A stretch of 64,000 nt of DNA from Acidobacteriota bacterium (GTDB taxonomy: Bacteria; Acidobacteriota; UBA6911). The notes under the pieces are model-generated. The model saw only the letters and a program-made list of their open reading frames with translations, was not told the origin of the DNA and searched no databases. The stretch is taken from assembly GCA_963664705.1 (NCBI GenBank), contig OY761556.1, positions 5,792,001 through 5,856,000 of the forward strand. The letters are read 5' to 3'. Both the position numbers and the translations under genes were made by a program. Positions 1 to 64,000 of this stretch are shown piece after piece (position 1 is the first letter of the stretch; each line of letters begins with the position of its first letter).

Positions 1-355
1 ACTATGAGGCTTTAATCCAGGACAGTTTGTTTCACTGTTGTTCAGGACAGTTGATAGATCATAGTTCTATCAGGGTTACCGGCCCATTCGCCAAATTATA
101 AAATATCCCAAGCCTCAGACCCTTGTTGGCGATCAACTTTCGGAAGAATCAGCATCTCCAAATCTGTTAGTGGAGCAGGCGCACTCACAATAATGTTCCT
201 TTTCGGCTGGATGCCTTACTGCAAAATTGCCGGTCGATCATATCAATTTGCAGGTACATTGTGGTATTCCGCTCCAAATGTGGGACCAAACGAAAAGCAA
301 AACGCTGTGTTCCAAAGCACTGTTTAAGAGTTTTCCCGGCAGGAAGCATTTGCAT

Positions 356-1642
356 TCACTTGGTTTGTTTAGGCTTCCATTCCCTGGCTTGCTTCCGGGC
401 TTCTTCTACTTGCCACGGTGTCATCTTCTTGGCAATGGAATCGCATAGATCTGTGGCTTCCTTTTGCCATCGTGCGATTTGGCTTGCTAACAACTCACGA
501 GCATTTGACGGTGCCTTTTCGACTTGGTCACCCGAATTGATGGCAGCCAGTGTCAGCCACATATATGCCTGAATATAGTCCTGTGCGACAACTTTCCCTT
601 CGGCGTATGCCGATCCTAAAGCTAATTGCGAACCGACATTGCCTTCTTCCGCAGTCTTACGCATAAAACGGAATTTTTCGACCGGATCCCAAAGCTGGTC
701 ATAGTCTTTGACCGAGAGAAACCGCAGGGGCATGTTGCGATCAATATCATTTCCGAAGTATGCCGATGGATCAACGCTTGGATCCGAGGAAAATCCAACC
801 TTGTAAATGCTATTGCCTTTTCCGTCCGTCCATTCTTTTAAATTGATAAAGTAGTCGGCTTTTCTGAGCTTGGCCATTTCATATAGACACCTGACTACAA
901 ACATTGTCCTTGGAACGGAAGCGCCAGAAGTAAAACTCACTCTTATGATCGAGAACCTGTCAAATCGTTCGATTTCATCAAGGGCCATGACCAATGCTTT
1001 ACCGTTAATCGTATTGACCTTGTCATTGACTGCATTGTGATACAGGTCTGATGGATTGTTGGATTTTATGGCGCCAGGCTCTTGCAAGGATCTATTTGAA
1101 GGAGAGGATAGGCTGGGATTTTCCTGCCCCAAAGCACCATCCGGCTTCTCGTCAGTCTTGTGAAAATAGAGAATCCTTGGAGGTGAATTTTCTGAAGACG
1201 AGCTGCAACGTATCGAGCTTAAGGTCAGGGTTTTGCCATCATCGGAAAGAGACCATTCCCTTTCTATACAATTCCGCACCTGACCATTTTCCATCCTGAT
1301 TTCCTGGATTACTTTTACGCTTCTTTGCTGCAGCGTGGCCTTGGTTATTTGCAGATCGTTTTTTATGGGGGGCGGTGCTGAAGCGGGCATAGGTTCAACC
1401 TTCTCTTTTCCATCCAGATTAAAGGTTTCGAGTACCCGAGAGGTGCGGATTTGGAATTCACTGCTTTTGTGCAAGATGACATAAGGTGCTGGTTTTTCAC
1501 TCAAAACCGCTCCCTGCATGCCGGATTCCTGAGCGTCGAGCTCCCAGTGGCCGCTGAAGTTGACCGGCTGATCTTCTGCAGAACCCAAACGGGCAAATGC
1601 AAATAAGCTTAGCAATAGAATTGTGCTTTTAACCATCGACAT
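356..1642 (-). CDS. Secreted modular protein with C-terminal Sel1-like repeat
   Basis: 428-aa ORF. N-terminal signal peptide, then a lipocalin-like segment (NFSGHWELD...WSLSDDGKTLTL), and a Sel1 motif near the C-terminus (AEEGNVGSQLALGSAYAEGKVVAQDYIQAYMWLTLAA). Confidence 0.75.
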   Translation of the reverse strand: MSMVKSTILLLSLFAFARLGSAEDQPVNFSGHWELDAQESGMQGAVLSEKPAPYVILHKSSEFQIRTSRVLETFNLDGKEKVEPMPASAPPPIKNDLQITKATLQQRSVKVIQEIRMENGQVRNCIEREWSLSDDGKTLTLSSIRCSSSSENSPPRILYFHKTDEKPDGALGQENPSLSSPSNRSLQEPGAIKSNNPSDLYHNAVNDKVNTINGKALVMALDEIERFDRFSIIRVSFTSGASVPRTMFVVRCLYEMAKLRKADYFINLKEWTDGKGNSIYKVGFSSDPSVDPSAYFGNDIDRNMPLRFLSVKDYDQLWDPVEKFRFMRKTAEEGNVGSQLALGSAYAEGKVVAQDYIQAYMWLTLAAINSGDQVEKAPSNARELLASQIARWQKEATDLCDSIAKKMTPWQVEEARKQAREWKPKQTK

Positions 1643-1950
1643 CCTCCAGTCAAGGCCAGGAATGGCCCACTATCGCATTGATAGGAACCTGCACGATCCA
1701 AAGCTGCGGTCGCTCAGTTTAGGTGATCAGCTTCCATCTGATCATCAGGCAGATGCAATCATTTTTCAAATCGCTGTTTGCCACAATTCCAACACGGTTC
1801 AATGAAGAGGAATTTCTTGCATCCCCGCAATGCGCTAAATCGCAAGCTCAACAGATATGATGTTGGTGTCCAGGATAGCACTGTCAAAGGGCGGGACTGT
1901 TGAATTTGGATGACCAAGTCGGCTCTCCTTATTTGGTATGGCAGCGCTAC

Positions 1951-4182
1951 CTAAAAGGATGGACCAAACGAGAGATAAAACCTGAGCTTTCTGGCCTGAC
2001 CAATACCCGCCGCTATTCGGATAGGGCCTAGCATGGTGTCAAAAGCAAAGCCGATTGCTCCCCCGTGCACTGTTTCATAATGCATGCTGATTCCGGGCTT
2101 GACTCCTATTTCCGCCAGATTGTATTCCACAGACAAGTAGCCTTTTCTTACAAATCCCAAGGGGTCCAGCGAGAATAGTTGGGGACGATACGTTAGGCTG
2201 GCTATTGCCATATTTGGACTGACAAGTTCATCCCGCTCAAAGCCGACAAGGCGGTACGTGGAATCATCATAGCTTCCATATCCTCCTATATAGGCGTTTT
2301 CGAAAATGGGAAGGTTTGAGCCGGAATGGAATGTTGCCAGACGCAAGGTAAATGTATTCCGGCAATTTGGAGAGAAGTGCTTTTGCACTTCGCCCTGGAG
2401 GATGCTGTGTTGCAGATCCGCCCCAAGCTTCGGTATACGGCTATCAATTTGGAAGTTCATGCGCATTCCAGAACGAGCGAACTCCTGAGCATCGAGCGTA
2501 TCGCGCCGAATATTCAATCGCAGTCCGCTCAAATTGGTGTTTTTGGTTGAAGAATTGGAGGCCGCTTCCGGAACAAACTTCTCGGCCTCAAACCGATAAC
2601 CTGCTGAAATTTCAAGAGACCGGGACAATCGCGTCCCGAACATCAGCTGTGCACTGTGACGCTTGTCAAGATAGGTTTCTTTGCCTTCCAAAGTCCTGAC
2701 AAAACGCTCTCGCCTAGACGTTTGTACCTGTGGTTCGATAAAGAGAAAGGGAAGCTTGGGATGAATTAATCTAAGCGCAGCCATCTGATAGCCTGTTTCT
2801 CCGAACTTAGCCGATAGTGTGCCATAGGAAGTAGTCCCGAAAAGGTTGTGGCCCGTGAATTCGATTAATCCCTGAACGTTATATTCTTGGTCGTATCGCA
2901 AGCTTGCGCCAAGGGTATTCAGGGACGACTCGGCTAATAGAAATACAAGTTTACAGTGATGGGTTTCTATAGGCCGGCATTCATAATCCACATTATCGAA
3001 CATACCGGTGGCATATAGATTCTGGGTATCAACGCTGAGTTTTCGTGGATCAATAGTGTCGCCGGGCCTGGATTTGACCTGACGAAGATAATAGGAATGG
3101 AGGGATTTATTGAAATGCCTTGACGAGGAGGCAGTCTCGAAAGCAATCGAATCAATAACAGGATCATTTGTGGCAGAAGGTGTTCTTTCGCGAACCGAAA
3201 CACTCTCCCCGATCAATGCCCGGATTTCACTAATCCGAGCTTCCGCAGCTGCCTCCCCGCGAGCGATGATGGCGCGTATTTGTGAATAGCTTGTGTGCTT
3301 ATATCCATCCAGTCGGGGCTGCACGACTATCTGAGCATATTGGTAATGCGGTTTCACAGTCTGCTTGGTGATCAGGCCGAGAGACTGATCAACCACGTTA
3401 TAGAAATTGCTAACTTCTTCATAGGCCAAATCAGGGGATGTGACATCAACGCCGATCACGATGTCGGCGCCCATTTGCGCCGGAATATCTGTCGGGAGCT
3501 GGTTGGAAAGACCGCCGTCCACCAAATGCAAGCCGTTCTTGGCAACCGTTGTAAAAAATATGGGCTGTGAAATGGATGCACGGATTGCCTCACTCAGCCG
3601 ACCGTTTCTGAAAATATAGGGTGCGCCCGTTGACAGATCGGTTGCTATGGCACGAAACGGTATCGGTAGGCGATCGAAATCATAGTGGGCTGAATAGATG
3701 GCTTTGAATGTCCACTCATTCAGCAATTCAGTCAGTTTCTGCCCGCGCAGAAGACCCGTTGGCAGATTGGGGCTAAGCCCTTTCAGATCGAGCCGGACCA
3801 GTTGGCGCAAGTTGCGGTCCTGAACAAGCGGCGCTCGCGTCCGCTCAGGCTGATTTCTGAAAATATCTTGCCAGTGACCTAGTATAAGAGTCTCAATCTC
3901 ATCGGCCGAGTACCCGGCCGAGTACAATCCTCCCACAATTGCCCCAAAGCTGGTGCCCGCGATGCAATCAACCCTGATCCCTTCCCGCTCGAGCACCTTG
4001 AGAACACCGATTTCCGCAGCTCCTCTCGCACCGCCTCCACTAAGCGCAAGACCGATGCGCGGCCTGTTTTGGTCCGCTTTCTCCGCACAAAGCACTGGGG
4101 TCAAAAATATCTGCATGACCATAAGCACTGCCAGAACCAAAAATGCCCCGCATTGAGAAAAAGCCAGCATGATGTCTCCCAA
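1951..4182 (-). CDS. Patatin-like phospholipase with POTRA and Omp85/BamA-type beta-barrel (PlpD-like)
   Basis: Patatin motifs GGGARG, GTSFG and DGG. POTRA-like segment (LYATGMFDNVDY). Amphipathic C-terminal strands ending in Phe (FYLSFGPSF). Signal peptide. Confidence 0.88.
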   Translation of the reverse strand: MGDIMLAFSQCGAFLVLAVLMVMQIFLTPVLCAEKADQNRPRIGLALSGGGARGAAEIGVLKVLEREGIRVDCIAGTSFGAIVGGLYSAGYSADEIETLILGHWQDIFRNQPERTRAPLVQDRNLRQLVRLDLKGLSPNLPTGLLRGQKLTELLNEWTFKAIYSAHYDFDRLPIPFRAIATDLSTGAPYIFRNGRLSEAIRASISQPIFFTTVAKNGLHLVDGGLSNQLPTDIPAQMGADIVIGVDVTSPDLAYEEVSNFYNVVDQSLGLITKQTVKPHYQYAQIVVQPRLDGYKHTSYSQIRAIIARGEAAAEARISEIRALIGESVSVRERTPSATNDPVIDSIAFETASSSRHFNKSLHSYYLRQVKSRPGDTIDPRKLSVDTQNLYATGMFDNVDYECRPIETHHCKLVFLLAESSLNTLGASLRYDQEYNVQGLIEFTGHNLFGTTSYGTLSAKFGETGYQMAALRLIHPKLPFLFIEPQVQTSRRERFVRTLEGKETYLDKRHSAQLMFGTRLSRSLEISAGYRFEAEKFVPEAASNSSTKNTNLSGLRLNIRRDTLDAQEFARSGMRMNFQIDSRIPKLGADLQHSILQGEVQKHFSPNCRNTFTLRLATFHSGSNLPIFENAYIGGYGSYDDSTYRLVGFERDELVSPNMAIASLTYRPQLFSLDPLGFVRKGYLSVEYNLAEIGVKPGISMHYETVHGGAIGFAFDTMLGPIRIAAGIGQARKLRFYLSFGPSF

Positions 4183-4421
4183 ATCCCCGAATTTGTTTTC
4201 TATAACAAGAGACTGCGAAAAGTTAGGAAATTAGACAATCAACCCACTAGTCCCGTAGGGAAAACGATAGAGAGATTGAATAATTCCATACCGTCTGCAT
4301 TGGGTTTTGCCTAATATGGAATGCAATTCGAACCCAAAGCACCTAACCGAAGGGAGCCCTTTCTTTATTTTGTTGTCCACCGGGGCTTTCATTTGCAGTC
4401 TGATTATTGTGAGGCAAAGCT

Positions 4422-5045
4422 ATGAGTCAGGATCCGGCTGAAACTCAGGGTCTTCTGGAACAAGCCAAGACAGGCGATCATTCTGCTTTTGAGGAACTTT
4501 TTAATCGGCACCGGGGGCGGCTGCAAAAGGCTATAGCCATTCGGATGGACCGACGCATTGCGGCGCGTGTGGATGCATCGGATATTCTACAGGAAACCTA
4601 CCTCGAGGCATTCAAGAGACTCCCAAGATATCTTCAACAGGAGGGGATGCCTTTTTACCTTTGGCTCCACTGGATTGCCCGGGAAAAGGTGCTGGGGTTG
4701 CACCGTCGACACCTGGGCGCGGATAAGCGCGCAGTTCAGCGCGAGGTGCCGCTAATGCCGGCGGACAGTTCCGTGGAATTCGTGAGCGGCATGATCGGCC
4801 GCGGACCATCGCCAAGTCAGGAGTTGGCTAAAGCCGAGCTCGCGGAACAACTGAGCAAGGCATTGGGACAACTCGATGATGATGAACGCGACCTGATCCT
4901 CTGGCGGCATTTCGAACAACTAAGTGCGCGCGACACGGCACAGCTTCTCCAGATATCCGAAGCCGCTGCCGCCAAGCGATACATTCGGGCTGTCGAGAGG
5001 CTACGCACGCTTTTGATCGGACTTGGAGTCTCCGGCCCTCGGTAG
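4422..5045 (+). CDS. ECF sigma-70 factor (Planctomycete-type, kinase-associated)
   Basis: Region 2 RVDASDILQETYLEA...FYLWL and region 4 LILWRHFEQLSARDTAQLLQISEAAAAKRYIRA. Lies directly upstream of a Ser/Thr kinase. Confidence 0.9.
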   Translation: MSQDPAETQGLLEQAKTGDHSAFEELFNRHRGRLQKAIAIRMDRRIAARVDASDILQETYLEAFKRLPRYLQQEGMPFYLWLHWIAREKVLGLHRRHLGADKRAVQREVPLMPADSSVEFVSGMIGRGPSPSQELAKAELAEQLSKALGQLDDDERDLILWRHFEQLSARDTAQLLQISEAAAAKRYIRAVERLRTLLIGLGVSGPR

Positions 5046-5181
5046 CTTTAGATTCATTTTTACTGCGTATGGAAGTTGAAAGCCTTTGAATCTCGAAGGA
5101 TCAAGGAGTAACTAGAGGCGAACGCTCTACTTCTACTCTTTCATTCCCCTAGGGTTCATTACGGAAAGGCGGGATGGCGGT

Positions 5182-8100
5182 ATGAATGAAGACTCCTTGC
5201 TTGGGCAATTAGTTGATGAATTCACAAGTAGAGTCCGGGAAGGGAAGCCGCCGGACGTTGAGGAATATGTCAATCGCTATCCCCAATTGGCCGGCCGCAT
5301 ACGGGAGCTGTTCCCAACGTTGATGCTTCTTGAGGGTATAGGCGTTACCCGCTGTGGCACTGCAACCCAAGCTATGGCGTCTCCGCTCTCTGAAAACTCG
5401 GTTTTTGGCAGCTACCATATAAAGCGGGAGATTGGCCGGGGAGGTATGGGGATCGTCTATGAAGCGGTCCATGCGCTTCTTGAAAAGAAAGTTGCTTTGA
5501 AGGTTCTGCCGGTCGGGACTCTCGCGGGCGCGGATCAACTTGAGCGTTTTTTCCGCGAAGCAAGGATGGCTGCCGGGTTGCACCATACAAATATCGTATC
5601 GGTGTTCGATGTGGGACAGGTTGCCGGAACACCCTATTATGCAATGCAGTACATCGAAGGCAGCAGCCTCGATCAGATTTTGCACATAATGCAATCGGCT
5701 TCAGGGCAGGACGCTGTAGATCCATCCGCACGCATTCAAGCCGGGTTGCCAGGCAGCGCCGAAGATTATTTCAGCTGGGTTTCAGGAATAGGAATGCAGG
5801 CCGCAGAAGGTTTGGCATATGCGCATGAGCGCAAAATCATCCACCGCGACATCAAACCCTCAAATCTATTGCTCGACAATCAAGGGGTGCTCTGGATCGC
5901 CGACTTCGGACTTGCCAGGAAGATCGAAGACCCGGCAATGACACAGAGCGGCGTAATGCTGGGGACTCCTCGCTACATGAGCCCCGAACAGGCCGAATCC
6001 ACCAGGCGCACCGTCGACCAACGCAGCGACATTTATAGTCTAGGAGCAACCCTCTATGAGCTTCTGACCTGCCGACCGGTATTTGAAGGAAAGACTCCGC
6101 AGGAAGTGTTGTCGCAAATCGTCACTCGCGAACCGGTTGCGCCGAGGCGGCTGAACCCGGATATCCCCGCTGATTTAGCGATCATTGTTATGAAAGCCAT
6201 GGCCAAGCGTCCGGACGATCGATACCAATCGGCTCGTGATTTGGCAGATGATCTCGAGCACTGGCGGAAAATGGAGCCGATCAACGCCCGGCCGATCGGA
6301 CCCTTCGGACGCACAATCCGCTGGTGCCGTCGCAATCCACGGGTGTCGGCGATAACGGCTGCTGCCATTGCTGTCATTGTTCTTCTCACCGGCATTTATA
6401 TTGCAGGCATGACAAAGAAAAACCGGGAGATTCAAGCGGCTCTCTCCCGCGCCGAACTGGGCACAGCCGCGGTACAGGCAGCGCTCCGGGATGACTCCCA
6501 AGCGTACATTAGACGAGCTACCGAGATTGCCAGACTCGACCAGGTAATGCATGGATCCGAAAATATCGAATTATTGCCGCAGGCCGTCAACGATTTATTA
6601 ATCATTCAGTTCTCTCAAAAAAAGGAATCACCTGAAATTAGACAGGTTTTGGCCGAATCGGAAAAGCGGGCGCTTGAGATGGCAAGACGCGCTGTGGACG
6701 TGCATGATGCCAGGTTCGTGGAATCGATCGGTCTTCTGGGTGAGTACTTCGAAGGCAAAAATGATTTACATCAGGCAGAGTGGCTATACCGCCAAGCGCT
6801 CGCGCTCGCAAGGCCGCTCCCAGAAAATCGGGGAGTCATCGAGAGATTAACCAATAAGATGAAATCGTTGTCGGAGAAACGGGTGGAGCTTTTGCAGAAA
6901 GAGGCTGAATCTGCCCTAAATTCTGGAGAGATTGCAAAGGCTGGAACCATATATCGCGAGGCACTCAAAATCCGTCGCGAGATCTCGGGTGGAGAGGATA
7001 TCCGAGATGTGATACTGGAACGGAATCTCGGTTCGGCTCTTGTGGAGTCAGGTCAACTCGAAGAAGGCGAGAAGGTTCTACGCAACAACTATCGATTATG
7101 CCTGACCAAGCTGGGCAAAGATAATCCCTCGACTCAAATGGTCGTGCGGAGCCTGATCTCGCTCTATGCCACCTGGAAAAAACAGCCTGAGAAGATTGCC
7201 GAATATTGCGCTGCCCTGCCTCATCCTGAAATAGTCAGCATAAAGGAATTGGGTGCGCAATCCTTTACTGAATCCGGAGAGGGACCATTCAGTGCTGCGT
7301 GGAATGGAAAGCAGGTCTGGGCTCTTGGGAATACGGCCGGACCGGGGACGACATCCAGCAGTTGGCTATGGAATGATGCCGGCCAAAAAGGAGATAAGCT
7401 AGGACCCTGGCGCCAGCGCAAGGACGAGCATGGACGGAGCCTATCACTGTTGCCTCTCACGGCAGACGAGGATGAATTCAACCGTGCCCGCGCCGATACT
7501 CGCTGCCGCGAAAACTGCCAGGAGTACTGGAACATAACGCCTGGTCCGATAATTCCTCTTCCTGGAAATAAGGGCGCACTGCTTTTTTACGGCAAAAACT
7601 TTATTCGTCCAGGCGATATCTTCAAGAATAGATCCACCGTGGGGACCTCAATTGCGATTTGGAAGGATCCCACTGCTCCGGCCGCCCGCAAGGATCTCAG
7701 ACCTGGGGCACCTGAGCCAACGCTTTTGTTTCAGCAGCCGGAGCCTTCAATCGGCATCCAGGCGTTTGCCTGGGCAAACTACCTGTATGCCTACGGCCGG
7801 ACTCCTGATCAGGGCGATCAGCTGATCGTCGCTCGCGCTCCCCTGGACGAAGCTCTTCAGCGAGGCGCCTGGCGTTTCTATTCCGGATACGGCCGATGGT
7901 CGGAGGCATGGCAGGAGGCAGTGCCCGTAATGAAGGGTTATCGTGGATCAATAGACTGGAACTGGTATTTAGGAAAATTGGTCCGGGTGTCGAACCATTT
8001 CCCATCTGATAACATGCTTTCCATCAGTACTTCAGATCGGCCCGAAGGACCTTGGTCCCAGTCTCAGGATATTCCATTAGGCCATAGACCAGACTCAAGG

Positions 8101-8226
8101 ATCAATTATCCATTGGCACATTCTGAATTGTCAGAAGAACGCGGACGAGTGCAGTATGTGACATATCAGCTCGAAACCGGCCTTTTCAAAACCGAAACCC
8201 GCTTTGTCGAGATCGTTTTCAAGTGA
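5182..8226 (+). CDS. Membrane Ser/Thr protein kinase with TPR-like region and C-terminal DUF4185-like beta-propeller
   Basis: Hanks motifs IGRGGMGIVY, VALKVL, HRDIKPSN, DFGLA, GTPRYMSPEQ. TM segment VSAITAAAIAVIVLLTGIYIAGM. TPR-like helices. C-terminal WALGNT...YLYAYG...VARAP...WRFY...PEGPWS...YPLAH resembles DUF4185. Confidence 0.85.
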   Translation: MNEDSLLGQLVDEFTSRVREGKPPDVEEYVNRYPQLAGRIRELFPTLMLLEGIGVTRCGTATQAMASPLSENSVFGSYHIKREIGRGGMGIVYEAVHALLEKKVALKVLPVGTLAGADQLERFFREARMAAGLHHTNIVSVFDVGQVAGTPYYAMQYIEGSSLDQILHIMQSASGQDAVDPSARIQAGLPGSAEDYFSWVSGIGMQAAEGLAYAHERKIIHRDIKPSNLLLDNQGVLWIADFGLARKIEDPAMTQSGVMLGTPRYMSPEQAESTRRTVDQRSDIYSLGATLYELLTCRPVFEGKTPQEVLSQIVTREPVAPRRLNPDIPADLAIIVMKAMAKRPDDRYQSARDLADDLEHWRKMEPINARPIGPFGRTIRWCRRNPRVSAITAAAIAVIVLLTGIYIAGMTKKNREIQAALSRAELGTAAVQAALRDDSQAYIRRATEIARLDQVMHGSENIELLPQAVNDLLIIQFSQKKESPEIRQVLAESEKRALEMARRAVDVHDARFVESIGLLGEYFEGKNDLHQAEWLYRQALALARPLPENRGVIERLTNKMKSLSEKRVELLQKEAESALNSGEIAKAGTIYREALKIRREISGGEDIRDVILERNLGSALVESGQLEEGEKVLRNNYRLCLTKLGKDNPSTQMVVRSLISLYATWKKQPEKIAEYCAALPHPEIVSIKELGAQSFTESGEGPFSAAWNGKQVWALGNTAGPGTTSSSWLWNDAGQKGDKLGPWRQRKDEHGRSLSLLPLTADEDEFNRARADTRCRENCQEYWNITPGPIIPLPGNKGALLFYGKNFIRPGDIFKNRSTVGTSIAIWKDPTAPAARKDLRPGAPEPTLLFQQPEPSIGIQAFAWANYLYAYGRTPDQGDQLIVARAPLDEALQRGAWRFYSGYGRWSEAWQEAVPVMKGYRGSIDWNWYLGKLVRVSNHFPSDNMLSISTSDRPEGPWSQSQDIPLGHRPDSRINYPLAHSELSEERGRVQYVTYQLETGLFKTETRFVEIVFK

Positions 8227-8389
8227 ATTTTTATATTCCTCAGTTCATCTTTGCAAAAAGAGCTGGAATTCAAGTTTGCCGGACAATGTCCAATTTACGC
8301 CGGGACTGCAGTTACGTGGGCAGGTACGCCAAAGCCCAAGGATTTACGATTACACATGATGGGCGGTCCGCGGTTCTCGATATGTCCGA

Positions 8390-8576
8390 GAGACATCAGA
8401 TCGAATTTCGAGCCGAGGCCTTCAACGTCACAAATAGCTTGCGCCTGGGCAATCCGGATACAAACTTGAGCAGTGGGACCTTCGGCAAGATTACCTCAAG
8501 TGCAAATCCTCAGGGCCTTCAGACTGGTAACAATGGCGGCAGGGTCATGCAGTTTGCTTTGAAGTATATTTTTTAG
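8390..8576 (+). pseudogene. Remnant of the C-terminus of an Acidobacteria-type (Oar-like) TonB-dependent receptor
   Basis: ERHQIEFRAEAFNVTNSLRLGNPDTNLSSGTFGKITSS...GRVMQFALKYIF* is the typical end of these ~1000-aa receptors. Only about 60 codons remain. Confidence 0.75.
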
Positions 8577-8587
8577 GGGAAAACTTC

Positions 8588-8686
8588 AGCTTGAAAAAAC
8601 GTCACTAATTTCGCGGATGGTAACGAATGGCTTCCAGACCAGCCCCGCAACATTTGTGTCAATTCGTGGAATTAGTGGCGTTTTTC
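8588..8686. repeat. Palindromic REP/MITE-like element, copy 1
   Basis: Inverted ends AAAAACGTCACTAATT ... AATTAGTGGCGTTTTT. The core ACGAATGGCTTCC..CCCCGCAACATT is shared with the copy at 59589-59686. Confidence 0.8.
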
Positions 8687-9610
8687 GCAGCCGGGTTTTC
8701 GCAGTGGTTGGAGTTTGTTCGCCGTTTCCTTCAACAAATCCCTTAGCCAAATATGCCCTGGGTCCTGGTCCTGATAACGATGCCACTGAAGGCACTGGGT
8801 AACTTTTGGAATGTCAAAAGGAGGGGGAATTAGCCTCAGAGGCAGGTGTTGTGCGCAAAGCCGGGCTATTCGGCTCACAACCGTTGTTATTCTGTTGGTT
8901 CCCACAACCAGCCGGCACGCAGATTCGAAATCCTGTGTAATGACTTCTATTTTTCTTGTCTCTCCGTAATGTGTTGCATACCACTCTTCAAAAATTGCCT
9001 GAGCCGTCCCGAAATGAACCGCGATGTGGCCCATGTTGACGAACTGGCTTGAGGAAATTCTGTTTCCAACTATCGGGTTGTCGCGCCACACCACACAGGT
9101 GTGGGTATCTTCGAAGAGCGGTTCCTTCGGATGCGCCCTCAAGGCATGAATGGATGGACGGACAAAGAAATCGATGCCGCCCTTCTCCAGTTTCTGTTCG
9201 ATGTGCTCATCAAGCCGCACAAGTTCAAATCTGATTCCGGGCGCCTTCCGCGCAGCTTCCTGCATGGCCTGAGGCATCAAAACAGCGGTCACATAGTCGG
9301 ATACGGCAAGGCAGAATTTCCGGTCGGAAGCAGCCGGATCGAATGCCGCTTTCGAAGCGACGGTGTGCTGGATCTGCATCAGGCAACTTCTTACCGGCTG
9401 CACAAGGCTTTCCGCCAGCGGCGTCAGGACCATTCTGCGCCCCGCGGGAGCCAACAATTCATTTCCGAAGTACTTTCGAAGGCGCGAGAGGATTATGCTG
9501 GTCGCCGGCTGACTTAAATGGAGCCGCTCGCCGGCGCGCGTGACACTCTTTTCCGTCAACAAGGCATCCAGTGCTACAAGCAACCCGATATCGAAATTGT
9601 CCAGATCCAT
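8672..9610 (-). CDS. LysR-family regulator, NodD/FdeR-like
   Basis: HTH LLVALDALLTEKSVTRAGERLHLSQPATS and NodD-like LRKYFGNELL...FDPAASDRKF..SDY; C-terminal LQWH...DPGHIWLR. Divergent from the PhlG operon. Confidence 0.9.
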   Translation of the reverse strand: MDLDNFDIGLLVALDALLTEKSVTRAGERLHLSQPATSIILSRLRKYFGNELLAPAGRRMVLTPLAESLVQPVRSCLMQIQHTVASKAAFDPAASDRKFCLAVSDYVTAVLMPQAMQEAARKAPGIRFELVRLDEHIEQKLEKGGIDFFVRPSIHALRAHPKEPLFEDTHTCVVWRDNPIVGNRISSSQFVNMGHIAVHFGTAQAIFEEWYATHYGETRKIEVITQDFESACRLVVGTNRITTVVSRIARLCAQHLPLRLIPPPFDIPKVTQCLQWHRYQDQDPGHIWLRDLLKETANKLQPLRKPGCEKRH

Positions 9611-9619
9611 AAGGCCTCA

Positions 9620-9680
9620 GGTATTTAAGGTTTTAATTACAATACATATGAAATATCTATTCCACAAATGGAAAAAATTC
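9620..9680. promoter_or_regulatory. AT-rich divergent promoter region with candidate LysR box
   Basis: Very AT-rich spacer between lysR and the hydrolase gene, containing the inverted repeat TTCCA-CAAA-TGGAA (9661-9674). Confidence 0.4.
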
Positions 9681-9765
9681 ATGTACATTCGCATTGTGGG
9701 CAATTCCAGTTTCAGCCAGGAAGAATGGAATACTGCCCGTCAATCAGCAAATCGGGAGTTATCCA

Positions 9766-10596
9766 ATGGCATCTTCAGAATTACCTCCGCTCAGTCCAGA
9801 AGAACAGCGAAGATCCTACGCCAAATACTATAAAAGGCCGGTTTCGCCGGATCCCGCGCATCTGGCTTTGATGGACATGCCCTGCGACCCCTCAAAAGCC
9901 GTATATCCGGAGCAGATGAATGACCTTCTCAATCCCGGCGATCTGTCGGTGGAGATTGGGTGGTGCAATCTGCCCAACGGCGCGGGCTTTATCGCCAACA
10001 GGAACTTCTACAAAAATGTGACGGCAGAGATGATCGACTGGTGGTTCGCCTGGCATCCGCTTGACGGCTTGCGGTACCGCATTTGGTATCCGCCGCAACA
10101 CGCGGGAATTGATCTGAAGCCCGAAGGCCGGGCGCGAATTCTGGATCCAGGCATCCCCGTTTCTGAGAAGAATTGGGGGGTAACCCATTTTGTTACCGAA
10201 GACTGCGATTGTGGAATGGAAAACATCGAAATCACATTTCTGTCGCCTCGAGATTTCGGATTTGATATGACGCGGTGGCAGGAACCGTACGTTTCCACTT
10301 TCGCAGGCGGCTTCGGCTGGTCCACACCGGCTGGGCATACGGAGCATCCCATAAAGGCACCTTCTTTAATGTGTCATATTTTTCGAAATATCCCGGGCGG
10401 TCTCGAACACCGAACGCGCTTCTGGATCGGTTATCGGATGTCCAGCGGCAAGCCTGAACTGGTCCTGCCTCCGGGCATCGCAGTTCCGGCAATAGCGGTT
10501 CAGGGGTTGGCAAGGCACAATGTACGGGAATTCAGTAATCTTGGCGTGCTGCTGCCGGAGATCCACGCGGAATACGGCGGGCAGCTGATCGGGTAA
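9766..10596 (+). CDS. phlG: DAPG hydrolase/phloretin hydrolase family (PhlG-like) Zn-dependent C-C hydrolase
   Basis: VTAEMIDWWFAWH, RYRIWYPPQH, THFVTED, RTRFWIG, LARHNVREFSNLGVLLPEIH match PhlG family motifs including the H/E/H/E metal ligands. Start at ATG 9766 after a GGGAG RBS. Confidence 0.85.
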   Translation: MASSELPPLSPEEQRRSYAKYYKRPVSPDPAHLALMDMPCDPSKAVYPEQMNDLLNPGDLSVEIGWCNLPNGAGFIANRNFYKNVTAEMIDWWFAWHPLDGLRYRIWYPPQHAGIDLKPEGRARILDPGIPVSEKNWGVTHFVTEDCDCGMENIEITFLSPRDFGFDMTRWQEPYVSTFAGGFGWSTPAGHTEHPIKAPSLMCHIFRNIPGGLEHRTRFWIGYRMSSGKPELVLPPGIAVPAIAVQGLARHNVREFSNLGVLLPEIHAEYGGQLIG

Positions 10597-10630
10597 GCAT
10601 AAATACGTTCGAATCAGTTTTGGAGGGGGC

Positions 10631-10852
10631 ATGAGTGCCACTATTGAGATCAATCTGGATGAATGCACTGGCTGCAAAAATTGTGTTGAGGCTTGCTTTG
10701 TAGATGTGATGCGATGGGACGATGACGAAGAAAAGCCGGTTGTCGCATATGAACCGGATTGCGTCTGGTGTTTTACTTGCGAAATCAACTGCCCCGCTCA
10801 ATGCATCAACGTCGTACCTCAAATGCCGGGACAACTCGTAAATCCGTACTGA
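10631..10852 (+). CDS. 2x[4Fe-4S] ferredoxin (AprB-like small subunit)
   Basis: CTGCKNCVEAC and CVWCFTCEINCP motifs; GGAGG RBS. Confidence 0.92.
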   Translation: MSATIEINLDECTGCKNCVEACFVDVMRWDDDEEKPVVAYEPDCVWCFTCEINCPAQCINVVPQMPGQLVNPY

Positions 10853-10881
10853 GCGTCGTCCGCAAACAAAGGGAGTCATAC

Positions 10882-13128
10882 ATGGTAGAGAAAGCCAAGA
10901 ACTCAACAGCATACGATACAGACGTTCTTATCATCGGCGGCGGCTTCGGAGGCCTTTCGGCAGCGATCCGGATTAAAGAACTGTCCCCGGAATCCAGTGT
11001 GCTGCTCGTCGATAAACAGACAATTGGCTGGGGAGGAAAAGCGAACAAAGGGGCCGGCGTTTTATGGGTCCTTGCCCCCGGAGATGACATCGATGCCTTT
11101 GCGGATTTCCACGTAAAGAACATAGGGATGTACCTGAACGACCAGGATCTGCTGTATGCCATGGCCCGGGAGTCATACGGAGCGGCGCAGAAGCTCGCGG
11201 ATTGGGGCGTTAAGGTGATGAAGACTCCGAATGGAGATCTTGATGTCAGCCGGCTTCCTTTCGGATGGTCCCTGGCGGCCGCCGACTTGGATATGATGCA
11301 GCCGCTTAGGGCAAAGGCGGTGAAACTCGGAGTCAAGCTGTTGGACAAGACTCATGTGGTCGATTTGCTGAAACAGGAAGGACGCGTAACCGGCGCAGTC
11401 GGCTTCAATCTCCTGGATGGGGGATTCGCGGTCTTCAACGCAAAGGCCACGATATTGGCCAACGGAGATTGCGATTTCGGCGTTATGCGAATGTGGGCTA
11501 ATGCCACCGGAGACGGCATTGCAGCCGCCTTTAATGCCGGAGCGGAGATGCGGAATGCCGAATTCGGCAACTTTTACGATGTCACCAACAAAGGCACAGG
11601 CATTCCGATCGTTTTCGGTTTTAACTCTCTCTGGAACGCGCAGGGGGAGAATATAAGCGCCAAATACATCCATGGACCGCAGCCGGATATCCCGATTTCC
11701 ATCATTCTCGGTATGGAGAAAGAGGTCATGGAGGGAAGAGGACCTATCTATTTTGACCCGGCTGAGTTTGCGAAAAGCATGGGTGGCGGCGGCGGGGGAA
11801 TATTTCAATGGGACCGGCCTCATACCAAAGCGCTTTTTGCCTGTGATGCAAAGAAGGCACAGCAGTATGGCCCGCCACCGGCAGAGAAAATAGAAGTTTC
11901 TCTTGGATTCACAGGCGAGTTTTCCGCAATCAGAGTAGACAGCGAAATGCAAACAACCCTCCCGGGTCTGTGGGCAATCGGAGATACCAGCTATGCGGGA
12001 TCTGCATGGGCCGGCGCTGCAGAGGCGCCGCCGGGCAGATTGAGAGGCTCCGGCCTGATGAACGCTTTGATATCCGCTCTGATGTCTGCCCGGTCCGTGG
12101 TTGAGCACGCAAAAGAGGCCTCCCCTACCATTGCGGATGACAACCAGGTCGCCGCTCTAAGGGAGAAAATTTTTGCGCCTCTGAACCGTGACGGCGGATA
12201 CGCGGCTTCGGAAGCCATACGAAGCATTCAGGAAGTAGTTGTACCGGTGAAATACAGCATGCGCAGGAACAAGGAAAGACTGGAAGAAGCCTTGTCCAAG
12301 GTGGCAGCGGTCAAGGAGAGGCTGCCCGAATTATCCGCCAAGGATCCGCACGGTCTCGTCCGCTGTCATGAGGCTTCCTGCATTGCACTGTGTGCCGAAA
12401 TCGGCTTTAAGTCAGCGCTGGCGCGCACTGAAAGCAGGGGTTGGCATTACAGAGAGGATTATCCCCAGCAGGACGACAAAAACTGGCTCAAGTGGGTCAT
12501 TGTAAAAAAAGTGCAGGACAGCATGGTCGTTACCACCGAGCCCATTCCCAGCGAGCTCTATAAACTAAAGCCAGGACAGGTTACCGCTGTGCCTGACGCG
12601 GTTGTCGAACACGATGAGCTTATCGGGGTGACCCCCGAAATGATCGATTGGTGGTGGGTCAATATGGAAAAGGGATACCCATTGTGGGAACCAACCGATC
12701 ACAAATCCTTTGTTTGGGAAGTGCCGCCGCCGGTTGGAGGATATCTGGGAGCAATCCAGATCGCAGAGGAAAAAATGGGGCCAATGCCGCCGATGAAAAT
12801 TCGCATCCGGTGGGACGACCCCGCCACCTGCTCCATCCCTTGTATCTACGAGCATGCGATCGTTGCAGCTGGGGTTAGTCCCGATGGGAAGGTGGGCGCT
12901 ATGATTCTCCATGAGTGGGAAAAGAGTCCCCGGGGAACCAGGATGCGCTCCACGATGCGTTTCCCGGGTCCCGTTCCACCCGGCTTCGCCGAGATCTGGA
13001 AAGCTCACGACAGGGCGGAAGTATCGACCTTCCCCGGATTCCTGCCCGATCTCTACAGACTATGGCAGTCTGTGAAGGATCCGGCAATCAACAGGCAATG
13101 CTCATTGAAGGTGAAGAAAACTTCGTAG
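10882..13128 (+). CDS. SdhA/FrdA/AprA-type FAD oxidoreductase fused to a C-terminal PhlG-like hydrolase domain
   Basis: FAD motif DVLIIGGGFGGLSAA, GLWAIGD and RTESRGWHYREDYP. Then, in frame from ~12580, GVTPEMIDWWW...YPLWEPTDH...EEKMG...AHDRAE...FLPDLY. Start ATG 10882 after GGGAG. Confidence 0.85.
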   Translation: MVEKAKNSTAYDTDVLIIGGGFGGLSAAIRIKELSPESSVLLVDKQTIGWGGKANKGAGVLWVLAPGDDIDAFADFHVKNIGMYLNDQDLLYAMARESYGAAQKLADWGVKVMKTPNGDLDVSRLPFGWSLAAADLDMMQPLRAKAVKLGVKLLDKTHVVDLLKQEGRVTGAVGFNLLDGGFAVFNAKATILANGDCDFGVMRMWANATGDGIAAAFNAGAEMRNAEFGNFYDVTNKGTGIPIVFGFNSLWNAQGENISAKYIHGPQPDIPISIILGMEKEVMEGRGPIYFDPAEFAKSMGGGGGGIFQWDRPHTKALFACDAKKAQQYGPPPAEKIEVSLGFTGEFSAIRVDSEMQTTLPGLWAIGDTSYAGSAWAGAAEAPPGRLRGSGLMNALISALMSARSVVEHAKEASPTIADDNQVAALREKIFAPLNRDGGYAASEAIRSIQEVVVPVKYSMRRNKERLEEALSKVAAVKERLPELSAKDPHGLVRCHEASCIALCAEIGFKSALARTESRGWHYREDYPQQDDKNWLKWVIVKKVQDSMVVTTEPIPSELYKLKPGQVTAVPDAVVEHDELIGVTPEMIDWWWVNMEKGYPLWEPTDHKSFVWEVPPPVGGYLGAIQIAEEKMGPMPPMKIRIRWDDPATCSIPCIYEHAIVAAGVSPDGKVGAMILHEWEKSPRGTRMRSTMRFPGPVPPGFAEIWKAHDRAEVSTFPGFLPDLYRLWQSVKDPAINRQCSLKVKKTS

Positions 13129-13242
13129 GTACTGAAAGCCTCAAGTGGCGATCGTTCCATCGCCACTTGGGGCCCATTTGATCCCGCCATTCCGTAATCC
13201 TATTATTGGAGTTCCCGCACGACGACAGACTTCGATGGAATA

Positions 13243-15396
13243 CTATTTATAGTAATTGAAAAATACCACCAGCTTGCCGCTTTCTTTTCCGGGGATAATT
13301 TTCAGTTCTATCTGTCCGCTGACTGTTGTGCCAACACCCAATTTTTCCAATGTTGCAGTTACTGTTGGTTTATCTCCTGAGCCGATTAGTTCGGTATTTG
13401 TCAACTGGCCTTTCCACAATACCGGGCCAAAGGAATGCCTCAGTACATATTCGCCAGGAATAATGTTTTCAAATACATACTCATTGGTTCCTTCTTTAAC
13501 CATTTTTCGGTCAACAGGACCTTGTCCAAACATTCCTTCCATGGGCGCAGCGCCACCTTTCGCAAGTTCAATCTCCGCGCCACGTCCGAGAGTCCTTTGT
13601 GTTCTTTCCCTGTAGTAATCGGTTCCATTGTCAAATGCTTCAACTTCGAAATAGTATTCGGGATTTTTATTCAAACTGTGAATGGTTAATGTGTTGGCAT
13701 CGTAAACCATGTAGCTGTTGTAAAGCTTTTTGGGCTCGATGCCGTAGCGAACAACATAGCCAGCGGCTCCTTTTACCGGTTCCCACAAGAGGGTTGCGTC
13801 GCGACGATCTTCCTGGCTGCGAACTGCTTTCACATTTATTGATTTCGTAAATTTGGCAACTTCAGGATTACCGAAGATCCGCAAATCTTTCACTGCGAAT
13901 TTCCCGCTCTCCGGAGTAAATACGTTTGTTAATTTGACATACCTTGCTTTTACAGGTTCTGCAAGTTCGGCGTAATCATGTTGGATCGCTTCCTTGTTGT
14001 TGCTTTTGTCAATTACGATTGTCCAGGTCTTGTTGTCGTTCGAAACCTGGAGCGTATAAGACTGTTGCTGCGCGTTTTTGTCGGTATTGACATTCATGCC
14101 CATTCCAAAGCCGCGCCCCATGCCGGTTGTTTTGGCATCTTTCTGGTCGAAATTGATCTGCAATGCATAAATTTTGCATTCTTTGCCCAGGTCAACAGTC
14201 ATGTATTCACCGGGCTTACCTGTTTGAGCGCTCCAGAAAGTCATGAAGTTTTCATCTACGGCCTTCTGCGGTTCAAAGCCTTCCAGGGTAGAAGACGTCT
14301 CCACATATTTTTTGTTGGATAAAAGCATCCAGCCCGAAAAGTTGTTGTCAGCCGGGCTTTTTGCGATTCCGGGATAAAATTGTGGGTAGTCGCCGAAAGC
14401 TGTGTTCGAGTGCATTACCCCCTGGGCATCTACCGCCGTTGGGTACAGGGCCAAGTCGCTGCCGCCTCTTCCCCCAAAGTAAGACGGGATCATGCAGATG
14501 GTCCACAGGTTTCCGTTCTTGTCATGAAAAGTGCTGCCATGTCCACCGCCTGGAGCAAACCCGGTAGTTTTGAATGTAAGCGGGTTGTGTTCAGAATATT
14601 TGAACGGGCCCATTGGGCTGTCCGATATATAAACGCCATGAGAGTAGGATAAAAATTCGAGACCGATGGCTGCATATTGCAGGTAATATTTTCTGTTGTA
14701 TTTTACCATCCACGGACCTTCAATCCATGGGATTTCTTCGGGGAAGTACGGGCGGTGGTTGAAGAACGGGAAGATAACGTCTTCCTTTCTTCTTCTCTCA
14801 AATCCGTGGTTCTCAGGATCGCCAAAGAAGCAAACGACTGGTTTGCCTTTTTCCTTGAATCCCTTTTGGGGATCCAGTTCAACAACCTGGATCGGAAGAA
14901 GCTGGGACCATCCGTAGTACATATAAACGCGGCCATCATCGTCGATAAAAATGTCGGCATCACCGTACCGGTCACTGTCGAGTGTGGCGGCCTTGGTCCA
15001 AACACCGCTCTTGGGATCGGTCGATGAAAACAGATCCTTTGAATTCATTGCGCAGGCATAGAGGATCTTCCCGTCGGTAGCAACCCCGGGAACCCCGCCC
15101 GGAAAAGTGGGAGCATCGATATAGGTCCAATCCCTCATGTTTGGAGAGCTCCAATATCCACGGCTTCCGGTGATGAAAAGATAGTAGTCATTATTAAAAA
15201 TAAGCACGATCGGCTCGCCGGCTCGCCTGGCGCCTGGAATGGTCAGCGGGTTGCAGTAAGTCATCGGCTTATCCTTTATCAGGACAGCGGCGGCTTTCGA
15301 GACGGCATTTTCATCTGATTTTTCGGGGCCAGCTGCGCTGGCGATACTGGCAATAAAAACAATTCCGACAAGCAGTATTTCATTTATTGTTTTCAT
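13243..15396 (-). CDS. Secreted GH43 glycoside hydrolase with F5/8 type C (discoidin) and FN3 domains
   Basis: Signal peptide. TYCNPL, DADIFIDDDGRVYMYYG, WIEGPWM, GGGHGSTF (GH43). AVDENFMTFW...TVDLG...ARYVKL (discoidin). LLWEPVKGAAGYVVRYG...YYFEVEAF (FN3). Confidence 0.88.
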   Translation of the reverse strand: MKTINEILLVGIVFIASIASAAGPEKSDENAVSKAAAVLIKDKPMTYCNPLTIPGARRAGEPIVLIFNNDYYLFITGSRGYWSSPNMRDWTYIDAPTFPGGVPGVATDGKILYACAMNSKDLFSSTDPKSGVWTKAATLDSDRYGDADIFIDDDGRVYMYYGWSQLLPIQVVELDPQKGFKEKGKPVVCFFGDPENHGFERRRKEDVIFPFFNHRPYFPEEIPWIEGPWMVKYNRKYYLQYAAIGLEFLSYSHGVYISDSPMGPFKYSEHNPLTFKTTGFAPGGGHGSTFHDKNGNLWTICMIPSYFGGRGGSDLALYPTAVDAQGVMHSNTAFGDYPQFYPGIAKSPADNNFSGWMLLSNKKYVETSSTLEGFEPQKAVDENFMTFWSAQTGKPGEYMTVDLGKECKIYALQINFDQKDAKTTGMGRGFGMGMNVNTDKNAQQQSYTLQVSNDNKTWTIVIDKSNNKEAIQHDYAELAEPVKARYVKLTNVFTPESGKFAVKDLRIFGNPEVAKFTKSINVKAVRSQEDRRDATLLWEPVKGAAGYVVRYGIEPKKLYNSYMVYDANTLTIHSLNKNPEYYFEVEAFDNGTDYYRERTQRTLGRGAEIELAKGGAAPMEGMFGQGPVDRKMVKEGTNEYVFENIIPGEYVLRHSFGPVLWKGQLTNTELIGSGDKPTVTATLEKLGVGTTVSGQIELKIIPGKESGKLVVFFNYYK

Positions 15397-15846
15397 TTGC
15401 GTGCATAGGAAGCATCAGCAGGCTTTTCAAATCAGTTCCGCGCCAAATGGCTTCCCGGCTCCCCTTTCAAATTTTGACATGGGATTAGGCAATGCAACTG
15501 GAGTAATTTTCGGCGCTATTTTACTGAGAAAGGATGTTTTTGCACACCTTTTCTCCTTCTGCTGGATAGAAGGGGGTTGTATGCAGCTTGAAAGCCGGAG
15601 GCGCTCATTTGCGCTGCAGGAACGGGCATCACAAACGGAAACGGGCCCGGAGATTATTTCGACCGCGCACCACACGGGATGAAATACGCTACAGTTGTGG
15701 CAATGAGTCTACTTGTGTTGGCGAAAACGGCTTGACGAGCGGTTTGGATTCTTGGATATTGCGTTGATATTGAGCACCCAATGGAAAAGATCGTCGTTTC
15801 GGAGACACTTGAAAGCATAGTTGCCTAGAAGAGAGGGGATAATAGC

Positions 15847-17865
15847 TTGGCAGACGGATATGCAGGAAAAATATTGAGAATCAACCTGACGTCCAAGTCA
15901 ATCTCTACGATCGATACCTCCAAGTATGAAGAGTTCGGCGGGGGGTATGGGATGGGGACCGCCATCTTCTGGGATCTGGCGGTCGCGCCGGGCGAATGGG
16001 ACCTGAAGGATCCATACGATCCACGGAACGTAATTCCCCTTATGGTTGGCCCTTTTGCTGCTACTGGAGTTCCTGGCGCAGGCAGAACGAGCATTTGTGG
16101 CCTGTCTCCCGAGACATTTCCAACCTCCGAATTCTGGCGGGGTAATTTAGGCGGTCAATTCGGGACCATGACAAAACTTGCAGGTTGGGATGGAATAGTA
16201 ATTGAAGGCAAGGCCGATAAGCCGGCTTGGATCAATATCATCAACGACCAAGTCAGGATCGAGGATGCCAAGGAACTCTGGGGCCTGGATACTTGGGAGA
16301 CACAGAACCGAATCACTTCAATGGTGTGCGGAAGAGTTCGATTTGGTGAAGAATGGCAACAGATCGGGGATGCCTATACCACTGCACGACCGCAGATCGT
16401 CTGCATCGGGCCAATAGGCGAAACCAAGTCAAGACTCGCCGCTCTGATTTCCGGCAGTGGAATCAGCGTACGAGTGGGTGGCTATGGGGCGGTTTTCGGG
16501 GCCAAGAACTTAAAGGCTGTGAGCGTAATCGGGACCGGCGGGGTGCAGGTCTCAAATCCGGCGCATGTACTGGAAACCAGACTCCAGCATCTGCAATCAG
16601 GGAGTGTTTTCCCGCCCCGCCCCGGGTCGGCATCCTGCTCACCTTGCTTAAGCGGAGACCGGCGTCGGAGCAACTATTACGGCGGTGAGACCATGTGCGC
16701 CTGTCAGGGATGGCTTGGTGGCGACAAAAGCCAGACGGATCAAGACAAGGCTTCCGAAGCATTGATAAAATATGGCCTCAGCAGCTGGTCTGCCCATTGG
16801 CACCGGGACTCCTTTGAGCTTTCCGAGGCGCCGGAATTTTTTCATGGGAAAGTGCCATCGGACTTTGGCCTGGGCTCATATCTCCAGTATCTGTATGAGC
16901 AGGGAGTGTTGGGTCCGGGGAAGCAGATCGATTCGTATCCGCTGCCCATGGATCAGAGAGGAGAGTTCAGTTTCCGCCTTGCCTTTTTGGAGGCAGTTGC
17001 CCACCGTACCGGGATTGGCGATGCCCTGGCCGAAGGTTGCTGCCGGGCCGCTCAGAAATGGGGACGGCTGGAAACGGACAAGGACAACGGAGCCCTGCGC
17101 CTTCCAGCCTGGGGAGCAACAAGCCACTGGACGATGCCCTATGTTGAATGGGCTTATGCCTACATGCTCGGAGCAGGGGATCCTGCCTGGCATACATTCA
17201 TGCTTCGCACCAGCGCTCCCCGCGACGGCACATCCCTGGAAATATCTCTGGCGAATCTGGCAAAGAAGACTATCCCCTATACCGACGACATTTTCATGTT
17301 CAACTATGCGTGGAAGGGAGAGGAGGCTTGGAAAACCGGCATCTATTCGCCGCATAAAGCCAAGCAGGTGGCGTGGGGTCGGCACTATTCTTCATTTTGG
17401 AACGAATCCATGGCTTTTTGCGAGATGTTCCATCACGCGCTGGGCAGCAATAGTCCGGAATTGGAAATGGACTACTACAGAGCTGTCACCGGGAAAAAGG
17501 ACTCCTTTGCCGATACGATGCGAATCGGTCAAAAAATCTGGACCTTGGAGCGCGCCATCCGTGTCATGCACGGAAGAAGTCGGCAAACGGAAGACTTATT
17601 TCCATATATGTATAAGCCCGGAGCGTCAGGCAAGACAAAGTACGGCGGAGTGCCGATCTATGAAAACGGCAAATGGCATTCCGATTTGGCGCCGGACATG
17701 TACCTGGACCGAAAGGGCGTGGACGACTTCAAAACCCACTTCTATACGCTCGAAGGATGGGATAAGGAACATGGCTGGCCTACTCGCGGGACACTGGAAG
17801 AGTTGGGATTGGGAAGAATAGTGAAGGTACTCGGTGACCATGGGAAACTGGGAATCGGCCAATAA
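15847..17865 (+). CDS. aor: Aldehyde:ferredoxin oxidoreductase family (W/Mo-pterin) protein
   Basis: N-terminal GYAGKILRINLT, KLAGWDGIVIEGKA, CIGPIGE, GAVFGAKNLKAV and C-terminal FYTLEGWD..GWPTRGTLEELGL. TTG start after GAGGGG. Confidence 0.88.
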   Translation: MADGYAGKILRINLTSKSISTIDTSKYEEFGGGYGMGTAIFWDLAVAPGEWDLKDPYDPRNVIPLMVGPFAATGVPGAGRTSICGLSPETFPTSEFWRGNLGGQFGTMTKLAGWDGIVIEGKADKPAWINIINDQVRIEDAKELWGLDTWETQNRITSMVCGRVRFGEEWQQIGDAYTTARPQIVCIGPIGETKSRLAALISGSGISVRVGGYGAVFGAKNLKAVSVIGTGGVQVSNPAHVLETRLQHLQSGSVFPPRPGSASCSPCLSGDRRRSNYYGGETMCACQGWLGGDKSQTDQDKASEALIKYGLSSWSAHWHRDSFELSEAPEFFHGKVPSDFGLGSYLQYLYEQGVLGPGKQIDSYPLPMDQRGEFSFRLAFLEAVAHRTGIGDALAEGCCRAAQKWGRLETDKDNGALRLPAWGATSHWTMPYVEWAYAYMLGAGDPAWHTFMLRTSAPRDGTSLEISLANLAKKTIPYTDDIFMFNYAWKGEEAWKTGIYSPHKAKQVAWGRHYSSFWNESMAFCEMFHHALGSNSPELEMDYYRAVTGKKDSFADTMRIGQKIWTLERAIRVMHGRSRQTEDLFPYMYKPGASGKTKYGGVPIYENGKWHSDLAPDMYLDRKGVDDFKTHFYTLEGWDKEHGWPTRGTLEELGLGRIVKVLGDHGKLGIGQ

Positions 17866-17988
17866 GGAATTGCCTCTCAACTTAGAATGGAATCATTCCG
17901 TCATTGGTTGAATTATGCGAAAGAGTTTGCCTGATGACGACTTGTTCTCATAAAATACATTCCACTAATTCATTCCGAGGAGCTTAGG

Positions 17989-19545
17989 ATGCGCAATAAT
18001 GAAAATGAAGGGACTCGCGTCGACAGACGAAGCTTTTTAAAACAAACCACAATTGCGGGAATGGCGGCAGCGCTTCCAAACGCGCTACCGGCATCGAACC
18101 TGCTTGCCCAGACGGCTGCAAGTGCGGTTAAGATAAGCGCGAAACCGAGCGGCGGGACAAGGAAAATGCTTTTCCTCAATAATGTCCCACAGCAGTTCGG
18201 GAAATTGATCGAATCCGTACAGGCAATACCCAACCTGGATCTCATTCCCGTCACTGCATCAAAATTTAAAACCACTCAGGAAATCGTCAGCGCCATTCAA
18301 AGCCAGAGTCCGGATATCGTCCTGATGCGCATTCCGCGAATTGGGATGGCGCCTTCCGTGATGGCTGATGCGCTGGAAGGCCTGGAAATGCCCGTCGTTG
18401 TGCTGCCGGAAAATCTCGGTTTGATCATGGGTGAAGCGGACATGGTGGCGCAAATGCGAACAAAGGGCGTCAATGCCATGCTTGCGACGGACGAAGCAAA
18501 GGCGATAGAACTCTCAAGGATTCTGGCTGCGCCCGGCGTTCTCGCAGGTAAAAAGGCAATTATTTACGGCCGGCCTTTCGACTCAACCAGCGTAACCGCG
18601 CATAATCTCAATTCAGACATCATCTATAAGCGCACCGGCATCAGGATTGAATATCGGCCGATTGAAGATCTGAAAACGCAATTGGAAGGCGTATCTGTTG
18701 CAAGCGCGCAAAAGGAACTCGAGCGTTGGAAGAAGGAAGCCTATCGAGTTGATGACGTCACCGATAAAGCGCTCCTCGACACCTGCCGCGTCTATGTTCT
18801 GCTGCGTTCCATTATCGAAAAGGAAGCGTTGTCGGGCATCTCTATTGATTGCCTGAACTTCTCCTTTAACGCTCGATGGAAGGACGGGGCTCTCAGCGAT
18901 AACCGCATGATTCCGCTTCCCTGTCTAGCATTCACCCGGTTGCGCGATGAAGGCTATGCCGCACCGTGCGAAGCCGACGTGGTTGGGATGCTTTCGTCGA
19001 TGGTTTTGCAGGAAATTAGCCAAAAACCCTCCTACTTCTGCAACGTGTCTGAAATCAATTCGCAGAAGTCTCATGTTATTCTCCGCCACTGCGTCGCTCC
19101 CTTGAAACTGCTCGGCCGAGATAAGCCCGCCCTGAAATATAGAATCCGCGATTATCACGGAATGGGAGGCGCCACGCCGGAAGTGCAGTTCCCCGTCGGC
19201 CTTGAAATCACCATGGGCGGATTCACCAAAGATTTGAAAAACTTCGTGGTATGGCCGGGAAGGATTCAGCCGACAGTAATGGACACCAAAACTCCATCCT
19301 TCGCCAATGCCACTGGCGATGCGGCAAAAATGCTCAAATACTGCTCAAACAGAGCTGAAGTCAAAATCAAGGAAGTTGACCGCTTCATGCAGAACATTGC
19401 GGAAATCCACCACACAATGGTCGCCGGCAACTATGCGAGTGCGCTTCGAGATGAAATGATCCGGGCGAATGCAAACATCGTTGGACCAATGGATGCATCG
19501 GCCCCGGCGGTAAATGCCGCGGCTCCGGCCAAGAGCAAAACATAA
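17989..19545 (+). CDS. Tat-exported protein with L-fucose/L-arabinose isomerase-like C-terminal domain
   Basis: Twin-arginine signal DRRSFLK. IDCL...PCLAFTRLRDEG..APCEAD, LRHCVAP and CSNR..IHHTMVAG resemble FucI/AraA-like proteins. Confidence 0.65.
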   Translation: MRNNENEGTRVDRRSFLKQTTIAGMAAALPNALPASNLLAQTAASAVKISAKPSGGTRKMLFLNNVPQQFGKLIESVQAIPNLDLIPVTASKFKTTQEIVSAIQSQSPDIVLMRIPRIGMAPSVMADALEGLEMPVVVLPENLGLIMGEADMVAQMRTKGVNAMLATDEAKAIELSRILAAPGVLAGKKAIIYGRPFDSTSVTAHNLNSDIIYKRTGIRIEYRPIEDLKTQLEGVSVASAQKELERWKKEAYRVDDVTDKALLDTCRVYVLLRSIIEKEALSGISIDCLNFSFNARWKDGALSDNRMIPLPCLAFTRLRDEGYAAPCEADVVGMLSSMVLQEISQKPSYFCNVSEINSQKSHVILRHCVAPLKLLGRDKPALKYRIRDYHGMGGATPEVQFPVGLEITMGGFTKDLKNFVVWPGRIQPTVMDTKTPSFANATGDAAKMLKYCSNRAEVKIKEVDRFMQNIAEIHHTMVAGNYASALRDEMIRANANIVGPMDASAPAVNAAAPAKSKT

Positions 19546-19554
19546 CAGTTAACC

Positions 19555-19604
19555 CATGCGAAGCCGCGAAGCCATTAAGACAAAATACTTCGCGGCTTCG
19601 CATG
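19555..19604. terminator. Perfect 17-bp inverted repeat hairpin
   Basis: CATGCGAAGCCGCGAAG / CTTCGCGGCTTCGCATG about 10 bp after the stop codon. No clear U-tract, so it may be REP-like rather than a terminator. Confidence 0.55.
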
Positions 19605-19808
19605 CTTGCATGAATTGATTGTCAAATCTCTCCTAAGCGCGCCACCCTGAAAGGGGATCTGCCGGACTCATTGCCATTCCAGGGACTCCTCCGATTTCCT
19701 TGACATGCTTTTGGATGGAGTACTATATCTATCTCCCGCCAAACCCGACTGCACGTGGTTTGACTCCAACGATCTAATTCACAAAGCTGGCAACAGGGAG
19801 ATGCATCC

Positions 19809-21101
19809 ATGACACTTCATAATAGAACAAAGACCACAATAGCCATCGTGGCATTGTGTTTGGCTGTTGGCCTTATCCTGGCTCAATTTGTGATTGCCCA
19901 GGCCCCGGCGCCGCAAAGCGGCCGTGGAGCCATGCCCGGTCAACAAAGAGGCGGCGGCATGTTCGGCGCCGATCCTCGCGTCAAAACGCTGACCTATCAC
20001 TTCGCGGAAGCGGATGAGGACATGCAATATTGCCTGTTTGTTTCCTCGAAGGTCAGCAAAGATAAAAAAAGCCCACTCATCGTTACTCTGCACGGGATGG
20101 GGGCCGGTCCGACCATTATGGTTACGAAAGCGGCGGTGGATCTGGCTGAGGAGGGCGGCTATATTCTGGTCAGCCCGATGGGATACAACACGAACGGCTG
20201 GTATGGAAGCATGCCCGGCGGCATGAGCGGTATGAGGGGAGCTCCCGGCGGTCGAGGGGGCGATGGGCGCGGTGGTGCTCCCGCGCCGGGCGGCGGCTTC
20301 AATGCCGAATTGACCGCCAAAAGAGAGAAAACTGACAGACCGTCGACTGGGGCGGCGGGAAAGTGGCTCATAAAGGACAACAACAATGAAATGAAGTTGG
20401 ATCTCAAAGCCGAGGGCCCCAAATTAACGGGAACGTTCGAAAATTCCCAAACGCCTGGAGCCGTCGAACTTAAAGACGGGAAAATCGAAGGAGATAAAAT
20501 CTCCTTCAACTATGTGCGCCAGATAAATGGCCAGGATATGAAGGTGTCGTGGACCGGCACACTGTCCGGCGATGAAATGAAGCTCAAACGCGAAATTGCC
20601 GGCGGCATGAGAAGCGGCGATGGACGCAGCGGCCCCGGTATGATGGGTGGGATGCCGGGTGGAGGGAACTCTTCCGGCAAAGACACCAACGCGCTGAGCG
20701 AAAAAGATGTCATGAACGTTCTGGACATCGTGCTCAAGGAATACAAGATTGATGAAAAACGGATGTATCTGATGGGCCATTCGATGGGCGGCGCAGGCAC
20801 GCTGCACCTGGGAACCAAATATTCGGATAAGTGGGCCGCTCTGGCTGCCGCCGCACCTGCTGCGTTCACCAGTCCCGACGTTTTAAAATCGCTGGTCGGC
20901 AAAGGCGTTCCCGTGATGATCATGCGCGGCGATCAGGATACTCTTATTGGCGCGAGCGTAACGCAGCCGTGGGTTGACAAGTTGAAAGAACTCAAGATTT
21001 CTTACGAATATAAGGAAATACCGGGCGTGGAACATGGCGGCATCATTACCGCGTGCTTGCCGGCTTTTTACGAATTCTTCGCGAAACACTCAAAAAATTA
21101 G
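19809..21101 (+). CDS. Secreted alpha/beta hydrolase (esterase/peptidase) with an inserted beta-strand domain
   Basis: Signal peptide; PLIVTLHGMG, nucleophile motif GHSMGG, GDQD, GVEHG. An insertion of ~100 aa lies between Gly-rich linkers. Confidence 0.85.
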   Translation: MTLHNRTKTTIAIVALCLAVGLILAQFVIAQAPAPQSGRGAMPGQQRGGGMFGADPRVKTLTYHFAEADEDMQYCLFVSSKVSKDKKSPLIVTLHGMGAGPTIMVTKAAVDLAEEGGYILVSPMGYNTNGWYGSMPGGMSGMRGAPGGRGGDGRGGAPAPGGGFNAELTAKREKTDRPSTGAAGKWLIKDNNNEMKLDLKAEGPKLTGTFENSQTPGAVELKDGKIEGDKISFNYVRQINGQDMKVSWTGTLSGDEMKLKREIAGGMRSGDGRSGPGMMGGMPGGGNSSGKDTNALSEKDVMNVLDIVLKEYKIDEKRMYLMGHSMGGAGTLHLGTKYSDKWAALAAAAPAAFTSPDVLKSLVGKGVPVMIMRGDQDTLIGASVTQPWVDKLKELKISYEYKEIPGVEHGGIITACLPAFYEFFAKHSKN

Positions 21102-21140
21102 CCTCGCCGGCCGATTGATGCAACGCTTCTGATCGGCTGA

Positions 21141-21231
21141 GCTTGATACGAAAACGGGGCCGCATTTCCGCTCTCCACTTTTGTTTCAGGTGCACCAGTG
21201 GAGAGTGGCGATTCGGCCCCGTTTTTCAAGC
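21141..21231. terminator. Long imperfect hairpin downstream of the hydrolase
   Basis: AAAACGGGGCCG...CTCTCCACT / AGTGGAGAG...CGGCCCCGTTTTT, followed by CAAGC. Confidence 0.6.
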
Positions 21232-21418
21232 AAATTGCTCGAAGTTTCCTCACTGATCTGCACTAAAATATCTTCGAAAATTGAAAAGAATGCGTGAAGT
21301 TGAGATGGCATCCTGGGAAAGGACCTTGGTGCTATCTGCACAGCTGGCGGCCATGCCGAAGGCGCTGATTAATGTCGCATGGAACCCGCATACGTGACAT
21401 AAAGATTGGAAATCTAAA

Positions 21419-23326
21419 ATGAAAGCTAGCATTACACCTCTATTTTTCGGTCTCTTTCTACTTTTTGGTGTCAGCGCATCTGCGTTGAACTATCAACAGC
21501 ATTTCAGCAATGAAGCAAGTTTTGAGACCCTTGAGGAGGCTCGCCTCAATGGCCCTGCCTTGCTTACAAAATTGACCGGCCGCATTTATGTGCCTGATCC
21601 CGCCCTTGATACCTATCCAGCCGGCACCACGTTTGTATACCGCTCCGCCAGGATGTTTACCAACTCGAGTGCCGCCACACGTATGAATACAAACATCCTT
21701 GTCTATACGGACAAGTCCTTCGGAAGCAAGGATGAAGCGCTTGCCTTCCTAAAGGGTCTTGGCTTGAGCAGCATCATCGGGAAGGCTTTTGGCAGCGTGA
21801 TACTGATTACTCCTATCGATAAGGAAAAGGGATTCGGTATTGCAGACCAAACTGCCTATTACCAGCTACAGTCCGCCATGTTCAATGTCGGTTACTCCAA
21901 GAGAACCAAGAATGCAATGACCTATTATTCCGATAATGCCTATTACGGTGGCGTTACGTATCGCTACCTGATCGGCCTGGGCGGCGGGGCCACCTTCATC
22001 AATAACTACATATCCAGCACCTTCGACTATATCACCCGTGTTGCCGGAGTCCTTCTTGTTGGCGGAGATATGGAGCGTGTCCGTAAAGTAGCCTCTTTTG
22101 TGCCTTCGTATCTTGTCAACGCGCCCGATGCCGTCATTGGGAAATACCGAGCCGCGAATGCAACGGATGCCTGGGGCACGCAGGGCAGCCTGAAGTACTA
22201 CTTCAATCAGGCGCAGCCGCTTCAGAAGGTGATCGTAGCTTCCGGGAACAATCCGGACATCGCGTCCATCGTCCACGACGCCTACGATCGGCTGTTTACT
22301 AAGGCACTTCGCGTTCCTGTTATCAAATCCAATCTCCATACGGCGTCTACCCCATATGCAGACTATAACTTTAACGCAGCGCCCTACTCCCTGGGTGAGC
22401 GCAATGCCATCACAGATGGGGTGACGGTGGACAAGGTCTATGTGGTCGAGCATCAGGAGGACCGCTTCAAGAGTATAGTTTCGGAAACCGGCGAATACCT
22501 GGATACGTGGTATGAACTGCTCCCGGAGGAAGTAAAGAACAACACGGCGCCAAAACATTCAGTGCCGCTTGTCCTGGCAAATCATGGCGGCGGTGACGAT
22601 CCTCTGCAGTATTTGGACGAGATTGGCATGCTTAATCTTGCCGGCAAAAAACGGATTGCCGTTGTAGCCCCCTTCCATTCGAATGTGACAAACCTCCTGA
22701 GTGATGCCTTGCCAAAACTGGTCCGGTATATGCTGGACACGTTTCCTGCGCTGGACCCCTCGCGTGTGTATTGTACCGGTTACTCCATGGGTGGCAGGGC
22801 CACCATGGCGGCGCTCAGCGGGAACGCCAGCCTCTTTGCTGCTGCGGTGCCCCAGGGCGCTGTAACCTATCTTGCAACGGAGGACCAGGCAAAACAGTAT
22901 GCTCACACGGATATTCCGATTCTCTTCACAACCTCCACCTACGATTTCCATATGGACGAGGCCACCCTCGCACTACGCTTAAACTACTATTTCGGCATGA
23001 AGACGATCACTTTCGACTATACGACGTTGATCAACCAGTACCTTGGCTACAACGGGATGGATCCGGTTCAGTTTAACTTCGCTGCATATCCCATGAGCGG
23101 ATTCAAGGGTGATGCGTATGAGAGGGTGATGCTGAACAACGAGTATGCAAGCCATACCTGGACAATAAACAATAGCGCTGGAGTTCCCATGGTGGGGTTG
23201 AACGTCACTGAATTTCTGCCACACGGCCTCTATCAGGAATACGCAGGCATCTTCTGGAACTTTGCGAAGCACTACTCCAGAAACCCTAAAACCGGTGAAA
23301 TTGTATACAACCCATTTGTTGATTAA
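21419..23326 (+). CDS. Secreted double-domain esterase (PHB-depolymerase-like C-terminal domain), paralogue 1
   Basis: Signal peptide; PLVLANHGGGDDP, DPSRVYCTGYSMGG, TYDF, LPHGLY. The N-terminal half is a degenerate hydrolase domain (IGLGGGATF). Confidence 0.8.
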   Translation: MKASITPLFFGLFLLFGVSASALNYQQHFSNEASFETLEEARLNGPALLTKLTGRIYVPDPALDTYPAGTTFVYRSARMFTNSSAATRMNTNILVYTDKSFGSKDEALAFLKGLGLSSIIGKAFGSVILITPIDKEKGFGIADQTAYYQLQSAMFNVGYSKRTKNAMTYYSDNAYYGGVTYRYLIGLGGGATFINNYISSTFDYITRVAGVLLVGGDMERVRKVASFVPSYLVNAPDAVIGKYRAANATDAWGTQGSLKYYFNQAQPLQKVIVASGNNPDIASIVHDAYDRLFTKALRVPVIKSNLHTASTPYADYNFNAAPYSLGERNAITDGVTVDKVYVVEHQEDRFKSIVSETGEYLDTWYELLPEEVKNNTAPKHSVPLVLANHGGGDDPLQYLDEIGMLNLAGKKRIAVVAPFHSNVTNLLSDALPKLVRYMLDTFPALDPSRVYCTGYSMGGRATMAALSGNASLFAAAVPQGAVTYLATEDQAKQYAHTDIPILFTTSTYDFHMDEATLALRLNYYFGMKTITFDYTTLINQYLGYNGMDPVQFNFAAYPMSGFKGDAYERVMLNNEYASHTWTINNSAGVPMVGLNVTEFLPHGLYQEYAGIFWNFAKHYSRNPKTGEIVYNPFVD

Positions 23327-23339
23327 AGAGAGAGTTATT

Positions 23340-25328
23340 GTGAGAAAATCTGTTACTGGATTCACCGCATTATTCACCATAATTTTCCTGACGATGGGTA
23401 TGTTCAGCCTAATGCGGGCTGAGGCAACATACTCCTACATGAACTACTTCAACCGGCAAAAAAACTCGGCGACGTTCGAGCTTCTTGAAGAGGCACGCCA
23501 GAGTGGGCCTAAAGCCGTTGCATCCTTGTATGGAAACGGGGAAAAGCAATTTAAACCTCATCCCGCTTTGGAAACGTTTCCTTCGAAAAGCGTATTTGTA
23601 TATCGTTCAGCAAATCTCTACGGAGGGCAAACGGCCGCTCGAAATAATACGGCAGTGGTGGTTTTTGCTGAACGCTCTTTCAGGGGAAAAGACGAGGCGC
23701 TTGGCTTCCTGACAAAGCTGGGATTGATCAAGCAAATCGATTCAGTGACAGGAAGCGTCATTCTCATTACGCCGGCTGATCCCAGCGGCGGCTTTACCAA
23801 GACAGATCTAAAGAACTATTACACGCTGCACAACGTTCTGTTTACGCAGAAAGCTTCTGAACGAACAAATAAAGGAATACTTTACTATTCTGACGCAGAA
23901 TATTGCGGCGCCAGCGGCAAAGTGTATTTTATTGGAATCGAAGGCGGGGCAACTTTCATCAACAATTATATCGCGCCGGGCCGACATGACTGCATCGGTC
24001 TGTGTGCCGGCCTGATGCTGATTGGCGGTGAAATGGAAGCGTCAGCGAAGGTCAGCAAATATGTACCCGCTTATGTTCTCAATGGCTCTCAGGGTGCCGT
24101 TGAGCAGTACCGCAAGGTCAACGGGACAGATGCGTATCGTGTTGAGAATGGTATTGAAGTGTTCTACAACCGACTCGTTCCGCTGCGGCGGGTGATGGTT
24201 GCCAGAGATAAACAGCCGGAACTCTCTTCCTATATTGCAGATGCTTTCCACCGACTTTTCCTTGAGGCCCAGCGTGTATCTGTTATCCGCTCAGTGACGC
24301 AGGAAACGGTGAACACTCCCCCCTATCTGAACTACGTCCCGGCGCCCGAAATCAGCCGGTATGCGTTGTGCAACCGCAATGCAATCGTCAATGGCGTCAC
24401 AGCAAAGGGCGGGCTTCACGTCTCCTTCCATCAGGAAGAGATTTTCAACGACTTGAAGACCAAATACGATCAGTATCTGCAATCCTGGTATGACTTTCTT
24501 CCACCGGACGTTTTGGATGGGACCGCGGCTAAAGGAAGCGTTCCCGTCATTCTGGCGCTGCATGGAACTGGGGATGATCCCCTGATGTTCGTTGATGAAA
24601 TCGGCCTTTTGGAGGTTGCCGGACGGGAAAGAGTGGCTGTGATCGCACCTTTCGAAGAAGAACTGGTCATCGTACATGAGGGTTCACGCGTCGTAATGGG
24701 AGTACCGGTCTCCGAGGGGATTCTGGTTAAGGCATTGCCACGACTGATAGACCGCATGCTTAAGAAATATCCGGCGCTGGATGCTTCCCGCGTGTATGCA
24801 ACAGGATATTCTCTTGGAGGTGGCTCCACCCTCCGGGCTGTTTATGGCGGCATGGGAAAAATTGCTGCGGCTGTTCCCATGGCCGGTATGCACGATGACC
24901 TGGTCTATTCCAGTACGCCGGAAGAAGATGGCCGACTGCGGGAAATTGGAATGCCTGTCATGATTCTGACCTCTACCTTCGATCTGGGCTTCAACCAGGA
25001 GGAAGGCCGGTTGACAGACAATACGCTCAAGCAGTTGCGTGACTTTGCCAGGGTGAACCGGATCCAACTGGCTGATGTTCGCGACTTTTCAGCCAATCCT
25101 ATGATCGGCTATTCGGTTGACCGGATGGATGTGACAACTTTAGCAGGAGAATGGCGCAACTTTTTGTGGTCCTTTAAAAATGATAAAGGGATACCGGTTC
25201 TGAGCGTGTCATGCACGGAGAATTTGACGCATGCGCTATATCCCAATTATGGCGAGATCGCCTGGGACTTCATGCGGCATTTTGCCCGTGAATCCAGGAC
25301 CGGTAAATTGCTGTATACATCGCGCTGA
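23340..25328 (+). CDS. Secreted double-domain esterase, paralogue 2
   Basis: GTG start at 23340; PVILALHGTGDDP, DASRVYATGYSLGG, TFDL, LTHALY. N-terminal FELLEEAR and IGIEGGATF. Confidence 0.8.
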   Translation: MRKSVTGFTALFTIIFLTMGMFSLMRAEATYSYMNYFNRQKNSATFELLEEARQSGPKAVASLYGNGEKQFKPHPALETFPSKSVFVYRSANLYGGQTAARNNTAVVVFAERSFRGKDEALGFLTKLGLIKQIDSVTGSVILITPADPSGGFTKTDLKNYYTLHNVLFTQKASERTNKGILYYSDAEYCGASGKVYFIGIEGGATFINNYIAPGRHDCIGLCAGLMLIGGEMEASAKVSKYVPAYVLNGSQGAVEQYRKVNGTDAYRVENGIEVFYNRLVPLRRVMVARDKQPELSSYIADAFHRLFLEAQRVSVIRSVTQETVNTPPYLNYVPAPEISRYALCNRNAIVNGVTAKGGLHVSFHQEEIFNDLKTKYDQYLQSWYDFLPPDVLDGTAAKGSVPVILALHGTGDDPLMFVDEIGLLEVAGRERVAVIAPFEEELVIVHEGSRVVMGVPVSEGILVKALPRLIDRMLKKYPALDASRVYATGYSLGGGSTLRAVYGGMGKIAAAVPMAGMHDDLVYSSTPEEDGRLREIGMPVMILTSTFDLGFNQEEGRLTDNTLKQLRDFARVNRIQLADVRDFSANPMIGYSVDRMDVTTLAGEWRNFLWSFKNDKGIPVLSVSCTENLTHALYPNYGEIAWDFMRHFARESRTGKLLYTSR

Positions 25329-25502
25329 CCAGAAGGCTTTGTGTGTATAAAGAGGATCAGGCCGAAGATAGAATTAGATTAGAGCCGTAATCTCCTGTCG
25401 CTTCATCACGCGCATATTCAGTTCAGACAGCCCGCCATACGCTGAACTACGCAGTCTGTTCACTCGATGGGACTGCGGTTGGAAAAATTGTTCGCCAACA
25501 GT

Positions 25503-25531
25503 TTGACAAAACCCATTTCAAAACTTATCAA
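25503..25531 (+). promoter_or_regulatory. Candidate sigma70 promoter of the hsp20 operon
   Basis: TTGACA, 17-bp spacer, TATCAA, about 50 bp upstream of the ATG at 25580. Confidence 0.45.
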
Positions 25532-25579
25532 AAAGACCGAAAAACTGATTGAAACGATACTCTGAAGGGAGGGTCAATC

Positions 25580-26050
25580 ATGAGCCTTATGTCATTCGAC
25601 ATTTTGGAGGAAATGGGGAGAATGCGAAGGGAAATCGACCGGATCCTGGGTGAAGGAGGGCCTTCCTCGTGGACCTTTCCATTCTCAAGAATCTCATTTC
25701 TTCCGGGCAGATCTTCACAAATTTATCCTCTGATAAACATAAGCGAAGACAACAACAACTTTTATGTGGATGCGCTGGCGCCGGGTCTCGATCCGGACAC
25801 CTTGAATGTCTCGGTAACCGGTGATCAGCTTGTCGTTTCGGGAGAGAAAAGGCCTCTGCCCAAGAATGTCAAATCCGAGTACATCCATCGAAGTGAACGG
25901 GCGGCAGGGCAATTTACCCGAAGCCTATCCCTTTCTGCCGGCGTAGAAAGCGACCATGTGCAGGCTAATTACACCAACGGAGTGCTGAAGATAGTCCTGC
26001 CCAAGGTTGAAGCGGCCAAACCCAAGCAAATTTCCGTAAAAGTGAGCTGA
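25580..26050 (+). CDS. Hsp20/alpha-crystallin small heat-shock protein
   Basis: YPLINISED, ALAPGL, VSGEK, SERAAGQFTRSL, ANYTNGVLKIVLPK. Confidence 0.95.
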   Translation: MSLMSFDILEEMGRMRREIDRILGEGGPSSWTFPFSRISFLPGRSSQIYPLINISEDNNNFYVDALAPGLDPDTLNVSVTGDQLVVSGEKRPLPKNVKSEYIHRSERAAGQFTRSLSLSAGVESDHVQANYTNGVLKIVLPKVEAAKPKQISVKVS

Positions 26051-26083
26051 AATCAAAAGCCATTGAAAGGAGGTAAAAAGACC

Positions 26084-26497
26084 ATGGCCGAACAAACCGC
26101 TGCTCTCACCACTGAAAAGCCGGGAAGCCCCGACAAAGCGGGAGCAAAATCTCTGGGAACCAGGGATGACGCTATCTACATTGCTCCGCCGGTGGATATA
26201 TTCGAAAACGGAGAATCTCTGATTGTTGTCGCGGATCTGCCGGGTGTGGACAAGGATGGAGTCGAGATCAGTGTCGAGGACGATATCTTAACCATCAAGG
26301 GTAAAGCAAAGTACGCTCAAACGCCGACGGTTCTTCGTCAGGAATTCACTCTGAAAAACTATTATCGGCAGTTCCAGCTCAGCGATGAAGTGGATCAAAG
26401 CAAAATTACAGCGGAGTCCAAGAACGGAGTTTTGACTGTCATGCTGCCCAAAGCGGAGAAATCAAAACCTAAGCAGATCAAGGTGAATGTAGGTTAA
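26084..26497 (+). CDS. Hsp20/alpha-crystallin small heat-shock protein
   Basis: PPVDIFE, ADLPGV, YYRQFQL, AESKNGVLTVMLPK. AGGAGG RBS, start at 26084. Confidence 0.95.
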   Translation: MAEQTAALTTEKPGSPDKAGAKSLGTRDDAIYIAPPVDIFENGESLIVVADLPGVDKDGVEISVEDDILTIKGKAKYAQTPTVLRQEFTLKNYYRQFQLSDEVDQSKITAESKNGVLTVMLPKAEKSKPKQIKVNVG

Positions 26498-26704
26498 ATT
26501 GCCAAATTCCGATAGGGGACGGTGTAATTCTGGGTTCTCGGTCGGAATCCCGAAAGCGGATTCGTAAAGATCTAATGCGCAACGAAGATTACATTTCCCG
26601 GATTGCTCCGTCCTCTCTTCGGAAAACCATTTTCCTGCTGGTACCGGTCCGAACCGGATAATGGCCCTTTGCGGAGGAAAAGACATAAAAGAGAGGGTAC
26701 GGCA

Positions 26705-27439
26705 ATGGCGAAAAACTACTACGCAATTCTGGGCGTTTCGCCGACTGCAACTTTTGACGAGATAAGATCTGCCTATCGGCAACGGGCGAAACAATACCAC
26801 CCTGACTACTTTGGCAAAAACAGCACACCATTCCTGGGTGTCCAGGAAGCCTATGATGTATTGGGTGATCCGTCAAACCGAAGTTCGTATGATCGAGGCT
26901 TACGTGAATCCCGCATCAAAATAAGGTCAGGCGGGCATGCCGAGCCGGTTATTATTCGATCACGCACTGCCACGGTTGAACCACTCATACCATTCCGCAG
27001 GCCAATAGACCTGGGGCGCATATTCCCACAAACATCTTTCCGGAGCTATAGCCCCTCTTTCGACGAGATCTTTGAGGATGTGTGGGATTTCCTCGGTCAG
27101 CCTCCTGAAAAAAAGTCGGAACAATTCAGATCGCTTACTATGGAGATCCGCTTGACGCGCGACCAGGCGAATCGCGGCGGGCGCTTTCAGATCCGCATGC
27201 CCCTCCAGCATCCCTGTGCAATATGCGATGGTTCCGGCGAGGTTGGGCCTTTCCACTGCTGGAACTGCAGCGGCAGCGGATCCGCATTGAACGAATTTGT
27301 CCTTGAGGCTGAGTATCCGCCGGGCATTCAGGACTTATATCGCATAGCTGTTCCTTTGCATCGATACGGCATCCTCGATCTATGTCCAGTTCTTGTATTC
27401 CGCATCAGCGGCGAAGGGGATTTTGAGGATCTTTTCTAA
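26705..27439 (+). CDS. DnaJ-domain protein with a partial zinc finger
   Basis: J-domain NYYAILGV...YHPD...AYDVLGDP; CAICDGSG and CWNCSGSG motifs. Confidence 0.88.
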   Translation: MAKNYYAILGVSPTATFDEIRSAYRQRAKQYHPDYFGKNSTPFLGVQEAYDVLGDPSNRSSYDRGLRESRIKIRSGGHAEPVIIRSRTATVEPLIPFRRPIDLGRIFPQTSFRSYSPSFDEIFEDVWDFLGQPPEKKSEQFRSLTMEIRLTRDQANRGGRFQIRMPLQHPCAICDGSGEVGPFHCWNCSGSGSALNEFVLEAEYPPGIQDLYRIAVPLHRYGILDLCPVLVFRISGEGDFEDLF

Positions 27440-27594
27440 AAATCGAGATAGTGGATTCTGATGGATTGGACTGCAGAGCAGCCGCATGCCAAGGCAATGG
27501 AAGAGGCAGTAAATAAGTCGACAAAAGAAGGGAAGCCTTAATCAGGAAATAATCCATGGCAGTTGTTAAAAATCGGCTGCAAAGGAGAGGCTAT

Positions 27595-28140
27595 ATGCGC
27601 AAATTAGTGATAGTTCTGACTATTCTGTTTTTTGGGATAAATGTCGGCGCCCAGACAAGAAAGCAGGACTTGGGGAATATTCATGAACGCTTGATTCGGG
27701 AGGCTCGGCATCAACTCCTGCTTTTGCCAAATTACAGTGTATTCGACAATATTGAATTCAAGGTGACTGGAATTGATGCGGTAGTCCTGCTTGGCCAGGT
27801 TCCCCGTCCCATCCTGAAAAGCGATGCGGAGAGTGCGGTCCGCAGACTTGAAGGCGTGGGAAAGGTAGAAAACCAAATTGAAGTGCTGCCGCTTTCTCCG
27901 AATGACGATCGGATTCGTATGGCAGCGTTTCGGGCCGTTTTTTCGAAACCTGGGCTCGACAGGTATGCTGTTATGGCGATGCCTTCTATTCACATCATCG
28001 TTAAAAATGGCAATATCACCCTCGTCGGCGTTGTGGCGAATGAGGCGGACAAGAATATCGCCGGCATCGCCGCCAAAGGCGTAACAGGAGTCTTTGAAGT
28101 AGTCACCAACCTGCAAGTAGAAGCAAAAAAGGAGCTCTAA
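27595..28140 (+). CDS. Secreted BON-domain protein
   Basis: Signal peptide and two BON repeats (VLLGQV...VENQIEV; ITLVGVV...VVTNLQV). Confidence 0.9.
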   Translation: MRKLVIVLTILFFGINVGAQTRKQDLGNIHERLIREARHQLLLLPNYSVFDNIEFKVTGIDAVVLLGQVPRPILKSDAESAVRRLEGVGKVENQIEVLPLSPNDDRIRMAAFRAVFSKPGLDRYAVMAMPSIHIIVKNGNITLVGVVANEADKNIAGIAAKGVTGVFEVVTNLQVEAKKEL

Positions 28141-28178
28141 AATTAGGGCAAGAAGCCGACTGAAATAAATGGGTGCAG

Positions 28179-28295
28179 TCAATTGGACATGGTTATCGTT
28201 TTTCCGTATTTTGAAACGGTAGTCCGGTAAGCCCCTACTTTTTTTCCGGCCTTTTTAGCTGCAACGGTTGCGGTGTTAGAATCAACCCTTTTCCG
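28179..28295 (-). pseudogene. Probable fragment of a lipocalin-like secreted protein gene
   Basis: KRVDSNTATVAAKKAGKKVGAYRTTVSKYGKTIT resembles the common KK.GK.V...R..VS.DGKT.T strand motif. No N-terminus or signal peptide. Confidence 0.45.
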
Positions 28296-28373
28296 CCGTT
28301 CTTCGGTGTGCGGAAATTGCCGGAAACCCGCTTGGATTCGTTGTAGCAGTCGACGGTTGCTTCCTCGATCCAT

Positions 28374-29300
28374 TTATTGGAGCGTCTTCGCAATGCGAAC
28401 CGTAAGATAGTTGCGGCCGCGCGTCGTCGGCACGTAACCGCGTACGCGATTGCCCGATCGCTGCATCACAGGATTGCTCATATAGGATCCCGAGCGGAAC
28501 ATGCGCGTATTACAGGAGCCTTGCTTGTTGGCCGAACCGTCGGCAGGGGAATTGGTAAGATCCGCGAGATAACAGTCTTCCACCCACTCGTAACAATTGC
28601 CGTGCATATCATATAGACCGAACGGATTCGGCGGAAATGAAGCAACGGGCGATGTTTCGTCAAGCCAGACATCGCGCCCTTCCACTTTGCCGCCCAGCCC
28701 CGGGCCGGGAATGCCGAAGTTGCCGTAATTGTGGTCTATTTTATCACCCCAAGGAAACGCTGCGGTAGTACCGCCCCGCGCGGCGTATTCCCATTCGGCT
28801 TCGGACAGCAATCTATAGGCATCGTCACTGCCGGTTTTTTTATTGAGCCATCCGGCATACGCCTTTGCATCATACCAACTTACTCCGATGACAGGCCGCG
28901 TGCCTCGTCCCCAGTCCTTGAAATTTGCGTCGGGCTTACCATCACGATCGAGCCGCAAAGCGTTCTCAACAGCTATGCCGTCACACGCGCCGTCTTGCAC
29001 GCAAGCTTCCCATTGATCCCAGGTTACCTCCGTTTTGCTCACGGCAAATTTATGCGCAATGGTGACCTTGTGTTGGACTTCATGATCGCGTCGAAATTCT
29101 TCGTCTTTGGGTGTTCCCATGATAAAGGAACCGGATGGAATCACCACCATTTCCGGGCACGAGCGACAATCGCGAAATGTCTGTCCGGCCTTCAATGATG
29201 CGCCGTTTCTCTTGCCCGATGACGCTTCGCTTTGACCCAATGCGGTGTAACCTGTAAACAAAATTGCAGCCCAGAAAGCAATGACCCTGTATTTGTTCAT
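28374..29300 (-). CDS. Formylglycine-generating enzyme (FGE/SUMF1) family secreted protein
   Basis: FRDCRSCPEMVVIPSGSFIMG, EVTWDQW, PVIGVSWYDA, RLLSEAEWEYAARGG, NPFGLYDMHGN. Confidence 0.92.
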   Translation of the reverse strand: MNKYRVIAFWAAILFTGYTALGQSEASSGKRNGASLKAGQTFRDCRSCPEMVVIPSGSFIMGTPKDEEFRRDHEVQHKVTIAHKFAVSKTEVTWDQWEACVQDGACDGIAVENALRLDRDGKPDANFKDWGRGTRPVIGVSWYDAKAYAGWLNKKTGSDDAYRLLSEAEWEYAARGGTTAAFPWGDKIDHNYGNFGIPGPGLGGKVEGRDVWLDETSPVASFPPNPFGLYDMHGNCYEWVEDCYLADLTNSPADGSANKQGSCNTRMFRSGSYMSNPVMQRSGNRVRGYVPTTRGRNYLTVRIAKTLQ

Positions 29301-29579
29301 TGTCCCACCTCTCGTGTCTGTTATTTGCCAATGTGGCGTAGGCCGATACTCGATGCCATTGCCCGCGCGAGTCATGCAAAAATATATTGCGCTATACGGA
29401 TGGCAACTATTCTAAACCCGATTCCGAAGTTGAGGAGCAGAAGTTTTTAAATGGACCGCGGGTTGATCTGTGCACGCTGACTAAAGCTGCGCGTCCCTCC
29501 GCGGTTTCGTCCGACTTTTGAAATTCCCACCTTGGAATGCAAAGCAAAAAGACATAGGACCCGCCCATTCCGATACGTA

Positions 29580-29636
29580 GGCCAAGAACTTAAAGGCTGT
29601 GAGCGTAATCGGGACCGGCGGGGTGCAGGTCTCAAA
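29580..29636 (+). repeat. Exact 57-bp direct copy of aor coding sequence (16500-16556)
   Basis: GGCCAAGAACTTAAAGGCTGTGAGCGTAATCGGGACCGGCGGGGTGCAGGTCTCAAA is present at both positions with unrelated flanks. Confidence 0.9.
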
Positions 29637-29766
29637 CATAGTTATTGTCAATTTCCATGCCACCCTTAAGAGGGGACCCTTCGGGGCCATATGTCACAAT
29701 GTGGTACGGTTGTGAAAGCAAAGTGGTATACTCCGGAAAACAACGAGTGTCTGTATAGAGGGGTCA

Positions 29767-30351
29767 ATGCCGAAGCAATCGTCACAGGACCTGACGCGTC
29801 TTTTGCTGGCCTGGAGCGAAGGAGAACAGGCGGCGCTGGAGAAACTGGCTCCAGTAGTACACCAGGAACTCCGGCGACTGGCGCATGCCTATATGCGCGG
29901 AGAGCGCAAAGATCATACGCTGCAAACCACTGCATTGATCAACGAGGCCTATCTGCGGCTACTGGACTGTAGAAAAATGGGATGGCAGAACCGGGCGCAC
30001 TTTTTTGCAATCTCCGCCCAGATGATGCGGCGCATTCTGGTTGATTATGCCCGCTCGCGGCGCTATCTGAAGCGCGGAGGGGGAGCGGAGAAGATCTCAC
30101 TGGACGAAAATCGCCTTACGGCGGACACGCGTGATCCCGATCTGATTGAACTGGACGAAGCGCTCAAAGCTCTCGGCAGGGTGGATGAGCGGAAAGGGAA
30201 GGTTGTGGAACTGCGGTACTTTGGCGGGCTGAGCGTGGAGGAGACGGCCGAGGTGCTCGGAGTTTCGCCGGACACGGTGATGCGTGACTGGAAGTTGGCC
30301 AAAGCCTGGCTGGCTCGTCAAATGAGCAACACTTCGCAGGTGAACCAATAA
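29767..30351 (+). CDS. ECF sigma factor, ECF43/TIGR02999-like (kinase-associated)
   Basis: HTLQTTALINEAYLRL, WQNRAHFFAISAQMMRRILVDYAR, VVELRYFGGLSVEETA..LGVS..TVMRDW. The stop codon overlaps the kinase start (TAATG). Confidence 0.93.
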   Translation: MPKQSSQDLTRLLLAWSEGEQAALEKLAPVVHQELRRLAHAYMRGERKDHTLQTTALINEAYLRLLDCRKMGWQNRAHFFAISAQMMRRILVDYARSRRYLKRGGGAEKISLDENRLTADTRDPDLIELDEALKALGRVDERKGKVVELRYFGGLSVEETAEVLGVSPDTVMRDWKLAKAWLARQMSNTSQVNQ

Positions 30352-33131
30352 TGGATCGCTGGAAGGAAATATCTGAGCTCTATCATGCTGCGCTGGGACG
30401 ACCGGAGCCGGAGCGTGTCGCTTTTCTGGATGGGTGTGGGAAAGATGAAGAGGTGCGGCGGGAAGTTGTTTCTCTGCTGGCCCATGAAAGCAAGGGGGAA
30501 AGCCTGCTGGAAAGGCCGCCACTGCAGGTGGCGGCTAGGATTATGGCAAAGGACGGCCTTGCTCTTCCTCAGCCGTCTGAACTCACCGGGGCTGCAATCA
30601 CACTTCCGGCGCAGGTGGTACCTGGGGGGATGCTGGGGCCGTACAAGATAGAAGAGCGGATTGGTCAGGGTGGGATGGGGGAAGTATGGAAAGCCAGCGA
30701 TACACGTTTGAGGCGCAGCGTGGCAATCAAGACATCGCAGGGGCGCTTTTCGGATCGTTTCGAACGGGAAGCGCACGCTATCGCAGCACTGAATCATCCG
30801 CACATTTGTGCTCTCTATGATGTTGGACCCAATTACCTGGTGATGGAGCTGCTGGAAGGGGACACGCTGAGAGAGCGGCTGAAGAAGGGTAAGCTGTCGG
30901 TTGAGGAGACGCTGAAATACGGTTTGCAGATTGCGGAGGCGCTGGCGGAGGCGCATGAGAAGGGAGTGATCCACAGAGACCTGAAGCCTGGGAATGTGGT
31001 GCTGACGAAGAATGGGGCAAAGGTTTTGGATTTTGGTCTTGCGAAATCGACTTCGGATGAGTCGCTGACCACATCCAACATTGTGATGGGGACGCCGGCC
31101 TATATGTCGCCGGAGCAGCGCGATGGCAGGGCATGCAGCGAGCGCACGGATCTGTTTGCGCTTGGGTTACTGCTTTATGAGATGGCCACGGGCAGGCAAA
31201 TAGCGCCGGGAGTGCTGTTGAAGAAGGAACGACTGCCGGACAGGCTGATGCGGGTAATCGAGCGGTGCCTGGCAACCGAGCCGGATGAGCGATGGCAATC
31301 GGCAAAGGAGGTGGCCGATGAGCTTGCCAAGGCAAGAGAGGATGCCATCCGCTTTAAGTCGGGCTCAAAACCGCGGTTTGGAATTTCAGGAGGCTATGCG
31401 GTGGGAAGCGCGGCTGTATTGCTGATGCTCATCGCAGGAGGGGTGTTCTGGTGGAAATGGGCGCAGCCGAGTCCGCTTACCGATCAGGACGTGCTGGTGA
31501 TGGCCGATTTCACGAACAACACGGGAGACGCAGCGTTCGATGGAGCGCTGCACCAGGCTCTGGCATTCGAGCTGGAACAATCGCCGTTTCTGAAGATCAT
31601 GGACGACCAGCAAGTGAACCAGACGATCCAGCTGATGGGCCGTCCCGCCGGTCAGCGGATCACCAACGATATCGCGCATGAGGTGTGTGTGCGGGAGGGG
31701 GAGAAAGCCACAATCGGAGGGTCGATCACCGTCCTGGGCAAGAGCTATCAGATTGCGCTGCAGGCGACTAATTGTCAGACGGGTGCGACCCTGGCCCGAG
31801 AACAGGCGGAAGCGGAAGACAAGGATCACGTACTCAAAGCAGTGGCGCTGGCGGCCAGGGGGATGCGAGCGAAGCTTGGGGAATCTCTACCCTCCATTCA
31901 GAAGACCGAGCGTCCCTGGTACGATAGTAATAATCATGATAGCGGAGTCACTACAAATTCCCTGGAAGCGCTCAAAGAATTTCATTTCGGAATGGATTTG
32001 CTCGGCCAGAACTCATCCAGCGAGGCGATTCCACATTTTCAACGCGCAATCGAGCTGGATCCCGACTTCGCCGTCGCACACTTGGAATTGGGCGTGGTGC
32101 ATTCAAATACAGGCCAGGCTGTCCTCGGGGAAAAATCGTACGCCAAGGCCTTCGCCTTGATAAACCGCGTTAGTGAGCGTGAACGCCTGGCGATCTTAGG
32201 ATCGTACTACAAAAATGTTACGGGTGAATTGAGCAAAGCTATCGCCGTTGACCAAATGCTTGTGCGCGCCTATCCACGCTCGGCGCTCGGGCACAACTGG
32301 TTGTTTGGGATTTACCTGGCGACAGGCGAGTATGAGAAGGCGTTGGAGCATGGGCTGGAAGAAGCCCGCATGGAACCTCGGATTCCCATGTTCCAGTTCA
32401 ATCTGTGCATTGTATATGTGAAGCTCGACCGTTTTGACGAGGCGAAGGCCGTGCTGGAGAGGATCGCGCAAAAGGAGCCGGGCAATTTACCTCTCCACCT
32501 GCACCGTCTGAGCATTGCGCTCATTCAGGAAGACCAGCGAGTGCAGAAGGAAGAGATCCAATGGTTAGAGGGCAAATCCGAGGAATCCATGAGTCTGCAT
32601 CTGCAATTCCTCAATGCCATTGTGCACGGGCAGCGTCGCCTGGCAAAGGGACTTTTCCAGCGCGAGTTCGAGATGGCACAGCGGCAACGCCTCGCTCTCG
32701 GCGGCAAGCCTTCGCCTTCGATGGTTGATGGGCAGATGGGCGACTGCGAAGCGGCACGCAAAGCGGGGATAAATACTATCCTATGCATGGATGCGTCGGC
32801 CTTACGGTTGGCTCAGGAGATGGAGGCAAAGAATCCGCCTTCGAATCCGGACGCAACCAATTTGCTCTACCTGCGGGGCCTGGAGGCTTTGTCGGCGGGC
32901 AAAGGACCGGCGGCGGCGGCCGAGTTCCAGAAGATTGTTGATCATAAGGGCCGGAACTGGGGACTCTTCTACTCGCCTGCCCATCTATATCTTGCCCGCG
33001 CGCAAGCAAAAGCGGGTGAGATAGCTAAAGCCCGGGGCGCTTATGAGGACTTTCTTGCCCTCTGGAAAGACGCCGACAGGGACCTCCCCTTTTATATCCA
33101 AGCTAACAAGGAATTGGCGAGGTTGCGCTAG
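30351..33131 (+). CDS. Membrane Ser/Thr protein kinase with periplasmic TPR region
   Basis: IGQGGMGEVW, VAIK, HRDLKPGN, DFGLAK, GTPAYMSPEQ. TM segment AVLLMLIAGGVFWW; ADFTNNTGD; multiple TPRs. Confidence 0.93.
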   Translation: MDRWKEISELYHAALGRPEPERVAFLDGCGKDEEVRREVVSLLAHESKGESLLERPPLQVAARIMAKDGLALPQPSELTGAAITLPAQVVPGGMLGPYKIEERIGQGGMGEVWKASDTRLRRSVAIKTSQGRFSDRFEREAHAIAALNHPHICALYDVGPNYLVMELLEGDTLRERLKKGKLSVEETLKYGLQIAEALAEAHEKGVIHRDLKPGNVVLTKNGAKVLDFGLAKSTSDESLTTSNIVMGTPAYMSPEQRDGRACSERTDLFALGLLLYEMATGRQIAPGVLLKKERLPDRLMRVIERCLATEPDERWQSAKEVADELAKAREDAIRFKSGSKPRFGISGGYAVGSAAVLLMLIAGGVFWWKWAQPSPLTDQDVLVMADFTNNTGDAAFDGALHQALAFELEQSPFLKIMDDQQVNQTIQLMGRPAGQRITNDIAHEVCVREGEKATIGGSITVLGKSYQIALQATNCQTGATLAREQAEAEDKDHVLKAVALAARGMRAKLGESLPSIQKTERPWYDSNNHDSGVTTNSLEALKEFHFGMDLLGQNSSSEAIPHFQRAIELDPDFAVAHLELGVVHSNTGQAVLGEKSYAKAFALINRVSERERLAILGSYYKNVTGELSKAIAVDQMLVRAYPRSALGHNWLFGIYLATGEYEKALEHGLEEARMEPRIPMFQFNLCIVYVKLDRFDEAKAVLERIAQKEPGNLPLHLHRLSIALIQEDQRVQKEEIQWLEGKSEESMSLHLQFLNAIVHGQRRLAKGLFQREFEMAQRQRLALGGKPSPSMVDGQMGDCEAARKAGINTILCMDASALRLAQEMEAKNPPSNPDATNLLYLRGLEALSAGKGPAAAAEFQKIVDHKGRNWGLFYSPAHLYLARAQAKAGEIAKARGAYEDFLALWKDADRDLPFYIQANKELARLR

Positions 33132-33219
33132 CTTCGATCGTCCTTTGCAATAGTGGAAGCTGCAAATGCAAACAAAGGGCGTCAATTCGAAGCTGCGAAA
33201 ACTTGCAGGAATCGAAAGG

Positions 33220-33264
33220 AAAGCAGAATCTGCGGGCAAGTCCTTAATCCGCAGATTCTGCTTT
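33220..33264. terminator. Bidirectional terminator-like hairpin between convergent genes
   Basis: Perfect 16-bp inverted repeat AAAGCAGAATCTGCGG / CCGCAGATTCTGCTTT. Confidence 0.65.
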
Positions 33265-33289
33265 TCATGCAGTTTCCCCAGCGATGGAT

Positions 33290-34282
33290 CTATTCCCAGC
33301 CGGTCGGTGAATTGAAAGGCGCCATGATGCCAATGGCTTCTATATCGTGAATCTGGCCGCCCCATATTTTGTAGATGTGCATGGCCGGCATGTCAAAAGG
33401 CTTTTGATTGGACATATCGGATTCCGGCCGATCCGGGTTGCCCGTGATTTTGAATTTCTTCTGCGTCATCGGATGATGGAAATGTGAAAAACCGATCGCC
33501 AAACCCGTAACGGTGTCGGCGATTTCCACGCGGCGATTCTCGATCGAGGTAATGTACTGGAACGTTCCGGAGTCGATCTGTGTCGTGCAATCCTGCATGC
33601 CCAACAAGCCCGGCTTTGGCGCCGCCGTGCCCGGAATTGTGGCTCCTCCCAGCGAGGGTCCGCCGGACGGGGCCGTGCGCATACCGTTCTCATGCCGCTC
33701 GCAGTCAGAGGCAAAGGGAGCAAGATGGCCATTGTTGTTGTCCAGCGCGTCATAATAGGATTTAGCAATGTAGGTCAACCGGCCGTGCGAGTCCGCATAT
33801 TCATAGGGCACTTCCAAGGCAAAAGACGGACGATGCTTTTTCAGATTTGGATTATCGGGATTCCCCATGGGATTATTTTTATCCAGCACGATAACCAGAT
33901 GCTCGGCTTCAACGATCTTGCCGTTTGCCAGCTTAAGACGGAAACCAACCTGAGCGGGTTTTTGATCGCTCCCCATAACAACCAGGCCACCGACTTCCTG
34001 CGTAATTGGATCCGCGGCCATGATTTTAAAATCGGACGGCAGGGCGGAAGCGGTCTTCCATAAACCCTCGCCGAGTTTAATGCGTTTCACGTTTTCAACT
34101 ATTTTTACGTTACCGGCAAGCGGTACCTGTCCGGGATCATGCGCAACCATCGCTGTCAGATAATTATCGGCAAGCTTTAACAGCGCAGCTCTGTCTAATC
34201 CAGTATCGGCGGCCTGGAGTACTGCCGCTGCAGCAAACACCACAACTGCTCCAACCAATAGATAGCTCAACATTTTCTTCAT
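33290..34282 (-). CDS. Secreted uncharacterised protein, 'ENG' family paralogue A (probable tandem NTF2/SnoaL-like domains)
   Basis: Signal peptide; LDRAAL..YLTAMVAHDP, LGEGLW, RLK..GKIVEAEH, PFASDCERHENG, HIYKI..GQIHDIEA, TGWE. Confidence 0.75.
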   Translation of the reverse strand: MKKMLSYLLVGAVVVFAAAAVLQAADTGLDRAALLKLADNYLTAMVAHDPGQVPLAGNVKIVENVKRIKLGEGLWKTASALPSDFKIMAADPITQEVGGLVVMGSDQKPAQVGFRLKLANGKIVEAEHLVIVLDKNNPMGNPDNPNLKKHRPSFALEVPYEYADSHGRLTYIAKSYYDALDNNNGHLAPFASDCERHENGMRTAPSGGPSLGGATIPGTAAPKPGLLGMQDCTTQIDSGTFQYITSIENRRVEIADTVTGLAIGFSHFHHPMTQKKFKITGNPDRPESDMSNQKPFDMPAMHIYKIWGGQIHDIEAIGIMAPFNSPTGWE

Positions 34283-34664
34283 AAAATCGGCTCCCAACAA
34301 TACGATTTATTCCAACTAAAGATTCACCATGCGTGCTTTTTGCGGCGACGATCACGATTTGTGTAACGAAACACAGCTTAGCCTAGCGCTGTTTTCCCTA
34401 AACTTGCAACCCCTGAAAAAGGACACCCTCGAAATAAGGGCAAGGGCAAGTCGGGCACAAATTGCCTTAGATAGTGTCACGAAAGTGTGTCAAGTAGAAT
34501 TCTTGCCACAGCCGAAAGAGCTTGCGGTCGCGGGCCCTGCATCTACAAGGGTATGAATCGCTTGTCACCGCATTTATCCGAAGGGATGCCGCTAGAAAAA
34601 CTGGATCGCGTCCGACCCGTGATACGATCCCAAAACCTTGATTATTTGAATATAGGAGGAGTGC

Positions 34665-35528
34665 ATGAAGTGCCTATTGAATGTGATCGCATTGTTGTTT
34701 CTCGTTAGCTCTAATCTTCCTGCGGCTCCGGCCTGCGACCGTGAATGCCTCAAAGGTTTTGTAACAAATTACCTGGATGCCATGGTTGCCCATAAGCCGG
34801 AGTCGGTTCCTGCTGCTTCCAACCTAAAATATACAGAGGACTGCAAGGAGCTGAAACTGGGCGAAGGGGAATGGAAAATAATCACCGGCCTCACCGAATA
34901 TCGCAGAGATGTTCTGGATGTAAAAGAGGGCGTTGCGGTTTCATTCAATATCGTTAAAGAGGGAGCCGATACAAAGGCGCTCTACACCATACGCCTCAAG
35001 GTTATCGATAAGAAGATAACCGAACTTGAAACGCAGGCGGTCCATAATCAGAAGGAAGCGATGCTTTTAGATTTCGAAAATATTAAGACCATCAGCAAGA
35101 CGATGGCCTTCGTTCCGGAAAAAAGGCAGCTTCTTTCAAGGGAAGACCTCATCAAGGCCGGCAGGACATATGCCGAAGGATTGAAGGTCGGCAGCTTTGT
35201 CAAAGTGGACTCGCCCATGGCGCCTGATGCGTACCGCTTTGAAAACGGCAAGCTCATGGCCGGTCCGGGATGCACCTTTTTCAAGGGTTGCGACACCATG
35301 AAAACGCAAACCATTCCAAGGCTGTCCGGGATCACACAGCGTGTCATGGCAGTGGATGAGGAAATGGGGGTTATCGCCATCCGCATGAATTTCGGGCCTG
35401 GATCCACCTTCCAGGGGGGCGGCGAGCTGGATGTCTTTCATTCATTTAAGGTTTATGACGGCTTGATCCGCGCCGCAGAAGCCTTTTTCAAACAGGTTCC
35501 GGCAGGCACCAAATCAGGCTGGGAATAA
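34665..35528 (+). CDS. Secreted uncharacterised protein, 'ENG' family paralogue B
   Basis: CDRECL..YLDAMVAHKP, LGEGEW, RLKV..KITELE, YRFENG, HSFKV..GLIRAAEA, SGWE. Confidence 0.75.
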   Translation: MKCLLNVIALLFLVSSNLPAAPACDRECLKGFVTNYLDAMVAHKPESVPAASNLKYTEDCKELKLGEGEWKIITGLTEYRRDVLDVKEGVAVSFNIVKEGADTKALYTIRLKVIDKKITELETQAVHNQKEAMLLDFENIKTISKTMAFVPEKRQLLSREDLIKAGRTYAEGLKVGSFVKVDSPMAPDAYRFENGKLMAGPGCTFFKGCDTMKTQTIPRLSGITQRVMAVDEEMGVIAIRMNFGPGSTFQGGGELDVFHSFKVYDGLIRAAEAFFKQVPAGTKSGWE

Positions 35529-35584
35529 ACTGAATAGTCTCGAAGTGAGGCAGTTTGCTGCGGCGCTTATAGGAGGATTCACCC

Positions 35585-37486
35585 GTGCTGAAGACCAAGT
35601 CGTTCCTGACCTTTGCGCTCTTGATAATGGTGAGCTTTTCATTCATCCCCGTCACCTTCGCGCTAAATTACTCCAACAGACTGGGGAACAAGGCCACTTT
35701 CGAGATGCTGGAAGATGCTCGTGTGAGCAGCCCCGCAGCCGCCGCTTCTCAGGCATCGGGCAAGGGGAACTTCAAGTCTCATCCTGTACTTGATGGCTAT
35801 CCCAAAGGAACCACGTATGTGTATCGGTCGGCGAACCTGTGGAGCGGGCGCGCCAACCGCTCCAATACGAATATCATGGTCTTTGCCGAGAAGTCCTTTC
35901 AGGGCAAAGATGCTGCGTTTGCCTACCTGAAAGATCTCGGCCTTATCAACATCATCGATACGGCGATCGGCAGCGTGGTGCTCGTGACGCCCTCCGATCC
36001 CAAAGCCGGTTTCGGCGCCGCCGATCAGAAGCACTATTATTCCCTCCAGACCGCAATGCTTTCGCTGGGAGGCTCTGAAAGATCCAACAATGTCACCACG
36101 ACCTACTCTGACGGCGACTACTTCGGCGGCTTCGGCTTCCTTTATGTCGTCGGCATCGACGGTGGCGCGACTTTCTTCAATAATTACATTGCCAGCACCT
36201 TCGACTACGCCAGCCGTATTGCCGGCGTTCTGCTGATCAACGGCAAGATGGATGAGGTTCGAAATGTGGCCAGTGTCCTGCCCGTCTACCTGGTGAACGC
36301 CACCGAGGCTGTTGCGGCCAAGTACAAGGCCTCGAATAAAACCGACGCCGTCAAGGGCGACGCCAAAACTACTACCTACTTTAGTCAGAATCTTCCGCTT
36401 CAGCAGGTGATTGTAAACAGAGAATCAAGTCCGAACGTGGCCGTCCTCATCAAGAGGGTTTATGATGAGATGTTCTCCAGAACAATGAGAATCCCTGTCG
36501 TCAAACAAGGTTTGCACAGCGCCGGCACGCCTTACCAGGGATATAACTTCGATCAGGCGCCCTATTCCCTGGCCGCGCGGAATGTAGTCGCGAATGGTGT
36601 GGCGCCCGATGGCATTTCCGTGTTCCCGCACCAGGAAGACCGGTTCTCCAGCCTCAAGACTAAAGCGGGTGAGTACCTGCAGACTTGGTGCGAATATGTA
36701 CCCGCCGAAGTTCTCCAAAATAGGGTCGCGCCCGGCACCATCCCACTGATCATCGCTCTCCATGGCGGCGGGGATGACCCACAGGCTTTTGTTGAGGAAG
36801 TCGGCTGGCTGGAGATGGCACGCCAGAATCGATTTATCATCGTCGCCCCGGAACACCAGGGTCTCTATTCAGATCAGGCCGTTCTTGGAGAATCGATCGC
36901 TGCACTGGCCTCTTACATGATGAAGACCTATCCCGCGATTGACTCTTCCCGTATATATGCGTCCGGCTATTCGATGGGCGGAGGGGCGACCCTCACAATT
37001 GCGACCAGCCATCCCCGGATGCTGGCAGCCGTTGTAGACATGGCCGGTGCGATGTTCACTTTCACAGACCAGATGGAGGCGCAGTTCAAAGAAGCGGACC
37101 TGCCATTCATGTACTTAACCAGCGCCTATGACCTGCAGCCCAATATAAACCCGGATGACGGAAGTCTTTCAAATAATTCCCAGGTGCTTCTGAATAAATT
37201 TATGCTTTTCAATAACATGAACCAGATCAGCTATGACTTCAGAGCGCACCCGAAGTGCGGGTTTCAGGCGGATGCCTGGTCTGAGACTTTGTTGAATGAT
37301 GAACACAAAAATTACATATGGTATCTGAATAACAGGCAGGGCGTTCCCATGGTGGCCCTCAACTATACGGCAGATCTGATTCATGCTTTGTATCCACAGT
37401 ACGCCAGGATGGCGTGGGACTACCTGATCCGGTTCTCGCGCGATCAGAAGACCGGCGCAATCAAATACAATCCTTACGCCAGATAG
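35585..37486 (+). CDS. Secreted double-domain esterase, paralogue 3
   Basis: FEMLEDAR and VGIDGGATF in the N-terminal half; PLIIALHGGGDDP, DSSRIYASGYSMGG, AYDL, LIHALY in the C-terminal half. Confidence 0.8.
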   Translation: MLKTKSFLTFALLIMVSFSFIPVTFALNYSNRLGNKATFEMLEDARVSSPAAAASQASGKGNFKSHPVLDGYPKGTTYVYRSANLWSGRANRSNTNIMVFAEKSFQGKDAAFAYLKDLGLINIIDTAIGSVVLVTPSDPKAGFGAADQKHYYSLQTAMLSLGGSERSNNVTTTYSDGDYFGGFGFLYVVGIDGGATFFNNYIASTFDYASRIAGVLLINGKMDEVRNVASVLPVYLVNATEAVAAKYKASNKTDAVKGDAKTTTYFSQNLPLQQVIVNRESSPNVAVLIKRVYDEMFSRTMRIPVVKQGLHSAGTPYQGYNFDQAPYSLAARNVVANGVAPDGISVFPHQEDRFSSLKTKAGEYLQTWCEYVPAEVLQNRVAPGTIPLIIALHGGGDDPQAFVEEVGWLEMARQNRFIIVAPEHQGLYSDQAVLGESIAALASYMMKTYPAIDSSRIYASGYSMGGGATLTIATSHPRMLAAVVDMAGAMFTFTDQMEAQFKEADLPFMYLTSAYDLQPNINPDDGSLSNNSQVLLNKFMLFNNMNQISYDFRAHPKCGFQADAWSETLLNDEHKNYIWYLNNRQGVPMVALNYTADLIHALYPQYARMAWDYLIRFSRDQKTGAIKYNPYAR

Positions 37487-37646
37487 GTGCGGCAGCACTG
37501 CGCCCGGCGAGGCGTTGCCGGAGCGCGAAAAGTCCTTCCCCGGTGGGTCGGGGCCATAGACCATAGTTATTGAGTAAGAGGGACCGCCCAGCGGCTTGGC
37601 GCTGCTGCTATTGGGGCATACACATTTCCCTGAAAGAAGGGGTCCG

Positions 37647-38918
37647 ATGGTTACAGCAATAACAATTCACGAAGCTGCGCAGGAAACGAAGGTCCTGGCG
37701 GAAACAGATGTTGTCGTTGTAGGAGCCGGGCCGGCCGGTGTTACTGCGGCTATTGCGGCGGCACGCGAAGGTGCCGACACAATTCTGGTGGAAAGGTATG
37801 GCTTTCTGGGCGGCATGGCTACGGGTGGTTTGGTTCTGATGATAAATCAGTACCCTTCAGGCCAATGCCAGGAATGGTTGGACCGGTTGAATAAAGTTGG
37901 CGGCGTGCATGATCTCTCCAAGACCAAAGAGCCTGGTGTTTTGAAACATACTATGATGCTCGATCCTGAACTCCTGAAGTGCATTTTGAACGATATGGTC
38001 CTCGAGGCCGGCGTAAAGCAGCTTCTTCATTCCTGGAGTGCGGCCGCAATTGTGGAAAAGAACGCTGTCAAAGGAGTCATTTTTGAAAGTAAATCCGGGC
38101 GTCAGGCAATCGTCGGCAAAGCGGTCATTGACGCCACCGGCGATGGAGACGTCTTCGCCTCCGCCGGCGCCGAATTTGATGCTGCACTCGACAAAGGCTA
38201 CCGCTCCTCAGATCTTGCCATGGTTTTCCGCATAGGGGGCGTGGATTTTGATGCGTTCGCCGATTTCCGCGCGGCACAGCCCGGGAAATGGGAAGAAATC
38301 AGAAATGAAGCGTTCAAGCTGTCCGGATTTCCTTTAGTACCCGTAGCTGCCCAGCGCAAAGATGTATTCTGGGTCAATAGCTTTATACCCGGCAAGAGCA
38401 GTATTAAGGTTGAGGATCTTACCTGGGTCAACGTTAATGTGCGCAAGGCAATGCTGCCGGTTCACTCCTATTACAAAAAGAATTTGCCCGGCTTTGAAAA
38501 CAGCTACCTTTACGATAGTGCATCGCAAACTGGAACGCGCGGCAGCCGCCGTCTTATCGGCGAATATATCTTGACCGGCGAGGATGCGCGTTCCGGAAAG
38601 AAGTTTGAGGACACGGTGTTGATGTTTCCGCAGGGCGTTCCGCTCAGCTGGCCCGGAGGCGTCCAGCCGCAAAACGTAGGAATGCCTTACCGTTGTCTTG
38701 TGCCAACCAAGCTGGATGGGCTTCTCGCTTCCGGACGCTGTTTTTCATCCGACCAGGCTGCCAACACAATGTTTAATGTCATTCCACACTGTATCCAGAT
38801 GGGTCAGGCCGCGGGGACCGCTGCTGCGCTGGCTGTCCAAAACGGAGTATTGCTGCGGAACATTGATGTCAAGGCACTTCAGAGAAGGCTTATCGCGCAA
38901 GGCGTTGAATTGCCCTAG
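37647..38918 (+). CDS. FAD-dependent oxidoreductase (FAD_oxidored family)
   Basis: DVVVVGAGPAGVTAAIAAAREG, LGGMATGG, IDATGDGD, MPYRCLVP, GRCFS, MGQAAGTAAA. Confidence 0.88.
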   Translation: MVTAITIHEAAQETKVLAETDVVVVGAGPAGVTAAIAAAREGADTILVERYGFLGGMATGGLVLMINQYPSGQCQEWLDRLNKVGGVHDLSKTKEPGVLKHTMMLDPELLKCILNDMVLEAGVKQLLHSWSAAAIVEKNAVKGVIFESKSGRQAIVGKAVIDATGDGDVFASAGAEFDAALDKGYRSSDLAMVFRIGGVDFDAFADFRAAQPGKWEEIRNEAFKLSGFPLVPVAAQRKDVFWVNSFIPGKSSIKVEDLTWVNVNVRKAMLPVHSYYKKNLPGFENSYLYDSASQTGTRGSRRLIGEYILTGEDARSGKKFEDTVLMFPQGVPLSWPGGVQPQNVGMPYRCLVPTKLDGLLASGRCFSSDQAANTMFNVIPHCIQMGQAAGTAAALAVQNGVLLRNIDVKALQRRLIAQGVELP

Positions 38919-38963
38919 AAAACGGGACGAATTTTAGAAAGCAAAAACGAGAATAAACCGGAA

Positions 38964-39752
38964 TTACAGCGCTTTGCTCCCGCCGAGAATTCTCTCGATC
39001 GCATCGCGGCAGAGCGTAAGCACTCGTGCCAATTCAGGTTCTTTTTTCGTAAACCTGACTGTTGGGGTCGGAATGGTGATTGCGGCAATCTCCCCGTCAA
39101 AGCCGATGATCGCAGTTCCGATCGCCGAAATTCCAATCGAATGCTCCTCGCGATCGAATGCAAGCCCGGTTTCCCTAATTGTGAGGAGTTCCTCTTCAAG
39201 TTTTTTCCAGGAGCGGATGGAGTTTTCGGTGAAAGCGGTCAAATGCATGCGCTTTTTAACGCGGCTCAATGCCGCATCATCAAGCGCAGCCAACATCGCT
39301 TTGCCATTTGCCGTGCAGTGCAACGGGAATGAAACTCCGATAGCGGAGACGGCTCGAAGGCGATGGGATCCGGGTATCTGATCCACGAACACCGCCTTAT
39401 CCGCATCCATGACTGCGAGGTCAACGGTCTCACCTGTTTTCTCGGAAAGCTCCCGAAGGTAGGGGGCGGCGGTTTCGGCGAGCGGGAAACGTATGGAATG
39501 GGCAATCCTGACCAAGGCCGGACCGAGTCGCAGTCGGCCGCCGGGAGACGCTGAAACTACGAAATTCTCGGAATCAAGAGCCGAAATAATTCGCTGCACA
39601 GTTGATTTGGGCAAACCGACTTTTCCGGCAAGCTGGCCGAGACTCATACCGTTGCTTCCCTCGAGCGCCCGCAAGATCTCGGCCGCGCGAGCTATGACTT
39701 GGACTCCGTTTCGGTCCCTGGCCTTGGCTTTTGTTTTCAAGCGCTCAACCAT
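38964..39752 (-). CDS. IclR-family transcriptional regulator
   Basis: HTH VIARAAEILRAL...GLPKSTVQRI; GETVDL, PLHCTANGKAMLA, GLAFDREE. Confidence 0.93.
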   Translation of the reverse strand: MVERLKTKAKARDRNGVQVIARAAEILRALEGSNGMSLGQLAGKVGLPKSTVQRIISALDSENFVVSASPGGRLRLGPALVRIAHSIRFPLAETAAPYLRELSEKTGETVDLAVMDADKAVFVDQIPGSHRLRAVSAIGVSFPLHCTANGKAMLAALDDAALSRVKKRMHLTAFTENSIRSWKKLEEELLTIRETGLAFDREEHSIGISAIGTAIIGFDGEIAAITIPTPTVRFTKKEPELARVLTLCRDAIERILGGSKAL

Positions 39753-40668
39753 CCAGCGGTTCTCCCTTTTGCAATGCTTTCCTCAGGTACTGCGTCAGCC
39801 GATCCCGGACACCTTGTGCTGATTCCGGCGTCCACTCATAAAATCCCTTGCATGATTTCATCCCAAGGCGCTGCTCCCCAATGTAATGCGCCAACAACGG
39901 GCTGGGCTCGGGTGACGCTTCAAGATGCCGAAGGATTACATTGTGAATCGCGAGAGTCAAGTCCAGTCCCACAAGGTCAGCGTTCTCCAGCGGACCCAAT
40001 ATCGGCAGCCGAATGCCGAAGCTGTTTTTGACGACCAGATCTACTGTTTCGGCATCGCAAATACCAGCCGCTACAATTGAAATTGCTTCTCTCCACAAAG
40101 CGTGCTGTAAACGATTGCCGACAAAGCCCGGCACATCGCGTTTGACATGGACCGCCAGTTTTCCCACCCGCTTTAGCAGGTGGATGCACTTCTCGATATA
40201 AACTGGATCAGTTTGAGGCGCTTGGATGACCTCAACCAATGGGATCAAATAGGGAGGATTCCACCAGTGCGTGCCGAGGATGCGCCGCCCGGCGTCCTCG
40301 GCCTTGGCGGCGATCTCCCCAATTGGAATGACCGACGTATTGCTGGCCAGGATACAGCCGGGCTTTGTAACCTTCGATATGTCCGCGAAAATGCCCTGCT
40401 TCAATTCAAGATTCTCGGGCGCAGCCTCGAACACGATATCGGCGTTTTCAACCGCAGCTTTGAGGGCTCGGTGCAGGGTTATTCTCTCAACACTCGATGG
40501 ATCAAAGCCAAGGCTCTGCAGGTTTGCACTCACCCGCTCGGGAACTCGTGCCAGCACTTCCGGGAAAGGATCGTGGATCGCGACATCGTGCCCCATTACT
40601 GCAAAAACCTGCGCTATGCCGTGTCCCATCAACCCGGCGCCGATCACTGCAATTTTTTCCATTTTCAA
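39745..40668 (-). CDS. 3-hydroxyacyl-CoA dehydrogenase family protein (candidate 3-hydroxy-5-oxohexanoate dehydrogenase)
   Basis: IAVIGAGLMGHGIA, EAAPE, ASNTS, GTHWWNPP, PGFVGNRLQ. The specific role is inferred from context. Confidence 0.88.
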   Translation of the reverse strand: MKMEKIAVIGAGLMGHGIAQVFAVMGHDVAIHDPFPEVLARVPERVSANLQSLGFDPSSVERITLHRALKAAVENADIVFEAAPENLELKQGIFADISKVTKPGCILASNTSVIPIGEIAAKAEDAGRRILGTHWWNPPYLIPLVEVIQAPQTDPVYIEKCIHLLKRVGKLAVHVKRDVPGFVGNRLQHALWREAISIVAAGICDAETVDLVVKNSFGIRLPILGPLENADLVGLDLTLAIHNVILRHLEASPEPSPLLAHYIGEQRLGMKSCKGFYEWTPESAQGVRDRLTQYLRKALQKGEPLDG

Positions 40669-40680
40669 GCGCCTCCTGTC

Positions 40681-41481
40681 CTATACCACTCCATATTTAT
40701 AAATTCTGGGCGGAACGGGATTGATATCCTTCTCATCAATCAACGCTGCCATCCGGACAATGGATCCATCTCCCATATACCATCGCAATGGAAGTCCCAT
40801 AATCGTAACGCGCTTCCCGACGACCATCGCGATATCGCCGCCTACGTTTTCCCAACCCATGATCCCATTTCTAAGGAGAAGATTGTGACAGGGCTCCCAT
40901 TCGGGGAAATCCGCCAGCACGTCGCGTCCTGTCATCTGCTTATATTCATCACTGAGCGACGGCATGATAGGGCCGGGCCCATGGGGACCAATTGCGGTGT
41001 GCAGAGGGTGATCCAAAGCCTGCTGGTCCACGCCTACCGCTTTTACTCCTTTGGCGACAAACCACTCGCCTGCTTCGCGTCCGAGACCGGGCGAGTAGCA
41101 GAAGTACTCCTTATTGTCTCCCCAATATTTATTCCAGCCCGTGTGGACGATCACGATATCGCCCTTTTCGATCTTAGGCGTTGCCTTTTCCAGGTCGGCG
41201 GCTGTGATCAATTCCCATCTTTTCTTTGGGATGTCCACGACAACGCCCGTCCCATAGTAAAGATCCAGCGGTAATTCATGCGTATACGGGAGTCCTTCGA
41301 CTACATGTCCCGGCGAGTCGGCATGGGTTGAGCAATGCATCACGGTTGTGATCTTCTGTGAAAGGACGCCCGATTTGGCGTGGTAATGCATGCGCTCAAC
41401 TTTGATGTCTTCGAAGTATGGCCAGAGGGGAACGCCGGGGCCAAAGGGGTGACTGAGGTCCACTAATTTCTGATTGCTCAT
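40681..41481 (-). CDS. Cyclase/kynurenine formamidase family metal hydrolase (candidate dihydrophloroglucinol cyclohydrolase)
   Basis: LVDLSHP, MHCSTHADSPGH (HxxTHxD), GDIVIVHTGW, VGVDQQALDHP, ENVGG. Start at 41481. Confidence 0.88.
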   Translation of the reverse strand: MSNQKLVDLSHPFGPGVPLWPYFEDIKVERMHYHAKSGVLSQKITTVMHCSTHADSPGHVVEGLPYTHELPLDLYYGTGVVVDIPKKRWELITAADLEKATPKIEKGDIVIVHTGWNKYWGDNKEYFCYSPGLGREAGEWFVAKGVKAVGVDQQALDHPLHTAIGPHGPGPIMPSLSDEYKQMTGRDVLADFPEWEPCHNLLLRNGIMGWENVGGDIAMVVGKRVTIMGLPLRWYMGDGSIVRMAALIDEKDINPVPPRIYKYGVV

Positions 41482-41509
41482 TTCAATGTCTCCAATTTGG
41501 GTTGAGTTT

Positions 41510-42301
41510 TTATCCGGCGACTGTACCGCCGTCCACATAAAGGACTTGCCCGGTTACGAAATCGGATGCAGGCGACGCAAGATAAACGGCTGCACCCACA
41601 GAATCCTGAGTTAGGGCGGCCCTGCCCATGGGAATCCTGGACATGAAAACTTTATACAGTTGCTCGTTCTCCAATACCTCCTGTGTGAGAGGCGTCCAGA
41701 AGATGCAGGGAGCAATCGAATTCACATTGATGTTGTACTTTGCCCATTCGGTGGCCAGCTGTTTTGTGAGGAGATTCACTGCGCCTTTGCTTGTTCCATA
41801 AGCGGCATATCCTCCTGGATGCCCGGCAAATGCGCGCACAGAAGAGATTGTGATGATTTTACCCCTTTTCTTTTCTTTGAAAATTTTTGCAGCATGCTTG
41901 CAGCAAAGAAATGTTCCCCGGACATTGATATCCATGACCTGTTGCCAGTCATCAATGGGAAATTCCTCGGCGGGGAAACGCTTCGCGATTCCTGCCGCCG
42001 TGACCAGGATGTCAACAGTTCCGAACACCTTCAGAGTTTCCTGCACCATGGCCTCGACGTCTTTTTCAACGGCAACGTCGCAGCTCAGCGCCAGGGCTTT
42101 TCGGCCGGCCGCCTCAATGTCCTTTACAACGGGTTCCAGTGTCTTCAACGTGCGTCCGGTTATCACAACATTGGCGCCATATAGGGCTAGGCTTTGTGCA
42201 ATCGCTTGTCCCAGGGCGCCCGCACCTCCTGTCAGGATTGCCACCTTGCCTTCGAGACTAAACATGTTTCGGACATAATTCAAATCAACGCGAGATTCCA
42301 T
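41510..42301 (-). CDS. Short-chain dehydrogenase/reductase (candidate phloroglucinol reductase)
   Basis: TGGAGALG Rossmann motif, catalytic YGTSK, NVNSIAP, VDGG. Confidence 0.88.
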   Translation of the reverse strand: MESRVDLNYVRNMFSLEGKVAILTGGAGALGQAIAQSLALYGANVVITGRTLKTLEPVVKDIEAAGRKALALSCDVAVEKDVEAMVQETLKVFGTVDILVTAAGIAKRFPAEEFPIDDWQQVMDINVRGTFLCCKHAAKIFKEKKRGKIITISSVRAFAGHPGGYAAYGTSKGAVNLLTKQLATEWAKYNINVNSIAPCIFWTPLTQEVLENEQLYKVFMSRIPMGRAALTQDSVGAAVYLASPASDFVTGQVLYVDGGTVAG

Positions 42302-42333
42302 TGATCCACCGCCTTTCGACGTACTAATCCAGA

Positions 42334-42672
42334 TTATTTATAGGTGATGATCACAAGCATGCTTGCCGGCTTATTCGTGTTGTTGATGATCGCCCTGGCT
42401 TCGTTGGGCCCAACATACAGAGAGTCTGATGCCCTCAGCACGTATGTTTGTTTGTCCGGTGAGGTGACGGTGACCTCTCCCTCGAGCACAAAATAAAGCT
42501 TTTCCGCCGGTGTGGCGTCCATCTCGGCACCCCCATTCGGCAGAAAATGAGAGAGACCCATCCAGAACTGCTGCGTTCCTGTTTCCTCTTTTCCATGCAG
42601 TCTCAACGCGGTCATGTTGAAATGCTTGGGCGGGGCATAGGGTTTTGCATCCTGCAATTCTACCTTTTTCAT
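42334..42672 (-). CDS. Cupin domain protein
   Basis: 112 aa from ATG 42672 with GGAGG RBS; SHFLPNGGAE...EKLYFVLEGE...DSLYVGPNEAR. Confidence 0.85.
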   Translation of the reverse strand: MKKVELQDAKPYAPPKHFNMTALRLHGKEETGTQQFWMGLSHFLPNGGAEMDATPAEKLYFVLEGEVTVTSPDKQTYVLRASDSLYVGPNEARAIINNTNKPASMLVIITYK

Positions 42673-42698
42673 TCCGGCCTCCTTTATTGTTGCTGAGT

Positions 42699-42736
42699 GT
42701 ATCACGATGTGGTATGACAATACCATAATGCGGTAA
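42699..42736. promoter_or_regulatory. Tandem palindromic boxes, candidate IclR operator in the divergent promoter
   Basis: TATCACGATGTGGTA and TACCATAATGCGGTA, which together form TGGTAT-GACA-ATACCA. Confidence 0.55.
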
Positions 42737-42763
42737 AACCCAGTACCCTCAAAAGGAGACCAT

Positions 42764-43147
42764 ATGGTGAAATGGGCAAGAGTTCTGCTGTTTGTCTCTG
42801 TTGCGCTTTTTAGTCTGACTCCGGCCTTTGCCGCCGATGTTTCAGGTAAATGGACTACTGCGATACAGACTGGAATCGGGGTCATGAACTATACCTTCGA
42901 ATTTAAGGCCGATGGGGAGAAGCTCACAGGAAAGGCCGTGATGTCCATGGAAGGCGGGTCCAGTGAATCCGCCATAACGGAAGGATTCGTGAAGGGTGAT
43001 CAAATATCCTTTGTCGAAGCGCTGAAGGTTCAAGGCCAGGAACTCAGGAGTGAATACAAGGGCAAAATATCGGGTGATGAGATCCGCTGTTCCCGGCAGG
43101 TGGGCAGCTATGGAACGGAAGAGTTCGTAATAAAGCGCGCCAAATAG
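42764..43147 (+). CDS. Small secreted beta-strand protein
   Basis: Signal peptide ending AFA-A; DVSGKW...FKADGEKLTG...GDQISF...YKGKISGDEI; AGGAG RBS. Confidence 0.8.
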   Translation: MVKWARVLLFVSVALFSLTPAFAADVSGKWTTAIQTGIGVMNYTFEFKADGEKLTGKAVMSMEGGSSESAITEGFVKGDQISFVEALKVQGQELRSEYKGKISGDEIRCSRQVGSYGTEEFVIKRAK

Positions 43148-43220
43148 TTTTGCGGCCGCGAAGTCTGTCCTGGAAGAGGTCTTGGCAAACAAGCAGATTG
43201 CTTCAATGAGAGGAGCCGTT

Positions 43221-44156
43221 ATGGCCGACAAGCTGATCATCACAACAGCACTGACGGGCGCAATCACTATCCCAACCCAGACGCCTCACCTGCCCTTTAC
43301 GCCGGAGCACCTCATTGCAGACGCGATCGCATGTGGTCAAGCGGGCACTGCCGCAGTTCACGTGCATGCGCGCGATCCTGTAAACGGACGACCGCTTTCC
43401 GATCCCGACCTCTTTGGGCCGATCCTGAAAGGAATCAAAGCAGGCAGCAATGTTGTGGTAGGGACCACAACCGGAGGAGGTATGGGCATGTCACCTCAGG
43501 ACAGGCTGCGTGTGATTCCACGCTATCGTCCTGAGTTGGCATCGTTCAATCTGGGAAGCATCAATTTTTCTATTCATCCCGTGGCCAGGCGATACAAGGC
43601 CGAGGACTACAAATACGATTGGGAACAGTCGTATGCGGAAGGCACGAAGGATTTTATTTTTCGCAACACCTTCGGCGACATGGAGACCTACGCCAGTACG
43701 TTCGCGGAAAATAATGTGCGGCCCGAATTCGAGGCCTATGATGTGGGACACCTGTACAATTTGCGGTTCATGATGAAGAGCGGCATTGTGAAGCCTCCTT
43801 TTTGGATTCAGTTCGTTTTGGGAGTCCTGGGCGGTCTGGCCGCTACGATTGAAGATTTGATCGTGATGAAGCAAACGGCTGACCGGCTGTTCGGAGGCGA
43901 TAATTATCGATGGTCGGTCATCGGTGTTGGCTATCCCGCCGAGATCAATCTGGCGGCTATGGCAATTATGATGGGAGGACATGTGCGGGTAGGCCTCGAA
44001 GATAATATTTACATCGGCAAAGGCAAGCTCTGCACGAATGTCCAGCTTGTGGAAAAAATCGTGCGCCTGGCGCGAGAGTTTGACCGGGAAATCGCTACCC
44101 CTGATGACATGCGACAAATTCTGGGACTCAAGGGTACTGGAGCGGTTGGCTTTTAA
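43221..44156 (+). CDS. Beta-keto acid cleavage enzyme (DUF849/Kce family; candidate triacetate acetoacetate-lyase)
   Basis: KLIITTALTGA, HVHARD, TTGG, PELASFNLGS, PEFEAYDVGH, GGHVRVGLED. Confidence 0.92.
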   Translation: MADKLIITTALTGAITIPTQTPHLPFTPEHLIADAIACGQAGTAAVHVHARDPVNGRPLSDPDLFGPILKGIKAGSNVVVGTTTGGGMGMSPQDRLRVIPRYRPELASFNLGSINFSIHPVARRYKAEDYKYDWEQSYAEGTKDFIFRNTFGDMETYASTFAENNVRPEFEAYDVGHLYNLRFMMKSGIVKPPFWIQFVLGVLGGLAATIEDLIVMKQTADRLFGGDNYRWSVIGVGYPAEINLAAMAIMMGGHVRVGLEDNIYIGKGKLCTNVQLVEKIVRLAREFDREIATPDDMRQILGLKGTGAVGF

Positions 44157-44170
44157 AGAGGTACGACGGG

Positions 44171-44836
44171 ATGAGCAAATTCATAACTTGTACTGAAGCG
44201 GTTGAGATGATCCCCGATGGCGCCTCTCTCCTGATCGGAGGATTTATGGGGGTCGGATCGCCACACCGCGTAATCGCCGAAATGGTTCGCCAAGGACGGA
44301 AAGGGCTCACCATTATCGCCAACGATACCGGCACGCCGAATTTCGGGATTGGCCAATTGGTGCAAGCCCGGAGTATCCGCAAATTGATCGCATCTCATAT
44401 CGGGCTAAATCCCGAAACACAGAGGCAGGTAATCGCAGGAGAAATAGAAGCGGAGCTATGCCCGCAAGGTACGCTTGCGGAAAGGATTCGTGCTGGAGGC
44501 TTTGGGCTCGGCGGCGTTCTTACTCAGACAGGAATCGGAACCACCGTTGCCGAAGGGAAACCTGTTATTGACGTAGACGGGAAACAATATTTGCTCGAGA
44601 GACCTTTAACCGCTGATTTTGCACTGATCGCAGCGCATCGATCGGATTACCGAGGCAACCTGGAATATTCTATGACCGCGCGCAATTTCAACATGGTCAT
44701 GGCGACGGCCGGCCGGGTTGTCATTGCTGAACCTGAACACATCGTCCCGACCGGCGGCATACCTCCGGATGCGGTGGCGACTCCCTTCGTTTGCATTCAC
44801 CACATTATCGGGAGGGTTGGAACCAATGGACGATAA
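44171..44836 (+). CDS. atoD: 3-oxoacid (acetoacetate) CoA-transferase subunit A
   Basis: IGGFMGVGSP, IANDTG, SHIGLNP, PQGTLAERIRAGG, ARNFN. Confidence 0.88.
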   Translation: MSKFITCTEAVEMIPDGASLLIGGFMGVGSPHRVIAEMVRQGRKGLTIIANDTGTPNFGIGQLVQARSIRKLIASHIGLNPETQRQVIAGEIEAELCPQGTLAERIRAGGFGLGGVLTQTGIGTTVAEGKPVIDVDGKQYLLERPLTADFALIAAHRSDYRGNLEYSMTARNFNMVMATAGRVVIAEPEHIVPTGGIPPDAVATPFVCIHHIIGRVGTNGR

Positions 44837-45476
44837 GGTCCTGATTGCGAAGCGTGTCGCTCGCGAATTAAGGGACGGGAGCCTCGTTAATCTTGGTATC
44901 GGCTTGCCAACACTGGTTCCCAGGTATTTGCCGCCCGGGATCGAAGTCTATTTCCAATCCGAAAACGGGATAATCGGCATGGCGCCCGTGCCTGGTGTCG
45001 GAATGGAAGAACCCTCGCTTACTGATGCCGGTGGCGGTTTTGTCGGTGCCATTCCCGGAGCCGCAAGCATCGACAGTTGCCTCTCGTTCGGACTGATCCG
45101 AGGCGGCCACCTCGATTTAACTATTCTCGGTGGGCTTGAAGTGGATGAACAGGGACGGTTGGCGAACTGGACCGTGCCGGGCAAGATGTTGCCGGGAATG
45201 GGCGGCGCCATGGATCTTGTGACCGGAGCCAAGCGGGTTATTGTCGCAATGTCCCACACTGCAAGAGGCAAACCAAAAATATTGAAGAATTGCACGCTGC
45301 CTTTGACGTCGGTGCGGCGAGTCAGCCTGATCGTGACGGAAATGGCCGTGATCGAACCAACAGAGGACGGCTTGCTTCTTAAAGAGATAGCCCCGGGATT
45401 GAGCGTGGCTAAGGTCGTTGAATCGACAGAAGCGAATCTGATTGTTTCGAAACCTGTTCTCGAAATGGCGTTATAA
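44826..45476 (+). CDS. atoA: 3-oxoacid CoA-transferase subunit B
   Basis: VNLGIGLPT, catalytic QSENG, IRGGHLD, GMGGAMDL. Overlaps the subunit A stop. Confidence 0.88.
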   Translation: MDDKVLIAKRVARELRDGSLVNLGIGLPTLVPRYLPPGIEVYFQSENGIIGMAPVPGVGMEEPSLTDAGGGFVGAIPGAASIDSCLSFGLIRGGHLDLTILGGLEVDEQGRLANWTVPGKMLPGMGGAMDLVTGAKRVIVAMSHTARGKPKILKNCTLPLTSVRRVSLIVTEMAVIEPTEDGLLLKEIAPGLSVAKVVESTEANLIVSKPVLEMAL

Positions 45477-45926
45477 CTCCCAACCCGTCCCGCAGATTCG
45501 CAATTCCAGGGATGATGCATTGAGTGCCAATACCATTGAGGTGTGCAAGCATCCGGGAACACGCAAAAATGTGATGCATTGGTACCACCGCTGCCAACGG
45601 GATGAACCTCAGCCGCTGGCATTTCCATGGCGTTAAACTGACGATTCAAGGAAGCTATTTAGAACCAATCCGTATATGGTGCGTTGCTAACTTGCATAGA
45701 ATACTTTCGTAGCTCTACAAGCCAACAGTATCGAATAGATAAAATGAAGCAAGCCGGGCCGGCATGCCATTTCATTTCTTGCTCCGCTGGCATCAAATAT
45801 CATAGATTTCCTGTCACGCTGTTTTGGGCAGTGATAGCAAATGTATATAGTCAATATAGGCAGCGTTCCGCGTTGCGGATTCCTGGTGCCGATACTGTAT
45901 GCAATTCCATAAGGTGAGGACCGGAT

Positions 45927-47597
45927 ATGGCGCGTAAAAGAGGTAATGCGAATGTGAAGGGTTTGTGCTCTTTGATTGCCGTCATTTTGTTGTATTTGTC
46001 TTCCTCGCTGCCCGCAGCTCCTCCCCAAAATAGGGGGGATGTATACTCTGTACTTGATCCACGGGGCATCTGGCCAAAAATCGAACGAATTCCATTGAGT
46101 CCCAGGCTGCCATCACTGAAAGGGAAGCGGATCTATATCATTAATTCCTGGGGCAGCGGCACAGGGTTTGAGACTATTTTTTCAAAAATCTCCGAGGTAA
46201 TACGAGAGCGCCAGCCCGATGCAACCGTAACAATCAAAGGACGCAATACCGGATATTCCTTAGATGACCCGGAGCTTTGGAAGGAAATGAAGACCAAAGC
46301 AGATGCCTTCATCTACGCTGGTGCCCCATCTTCATCCACCACTTCCTATGCGTTCCAGTGGTCGGCCGCGCTGGAAAAAATGGGTTTGCCGGGTGTCGTG
46401 TTGATGTATGACACCTTATTAAGTGTTGCAGACACCACTCGCAAGCGGCAGGGTGCTGAATTGCGCTATGTTGCGGTCCCTTTCCCTGCAGACACGATGA
46501 GCCCATCCCGGGAAAGCAAGGCTATCGATAGTATTTTGCAATGCCTTACTCTTCCGCTGGAGGCTCAAGAACAAAAAACCGGTTTTATCGAAGCACCGGA
46601 AAGACCGCGAATCATGACCAAAGGCAGCTTCGATGAAATTCAACAATATTTCCACACGCAGGGCTTGAGTGACGGCCTGCCGATTATTCCCCCTACGGAA
46701 GCACGAGTGGCGGCCATGCTGCGTGGTACGAGTCAGAAACCGGACACCGTGGTTATCAAAGCCCTAACGCCGGAAGGTCTGGGTGTCACAGTGGAGAAAG
46801 TTGCCATCAATGGCGTCATGGCAGGCTGTAAGCCCCGCCACATGCCGGTGCTTCTGGCTATGCTGGAGGCCTACGATCTGCACAATCGAACCAACTCTCT
46901 TGTGCGGTCCACGAATGCGTTCTCTTTTATGCAGGTTGTAAATGGGCCGATCCGCAAAGAGCTGGATATGAATGCCGGGACGTCTGTGCTGGGTCCGGGG
47001 AATTATGCCAACGCTGCCATGGGCCGTGCACTGCATTTATTTATCACCAATCTGGGTGGAGGAGTGTCCGGCATTAATATGATGTCGGTTGTAGGCAACA
47101 TCAGCACCTGGCCGTTCATGTTTGCCGAGTTTGAAGAGCAAAGCCCCTGGCAATCTTTAAGCGTCTCACAGGGATTTAAGAAAGAGGAAAACACTCTCAC
47201 AATGTTTACCGGTGGCTGGGCACACGCCGGTAACTACGGGCATGTGCGATTTACGCTGCAACATGTGGCTGAAGACATTGCTGAGTTTGAGCTTCCAAGT
47301 GGTGCCGCCATTATCATATCGCCAAAGCGTGCTGAGATATTAAAGGCTCAAGGGTATACCAAGCAGGGAATAGCCGATTACCTGGTTGAACACGCCACAA
47401 AGCCGCTTGGCAAACTGCGGTCCTCCCATTATTTTTCTGATACCGCGGATAGCGCTGGCAAGCCGGACAGCCTTGAATATCGTGTGTTCAAACCCGGCAC
47501 CGTTCATGTCATCGTGGCGGGAGGCGACGCCAGCCCCATGATGCAGGCCTGGCACATGTACAGGCCCATAACCGTTTCCATTGATAAATGGAAGTAA
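45927..47597 (+). CDS. Secreted UGSC-family-like domain fused to a 'DGLPxxPPT' partner domain
   Basis: N-terminal domain DAFIYAGAPSSSTTS..WSAALEKMGLPGV; second domain GLSDGLPIIPPTEARV..TVEKVAINGVMAGC..VVNGP..NAG..ANAAMGRA. Confidence 0.6.
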   Translation: MARKRGNANVKGLCSLIAVILLYLSSSLPAAPPQNRGDVYSVLDPRGIWPKIERIPLSPRLPSLKGKRIYIINSWGSGTGFETIFSKISEVIRERQPDATVTIKGRNTGYSLDDPELWKEMKTKADAFIYAGAPSSSTTSYAFQWSAALEKMGLPGVVLMYDTLLSVADTTRKRQGAELRYVAVPFPADTMSPSRESKAIDSILQCLTLPLEAQEQKTGFIEAPERPRIMTKGSFDEIQQYFHTQGLSDGLPIIPPTEARVAAMLRGTSQKPDTVVIKALTPEGLGVTVEKVAINGVMAGCKPRHMPVLLAMLEAYDLHNRTNSLVRSTNAFSFMQVVNGPIRKELDMNAGTSVLGPGNYANAAMGRALHLFITNLGGGVSGINMMSVVGNISTWPFMFAEFEEQSPWQSLSVSQGFKKEENTLTMFTGGWAHAGNYGHVRFTLQHVAEDIAEFELPSGAAIIISPKRAEILKAQGYTKQGIADYLVEHATKPLGKLRSSHYFSDTADSAGKPDSLEYRVFKPGTVHVIVAGGDASPMMQAWHMYRPITVSIDKWK

Positions 47598-47905
47598 GCC
47601 TCCGTTGCTTAATGGATGATTTGGCTCATTCAAAATTGAGCGAGATTGGAAACACAAGGCTGTTGCGCGACGCACTCGGTTTTTCTCCTCAACCGATCAA
47701 ATCAGCGGTAAGCAAAGCGCCGAAGGCGCCTCAAGGCTGAGCTGCAGTCTGGGTGGTCGAGTTGTGTTAGGTTCTTTCCCACCCTTTCCTCAGGCCGCAC
47801 CATCTCCCGCATCAATATGGGGTGGTATTTGCGACATTTTTCGTAATAGTATACCGGTTTCGTTTCGCGCGCCTTTATTGATCCTTATCCCCGGTCATAC
47901 CTGAT

Positions 47906-50137
47906 ATGAATAGATGCAGACTCATTACATTGTCGATCATGCTTTATCTCCTGAGCGGTGCTTGTTTCAACCTAACCCTGGCCGCAGGAGATCCCGAAGT
48001 TGCCATCCGGCACACCTCCGGCAAGATTCAAATCGATGGGGTTTTAAATGATGCGGCTTGGCAGGAAGAGCCAAGTCTCACCACTCTGGTGCAGGTTGAG
48101 CCGCATCAGGGGGAACCCTCATCGGAACCCACCCTGGTCTGGCTTGCCTATTCCCGTAATTCGTTATACATCGCGGTGCGCTGCGAAGATCGCGATCCTC
48201 GGAAAATCGTTGCCACTGAAATGCAGCGAGACGCGGATGTAACCAACAACGATAATATTGAATTCATCCTCGACACATACCACGACAATCGAAATGCCTA
48301 CTATTTCGCGACCAATGCGGTAGGGGCTTTGGTGGACGGCCGGGTGACTGAAAATCAGAACCCGGCATTGGAGTGGGATGGGATCTGGAACGTCCGCACA
48401 CATATCGATGATCACGGCTGGTCCGCTGAGTTCGAGATTCCCTTTAAGACGATTGGCTTCAATCCGGGGATATCGAGATGGGGTTTTAATATTTCCCGAT
48501 ATCTTGCGCGAGGCAGAGAAACCTCAAGGTGGGCATCTCCTTCTCTCGACGTCAAACTCTTTCACGTCAGTCAATCCGGACACATCGTTGGGATTGAGGA
48601 CCCGTCTCAAGGCGTGGGCCTCGATATCAAGCCTTATGGATTAATGGGCGTCAGCCGGGATGTCACGCGCCGCGATGTTGTCCGCGCCGATCCGAATGCC
48701 GGAGCGGACATTTTTTATAGAATAACTTCCAATATTGTCTCCAGCACGACAATCAACACCGATTTTGCCGAGACGGAAGCCGACACTCGGCAGGTCAATT
48801 TGACAAGGTTCAAACTGTTTTATCCCGAAAAGCGATCCTTCTTTCTGGAGGACGCCGGAATATTTGAATTTGCTGCGATACCGTTCTATGGGCCGCCCGA
48901 TCTTTATACCGGCGGAGACCTGCTGCCGTTCTTCTCCCGTCGCATAGGATTGGCTGGAGACAACGAAATCCCTCTTCGTGTTGGGGAAAAGCTGACGGGC
49001 AAAGTAGGCAGATTCGACATAGGCTTGCTGGATGTGCAGACTGGCCGGCTTGACGAAGCTGAAACGCCCGGCAGGCCGGCTTTGCACGTAGCCAGCAGAA
49101 ATCTGGCCGTTGGGCGTGTGAAGGCGAATTTTCTCAGTCAGTCGTATGTCGGGGCCATTTTCACCAACGGCGACGCGACCGGGGAGGTCAGCAATCAACT
49201 GGCTGGACTGGACCTGAAACTGGCTACGTCAAATTTTCTAAACCATAGAAAAAACCTGAGCCTGATGCTGTTTGGATCAAGGAGCCGCACAACCGGACTT
49301 ACAAACAAGGATAGCTCCTACGGCGGCGTTATTTCTTACCCCAATGATTTCGTCAAACTTCACTATAAGTGGCTCAAGATCGAGGAGAACTACGATGCTT
49401 CTCTTGGTTTTGTCCCGCGCAGCGGAGTTCGGATATCTTCTGTCAATGCTGAAGTCAGTCCTCGGCCAAAATTCGGGAATATTCGACAAATTTCCTTTGA
49501 ATTCGGATATGAGGATTACTTCAAACTTAATCAGGGCACCTGGGAAACGAAACGGGGTCATATCAATCCGTTTCGCTTCCAGTTCAATACTGGAGATTTT
49601 GTCGGGTATGAGTGGCGGTGGGAAAAGGAGCAGCTCTTTGAACCCTGGCCCATCAGCCCCGCGAATGGGATTGTCCTACCGACGGGCCAATACAGCTTCA
49701 ACTCCCATAATTTCTTTTTGAAAACTTCGGAAAGCAGGCAATTCTCGCTCCGGAATCACTTCACCACCGGATCATTTTACTCTGGAACCATTCGAGGGAA
49801 TGAGAGCGAGTTCGTATGGAGAAAGAGCCGCCACCTGACCGCATCACTGACATGGTCGCAAAACTATATTCATTTGAAAGAAGGAGACTTCAATACCCAG
49901 CTTGTCATCGGCCGCATGGATTACTCCTTTACTCCATTCATCATGCTGTCAAACTTCGTACAGTATGACACGGATTCGCGGAATGTCGGTTTGCAGAGCC
50001 GGTTGCGTTGGATCCTGACGCCCGGAAACGAGTTCTTTGTGGTATTCAACCACAACTGGCAGGAGAATGAGCGGGACCGCTATGAATCCGCTCTCACTCG
50101 GTTCCGAGTGAAGCTGAATTATGCATTTCGATTCTGA
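47906..50137 (+). CDS. Outer-membrane protein with CBM9-like N-terminal domain and DUF5916-like barrel
   Basis: IQIDGVLNDAAW, LDTYHD, GWSAEFEIPF, NTDFAETEAD..VNLTRF..FYPEKRSFFLE, FFSRRIG; C-terminal YAFRF. Confidence 0.85.
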   Translation: MNRCRLITLSIMLYLLSGACFNLTLAAGDPEVAIRHTSGKIQIDGVLNDAAWQEEPSLTTLVQVEPHQGEPSSEPTLVWLAYSRNSLYIAVRCEDRDPRKIVATEMQRDADVTNNDNIEFILDTYHDNRNAYYFATNAVGALVDGRVTENQNPALEWDGIWNVRTHIDDHGWSAEFEIPFKTIGFNPGISRWGFNISRYLARGRETSRWASPSLDVKLFHVSQSGHIVGIEDPSQGVGLDIKPYGLMGVSRDVTRRDVVRADPNAGADIFYRITSNIVSSTTINTDFAETEADTRQVNLTRFKLFYPEKRSFFLEDAGIFEFAAIPFYGPPDLYTGGDLLPFFSRRIGLAGDNEIPLRVGEKLTGKVGRFDIGLLDVQTGRLDEAETPGRPALHVASRNLAVGRVKANFLSQSYVGAIFTNGDATGEVSNQLAGLDLKLATSNFLNHRKNLSLMLFGSRSRTTGLTNKDSSYGGVISYPNDFVKLHYKWLKIEENYDASLGFVPRSGVRISSVNAEVSPRPKFGNIRQISFEFGYEDYFKLNQGTWETKRGHINPFRFQFNTGDFVGYEWRWEKEQLFEPWPISPANGIVLPTGQYSFNSHNFFLKTSESRQFSLRNHFTTGSFYSGTIRGNESEFVWRKSRHLTASLTWSQNYIHLKEGDFNTQLVIGRMDYSFTPFIMLSNFVQYDTDSRNVGLQSRLRWILTPGNEFFVVFNHNWQENERDRYESALTRFRVKLNYAFRF

Positions 50138-50369
50138 ACCTTTTCTGGCCTTTTCCGGCTAATCTGAAAACGGACTGAACGTATATCCAACGATTTGGCC
50201 GTCTAACCTAAATCCGTCTCGATCACGCCAGGTTTTGGACAGACTTATATTGAGGCGATAGTACAGTACTGCCCACCGCCTCAGCACGATCTCAAGTCAT
50301 CGGAGGCAGGGGATTCTTTGTGAGTGCGACTGCCGGGTCGCTTCTATTTCTGAAATCCAAAACACTAAC

Positions 50370-50417
50370 TTGACACTCTCGGTTGGAACACAGTAATGTA
50401 AGTCAGCGCAAACTTAC
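50370..50417 (+). promoter_or_regulatory. Promoter and palindromic operator upstream of tetR
   Basis: TTGACA at 50370 and AGTAAT 16 bp downstream, followed immediately by the palindrome GTAAGT-N8-ACTTAC (50398-50417). Confidence 0.6.
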
Positions 50418-50434
50418 TTTATTCCGGAAATCAA

Positions 50435-51142
50435 ATGAAAACTCGTGGGACTCGATCTATTCGCAAGCAACCTGCTCCGCAAAAGAGACGTCTTAAGGCA
50501 CCAGAACGACGAATCCAGCTGCTCCGGATCGCAAAGGAATTCTTTTCAGAACACGGGTTTGAGAACACGACCGCAAAGGAAATCGCGGAAGCCGCGGGGG
50601 TGACCGAAGCAATCGTATTCAGGCACTTTGGTTCCAAACAGGAGCTTTATGCGAACATACTTGACCGCAAGGCAGAGGAAATAGGCATCGATGATTGGGG
50701 GGCCGAACTGGATCGGCTTGCGAAATCTGAAAATGATGAAGCTCTGGTCTTGTCGGTAATCAAACATATTCTGGAAGCTGACCGCCAGGACCCCCAGTTT
50801 CGAAGATTGCTGCTCCAGGCAGCATTAACGGGGCATCCGCTTCGGGAAATAACGGCTCAACGGCTTCTGCCTCTCCACAAATTTCTCTGTGCCTACATCA
50901 AAAAGAGACAGAAGCGAGGAGCCTTTCAGAAGTGCGCCCCGGAACTGGCGGCACACGCTATCGTCAGTATCCCCAGCTATTATGGGTTGGCAAAAATATT
51001 ATTTGGTATAGACATCATGAACCTTCCAGAAGAGCAAATGGCATCCGGCTTTGCGGGAATAATTCTGGATGGATTGCATGCTGTCGATGCACCTTCAGGT
51101 GAGAGCACAAAAGTGAGGCGCAGGCGCAGTGGGGGAAAGTAA
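50435..51142 (+). CDS. TetR/AcrR-family regulator
   Basis: FSEHGFENTTAKEIAEAAGVTEAIVFRHFGSKQELY HTH. Confidence 0.93.
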   Translation: MKTRGTRSIRKQPAPQKRRLKAPERRIQLLRIAKEFFSEHGFENTTAKEIAEAAGVTEAIVFRHFGSKQELYANILDRKAEEIGIDDWGAELDRLAKSENDEALVLSVIKHILEADRQDPQFRRLLLQAALTGHPLREITAQRLLPLHKFLCAYIKKRQKRGAFQKCAPELAAHAIVSIPSYYGLAKILFGIDIMNLPEEQMASGFAGIILDGLHAVDAPSGESTKVRRRRSGGK

Positions 51143-51171
51143 ACGATTACAAATGCCTTGGGAGTCCATCC

Positions 51172-52410
51172 ATGAATAAAGTCAGTCGCTTATGCTGCGT
51201 GGTCTTTGCGGGGTTGCTGTTATCCCTTGGTCTGTTCGCACAATCTCCGGGCAAAATCGAAATCGGCAAGATGAATCCGGCCGGCCTGCTGGTGGACAAA
51301 TACAGCTACATGGCACAACCCTACAGCTTCTATTACTTCCATCACATGGACCTCCTTGGCCTGCGCACCGACTGGATACAAAAGGCGAAGGAAGTATATC
51401 CATTGCGTGAGCCCGCCCGGGAGTGGGTGACGGATTATACGTTCCGTAACAGCCGCTATTCTCTGGGTGATTACTTCAAGCGGAATTATGTGACCGGTTT
51501 CCTGGTTCTTCACAAGGATCAGATATTGGTGGAAAAGTACTTTCATGATGCAGATCGACAATCGAGGTTTGTGTCACAGTCGTTATCCAAATCGATTATC
51601 TCCATCCTGGTTGGCGCTGCCGTCGAGGATGGTGCAATAAAAAGCGTCGATGATCCTGTCACAAAATATTTGCCGTTTTTATCCGAAAGCGGTTACCGCA
51701 ATGTTTCGGTGAAGAACGTGCTTCAGATGTCCACCGGCGTGGAATACAGCGAAAACTATCGGGATCCGAAATCCGGAGCCGCCTTGATCGGTGCCGCGCT
51801 GCTCACAGGCAATCCATCCTTCGAAAAGTATGTGCAATCGATTCAGCCGACCAAAATTCCTCCGGGGACCAAGTTTGAATATCAGAGCGTTAACACCCAG
51901 GTTTTGGGCCTTCTCCTCGAAAAAGTTACCGGCAAGCGGCTCAATGCATATGCCCAGGAAAAGCTGTGGAGCAAAATCGGCGCCGAGAGCGATGCATTTT
52001 TCTATGAGTCAAAGAGCCAGCCAAACACCTGCGCATTTGCCTGCTTCAACGCCACAGTACGGGATTACGCGCGGGTTGGACTGATGATGCTTCAAGGAGG
52101 CACTCTGGGTAAACAGCGTGTCGTGTCAAACAAATGGGTGCAAGATTCCACGAGACCCGATGCGCCCTATCTTGAACCGAAACAAGGCGGGCCTGAAGGC
52201 GGCTATGGATATGCATACCAGTGGTGGGTTCCCCCGGGACGTGATCGTGTGTTCATGGGATTGGGCATCTACGGACAATGCATTTACGTAAATCCCGCCC
52301 GTCAGGTTGTTATCGTACAAACGAGCGCCTGGCCGGAACCGGTTTCCCCCATTCTGGAGGAAGAGCAGAATACGTTATTTAACAGGATTGCGAGCGAAAT
52401 TGTGCCGTGA
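51172..52410 (+). CDS. Serine hydrolase, beta-lactamase class C/NylB-like
   Basis: SxxK motif SQSLSKS, FEYQSVNT, GYAYQWW, GLGIYGQ; signal peptide. Confidence 0.88.
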   Translation: MNKVSRLCCVVFAGLLLSLGLFAQSPGKIEIGKMNPAGLLVDKYSYMAQPYSFYYFHHMDLLGLRTDWIQKAKEVYPLREPAREWVTDYTFRNSRYSLGDYFKRNYVTGFLVLHKDQILVEKYFHDADRQSRFVSQSLSKSIISILVGAAVEDGAIKSVDDPVTKYLPFLSESGYRNVSVKNVLQMSTGVEYSENYRDPKSGAALIGAALLTGNPSFEKYVQSIQPTKIPPGTKFEYQSVNTQVLGLLLEKVTGKRLNAYAQEKLWSKIGAESDAFFYESKSQPNTCAFACFNATVRDYARVGLMMLQGGTLGKQRVVSNKWVQDSTRPDAPYLEPKQGGPEGGYGYAYQWWVPPGRDRVFMGLGIYGQCIYVNPARQVVIVQTSAWPEPVSPILEEEQNTLFNRIASEIVP

Positions 52411-52441
52411 GCTTCGCATTTGATGAAAGAGAAGCGATAAT

Positions 52442-54154
52442 ATGAGAAAGCAAGGGCTTACAATTTTCCTGCTTGTTATCGGTGTTTTAGGCATATCGGG
52501 ATGCAATCACCCAAAGGTTGTCCCTGCCGATATGGTGCTGATCCACGCAAAGATCTATACGGTGAATCCCAAAATGCCTTGGGCCCAGGCTATGGCGGTT
52601 CGTGAAGGGAAAATCATTGCTGTGGACTCTGACAATGCGATAAGCGCGTATCAAGGTCCTTCGACAAAGGTTATCGATGCGAAAGAGCACCTGGTGCTGC
52701 CTGGGTTCATGGATGCTCATGTCCACATCGGGGCGGGCGCTGCCATGCTTGAGCAAATCGCTTTGAATGATGCCAAGACAATCGATGATTTCCAAAAGAT
52801 GATCAAGGACTACGCCACTGCGCACCCGGATAGGAAATGGATCCAGGGCATGGGGTGGTACTACAGCGTTTTCGGCAAAAACGGCGTGCCTGACAAGAAG
52901 TTCATTGACGAAGTCGTCTCCGACCGTCCCGTTTGTCTGGCGGCGTACGACGGCCATAGTTCCCTTGCCAACAGTAAGGCTCTTCAAATTGCAGGAATCA
53001 CCCGGAAGACGCCCGATCCACCCAATGGAATTATCGTGCGCAATCCGGCAACAGGCGAACCCACCGGCTTTTTGAAAGAAGCCGCCGGCTCACTTGTCAG
53101 GAAAAATATTCCGCAGCCGACCCGCGACGAAGAACGGAAGCGGCTGACGAATGCTATCCACTATGCCAGTTCCCTGGGGCTTACCCGATTGATCAGCGCC
53201 GGTGCGGATGCGGAGCGCATTGATTTATTTGACGAGATCCGGCAAAAGGGCGACCTGACTACCCGCCTTTACATGGCACGGTTTGTCACTCCTCCGATAT
53301 CTCCGGATGTTGTTAAAGTTCTGGAGGAAAATCGAAAAAAGTATTCCGATGACTGGCTTGATCTGGCTCCTGTGAAATTCCTGCTTGACGGAGTCATAGA
53401 AGCGCATACGGCGGCTATGCTGGAACCGTATACCAACGATTCCGCCAATAGCGGACAACTCTATTTTGATCCTGGTAAATATAAGGAGGCTGTCATGCAA
53501 CTGGACCGCCTCGGATTTCAGATATTCACCCATGCCATTGGTGATCGGGCCATTCGCCTTGCGCTGGATGCGTATGAGGCTGCCAATAAGGCCAACGGCC
53601 GCACCGATGCCAGGGACAAGATCGAGCACATCGAAGATCCCAGTGCCGAGGACATTCCTCGATTCGGAAAGCTTGGCGTAATCGCCAGCATGCAGCCGTT
53701 GCATACAACTCCGAACGACAACAATTTAAATGTCTGGGCAGGGAACGTAGGTCCCGAGCGCGCTCAACGGGCATGGCCCTGGAGGGACATCCTGTCCGGC
53801 GGCGCGGTGTTGAGCTTCGGCAGTGACTGGTCGGTGGTAACGCTGAATCCCTGGCCGGCCGTACAGATGCTGATGACACGCGAGACCCCGGAGGGAACTC
53901 CGGCGGGAGGATGGATTCCTAAGGAACGTCTCACGCTGGAGGAGGCAATTCGAGGGTACACGATGGGAGTCGCCTTCGCCGCGAGGAGAGAAAAAACAGA
54001 GGGCTCTATCGAAGCCGGAAAGCTTGCGGACGTGATCGTCATATCCCAGGACCTGTTCAAAATTGCGCCGAATCAGATCGGAAAGACGAAGGTACTGATG
54101 ACAATGGTTGGAGGGAAGGCTGTTTATCAGGATTCCTCATGGGAAGGCAAATAA
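52442..54154 (+). CDS. Amidohydrolase_3 (YtcJ-like) lipoprotein
   Basis: Lipobox-like ISGC; PGFMDAHVH, DGH, HAIGDRA, IEH, FGSDW, GSIEAGKLAD. Confidence 0.9.
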   Translation: MRKQGLTIFLLVIGVLGISGCNHPKVVPADMVLIHAKIYTVNPKMPWAQAMAVREGKIIAVDSDNAISAYQGPSTKVIDAKEHLVLPGFMDAHVHIGAGAAMLEQIALNDAKTIDDFQKMIKDYATAHPDRKWIQGMGWYYSVFGKNGVPDKKFIDEVVSDRPVCLAAYDGHSSLANSKALQIAGITRKTPDPPNGIIVRNPATGEPTGFLKEAAGSLVRKNIPQPTRDEERKRLTNAIHYASSLGLTRLISAGADAERIDLFDEIRQKGDLTTRLYMARFVTPPISPDVVKVLEENRKKYSDDWLDLAPVKFLLDGVIEAHTAAMLEPYTNDSANSGQLYFDPGKYKEAVMQLDRLGFQIFTHAIGDRAIRLALDAYEAANKANGRTDARDKIEHIEDPSAEDIPRFGKLGVIASMQPLHTTPNDNNLNVWAGNVGPERAQRAWPWRDILSGGAVLSFGSDWSVVTLNPWPAVQMLMTRETPEGTPAGGWIPKERLTLEEAIRGYTMGVAFAARREKTEGSIEAGKLADVIVISQDLFKIAPNQIGKTKVLMTMVGGKAVYQDSSWEGK

Positions 54155-54209
54155 CTGTTTACGCTTCTCGCAAGCGGGAGTCAGGAAACTCCGGGATAAA
54201 GATACTCAA

Positions 54210-55748
54210 ATGAAGCAACTTCGCACTGGGATGGTAGTGGCATGGCTCGCTTTGCTCGCGGCACAATCTTCGGCGCAGATCAGTTCTGTAGAAGGGCCGG
54301 TGCCAACGGGTCCGGGCAGCAGCATTTTTATAGCAGCCGATGTGCCGGGCGCAAGGTTGTCGATTCCTCTGACGCCTTACGGCTATGTTGAAGTGGAATA
54401 TTTTATCAAAGGTACGGCTGCAGCCTACACGCATTCTCCTTCGGGACCGAATGTGTTGCGCGCCAAATTTCCTTACTCGACACGGATCATCGTGCGGAGG
54501 CCTGTCGATCCGAAGCGGTTCAGCGGTGTTGTTCATTTTGAGCCGATCCATCCAACCCAGGGGTATGTGGGGCACTGGCTGGTGCTGGATCGGTACCTGA
54601 TGTCGCGTGGCGATATCTACGTTGCCGCTGGATTGGGAGACGCCGACAAGGGATGGTCGGGGAGCCCCCATTCCTCCGGGGAAACAGCTCCGGTGGGATC
54701 GCACTCGCTGACCAAATGGTTCGATCCCCGGCGCTACAGTGCGCTCCAATGGCCCGAAGAAGAAGGCATCCGCTACGAAGTCATGGCCGATATCGGGCGG
54801 AAGTTGCGCAGCAATGATAAAGACAATCCTCTGCGAGGCCTGTCGGTCAAGGCGATGCTGGTGGGCGGATGGTCCTATACCGGAAGTATCCAGCGCGTAT
54901 TCATCAACGAAGGCTTCCATGATCGCGCACGATTGACCAATGGTCAACCGGTGTTCGATGGTTACCTTATCGGTGTTTCGTCGCAGTGGAATGACCCCGG
55001 CTATTTGCCTCTCTATAATGATGAACCTTTCGTGCCAGTTGGCGACGCGCGGAGGAATCTCAGGAAAACCGATGCGCGCGTCATCGAGTTCCTGACTGAA
55101 TCTGAAGTGGACTTGGGTACCGGGCCGCAGGCTCCGGATAGTGATGAGCGGCTTGGCGGTCATCGCCTTTATGAGCTTGGCGGTGTAATTCACGTGGCGA
55201 ACCTTGCGGATCCCGCCTTGCCTGAGCGCGAAGAACCCGCTGTGACACAACTCCTCCAGCGAGGTTATCCGGCGAAGCAGGTGCCGGACGAGCCGGTCTT
55301 TTCTTGTGCCATCGCGCAGAGCGACATTCCGGAAGGGGCGTTCGTGAGGGCAGCTGTCGATAATCTTCGCCGCTGGGTATTGGGTGGTGAGGCCCCGCCC
55401 AGAGCTGAGACACTCGCGCTAAACGGAAAGAAATTGGCGCGTGATGAAGTGGGCAATCCCAAGGGAGGTATTCGAGCTGCGGAATTTAATGTCCCGCTTG
55501 CGCGTTATGGGCGCTATCAGGGGAGTGACAAGCCGAGTTGCCGTGAAGACCGGCCTTATCCTTTTGTATTCCTGCTACGGAATGAGCTGTCTCGAGAAGA
55601 GCTTAATCGTCGTTATCAATCGCCGAGGCACTACCTCGATCTCTACAATAGTGATATCGATCGCCTCGTCAGACAGCGCTGGCTCCTGCCGGAGGATGGG
55701 CTGAGACTTAAGGCAAAGGCCGTAGAAGATGCTGCGCGGCAATTCTAA
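54210..55748 (+). CDS. Secreted alpha/beta-hydrolase-domain protein (Abhydrolase_10-like)
   Basis: YVEVEYFIKG, TRIIVRRP..RFSG, GWSYTG, RLYELGG..H, GNPKGGIR; signal peptide. Confidence 0.75.
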   Translation: MKQLRTGMVVAWLALLAAQSSAQISSVEGPVPTGPGSSIFIAADVPGARLSIPLTPYGYVEVEYFIKGTAAAYTHSPSGPNVLRAKFPYSTRIIVRRPVDPKRFSGVVHFEPIHPTQGYVGHWLVLDRYLMSRGDIYVAAGLGDADKGWSGSPHSSGETAPVGSHSLTKWFDPRRYSALQWPEEEGIRYEVMADIGRKLRSNDKDNPLRGLSVKAMLVGGWSYTGSIQRVFINEGFHDRARLTNGQPVFDGYLIGVSSQWNDPGYLPLYNDEPFVPVGDARRNLRKTDARVIEFLTESEVDLGTGPQAPDSDERLGGHRLYELGGVIHVANLADPALPEREEPAVTQLLQRGYPAKQVPDEPVFSCAIAQSDIPEGAFVRAAVDNLRRWVLGGEAPPRAETLALNGKKLARDEVGNPKGGIRAAEFNVPLARYGRYQGSDKPSCREDRPYPFVFLLRNELSREELNRRYQSPRHYLDLYNSDIDRLVRQRWLLPEDGLRLKAKAVEDAARQF

Positions 55749-55795
55749 ATCGGACGTGTCCGTCAGTGTTGCCAACATAGAAAGAGAGTGTTTTT

Positions 55796-57445
55796 ATGGC
55801 TTTTATTAAGAATTTGTTTTGTTCGGCCTTCATGGGGGGAGGATTAATCTGCGGGATGATGGCCGCTGCGCTTCCCATTGCAAACACATTCGGCGCAGAT
55901 AGGATTGCGAAAACCTCGAAGTGCGCGGCGCTGGCGGGCCTGGCAGCGCCGGGCTTCGTGATCGAAAAGGCAACAATTATACCCGCCGGACCCGCGCCGG
56001 CGGAAGATGGCAGTGGCGTAGTGGATGGTTCGGGTGCGCCGCTTCCAGAGCATTGCCTGGTTCAGGGCATGCTCAATCCCCGCACAGGCGCAGATGGGCG
56101 CAAACTCGGCCTGGGTTTTGATCTGCGCATGCCGACAAAATGGAACGGCCGGTTTGCTTTCCAGGGTGGAGGCGGACTGGATGGCAGACTTGCGCCCGCC
56201 TTAGGGGATATTTTTGGCTCAGTTCGGCCCCCGGCATTAGCGCGCGGGTTTGCCGTTGTCGGCACGGATGGGGGACATCGTGGCTCATGGCTTGATGGCT
56301 CCTTTGGACTGGACCAGCAAGCCCGTATCGATTACGCCTATAACGCACTGGACAAAGTGACACTGAAGGCCAAAGAACTAGTTGAAAAATATTACGGTGT
56401 TGCGCCGAAGTACTCTTATTTATTGGGGTGCTCAAATGGGGGACGCCAGGGATTGATCGCCTCTCAGCGTTTTCCACTCTATTTCGATGGCATCGTTGCC
56501 GGCGATCCTTCTATTAGATTCTCCAGGGTAACAACTGCCGAAATGTGGAATCTCCAGGTGGCTGCCCGCATTGCTCCAAAGGATAACAACGGGAGGCCTA
56601 TTATTTCGCGGGCATTTTCTGATGGCGATTTGCGTCTGGTAGCTGCCGCCGTCCTTAAGCGTTGCGATGCGCTGGACGGCTTGGCGGACGGCATTATCAA
56701 TGACTGGCGTGGCTGTGACTTTGATCCTGGAGTTCTAACCTGCAAAGCTGAAAAGACAGACAGCTGTCTTTCGAACGAGCAGGTGAGCGCATTGCGGGAT
56801 CTCTACGCTGGACCACGCACGAGTGATGGGAAGCCGCTTTACAGCGCATTTAACTATGACACCGGTATTGCCGATCCAATTTGGCGCGCTATGCACCTTG
56901 GGTCCTCCGGCACTGGAGAATGGGATGCTGCTGACGCGGGACTTGGATTAAGTAATATGCGCTATTATCAACTGACGCCGCCGGATCCGAACCTAGATCC
57001 TCTGAAATTTGATTTTGATCGCGATACACAACGTACTCGCAATACCGCAATGATAAGTGATGCAGACTCCACTTTCCTCGGGACTTTTGCCCATCACGGG
57101 AAAATGATCGTTTATAACGGGCTTTCCGATCAAGGCATGGCCTCCAGTGTGCTTGCCGATTGGTACGATCAGGTAGTCCGTGATAACGGTAAGTCCATTA
57201 GTGAATCTGTGCGGCTGTTCCTTATTCCTGGTATGACTCATTGCGACGGTGGTCAGGCCACAGACCAGTTCGACATGCTCGAAGCAATTATGGGCTGGGT
57301 GGAGGAAGGACGTGCGCCTGATCGAATCAAAGCGACAGGCAAAGCTTTCCCAGGTGCATCACGGCCGATTTGTCCGTACCCTCTTGTCGCGCGTTACAAG
57401 GGTGGCGACGTTAACAACGCTGACAGCTTTATGTGCACTCAATAG
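55796..57445 (+). CDS. Tannase/feruloyl esterase family hydrolase
   Basis: WNGRF..GGGG, TDGGH, GCSNGGRQG, FDGIVAG, CDALDG..DG, PGMTHCDGG, RPICPYP. Confidence 0.93.
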   Translation: MAFIKNLFCSAFMGGGLICGMMAAALPIANTFGADRIAKTSKCAALAGLAAPGFVIEKATIIPAGPAPAEDGSGVVDGSGAPLPEHCLVQGMLNPRTGADGRKLGLGFDLRMPTKWNGRFAFQGGGGLDGRLAPALGDIFGSVRPPALARGFAVVGTDGGHRGSWLDGSFGLDQQARIDYAYNALDKVTLKAKELVEKYYGVAPKYSYLLGCSNGGRQGLIASQRFPLYFDGIVAGDPSIRFSRVTTAEMWNLQVAARIAPKDNNGRPIISRAFSDGDLRLVAAAVLKRCDALDGLADGIINDWRGCDFDPGVLTCKAEKTDSCLSNEQVSALRDLYAGPRTSDGKPLYSAFNYDTGIADPIWRAMHLGSSGTGEWDAADAGLGLSNMRYYQLTPPDPNLDPLKFDFDRDTQRTRNTAMISDADSTFLGTFAHHGKMIVYNGLSDQGMASSVLADWYDQVVRDNGKSISESVRLFLIPGMTHCDGGQATDQFDMLEAIMGWVEEGRAPDRIKATGKAFPGASRPICPYPLVARYKGGDVNNADSFMCTQ

Positions 57446-57519
57446 ACGCAATTCACGCAGATAACATTCGGCAGAAATAGAAAACTGTTTAACCTATGTA
57501 ATAAAAGGGAGAAGCATTG

Positions 57520-58524
57520 ATGCGAACTAGAATTTTGGCAGTTGTATTCATTTCATTATTACTTCCCTGCCTTGCTCAGGCTCAAGTAAAGAGCAAATCC
57601 TGCGACCGCGCCTGTCTGGAGAATTATGTCGACAGATACATGGACGCAATGCTCAAGCATGATCCAAGCCTTGAGCTTCTTTCCAGGGACTGCAAATTAA
57701 CTGAAAACGGCGTGCAGCTTCCATTGGGAAATGACGGCCTGTGGTTAAACATGTCTGGAAAGGGAAACTATAAGTTTTATATTCCTGATGTTGAGACACA
57801 ACAGGTTGCTTTTCTCGGGACGGCCCGGGAGGGTGCGGCCAACAAGCAGGGTGAGGCCCCACTCGTAGCTGTCGCTATTCGATTGAAAATAGTAAACAGC
57901 CGGATTACCGAGGCGGAACAGCTTGTCCTTCGTTCCGACAGCGATACGATGGGCATGACCGGGAAACTCTCGGTGGGCGCAAGCGTTGAAAAAATGGGAA
58001 AGCCTCACGAAATTTACCGGGAAGCGATCCCGGAAGCAGAACGGTCTTCCCGCGAGGAATTGATCAAGACCGCAAATTATTACTTTTCCGGATTGCAGAA
58101 GAATGATCACGGGAAAGGTTATTATCCGTTCACGGACGACTGCCACCGCATCGAAAACGGCACGCCGGCTACCAACATTCCCGTCCCGGAAGGACAGAAA
58201 AGACCGGATCCCAAAACGTCGACTGTGTATTCCTCTCATTGGGGCTGCAAGGAACAGTTTGAGGCCGGACTTATGGGCTTTATTTCGCGGGTACGAGACC
58301 GGCGCTTTGTGGCCGTGGACCGCGAGCGCGGCATAGCATTTGCGTTCGGTTTCTTCGACCATGATAAATTGAACTGGACCTGGCAGATCGCAGAATTGTT
58401 CAGGATAGAAAAGGGCAATATTCGCAGGATTGAGGCCATCTTTCATCGATGCCCCTATGGGATGAACTCCGGCTGGAGCACCTATGAACAGGGGATGTCG
58501 GACCAGATACAGAGTATTCGATAG
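57520..58524 (+). CDS. Secreted uncharacterised protein, 'ENG' family paralogue C
   Basis: CDRACL..YMDAMLKHDP, TENG, RLKI..RITEAE, PFTDDCHRIENG, RDRRF..VD.ERG, IEA, SGW. Confidence 0.75.
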   Translation: MRTRILAVVFISLLLPCLAQAQVKSKSCDRACLENYVDRYMDAMLKHDPSLELLSRDCKLTENGVQLPLGNDGLWLNMSGKGNYKFYIPDVETQQVAFLGTAREGAANKQGEAPLVAVAIRLKIVNSRITEAEQLVLRSDSDTMGMTGKLSVGASVEKMGKPHEIYREAIPEAERSSREELIKTANYYFSGLQKNDHGKGYYPFTDDCHRIENGTPATNIPVPEGQKRPDPKTSTVYSSHWGCKEQFEAGLMGFISRVRDRRFVAVDRERGIAFAFGFFDHDKLNWTWQIAELFRIEKGNIRRIEAIFHRCPYGMNSGWSTYEQGMSDQIQSIR

Positions 58525-58581
58525 CAGCCATTAGTCGCAGTGCTGACCAAATACAAACATATCAAAGGGAGATAAGTGAAT

Positions 58582-59580
58582 ATGAAACGCCTCGGGATTG
58601 CGTTGATACTATGGACATCATTAATGGCTCCTTCCTTCCTGCAAGCAGCGCAGACTTGTGACCGGCAGTGCCTGGTCACCGTAATGAAAGATTACCTGGC
58701 GGCACTGGTCGCTCACAATCCGTCAGCGGTGCCATTTGATCAGTATGTCAAATTCACTCAAAACACAGCCAATATCCCTGTTGGATACGGTTTATGGGAA
58801 ACGGCCTCCGGTGGACCATCGGAATTTCAGGTATATGCCGCGGATCCTGTGAATCAGCAGGTGGCAGGACTTTTCATGATGAAAGAGAACAAAAAAAACA
58901 TACTGCTTGGAGTTCGTCTGGCTCTCAAACGCGGAAAAATCGCGGAAGCCGAACATCACATAGTTCCGGAGAATGAAATACATCTACAGAACTTGGTTAA
59001 GCCTCGACCCGGGCTTGTGGAAGATATCTCGCCCGAAGAGAGGACGCCCAGGGAACAGATGTTCGATATCGGGCTCTCCTACTATGACGCTTTGACTGGT
59101 GAGGACGGGACGCTCGCACCATTTGCCCCGGAATGTCAACGCCGCGAGAATGGGGGCATTTCGGTAGGTGGAAAGAAAGAGGCGCCTGAAGCAACGCCGG
59201 CGAAGAGAGACTTTGCCCCACCCGAGGCAGTGGACCCGGAAATGATGAAACTGGGCAAAGCTCTTTCGCTTGTGCCCAATACGTGTGAGGGACAGATTAC
59301 GGCGGGAGTATGGGCCTATATCTCCGAAATCCGAAATCGACGTTTGCTTGTAATAGATGAACAGAAAGGACTGGCTGTTGGATTTTCCAATCTTTATCAC
59401 GACAGCAAACTAAAAACAATGAAGCTCAAGGGAATCCCGGGAGTGGAGAGCGTGCCGGCTTACCAGGGAACCTTCAATATGCCCGCCATTCACTTTTTCA
59501 AAATCAGAAAAGGCAAGATTTACGATATTGAAGCAACCGGTCTTGTACTGCCCTACGGAACCAAAACCGGCTGGGAATAG
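58582..59580 (+). CDS. Secreted uncharacterised protein, 'ENG' family paralogue D
   Basis: CDRQCL..YLAALVAHNP, GYGLWETA, PFAPECQRRENG, HFFKIRKGKIYDIEA, TGWE. Confidence 0.75.
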   Translation: MKRLGIALILWTSLMAPSFLQAAQTCDRQCLVTVMKDYLAALVAHNPSAVPFDQYVKFTQNTANIPVGYGLWETASGGPSEFQVYAADPVNQQVAGLFMMKENKKNILLGVRLALKRGKIAEAEHHIVPENEIHLQNLVKPRPGLVEDISPEERTPREQMFDIGLSYYDALTGEDGTLAPFAPECQRRENGGISVGGKKEAPEATPAKRDFAPPEAVDPEMMKLGKALSLVPNTCEGQITAGVWAYISEIRNRRLLVIDEQKGLAVGFSNLYHDSKLKTMKLKGIPGVESVPAYQGTFNMPAIHFFKIRKGKIYDIEATGLVLPYGTKTGWE

Positions 59581-59588
59581 AACCATCC

Positions 59589-59686
59589 AAAAACGCCACT
59601 AATTCCACGAATGGTCACGAATGGCTTCCCGCCCCGCCCCGCAACATTCGGATTCATTCGTGTAATTAGTGGCGTTTTTCAAGCTG
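59589..59686. repeat. Palindromic REP/MITE-like element, copy 2
   Basis: AAAAACGCCACTAATT ... AATTAGTGGCGTTTTTCAAGCTG, with the same internal core and orientation as 8588-8686. Confidence 0.8.
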
Positions 59687-59735
59687 GTTTCATGACACAT
59701 GCTTTGGCGAAGTGCTTTATTCAGGAGACGAGCGA

Positions 59736-61526
59736 ATGAATACTCCCATGCATCGATTTAAGTACACAAAACTCACCAAAGAACAAATCGCCTCAAGGCT
59801 TGTCCGGACTGAGACCGGTCCGGAATGTGTTTCCGGATTCTCGGATATTCTGGTAGGGAAATCGCTCAAAATCGTAACCGACGACGGACCTGTTTTGAGC
59901 TACAGCTTTAAAGATAAAAACAGGCTCACGTTCTCCGAAAACGGCGGTGCATCGATCGAAGCGGGCTATGGATCGCTGACGCTGAAGCAGATGGTTTTCT
60001 TTTCCCACATGGTGCCTAAAACTCTGAAGGGGTACAACGTCTTTGTCGATCTCGACAGCAACTTGGTCACGATATTTGAAGTATGGTTCGGCGGAGGCAA
60101 AGACGGCCAGGGCCAGGTTCTGGACGACAGGGAGGTTCAGCGCCAGTTATATTTCGGCTACGTTGAGGTGGCCGGCAAGGAGATTCCAAAAGCGCGCCAT
60201 CACACGACCAACAGGATTGAAGGCAAAGGCATATACTGGAAGCAGGACACAGGCATCGAGACGCTGGAATTCTACCCTTCGGTTATATCATCAAATTTCG
60301 TTGAACTGACACGGCAGATTGACGACCTCAGCTACTGCAGCCCGTCGGACTACATTCTTATAGACGACAACCTGTTTATTTACGACAGGACTGAATGTGA
60401 ACTTTCCGGAATTATGACGATGTATGCGGTGGATCTATTCACCGAAACCCAGGTAGGCATGCGGCTCGGTTTTAATGAGAAGGACAAGCTTGAATACTAT
60501 ATGTTCCGGGGGACAGGCAAAGTTGTCGGGCATCTGACACGGCTCGAGCCATTTAATGAACATGGCAAAAAGATCAATCTTGGCATGGGCCCCAAACCCC
60601 AGGCGAATATGGCCGCACCGACTCCGAAAGGCCAGAGAACTGCATACAGGCCGGCGAGGACTTTTCCGAAAATGAATGAAGAAGAAATGCATCAGGCCGC
60701 GGAAAAAGCCACCATCGCTTTTCCGTGGGATCCCGACTCCTCGAAAGCGCCATTAAGCGTAATGTCGCCCAACACTCCGCCGCTGAGCCATCTCCTGGCA
60801 GGCAAGGAATTCACGCTCCGCTATGACAACGATGGCCCGGTCTGGGAATATAGGGTGGTCGATAAAAAGACTCTCCATTGGCGGAATAAGGGCGATTCAC
60901 AGTGGCACCAGGAAACCTACCGTGCGTTTGAAGCCGATGAAAAGCTGGTGTTTTTTGCCCACATGCACGGCGGAAGCAGGCCCCGCGCCAGTGTGAAAAT
61001 CGCCCTGGACTTGCTCAACGGGCTTACTACTTGCGTTCTCTCGAGAATGGGTACGGAGTATTACGGGAACGAGGTTTCCTATCGAGCCCTCTTCGGTACC
61101 GCCGAAATGGATGGGCTGGAAGTGCCGAAGTACATACGCCATGAATTTACGGACGAACTGGTGGGTCGCGGGTTTACCAGATCCTGGTCGGACATTACGA
61201 CATCCATGCATCTGTACACCACGCCCCATTCCGCCGCGTGGACAATCTACACGGAAGACCAGACCCTCGGTTTGCAATGGTGCGCCCCGTGCATTTACGT
61301 AAAGCTCCGGGATGGCGTATTCATTTTCAACCTGATGGAGGAAGCCTGCGACGGCATTGAGACCTGTATCGTAATAAACGAGAAAACGATGCGTGTCTGC
61401 GGATTCGAGTACGAAGGCGGCAGCCGCGGGGTGGAGCTCACCGTGGTCGGGTCTATTGCGCGCCCTATCGGATCCTATGACGTAAAACATTTCTTTGGGC
61501 CGGGGGCGAAGAGATACGGAGCATAG
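59736..61526 (+). CDS. Tandem MoaF-like (calycin/phenolic acid decarboxylase-like fold) protein
   Basis: Internal repeat: ILVGKSLKIVTDDGPVLSYSFKD versus LLAGKEFTLRYDNDGPVWEYRVVD, and RHHTTNRIEGK versus RHEFTDELVGR. C-terminal YVKLRDGVFIFNLMEE. Confidence 0.6.
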   Translation: MNTPMHRFKYTKLTKEQIASRLVRTETGPECVSGFSDILVGKSLKIVTDDGPVLSYSFKDKNRLTFSENGGASIEAGYGSLTLKQMVFFSHMVPKTLKGYNVFVDLDSNLVTIFEVWFGGGKDGQGQVLDDREVQRQLYFGYVEVAGKEIPKARHHTTNRIEGKGIYWKQDTGIETLEFYPSVISSNFVELTRQIDDLSYCSPSDYILIDDNLFIYDRTECELSGIMTMYAVDLFTETQVGMRLGFNEKDKLEYYMFRGTGKVVGHLTRLEPFNEHGKKINLGMGPKPQANMAAPTPKGQRTAYRPARTFPKMNEEEMHQAAEKATIAFPWDPDSSKAPLSVMSPNTPPLSHLLAGKEFTLRYDNDGPVWEYRVVDKKTLHWRNKGDSQWHQETYRAFEADEKLVFFAHMHGGSRPRASVKIALDLLNGLTTCVLSRMGTEYYGNEVSYRALFGTAEMDGLEVPKYIRHEFTDELVGRGFTRSWSDITTSMHLYTTPHSAAWTIYTEDQTLGLQWCAPCIYVKLRDGVFIFNLMEEACDGIETCIVINEKTMRVCGFEYEGGSRGVELTVVGSIARPIGSYDVKHFFGPGAKRYGA

Positions 61527-61599
61527 TTCTCCATATCCGGAGGGCTGACTCTAGGGCTGCAGTTTCTGTTCATGCATCTATTTTCTGGAGGATTCAAAG

Positions 61600-62652
61600 A
61601 TGAAGCGATTTGCACTCTATTTACTGACGGCTGGCTTTGCGGCATTGATATGTGCTGCGGCTGCAAATGCTCAGGCAGGAGAAGGCGGTTGCACCCGCAA
61701 AGATCTTTCCCAAATATCGGACAGGTACTTTGTGTCCATTCGGGAACACAACACATCCGATCTGCCACTCGCTTCCACCGCGAAATTCACCGAAAACGGC
61801 GTCAAAATGGACGTTGGAAAAGGCTTTTGGGAAACAGCAGGCAACCCTTTGCTCAGACGAACGTTGATCGATACAAAGAAATGTGTTGTCGCTACCATCG
61901 GGGTAATAGAAGAGCCATTCAGCTCCAAAACTGTTGGAGGATCCTCCCAAGGCGCTAGAGGTGGCCCCGCCAGCGCCGGTATGACGGGCGGAGGCGGCGG
62001 AAGATCAGGCGCGGGAGCCCCCGGCGGTCCCGGCGGCGGACTCGGTGCTATGTTTGGTGGACCGAAAACATTGCCCGCAGAAGGCGCCATCCGGCCGATC
62101 CTGTTCTCTGCTCGGCTTAAAGTCGAAAAAGGCAAAATCACCGAAATTGAAACGATTGTGGCGCGCGAGCGCGACTTTGCCTTCAACGCAGAAAATGTGC
62201 TGAAAACAAAGGACCAGGACTGGGAGACGATTCTTCCGACCGAGAAACGAGCATCGCGCAAGGTGCTGGCAGATGCAGCCAATCATTATTTTGATCTGTT
62301 CGCAAGTAACTCGACAGTCAGCGTCCCATTTGCAGAAGTGTGTGATCGCTGGGAAAACGGCCTGCAAACGACAGCATCAAATCACGATTGTTCGCCGGTG
62401 ACTTTCAGGAATCAAACCAAGACCAGCATTAACCATGGGCCGCGGCGCGTATGGGTCGATACTGAAAAAGGCCTTGCCATCGCATTCATGACTTTTGGCG
62501 GCGGCGCGTCCGCGAATGAGGAAAATCCTACAGGGAGAGGTCTGGTCGATTGCCACATATTCAGGATGAGAGACGGCAAAGTGGATCTGATATTGGCAAC
62601 CGTCGGACCCAATGCCGCCTCCATGGGCTGGCCTCTTGAGCCGATCGATTAG
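61600..62652 (+). CDS. Secreted uncharacterised protein, 'ENG' family paralogue E (Gly-rich insert)
   Basis: CTRKDL..RYF..EHN, FTENG..GKGFWETA, RLKVEKGKITEIET, PFAEVCDRWENG, HIFRM..G, MGW. Confidence 0.75.
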   Translation: MKRFALYLLTAGFAALICAAAANAQAGEGGCTRKDLSQISDRYFVSIREHNTSDLPLASTAKFTENGVKMDVGKGFWETAGNPLLRRTLIDTKKCVVATIGVIEEPFSSKTVGGSSQGARGGPASAGMTGGGGGRSGAGAPGGPGGGLGAMFGGPKTLPAEGAIRPILFSARLKVEKGKITEIETIVARERDFAFNAENVLKTKDQDWETILPTEKRASRKVLADAANHYFDLFASNSTVSVPFAEVCDRWENGLQTTASNHDCSPVTFRNQTKTSINHGPRRVWVDTEKGLAIAFMTFGGGASANEENPTGRGLVDCHIFRMRDGKVDLILATVGPNAASMGWPLEPID

Positions 62653-62895
62653 CAGGGAACCGCGAGGCGGACCCTTGGGGTGTCAAATCCAGAGGCTACA
62701 TCTCGCGAAGCCTTGAGGGTCTCCTTTTATTTTGAGTTTTTGGTTCCATATTAGGATCCATAGCAAATTGGTATCGATAACTTGATGTCCTTTAAAAGTT
62801 GGCATCGATGAGGTGACTGGCGTCTTTGGGGGACACATTGCCTCATTATCACCCTCCCTTTCTCAAAAAGCTAAAGCCCAAAAAGGAATACATAA

Positions 62896-64000
62896 ATGAC
62901 GACGGACTCAACCAACCCTGGCTTTACATCAGATTACCTTGCTCGTGAGAAGCGCGTTAGTGATGCCTTTGCACTGAAAAAACCCGACCGCGTGCCGGTC
63001 GTGCCGTTGATTATTCATTTCTATCCAAACCGAGTTACGGGAGTCAGCAACAAGGAAGCCATGTACGACCCTGCCAAGGCCCACGCGGCCAGAAAGGAGG
63101 TTACGGTCCGCCACAATTGGGATGGCACCACCGCTGGTGAACTTTTTCCGGGCAAAATACTTGAGCTTTTGGGCGACAAACAGCTTGCCTGGCCCGGAGG
63201 CACCCTTGCGGACCATCTTCCCTTTCAATTTGTCGAAGGGGAGTACATGAAACCGAATGAATATGATGAGATGCTTGCCGATCCCAATATATTTGCTTTA
63301 ACAAAACTATTGCCCCAGGTATCAACGACGCTGGTACCTCTTCTGGATCTCGCACAGACGCTTAAAATGATTCCCCTTATTACTCAGATCAATGGTCAAG
63401 GGCTTCCTTTCCTGGCAGGAATGCTTTGTGCCCAACCACCGGTCTTGGATGCACTTGAGAAACTTGTCGCGGTTGGCAAAGAATTTGGAAAAGTAATGCA
63501 CGCCAATAGATCCTATGCGCAGGAAATGGCCCAACTCGGGTTCCCTCTGCTGTGGTCTGCCGTCACGTACTGCGCCTACGACATGGTTTCTGATTATCTG
63601 AGAGGCATGAAAGGCTCCATGCTCGACATGTTTAGAGCGCCCGATAAATTGCTTAAAGCCGTTGAGGCCATTATTCCACTGACAATTCAAAGTTCTATCG
63701 CCCAAGCCCAAATGAGCGGCAATAAAAGGGTCTTCATCCCGCTGCACCGTGGGGCCGGCGGCTTCATGAATGATAAGCAGTTCGAAAAATTCTATTGGCC
63801 TGGCCTAAAGGCGCTCCTTCTGGGTCTGGTCAACGCAGGTCTCACTCCTATTCCTTTCTTTGAAGGCAACTACACACCGCGAGTGAAATTTTTGAAAGAA
63901 CTTCCTCCAGGAAAAGTTGTCGGCAAATTCGACATTATGGACCGCAAGCTCTTTAAGAAGGAATTAGCCGATGTCATGTGTTTCTGGGGCAATGTCCCCT
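62896..64000 (+). CDS. Uroporphyrinogen decarboxylase/MtaA-CmuA methyltransferase family protein (partial, runs off the window)
   Basis: Read directly from the sequence: MTTDS...REKRV.DA..LKKPDRVPV...EYMKPNEYD...AYD..SDYLRGMKG..LDM..PDKL...FIPLHRG..GFM..QFEKFYWP...PFFEG. No stop before the window end. Confidence 0.85.
   Translation, partial: MTTDSTNPGFTSDYLAREKRVSDAFALKKPDRVPVVPLIIHFYPNRVTGVSNKEAMYDPAKAHAARKEVTVRHNWDGTTAGELFPGKILELLGDKQLAWPGGTLADHLPFQFVEGEYMKPNEYDEMLADPNIFALTKLLPQVSTTLVPLLDLAQTLKMIPLITQINGQGLPFLAGMLCAQPPVLDALEKLVAVGKEFGKVMHANRSYAQEMAQLGFPLLWSAVTYCAYDMVSDYLRGMKGSMLDMFRAPDKLLKAVEAIIPLTIQSSIAQAQMSGNKRVFIPLHRGAGGFMNDKQFEKFYWPGLKALLLGLVNAGLTPIPFFEGNYTPRVKFLKELPPGKVVGKFDIMDRKLFKKELADVMCFWGNVP

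What the first reader, a model, noticed from the sequence alone, without database searches (positions are those of the whole stretch)
8672..13128. Candidate new flavonoid/acylphloroglucinol cleavage system: NodD-like LysR + PhlG hydrolase + ferredoxin + flavoprotein-PhlG fusion
Seen: a compact operon with two PhlG-like domains. One is stand-alone. The other is fused in frame to the C-terminus of an SdhA/AprA-type flavoprotein, after its usual end (PIPSELYKLKP). Both keep the MIDWW signature and plausible H/E/HxxxE metal ligands (PPQH, VTED, RHNVRE; PTDH, AEEK, AHDRAE). Established: PhlG and phloretin hydrolase cleave the C-C bond between a phloroglucinol ring and an acyl group, and NodD/FdeR-type LysRs sense flavonoids. 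Inference: the ferredoxin-flavoprotein reduces an unsaturated aryl ketone (for example chalcone to dihydrochalcone) and the fused hydrolase releases phloroglucinol. This would be a reductase-hydrolase route using a different scaffold from the flavin ene-reductases known in gut flavonoid degraders. I do not know of a described protein with this fusion.
Basis: partly seen in the sequence, partly recalled or inferred. Interest (0 to 1): 0.88.

Follow-up and report, generated by a model that had tools for sequence, protein, structure and literature searches.

The report
Fused flavoprotein-hydrolase for anaerobic flavonoid breakdown
Four neighbouring genes in an anaerobic bacterium (a NodD-like regulator, a phloretin-hydrolase-family protein, a ferredoxin, and a flavoprotein fused to a second hydrolase-like domain) form a conserved unit, described in no paper found, that likely splits plant flavonoids without oxygen to release phloroglucinol.

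Summary
The 748-aa fusion is real: the C-terminal domain recurs in 93 protein clusters (89 full-length fusions), and 21 of 24 same-genus genomes carry the flavoprotein. Its C-terminal domain folds like phloretin hydrolase/PhlG and keeps the H/E/HxxxE site. The core unit is a PhlG-family hydrolase, a ferredoxin and an AprA-like flavoprotein, found across at least seven phyla (66 of 78 loci). It was fused at least twice.

The unit tracks phloroglucinol catabolism: a DPG-cyclohydrolase-like gene occurs in 46 of 49 distant carriers versus 0 of 150 background Dehalococcoidia, and one lies 27 kb away in this window. The LysR is about 40% identical to NodD, with a conserved nod-box-like operator. The Holophaga orthologue was detected beside its PHY in a published tannin-fed soil proteome.

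The flavoprotein's reaction is untested. The best guess is ferredoxin-driven reductive opening of a 4-oxo-flavonoid C ring (0.45). The chalcone step is weakened: this genome lacks chalcone isomerase and flavone reductase, while other carriers hold the whole known route alongside. The scan noted the unfused triad before on other DNA. The fusion, the regulator and the proteome link are added here.

The parts
8672..9610 (-). LysR regulator of the NodD/FdeR branch, 312 aa
   Evidence: PF00126 and PF03466. 39-44% identity to plasmid LysRs including annotated NodD1/NodD2. The two best hits lie in hydrolase/VOC-dioxygenase/Rieske/FAD-oxidoreductase clusters. Present in 15 of 21 genus-type loci.
9623..9669 (+). 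Conserved nod-box-like operator between the LysR and the operon
   Evidence: Conserved in 17 of 17 aligned upstream regions. Matches 15-19 of the last 25 bases of the published nod box at the same place; in this window alone 15/25, reached by 26 of 300 shuffles. A profile from 16 relatives scores this site 46.5 against 10.4 for the next best site in the genome.
9766..10596 (+). Long PhlG/phloretin-hydrolase-family C-C hydrolase, 276 aa; putative zinc ligands H112, E145, H251, E255; also Y104, H204
   Evidence: PF18089 230 bits. PDB 5xe5 E 8e-30 and 3hwp E 3e-28. NCBIfam PhlG equivalog 96 bits against a cut-off of 600. Residue conservation.
10631..10852 (+). Dicluster 2x[4Fe-4S] ferredoxin, 73 aa; likely the small electron-transfer subunit, as AprB is for AprA
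   Evidence: Fer4 families and cysteine pattern. Found next to the flavoprotein in 20 of 21 genus-type loci and clustered in 62 of 78 wider loci.
10882..12576 (+). AprA/SdhA-superfamily flavoprotein part (residues 1-565). No covalent-FAD histidine and no dicarboxylate histidines; conserved K53, K56, W205, E346, PP-G-x-x-R-GSG
   Evidence: PF00890 and PF02910. Below every NCBIfam cut-off shown. Best PDB match is the PAPS reductase 8a8o at 25% identity. Conservation.
12577..13128 (+). Fused short PhlG-like (Bet v1-fold) domain, residues about 566-748; putative zinc site H607, E630, H709, E713; also Y599, H677
   Evidence: AlphaFold model with pLDDT 94; best Foldseek hits are phloretin hydrolase 5xe5 and PhlG 3hwp. 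H607 in 88 of 89 rows, H709 and E713 in 89 of 89, E630 in 73 of 89. Whole-protein pTM 0.90.
39745..45476 (.). Linked phloroglucinol-catabolism-type cluster 27 kb downstream: 3-hydroxyacyl-CoA dehydrogenase family, cyclase with the W20/Y22 signature of DPG cyclohydrolase, SDR, cupin, small secreted protein, BKACE, CoA-transferase A/B
   Evidence: BKACE best hit is 3,5-dioxohexanoate:acetyl-CoA acetone transferase, 392 bits against a cut-off of 430. SDR about 38% identical to 5g4k but not its best hit. Signature from PMC10470551. This cluster directly abuts the LysR in loci L011 and L012.

Best explanation
This is a conserved four-gene unit in which a NodD-like regulator likely switches on, when a flavonoid is present, a ferredoxin-fed flavoprotein that likely opens or reduces the central ring of a 4-oxo flavonoid (flavanone, flavanonol or auronol), after which the predicted zinc hydrolase domains would cut the ring-to-carbonyl C-C bond and release phloroglucinol. 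Shown: the genes, folds, conserved site residues, fusion, cross-phylum linkage, association with phloroglucinol catabolism, and the operator. Inferred: (1) electrons pass from the ferredoxin to non-covalently bound FAD, as in AprAB; (2) hydride is delivered at C2 (directly, or to a transiently opened chalcone or diketone), with the conserved E346 possibly protonating; (3) the resulting acyl-phloroglucinol is hydrolysed by retro-Claisen attack of zinc-bound water, in the docked short domain and/or the long hydrolase; (4) phloroglucinol enters the PGR/DPGC/TfD/TAL route where the genome has it, and otherwise the step serves as an electron sink or yields the aryl-alkanoate. Probability that the substrate is a plant polyphenol with a phloroglucinol ring: about 0.8. 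Probability of this reductive mechanism specifically: about 0.45.
For: 66 of 78 flavoprotein loci carry a PhlG-family gene in the fetched flank; 7 of the 12 misses end at a contig edge. PF18089 is found in 46 of 49 distant carrier genomes and 0 of 14 control genomes. A DPGC-like cyclase is found in 46 of 49 carriers at E<=1e-30; in Dehalococcoidia carriers it is 10 of 12 at E<=1e-40, against 0 of 150 evenly drawn class members. Islands place the triad among FLR (7d38, E 2e-143), CHI, pyrogallol transhydroxylase (4v4c) and PGR-pathway genes. There are at least two separate fusions of the flavoprotein to a PhlG domain: the short type here and a long type in Oscillospiraceae (L099, P0378, P0382). 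The regulator is NodD/FdeR-like with a nod-box-like operator; FdeR senses naringenin (PMC12809279, passages), a flavonoid that already has the ketone. In a condensed-tannin soil proteome (PMC8084988, Supplementary Data 3) the Holophaga gene whose reciprocal best hit is the H. foetida orthologue UPI0002473F0A had 7 peptides. It lies next to the authors' PHY (5 peptides), whereas their FCR had 1 peptide. Lack of a covalent-FAD histidine plus a dicluster ferredoxin, and occurrence in fermenters, fit a low-potential reductase (inference).
Against: No enzyme of this subfamily is characterised; the closest solved relative is a PAPS reductase at 25% identity. In islands L115, L117 and L065 the triad sits beside FLR and an OYE-type reductase, and in L115 and L117 beside CHI too, so flavanone reduction may already be covered there. 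Only 10 of 30 genus genomes have the DPGC-like gene, while 28 show module evidence. Five loci with ample flanks have no PhlG gene nearby (L047, L051, L072, L092, L103). The proteome signal is confounded: Holophaga proteins in general appear only in tannin replicate B, and the feed was a flavan-3-ol polymer lacking the 4-ketone. The LysR is confined to the genus-type loci; other lineages use TetR, MarR or other LysRs. The locus ranking favours loci whose short PhlG gene also matches the query.
Confidence: 0.45

Rival explanations
1. The flavoprotein is a dehydrogenase. It oxidises the benzylic carbon on a phloroglucinol ring (C4 of catechin or epicatechin, or a ring-opened diarylpropanol) through a quinone methide to a ketone, which the PhlG domain then hydrolyses.
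For: The Holophaga orthologue was detected on a flavan-3-ol polymer, where the authors saw quercetin arise only in live soil, 'likely from (epi)catechin monomers' (PMC8084988 passages); their scheme names no enzyme for that oxidation. The triad coexists with the full FLR/CHI/OYE route in islands. AprAB-type enzymes are reversible (recalled).
Against: Non-covalent FAD with a dicluster ferredoxin suggests low potential. The triad occurs in rumen fermenters. NodD/FdeR-type regulators respond to 4-oxo flavonoids. FAD_binding_4 oxidases, better candidates for such oxidation, lie beside the triad in L076 and L094.
Confidence: 0.2
2. The PhlG domain cuts first (chalcone or auronol to phloroglucinol plus an unsaturated or keto acid), and the flavoprotein reduces the released acid (coumarate, caffeate or arylpyruvate) as an electron sink.
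For: 18 of 28 module-bearing genus genomes lack the DPGC-like gene. A 2024 review lists the hydroxyaurone-to-phloroglucinol step with no enzyme (PMC11572103 passages). FAD_binding_2 proteins reduce cinnamates (recalled).
Against: The histidines that bind carboxylates in fumarate reductases are replaced by Y232/D233 and E346. R388 is present in only 34 of 59 distant members.
Confidence: 0.12
3. The pair is the orphan ferredoxin-dependent resorcinol reductase plus 1,3-diketone hydrolase: ring dearomatisation followed by retro-Claisen opening.
For: A ferredoxin-dependent resorcinol reductase followed by hydrolytic cleavage is known biochemically (PMC10470551 passage). PhlG chemistry is retro-Claisen. 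Triacetate-type BKACE genes are nearby.
Against: The triad co-occurs with phloroglucinol-specific PGR/DPGC and with flavonoid genes, and its regulator is NodD/FdeR-like. No sequence of the reductase was available to test.
Confidence: 0.08
4. The unit depolymerises proanthocyanidins reductively. The PhlG-like domain catalyses retro-Friedel-Crafts cleavage of the interflavan C4-C8 bond and the docked flavoprotein traps the quinone methide with hydride, which would explain the repeated fusion.
For: Repeated fusion and a confidently packed model (pTM 0.90) suit channelling of a reactive intermediate. The orthologue was detected on condensed tannin. Tannase genes flank some loci.
Against: Dimers would need to be imported and to fit the pocket. 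The zinc-water site is fully conserved, as expected for acyl hydrolysis. The regulator type points to monomeric 4-oxo flavonoids.
Confidence: 0.05

Closest known systems
Phloretin hydrolase Phy (M. abscessus, PDB 5xe5/5xey; Eubacterium ramulus) and PhlG (Pseudomonas fluorescens, PDB 3hwp)
   Same: Bet v1-like fold, H/E/HxxxE site and conserved Tyr and His in both domains.
   Different: The long protein is far below the PhlG equivalog cut-off (96 against 600 bits). The fused domain is a short subtype without the N-terminal part and is joined to a redox enzyme. Substrate untested.
APS/PAPS reductase AprAB (PDB 1jnr, 8a8o) and fumarate reductase/succinate dehydrogenase flavoproteins
   Same: Three-domain flavoprotein fold with a small dicluster ferredoxin partner.
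   Different: 25% identity or less; below all NCBIfam cut-offs shown. No covalent histidine or dicarboxylate histidines; no membrane or iron-sulfur Sdh subunits in the operon; partnered with C-C hydrolases.
Gut flavonoid route FLR - CHI - EnoR/Fcr - Phy (Flavonifractor plautii, E. ramulus; PMC7862272, PMC11572103, PMC9694015)
   Same: A redox step followed by PhlG-family release of phloroglucinol; shares islands with these genes in sulfate reducers.
   Different: The reductase there is an NADH-dependent OYE protein or the FMN-dependent FLR. Here it is an AprA-like ferredoxin-linked flavoprotein, and this genome has no FLR or CHI.
NodD with nod box; FdeR with fdeO (aerobic naringenin degradation)
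   Same: LysR branch at about 40% identity, divergent arrangement, nod-box-like operator.
   Different: Controls an anaerobic enzyme unit in an acidobacterium. Identity is below orthologue level and the effector is untested.
Anaerobic phloroglucinol pathway PGR/DPGC/TfD/TAL (Clostridium scatologenes, PMC10470551)
   Same: Same four gene families in the window at 39.7-45.5 kb and beside many triads.
   Different: It is downstream of, not part of, the unit. The window's SDR is only about 38% identical to 5g4k, and the BKACE lacks the Trp noted for CsTAL.

Membership tests
PhlG/phloretin hydrolase family (stand-alone protein) | PF18089 match and H/E/HxxxE zinc site | tested here: met
   230 bits. 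H112/E145/H251/E255 align with the corresponding residues of 3hwp and 5xe5. Their role as zinc ligands is recalled from He et al. 2010, which was not held.
PhlG/phloretin hydrolase family (fused domain) | Bet v1-like fold with the zinc site | tested here: met
   Best Foldseek hits 5xe5 (E 1e-8) and 3hwp; ligand conservation; Pfam 26.1 against 22.7 bits.
PhlG/phloretin hydrolase family (fused domain) | N-terminal (dimerisation) part of the long hydrolases | tested here: not met
   Absent in the short subtype; the dimerisation role is recalled.
DAPG hydrolase PhlG (equivalog) | NCBIfam NF047887 cut-off of 600 bits; place in a phl cluster | tested here: not met
   96 bits; no phlACBD genes among the neighbours.
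Phloretin hydrolase (activity) | Hydrolysis of phloretin | not testable with these tools
   Needs an assay. Of the four specificity residues recalled from Han et al. 2019 (not read), the long protein keeps the His and differs at the other three by alignment.
SdhA/FrdA | Covalent-FAD His, dicarboxylate His/Arg set, equivalog cut-offs | tested here: not met
   GGKANKG, NFYD and TGEF replace the His motifs; best scores far below cut-offs.
AprA/PAPS reductase | Equivalog cut-off and sulfur-pathway context | tested here: not met
   149 against 557 bits and 98 against 642 bits; no sat or dsr genes among the recurrent neighbour clusters annotated.
EnoR/Fcr-type flavonoid reductase | OYE (PF00724) barrel, NADH-dependent | tested here: not met
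   No PF00724 match in the fusion.
NodD/FdeR-type regulator | Closest relatives are NodD/FdeR-like; nod-box-type operator | tested here: met
   The fde identity of the two best-hit clusters is recalled from gene content, not named in the records.
NodD/FdeR-type regulator | Activation by flavonoids | not testable with these tools
   Needs a reporter assay.
Resorcinol reductase | Ferredoxin-dependent reduction of resorcinol | not testable with these tools
   No sequence in the libraries searched.

The most novel reading that the evidence does not exclude
An AprA-like, ferredoxin-linked flavoprotein and a zinc Bet v1-fold domain act as one channelled enzyme. It performs the step still unassigned in anaerobic polyphenol decay (auronol or flavan-3-ol entry, possibly even reductive cleavage of the tannin interflavan bond) and is the main route by which wetland and sediment acidobacteria, Dehalococcoidia and sulfate reducers release phloroglucinol, here under nod-box-like flavonoid control.
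Probability: 0.3. Interest if true: 0.85.

Novelty: new variant of a known kind. Interest (0 to 1): 0.68.

Why it matters
Anaerobic breakdown of flavonoids and tannins bears on carbon storage in peat and sediments and on rumen and gut polyphenol metabolism, yet the known enzymes come from a few gut isolates and leave gaps (auronol cleavage, flavan-3-ol entry). This unit is widespread in uncultured anaerobes, is annotated only as a succinate dehydrogenase or FAD-binding protein, and is found in genomes with no FLR or CHI. The fused version puts two activities in one polypeptide, and a cultured carrier (Holophaga foetida DSM 6591) exists, so the gap can be tested directly. It would also extend AprA-type chemistry from sulfur compounds to polyphenols.

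Tried and rejected
Junction artefact: rejected. Ordinary Sdh/Frd, NadB or AprA: rejected. The idea that the short domain replaces chalcone isomerase and the long one is the hydrolase: not supported, because many short-type carriers have no long PhlG in the genome and several have CHI, while many long-type carriers lack CHI. The flavoprotein as a stand-in for FLR: weakened, since FLR-like genes occur in 21 of 49 carriers, in three cases in the same island. More distant paralogues (37-43% identity to the Dehalococcoidia query) in G137, G159 and a second G050 locus have no PhlG neighbour, so the linkage belongs to a subfamily. The sigma-70 and terminator scan gave nothing above shuffles. No RNA holder was listed for this DNA. 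The VIA structural aligner was busy, so active-site residues were mapped by sequence alignment only. The ESM Atlas returned only generically named clusters. He et al. 2010 was not held. Literature: 10 searches, of which 18, 26, 45 and 59 bear on the hydrolase-flavoprotein pairing; none described it. Most subscription papers are not in the library, and one supplement of PMC8084988 (FTICR-MS table) was too large to read. The tree was a quick run without a one-clade test; two unfused proteins (P0248, P0250) nest inside the fused clade.


Full report
Observation. The four ORFs, their coordinates and all quoted motifs are present. Pfam gives PF18089 for the 276-aa protein (230 bits) and PF00890 + PF02910 + PF18089 for the 748-aa protein; the last match is just above cut-off. 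The fusion is real. A search with residues 560-748 gave 93 clusters of 411-1309 aa, 89 of them 740-790 aa. 21 of 24 same-genus genomes match the protein and 0 of 16 other genomes of the class do. Public contigs show no differences across the junction; X1 and X2 may be the source, X5 is another study. The nearest named records are Acidobacteriota MAGs, one titled UBA6911.

Anatomy. The AlphaFold model of the whole fusion has pLDDT 94.4 and pTM 0.90, which suggests the tail domain packs in a fixed position (inference). Foldseek ranks the PAPS reductase 8a8o, FrdA and AprA first, at 25% identity or less. All NCBIfam Sdh/Frd/Apr/NadB models shown score far below cut-off. By alignment, the covalent-FAD and dicarboxylate histidines of FrdA (numbering recalled) are replaced, and the subfamily instead conserves K53, K56, W205 and E346. 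The tail domain modelled alone matches phloretin hydrolase 5xe5 and PhlG 3hwp best. It keeps H607, H709 and E713 in 88-89 of 89 rows and E630 in 73 of 89. It belongs to a short PhlG subtype that also exists as stand-alone proteins (206 representatives at E<=0.001) and is only about 21% identical to the long neighbour.

Context in the genus. LysR (15 of 21 loci), long PhlG (20 of 21), ferredoxin (20 of 21) and the fusion travel together, while gene order and flanks vary. PF18089 is found in 27 of 30 genus genomes. The LysR is 39-44% identical to plasmid LysRs including NodD1/NodD2; its two best hits lie in hydrolase/dioxygenase/Rieske/FAD-oxidoreductase clusters that I recall as fde-like. Upstream regions of 17 loci share a 47-base element. 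It matches 15-19 of the last 25 bases of the nod box printed in PMC2575884 (passage), and a profile of it finds one site in this genome (46.5 against 10.4). The match in this window alone is not significant (26 of 300 shuffles). At 39.7-45.5 kb the window holds a dehydrogenase, a cyclase with the W20/Y22 signature, an SDR, a cupin, a BKACE and a CoA-transferase. These are the gene families of the phloroglucinol pathway in PMC10470551 (parts 1-2 of 7 and passages read). In L011 and L012 this cluster abuts the LysR. Against a strict link, only 10 of 30 genus genomes have the cyclase, though all 10 have the module. CHI and FLR are each found in 1 of 30, and neither they nor pyrogallol transhydroxylase were found in this genome.

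Wider distribution. The flavoprotein has over 1,000 relatives at E<=1e-60; those listed below about 65% identity are mostly unfused proteins of about 560 aa. Among 78 loci from Acidobacteriota, Chloroflexota, Desulfobacterota, Actinomycetota, Bacillota, Spirochaetota and archaea, 66 have a PhlG-family gene in the fetched flank. Seven misses end at a contig edge and five are true misses. The ranking favours loci with the short gene, but long-type neighbours, which the query does not match, are also common. Carriers include Holophaga foetida, Sporobacter and Parasporobacterium, recalled as trihydroxybenzene degraders. A quick tree groups short-type partners in one clade of 61 rows (support 99) and long-type partners outside it. 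Fusion to a long PhlG in Oscillospiraceae (L099, P0378, P0382) is a separate event. In 49 distant carrier genomes, PF18089 is in 46, a DPGC-like cyclase in 46, FLR-like genes in 21 and CHI in 15. As background, 0 of 150 evenly drawn Dehalococcoidia have the cyclase at E<=1e-40, against 10 of 12 carriers of that class. Two of the 150 have more distant flavoprotein paralogues with neither cyclase nor PhlG neighbour. Kin are not independent, so these are tallies, not tests. Islands in sulfate reducers combine the triad with FLR (7d38), CHI, an OYE protein, transhydroxylase and the phloroglucinol genes, and a spirochaete island carries both a long-type triad and the fusion. This points to polyphenol substrates and to a step parallel to, rather than identical with, the known ones.

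Expression evidence from print. In PMC8084988 (passages, and rows of Supplementary Data 3) the Holophaga gene the authors call PHY is scaffold_700_0002. The next gene, 0003, has as reciprocal best hit UPI0002473F0A, the H. foetida flavoprotein of locus L087. It was detected with 7 peptides at days 10, 14 and 20 in tannin replicate B and in no control; the authors' FCR had 1 peptide. The main-text passages read do not discuss it. Other Holophaga proteins show the same sample pattern, so this shows expression during tannin decay, not specific induction.

Mechanism. A PhlG-type zinc site needs a ketone attached to a phloroglucinol ring (PMC8003664, PMC11331486, PMC11572103, passages). The simplest coupling is that the flavoprotein, fed by the ferredoxin, reductively opens or reduces the C ring of a 4-oxo flavonoid, and the hydrolase domains release phloroglucinol (0.45). 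The regulator type, the lack of a covalent-FAD histidine and occurrence in fermenters favour reduction. Rivals are benzylic oxidation of flavan-3-ols (0.2), reduction of the released acid (0.12), resorcinol dearomatisation (0.08) and interflavan cleavage (0.05). A review lists the auronol-to-phloroglucinol step without an enzyme, and CHI makes auronols from flavanonols (PMC9694015, passages), so auronols are a prime substrate to test.

Novelty. The parts belong to known families, but none passes as SdhA, AprA, EnoR or the PhlG equivalog. Ten library searches found no description of the pairing or the fusion. Four earlier AI notes of this scan report the unfused triad on other DNA; they agree with my reading but are not independent evidence. 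This report adds the fusion, the two-hydrolase arrangement, the NodD-like control and the proteome link. Verdict: a real, undescribed variant of anaerobic flavonoid cleavage with an unknown central reaction; interest 0.68.

Noticed in passing
window 42764-43147 (+); L087:10575-10928; 14 loci: A small protein with a signal-peptide-like start and no Pfam match recurs beside the triad or the phloroglucinol genes. The gene next to PHY in the Holophaga proteome (scaffold_700_0001, 2 peptides) is at the matching position. Possibly a periplasmic binding or accessory protein.
   Followed up: partly
window 8223-8576 (+): A short ORF ending in MQFALKYIF looks like the C-terminal remnant of an acidobacterial TonB-dependent receptor (motif recalled, not tested). 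It may mark the rearrangement that separated the module from the phloroglucinol cluster.
   Followed up: no
G000:C1, nine other places; L118:15901-17742: The genome holds nine further SdhA/AprA-superfamily flavoprotein matches, at least three with an adjacent ferredoxin. A family of about 614 aa has four or more paralogues at 53-71% identity. None has a PhlG neighbour.
   Followed up: partly
P0110, P0118, P0140, P0168, P0217, P0107: The short PhlG-like domain also occurs as tandem duplicates behind signal-peptide-like starts, and fused behind an unrelated N-terminal domain.
   Followed up: no
L111, L112, L113: Tandem arrays of two or three related flavoproteins with ferredoxins and solute-binding-like proteins in Dehalococcoidia, without PhlG genes: a sister system of unknown substrate.
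   Followed up: partly
L115:990-20000, L117:92-15550, L116:1911-19114: Complete polyphenol-degradation islands in sulfate reducers and a spirochaete (FLR, CHI, OYE protein, transhydroxylase, several PhlG types, phloroglucinol genes). The transhydroxylase large subunit in L117 and one flavoprotein in L116 appear in pieces.
   Followed up: partly
window 4422-8226 and 29767-33128: Two ECF-sigma-like plus Ser/Thr-kinase gene pairs (by inspection of the translations).
   Followed up: no
window 15847-17865 (+): Aldehyde:ferredoxin oxidoreductase-family protein, far below the equivalog cut-off (209 against 868 bits), 2.7 kb from the module; not conserved beside it in relatives.
   Followed up: partly
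L028:7979-8638 and L118:18781-19437: Two genus genomes carry an extra stand-alone short PhlG gene of the Dehalococcoidia type, one of them 12 kb from the phloroglucinol cluster.
   Followed up: no
G086, G094, G082: Some carriers hold 7-12 PF18089 matches, suggesting large families of polyphenol-specific C-C hydrolases.
   Followed up: no

Follow-up and report, generated by a model that had tools for sequence, protein, structure and literature searches.

The window, the whole 64,000-nucleotide stretch of DNA analysed here, comes from a near-complete genome of a soil-type bacterium, probably a member of the Acidobacteriota. Nine genes in two divergent operons were found in it, all present and intact, each of full length with 0 internal stops, their start codons having been refined using ribosome-binding sites and homologues (Table 1). 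One operon runs from a cupin through a short-chain dehydrogenase/reductase (SDR), a cyclase-family hydrolase and a 3-hydroxyacyl-CoA-dehydrogenase-like protein to an IclR-family regulator, whose first 8 bases overlap the end of the dehydrogenase gene; the other runs from a small, putatively secreted protein through a BKACE (DUF849) protein to the A and B subunits of a CoA-transferase. This is the layout described in the earlier note, and both operons lie within the coordinates given there. The 91-bp gap between the operons holds a palindrome, whose core is kept in 7 of 7 aligned sequences and which has 2 exact copies genome-wide; the IclR protein might control both operons through this candidate operator. 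Promoter and terminator scans stayed at chance level (4 vs 5.6 and 6 vs 7.9, respectively), and no transporter lies within the cluster. Relatives of the putatively secreted protein occur at 8 of 80 loci, all of them from Acidobacteriota, and the genome carries 5 further paralogues; it is probably a lineage-specific passenger and not part of the pathway discussed below.

Table 1. Genes and other features of the locus, numbered from the first letter of the window
Feature	Coordinates	Strand	Domains and matches
IclR-family regulator, 262 aa (P0005)	38964..39752	-	PF01614/PF09339
3-hydroxyacyl-CoA-dehydrogenase-like protein, 305 aa (P0004); predicted triacetate-forming, likely NAD+	39745..40662	-	PF02737/PF00725
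Cyclase-family hydrolase, 266 aa (P0003); predicted dihydrophloroglucinol cyclohydrolase, short form	40681..41481	-	PF04199; 70% to R. gelatinosus
SDR, 263 aa (P0002); predicted NADPH-dependent phloroglucinol reductase	41510..42301	-	PF13561; TGRT cofactor motif; S153/S154-Y168-K172
Cupin, 112 aa (P0001); orthologue of C. scatologenes CSCA_1081	42334..42672	-	PF07883; peptide match
Palindrome TGGTAT-N4-ATACCA; candidate operator	42710..42725	.	inside divergent gap
127-aa protein, signal-peptide-like N-terminus (P0006)	42764..43147	+	no Pfam family
BKACE/DUF849, 311 aa (P0007); predicted triacetate:acetyl-CoA cleavage enzyme, non-CsTAL lineage	43221..44156	+	PF05853; 8RIO E 5.8e-86
3-oxoacid CoA-transferase subunit A, 221 aa (P0008)	44171..44836	+	PF01144, TIGR02429 over cut-off
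3-oxoacid CoA-transferase subunit B, 216 aa (P0009)	44826..45476	+	PF01144, TIGR02428 over cut-off; SENG catalytic motif
Phloretin-hydrolase/PhlG-family hydrolase, 276 aa	9766..10596	+	PF18089 E 2.5e-68; 5XE5 E 8e-30

The SDR, cyclase, dehydrogenase and BKACE families, here together within 4.4 kb, make up the oxygen-independent phloroglucinol pathway, all four reactions of which have been demonstrated for sister enzymes (Zhou 2023, PMC10470551). Around the cyclase we found an SDR at 50, a cupin at 48, a dehydrogenase at 37 and a BKACE at 32 of 52 loci, namely those among 80 genome loci anchored on the cyclase that extend 3 kb or more to either side of it, and neighbours that recur in this way show that the arrangement is not due to chance. 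Judging from sequence and gene context, we put the probability that the cluster encodes this known pathway, down to acetyl-CoA, at about 85%. The proteins would then act as follows: 1) the SDR would reduce phloroglucinol with NADPH to dihydrophloroglucinol; 2) ring opening of the latter by the metal-dependent cyclase would give 3-hydroxy-5-oxohexanoate; 3) the dehydrogenase would oxidise this to triacetate; 4) the BKACE would convert triacetate and acetyl-CoA to acetoacetate and acetoacetyl-CoA; and 5) the CoA-transferase would activate acetoacetate, while a thiolase encoded elsewhere in the genome, where thiolase genes are present, may perform the last step to acetyl-CoA. Substrate use by these particular proteins is predicted from their families, residues, clades and neighbours. 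Identity to the C. scatologenes enzymes, represented by proxies that were recognised via published peptides, is modest (SDR 37-38%, cyclase 43%, lyase 33-35%); the assignment is carried by context and phylogeny. Low identity, which the earlier note had said would speak against its pathway assignment, was half borne out, the SDR being no closer to phloroglucinol reductase (PGR; 37-38%) than to the generic SDR 1VL8 (~40%); the assignment itself is supported by the same four-family set, its context, the SDR clade and Trp20/Tyr22 of the cyclase.

By its sequence the SDR groups with phloroglucinol reductases: a branch with support 100/99 separates 27 cluster SDRs from 23 other SDRs in a tree that left out 9 long-branch rows (SH-aLRT 87 with all 59 rows), and these 27 include the R. 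gelatinosus SDR and the CsPGR-like proxy L146 (38% identical to the SDR), CsPGR and 5G4K themselves being absent from the tree. The cofactor site of the SDR reads TGRT, where 5G4K aligns as TGRN; the motif of PGR for the 2'-phosphate of NADPH is TR(S/N) (Zhou 2023, PMC10470551). In the structural-database ranking 1VL8, 4Z9Y and 2ET6 all stand above 5G4K, a PGR, and the top PDB match is labelled gluconate 5-dehydrogenase. In the cyclase, the motif W20-P21-Y22 contains Trp20 and Tyr22, numbered as in the dihydrophloroglucinol cyclohydrolase CsDPGC and unchanged in all 27 aligned rows, three of which are long CsDPGC-like forms; these are the residues by which DPGC recognises its substrate, replacing Ile32/Leu34 of isatin hydrolase (Zhou 2023, PMC10470551). 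Identity to the characterised-type proxy is 43%, with a 45-residue gap. H49, H53, D55, H199 and E211 are likewise invariant in all 27 rows, the metal ligands among them being presumed after isatin hydrolase. The dehydrogenase keeps the catalytic Ser/His/Asn (SNTS at 107, H132 in THWWNP, N183 in GNRLQ), in agreement with peptides of the triacetate-forming dehydrogenase CsTfD, with whose active-site peptide it has, by eye, 16 of 20 residues in common. Read by eye only, it has RLPILGP where the 3-hydroxybutyryl-CoA dehydrogenase family has NHPMGP. TfD is recognised by the loss of Lys56 and Asn221, the CoA-binding residues of 3-hydroxybutyryl-CoA dehydrogenase (Zhou 2023, PMC10470551). A motif-labelled dehydrogenase tree needed 6 changes, without a single clade, and was uninformative.

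The lyase calls for a different assignment from that of the earlier note, which had identified the DUF849 protein with the characterised triacetate acetoacetate-lyase (TAL). The BKACE has all of the Zn ligands H47, H49 and E260 and the catalytic E171 and R256, and carries Ile (TGAIT) where CsTAL has Trp16 (TGAWP); at 33-35% identity, it and the TGAWP-type lyases form separate clades in the tree. Trp16 of CsTAL replaces Glu14 of the lysine-type enzyme Kce (Zhou 2023, PMC10470551), and this Glu14 is also absent from the BKACE. It scores 392 bits against NF053538, under the cut-off of 430 (next family 254), and other long cluster BKACEs score 404-411. To P. denitrificans BKACE15, a member of that family which has been confirmed to use 3,5-dioxohexanoate (PDB 8RIO) and which performs the same reaction as TAL, it is ~47% identical by hand count; both are long, with the Zn ligands and catalytic Glu/Arg (equivalents of E171 and R254) kept, but the substrate loop reads TGAIT here and TGAIH there. 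On sequence grounds, then, the BKACE is not a CsTAL orthologue and is nearer to a lineage known to cleave 3,5-dioxohexanoate, and the prediction that it works like the 3,5-dioxohexanoate:acetyl-CoA acetone transferase of NF053538 stands despite the sub-cut-off score.

For the CoA-transferase, the proposed activation of acetoacetate is supported, CtfAB and this role having been named by Zhou 2023 (PMC10470551); since C. scatologenes already has one, the enzyme is not an addition to the pathway, as the earlier note had it. The C. scatologenes cluster, with PGR CSCA_1082, DPGC CSCA_1083, TAL CSCA_1088 and TfD CSCA_1091 (Zhou 2023, PMC10470551), resembles ours in the four enzyme families, the cupin CSCA_1081, the CoA-transferase, a regulator, the DPGC Trp20/Tyr22 and the catalytic Ser/His/Asn of the dehydrogenase. 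It differs in the SDR (38%), in the cyclase (43%; short here, 266 vs 312 aa) and in the lyase, here of another BKACE lineage (311 vs 281 aa, Ile vs Trp16); the cluster described here further has two divergent operons and the secreted passenger, and lacks a transporter, thiolase or kinase. Neither acetate kinase nor PntB was found when the genome was searched for them, which means that ATP and NADPH are supplied differently than in C. scatologenes. Also related is Rubrivivax gelatinosus (L066, L067), a reported phloroglucinol degrader according to Zhou 2023 (PMC10470551), with a CtfAB-cupin-SDR-cyclase-BKACE cluster (SDR 62%, cyclase 70%, cupin 46-50%, CtfA/B 48-57%); unlike ours, its lyase is of the TGAWP type (34%) and its dehydrogenase (56-57%) lies elsewhere in its genome.

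Two other readings of the whole cluster were weighed. The same chemistry might act on another ring, such as a substituted phloroglucinol or other cyclic 1,3-dione (methylated, hydroxylated or resorcinol-type), the different BKACE pocket then meaning a different end product. We regard this as improbable, although identity to characterised types is no more than 34-50% for the four enzymes, Ile replaces Trp16 in the lyase, and at 12 of 52 loci cupin, SDR and cyclase occur with neither a dehydrogenase nor a BKACE close by. Against it, subtypes swap with the characterised types among loci, the SDR type of this host being paired with a long cyclase at 2 loci and with a TGAWP lyase at 8, and CsPGR-like SDRs being also paired with a short cyclase at some; R. 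gelatinosus has the same SDR and cyclase types; and neighbouring enzymes yield phloroglucinol as product. Resorcinol would be expected to give 5-oxohexanoate, without a 3-hydroxy or beta-keto group, and hence a product unusable by the last two enzymes. That the two operons have nothing to do with each other, one serving a sugar-acid SDR and the other a lysine- or carnitine-type BKACE, is scarcely credible: gluconate/KduD-type SDR and Kce models do give high scores, but the same genes are found together in many orders across phyla, the Glu14 of lysine Kce is missing, and a conserved palindrome lies between the operons.

Of all genes in the cluster, the cupin is conserved best (62%). The earlier note had treated it as added; it is instead a standard member of the pathway cluster, as the 113-aa cupin CSCA_1081 adjoins PGR (CSCA_1082) and DPGC (CSCA_1083) in C. 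scatologenes, and CSCA_1081 peptides, detected in phloroglucinol-grown cells of that organism, match the cupin studied here. H52/H54/H58/H92 of TM1459, of which we take H92 to be a metal ligand, align to D52/T54/K58/R93, so that the metal-ligand histidines are not kept. The polar residues E57, K58 and R93, invariant and at barrel-lining positions, suggest a small-anion site; among 75 distant relatives K/R occupies position 58 in 58 and position 93 in 69. The most likely role, which we advance tentatively, is keto-enol tautomerisation, without a metal, of the ring substrates that enter steps 1 and 2. A fuller and equally tentative version makes the cupin an overlooked fifth pathway enzyme, in which Lys58 and Arg93 would replace the metal and bind the enolate and, with His17, Tyr12 and Glu57, tautomerise phloroglucinol or dihydrophloroglucinol, thereby supplying the reductase and the slow ring opening; alongside this, two or more BKACE lineages would have come to fill the lyase step independently of each other. 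If true, the cupin would have an activity new to cupins, and the family named 'beta-galactosidase' after the mycobacterial protein would seem to be one of polyphenol catabolism. The pathway has been reconstituted without the cupin (Zhou 2023, PMC10470551), and we found no paper giving it a role in the phloroglucinol pathway in a search mostly outside subscription journals. Fold searches with the cupin model (pLDDT 82) gave generic cupins only, with many ties (best Z 13.0, rmsd 2.4, 82 aligned, 5UQP), so no function follows from them, and an ESM Atlas search returned only clusters named 'cupin'. Apparent cupin fusions among representatives (10 of 150 inspected) were tandem cupins or apparently frameshifted reads, and L003 was rejected as a working cupin-free cluster, its deletions also removing parts of the BKACE and the promoter region.

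At a little under even odds, the cupin could instead assist PGR or DPGC as an accessory subunit or a chaperone, or repair a by-product, for instance the lactone of triacetate or of 3-hydroxy-5-oxohexanoate. It directly adjoins the SDR and/or cyclase at 126 of 149 loci, and CsDPGC made recombinantly was largely in the apo form and turned over slowly, with kcat ~1 per s (Zhou 2023, PMC10470551); the invariant barrel-lining E57, K58 and R93 nevertheless point to a small-anion site, the missing metal histidines speak against a metallochaperone, and persistence of the cupin at 11 of 12 loci without triacetate steps nearby argues against a triacetate-lactone role. Its top NCBIfam match is NF050094 'beta-D-galactosidase', the closest curated family, to which M. 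tuberculosis Rv1717 also belongs, and refolded Rv1717 was reported active (PMC7873859). That the cupin is such an enzyme, without a tie to the pathway, is nonetheless very unlikely: it scores 87 bits against a cut-off of 175 and has no signal peptide; it is present at 48 of 52 cyclase loci; 32 cupin-anchored loci with flanks of at least 2.5 kb show an SDR at 29 and a cyclase at 24; and the 7 of 24 genus genomes that contain it are all among the 8 with the cyclase. In M. tuberculosis the five genes Rv1714-Rv1718 are listed as a single operon; they probably encode an SDR, a dehydrogenase, a cyclase, a cupin and a DUF849 protein. A DPGC homologue of this organism is listed by Zhou 2023 (PMC10470551), and the published function of Rv1717, glycoside hydrolysis at the cell wall, is at odds with such a pathway context; the same study saw no match to any glycoside-hydrolase active site (PMC7873859). 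The cupin is a gap in the published pathway that lends itself to direct and inexpensive testing.

Phloroglucinol, a plant-phenol ring, is the hub of the oxygen-independent breakdown of flavonoids and tannins in peat, sediment and gut, and an aldolase-dependent variant of the pathway was reportedly described in Collinsella in 2024. The label 'anaerobic' given in the earlier note fits the chemistry of the route; the genome also encodes heme-copper oxidase subunits. Its expectation that automated annotation would miss the assignment is right for Pfam and NCBIfam and, according to the CAMPER paper, for kofamscan and dbPUP, but CAMPER covers all four enzymes with models of its own. The short cyclase and the long BKACE may escape profiles built from clostridial genes. 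The cluster adds a lineage, probably Acidobacteriota, to the likely phloroglucinol degraders, one 'Acidobacteria bacterium' row being already contained in the search of Zhou 2023 (PMC10470551). Related clusters adjoin pyrogallol transhydroxylase or phloretin-hydrolase-family genes at 21 of 80 loci, with transhydroxylase-like genes at 13 (the L028 protein matching 4V4C with 1141 bits) and PhlG-family hydrolases at 8; with the queries used, this genome yielded no orthologue of the transhydroxylase (best 26%). The PhlG-family hydrolase of the window, 28 kb from the cluster, would release phloroglucinol and is a likely feeder; in L004 and L082 such a gene adjoins the core cluster. Within the genus the cluster is patchy, the cyclase occurring in 8 of 24 genomes and PhlG in 20, so that the feeder is not tightly coupled to it.

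All nine genes that the earlier note had claimed for this cluster were found, intact and in the arrangement it described, and their families were confirmed by Pfam and NCBIfam profile searches. The cluster has the GC content of its genome (53%), a single 6.89-Mb contig that is 98% complete, and the nearest relatives of the cyclase, 93-96% identical, are titled Acidobacteriota. The cupin, the cyclase and the BKACE (DUF849) lyase are each encoded once in the genome. The secreted-protein gene is restricted to the closest relatives, with paralogues elsewhere in the genome, and is likely a passenger.

Features of the window and of related loci
Feature	Sequence	Position	Remark
LysR, PhlG-family hydrolase, flavoprotein module	window	8672-13128	
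The same module	L004	1395-5918	
LysR and PhlG-family hydrolase of this module	L082		
PhlG-family hydrolase	window	9766-10596	neighbour of core cluster in relatives L004, L082
Flavoprotein-PhlG fusion, 748 aa	window	10882-13128 (+)	
FAD-dependent oxidoreductase (PF12831)	window	37596-38918 (+)	convergent with IclR
Leftward operon: cupin, SDR, cyclase, dehydrogenase, IclR	window		gaps 32, 28, 18 bases, then 8-base overlap
Palindrome	window	42710-42725	conserved
Rightward operon: secreted protein, BKACE, CoA-transferase A, CoA-transferase B	window		
Tannase/feruloyl-esterase family protein (PF07519)	window	55796-57445 (+)	E 1.4e-107
Small PhlG-like protein, 200 aa	L146	1144-1764	stand-alone
Small PhlG-like protein, 200 aa	L058	18057-18662	stand-alone
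Small PhlG-like protein, 200 aa	L009, L096		stand-alone

Clostridium scatologenes mass-spectrometry peptides available from Zhou 2023 (PMC10470551) were matched by eye to the window proteins and picked out near-copy proxies among the fetched loci, namely L146 for the reductase (PGR) and the cupin, L150/L151 for the long cyclohydrolase (DPGC) and TGAWP-type proteins for the lyase (CsTAL). Identity to these proxies is 38% for the SDR, 43% for the cyclase, 33-35% for the BKACE and 62% for the cupin, while hand counts on printed alignments give about 37% between the SDR and the solved PGR 5G4K, about 40% to 1VL8, and about 47% between the window lyase P0007 and 8RIO. Such modest values point to sister subfamilies of the characterised enzymes, and best-hit identity by itself would not suffice to assign the SDR.

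The proposal that the C. scatologenes pathway operates here is supported by cyclase residues, SDR phylogeny, the interchange of enzyme subtypes and neighbouring genes. The cyclase possesses Trp20 and Tyr22, invariant in 27/27 aligned rows and named in Zhou 2023 (PMC10470551) as the substrate-recognition change relative to isatin hydrolase. The 27 cluster SDRs fall on one side of a branch separating them from other SDRs of this genome and the same loci, with support of 100/99 after exclusion of 9 long-branch rows of 59 (87 in a quick tree with all rows), and the window SDR forms a well-supported group with the Rubrivivax gelatinosus gene. Further, SDR, cyclase and BKACE subtypes combine in mixed sets across loci, including a window-type SDR with a long cyclase or with a TGAWP lyase. 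Among the best 80 of 137 confirmed cyclase loci, many of them incomplete in length, a pyrogallol-transhydroxylase-like gene occurs in 13 and a gene of the phloretin-hydrolase/PhlG family in 8 (21 altogether); as these loci include kin and were chosen by similarity, the counts are descriptive and not a test. Both enzyme types yield phloroglucinol according to Zhou 2023 (PMC10470551). Judged from sequence, the cluster reads as a further member of the pathway described in 2023, for which a dedicated annotation tool is already reported (PMC10942272).

The DUF849 enzyme of the earlier note stands in its probable action, but its implied equivalence to CsTAL does not. P0007 displays TGAIT where CsTAL has TGAWP. 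A quick tree built from 43 cluster BKACEs places the 6 rows with TGAWP and the 18 of TGxIT type on separate branches, the latter nested within a larger group of long BKACEs. The best model for the TGAWP proteins is lysine-Kce, and that for the long BKACEs is NF053538, named for 3,5-dioxohexanoate (triacetate) cleavage, which they score slightly below its cut-off. BKACE15 of P. denitrificans, the third-best PDB match of P0007, has 3,5-dioxohexanoate among its confirmed substrates as given in PMC11961710. On the motif, the branches, the model scores and the BKACE15 substrate, P0007 is non-orthologous to CsTAL but probably works similarly. Its top PDB match is 3LOT, an Archaeoglobus fulgidus protein. 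As this species is in the list of Zhou 2023 (PMC10470551), the lyase replacement may be implicit already in those data.

Neither the cupin nor the CoA-transferase proves to be an addition, as the earlier note had them: C. scatologenes CSCA_1081 is numbered beside PGR and DPGC and its peptides match the C-terminal half of the window cupin, P0001, while Zhou 2023 (PMC10470551) describes an acetoacetate CoA-transferase and draws CtfAB. CSCA_1081, a 113-aa Cupin_2 protein, was detected in all four proteomics sheets of that study. The cupin occurs in 69 of the best 80 of 137 confirmed cyclase loci and in 48/52 with flanks of at least 3 kb; CtfAB is less regular (11 of the same 52). A reverse search with the cupin yielded at least 574 matches in metagenomes; of the best 80, 32 loci have flanks of at least 2.5 kb, and these encode the SDR in 29, a dehydrogenase in 27, the cyclase in 24, a BKACE in 18 and none of these in one. 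Among 24 same-genus genomes the cupin is found in 7, all within the 8 that have the cyclase. Seven cupin-anchored loci (L114, L119, L127, L140-L142, L157) show no close cyclase within 5 kb and carry a more distant SDR and dehydrogenase, or none in L157. The family is not entirely limited to complete clusters.

The cupin directly adjoins the SDR and/or cyclase in 126/149 loci and is kept in 11/12 without the later enzymes nearby, which points to a role in the ring steps. The predicted P0001 model is a single cupin barrel in which D52, T54, K58 and R93 align to the metal histidines of TM1459; K58 and R93, together with Y12 and H17, are invariant in 44/44 aligned members and mostly retained in 75 full-length distant representatives (109 examined). 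Cationic side chains in place of the metal suggest an enolate-binding site. According to Zhou 2023 (PMC10470551), PGR is considered to reduce a keto tautomer, and DPGC turns over most slowly, at about 1 per s versus 22-25 and 78-395 for the others. The most economical single reading is hence a predicted tautomerase, at a probability of roughly 0.35-0.4; an accessory subunit or a repair enzyme, taken jointly, is about equally probable. The pathway as reconstituted in Zhou 2023 (PMC10470551) works in vitro without the cupin, which counts against any essential role. The nearest curated family carries the name beta-D-galactosidase, apparently, from the model name, after M. tuberculosis Rv1717, whose activity was reported for refolded protein with no glycoside-hydrolase motif (PMC7873859). 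Gene context argues against this identity for P0001.

Two places in the genome match heme-copper oxidase subunit I, so that strict anaerobiosis of the host is not required. Thiolases are encoded as well; PntB and acetate kinase were not found. The net chemistry converts phloroglucinol, NADPH and NAD+ to three acetyl units. A basic residue in the SDR suggests NADPH and an Asp in the dehydrogenase NAD+, a pairing that would need transhydrogenation. One gene scores above the TIGR01316 cut-off and may provide NADPH by an Nfn-type route. IclR and the conserved palindrome form a candidate regulatory pair.

The LysR-PhlG-flavoprotein module, about 26 kb from the core cluster in the window, directly abuts its CoA-transferase end in L004, and in L082 LysR and PhlG likewise adjoin it. 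The fusion gene follows the PhlG-family gene and is present in 21/24 genus genomes. Residues 1-564 of its product are an FAD flavoprotein with the fumarate/APS-reductase fold, whose best PDB match reaches only E 3e-31, and a small PhlG-like domain (PF18089, E 2.4e-07) forms the C-terminus. Of the best 80 of 137 cyclase loci, 15 encode a homologue of the flavoprotein part no more than 10 kb from the cyclase, at 44-48% identity (90% in L004), in Chloroflexota, Actinomycetota and Acidobacteriota. The fusion is a candidate upstream polyphenol enzyme, arguably a stronger lead than the phloroglucinol cluster. Stand-alone small PhlG-like proteins, 32% identical to the fused domain, recur next to phloroglucinol clusters.

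In Chloroflexota loci (L017, L019, L020, L022, L028, L029, L031, L032, L035, L043 and others) SDR, cyclase and cupin occur without a nearby dehydrogenase or BKACE, often with CaiB-type CoA-transferases, acyl-CoA synthetases (PF00501/PF16177) or transhydroxylase, possibly reflecting a CoA-dependent lower pathway; 3/5 checked genomes encode a BKACE elsewhere. Relatives of the FAD-dependent oxidoreductase occur in 6 of the best 80 of 137 cyclase loci. The tannase-family gene, which lies in a series of genes for secreted hydrolases, is in keeping with a lifestyle based on the use of polyphenols.
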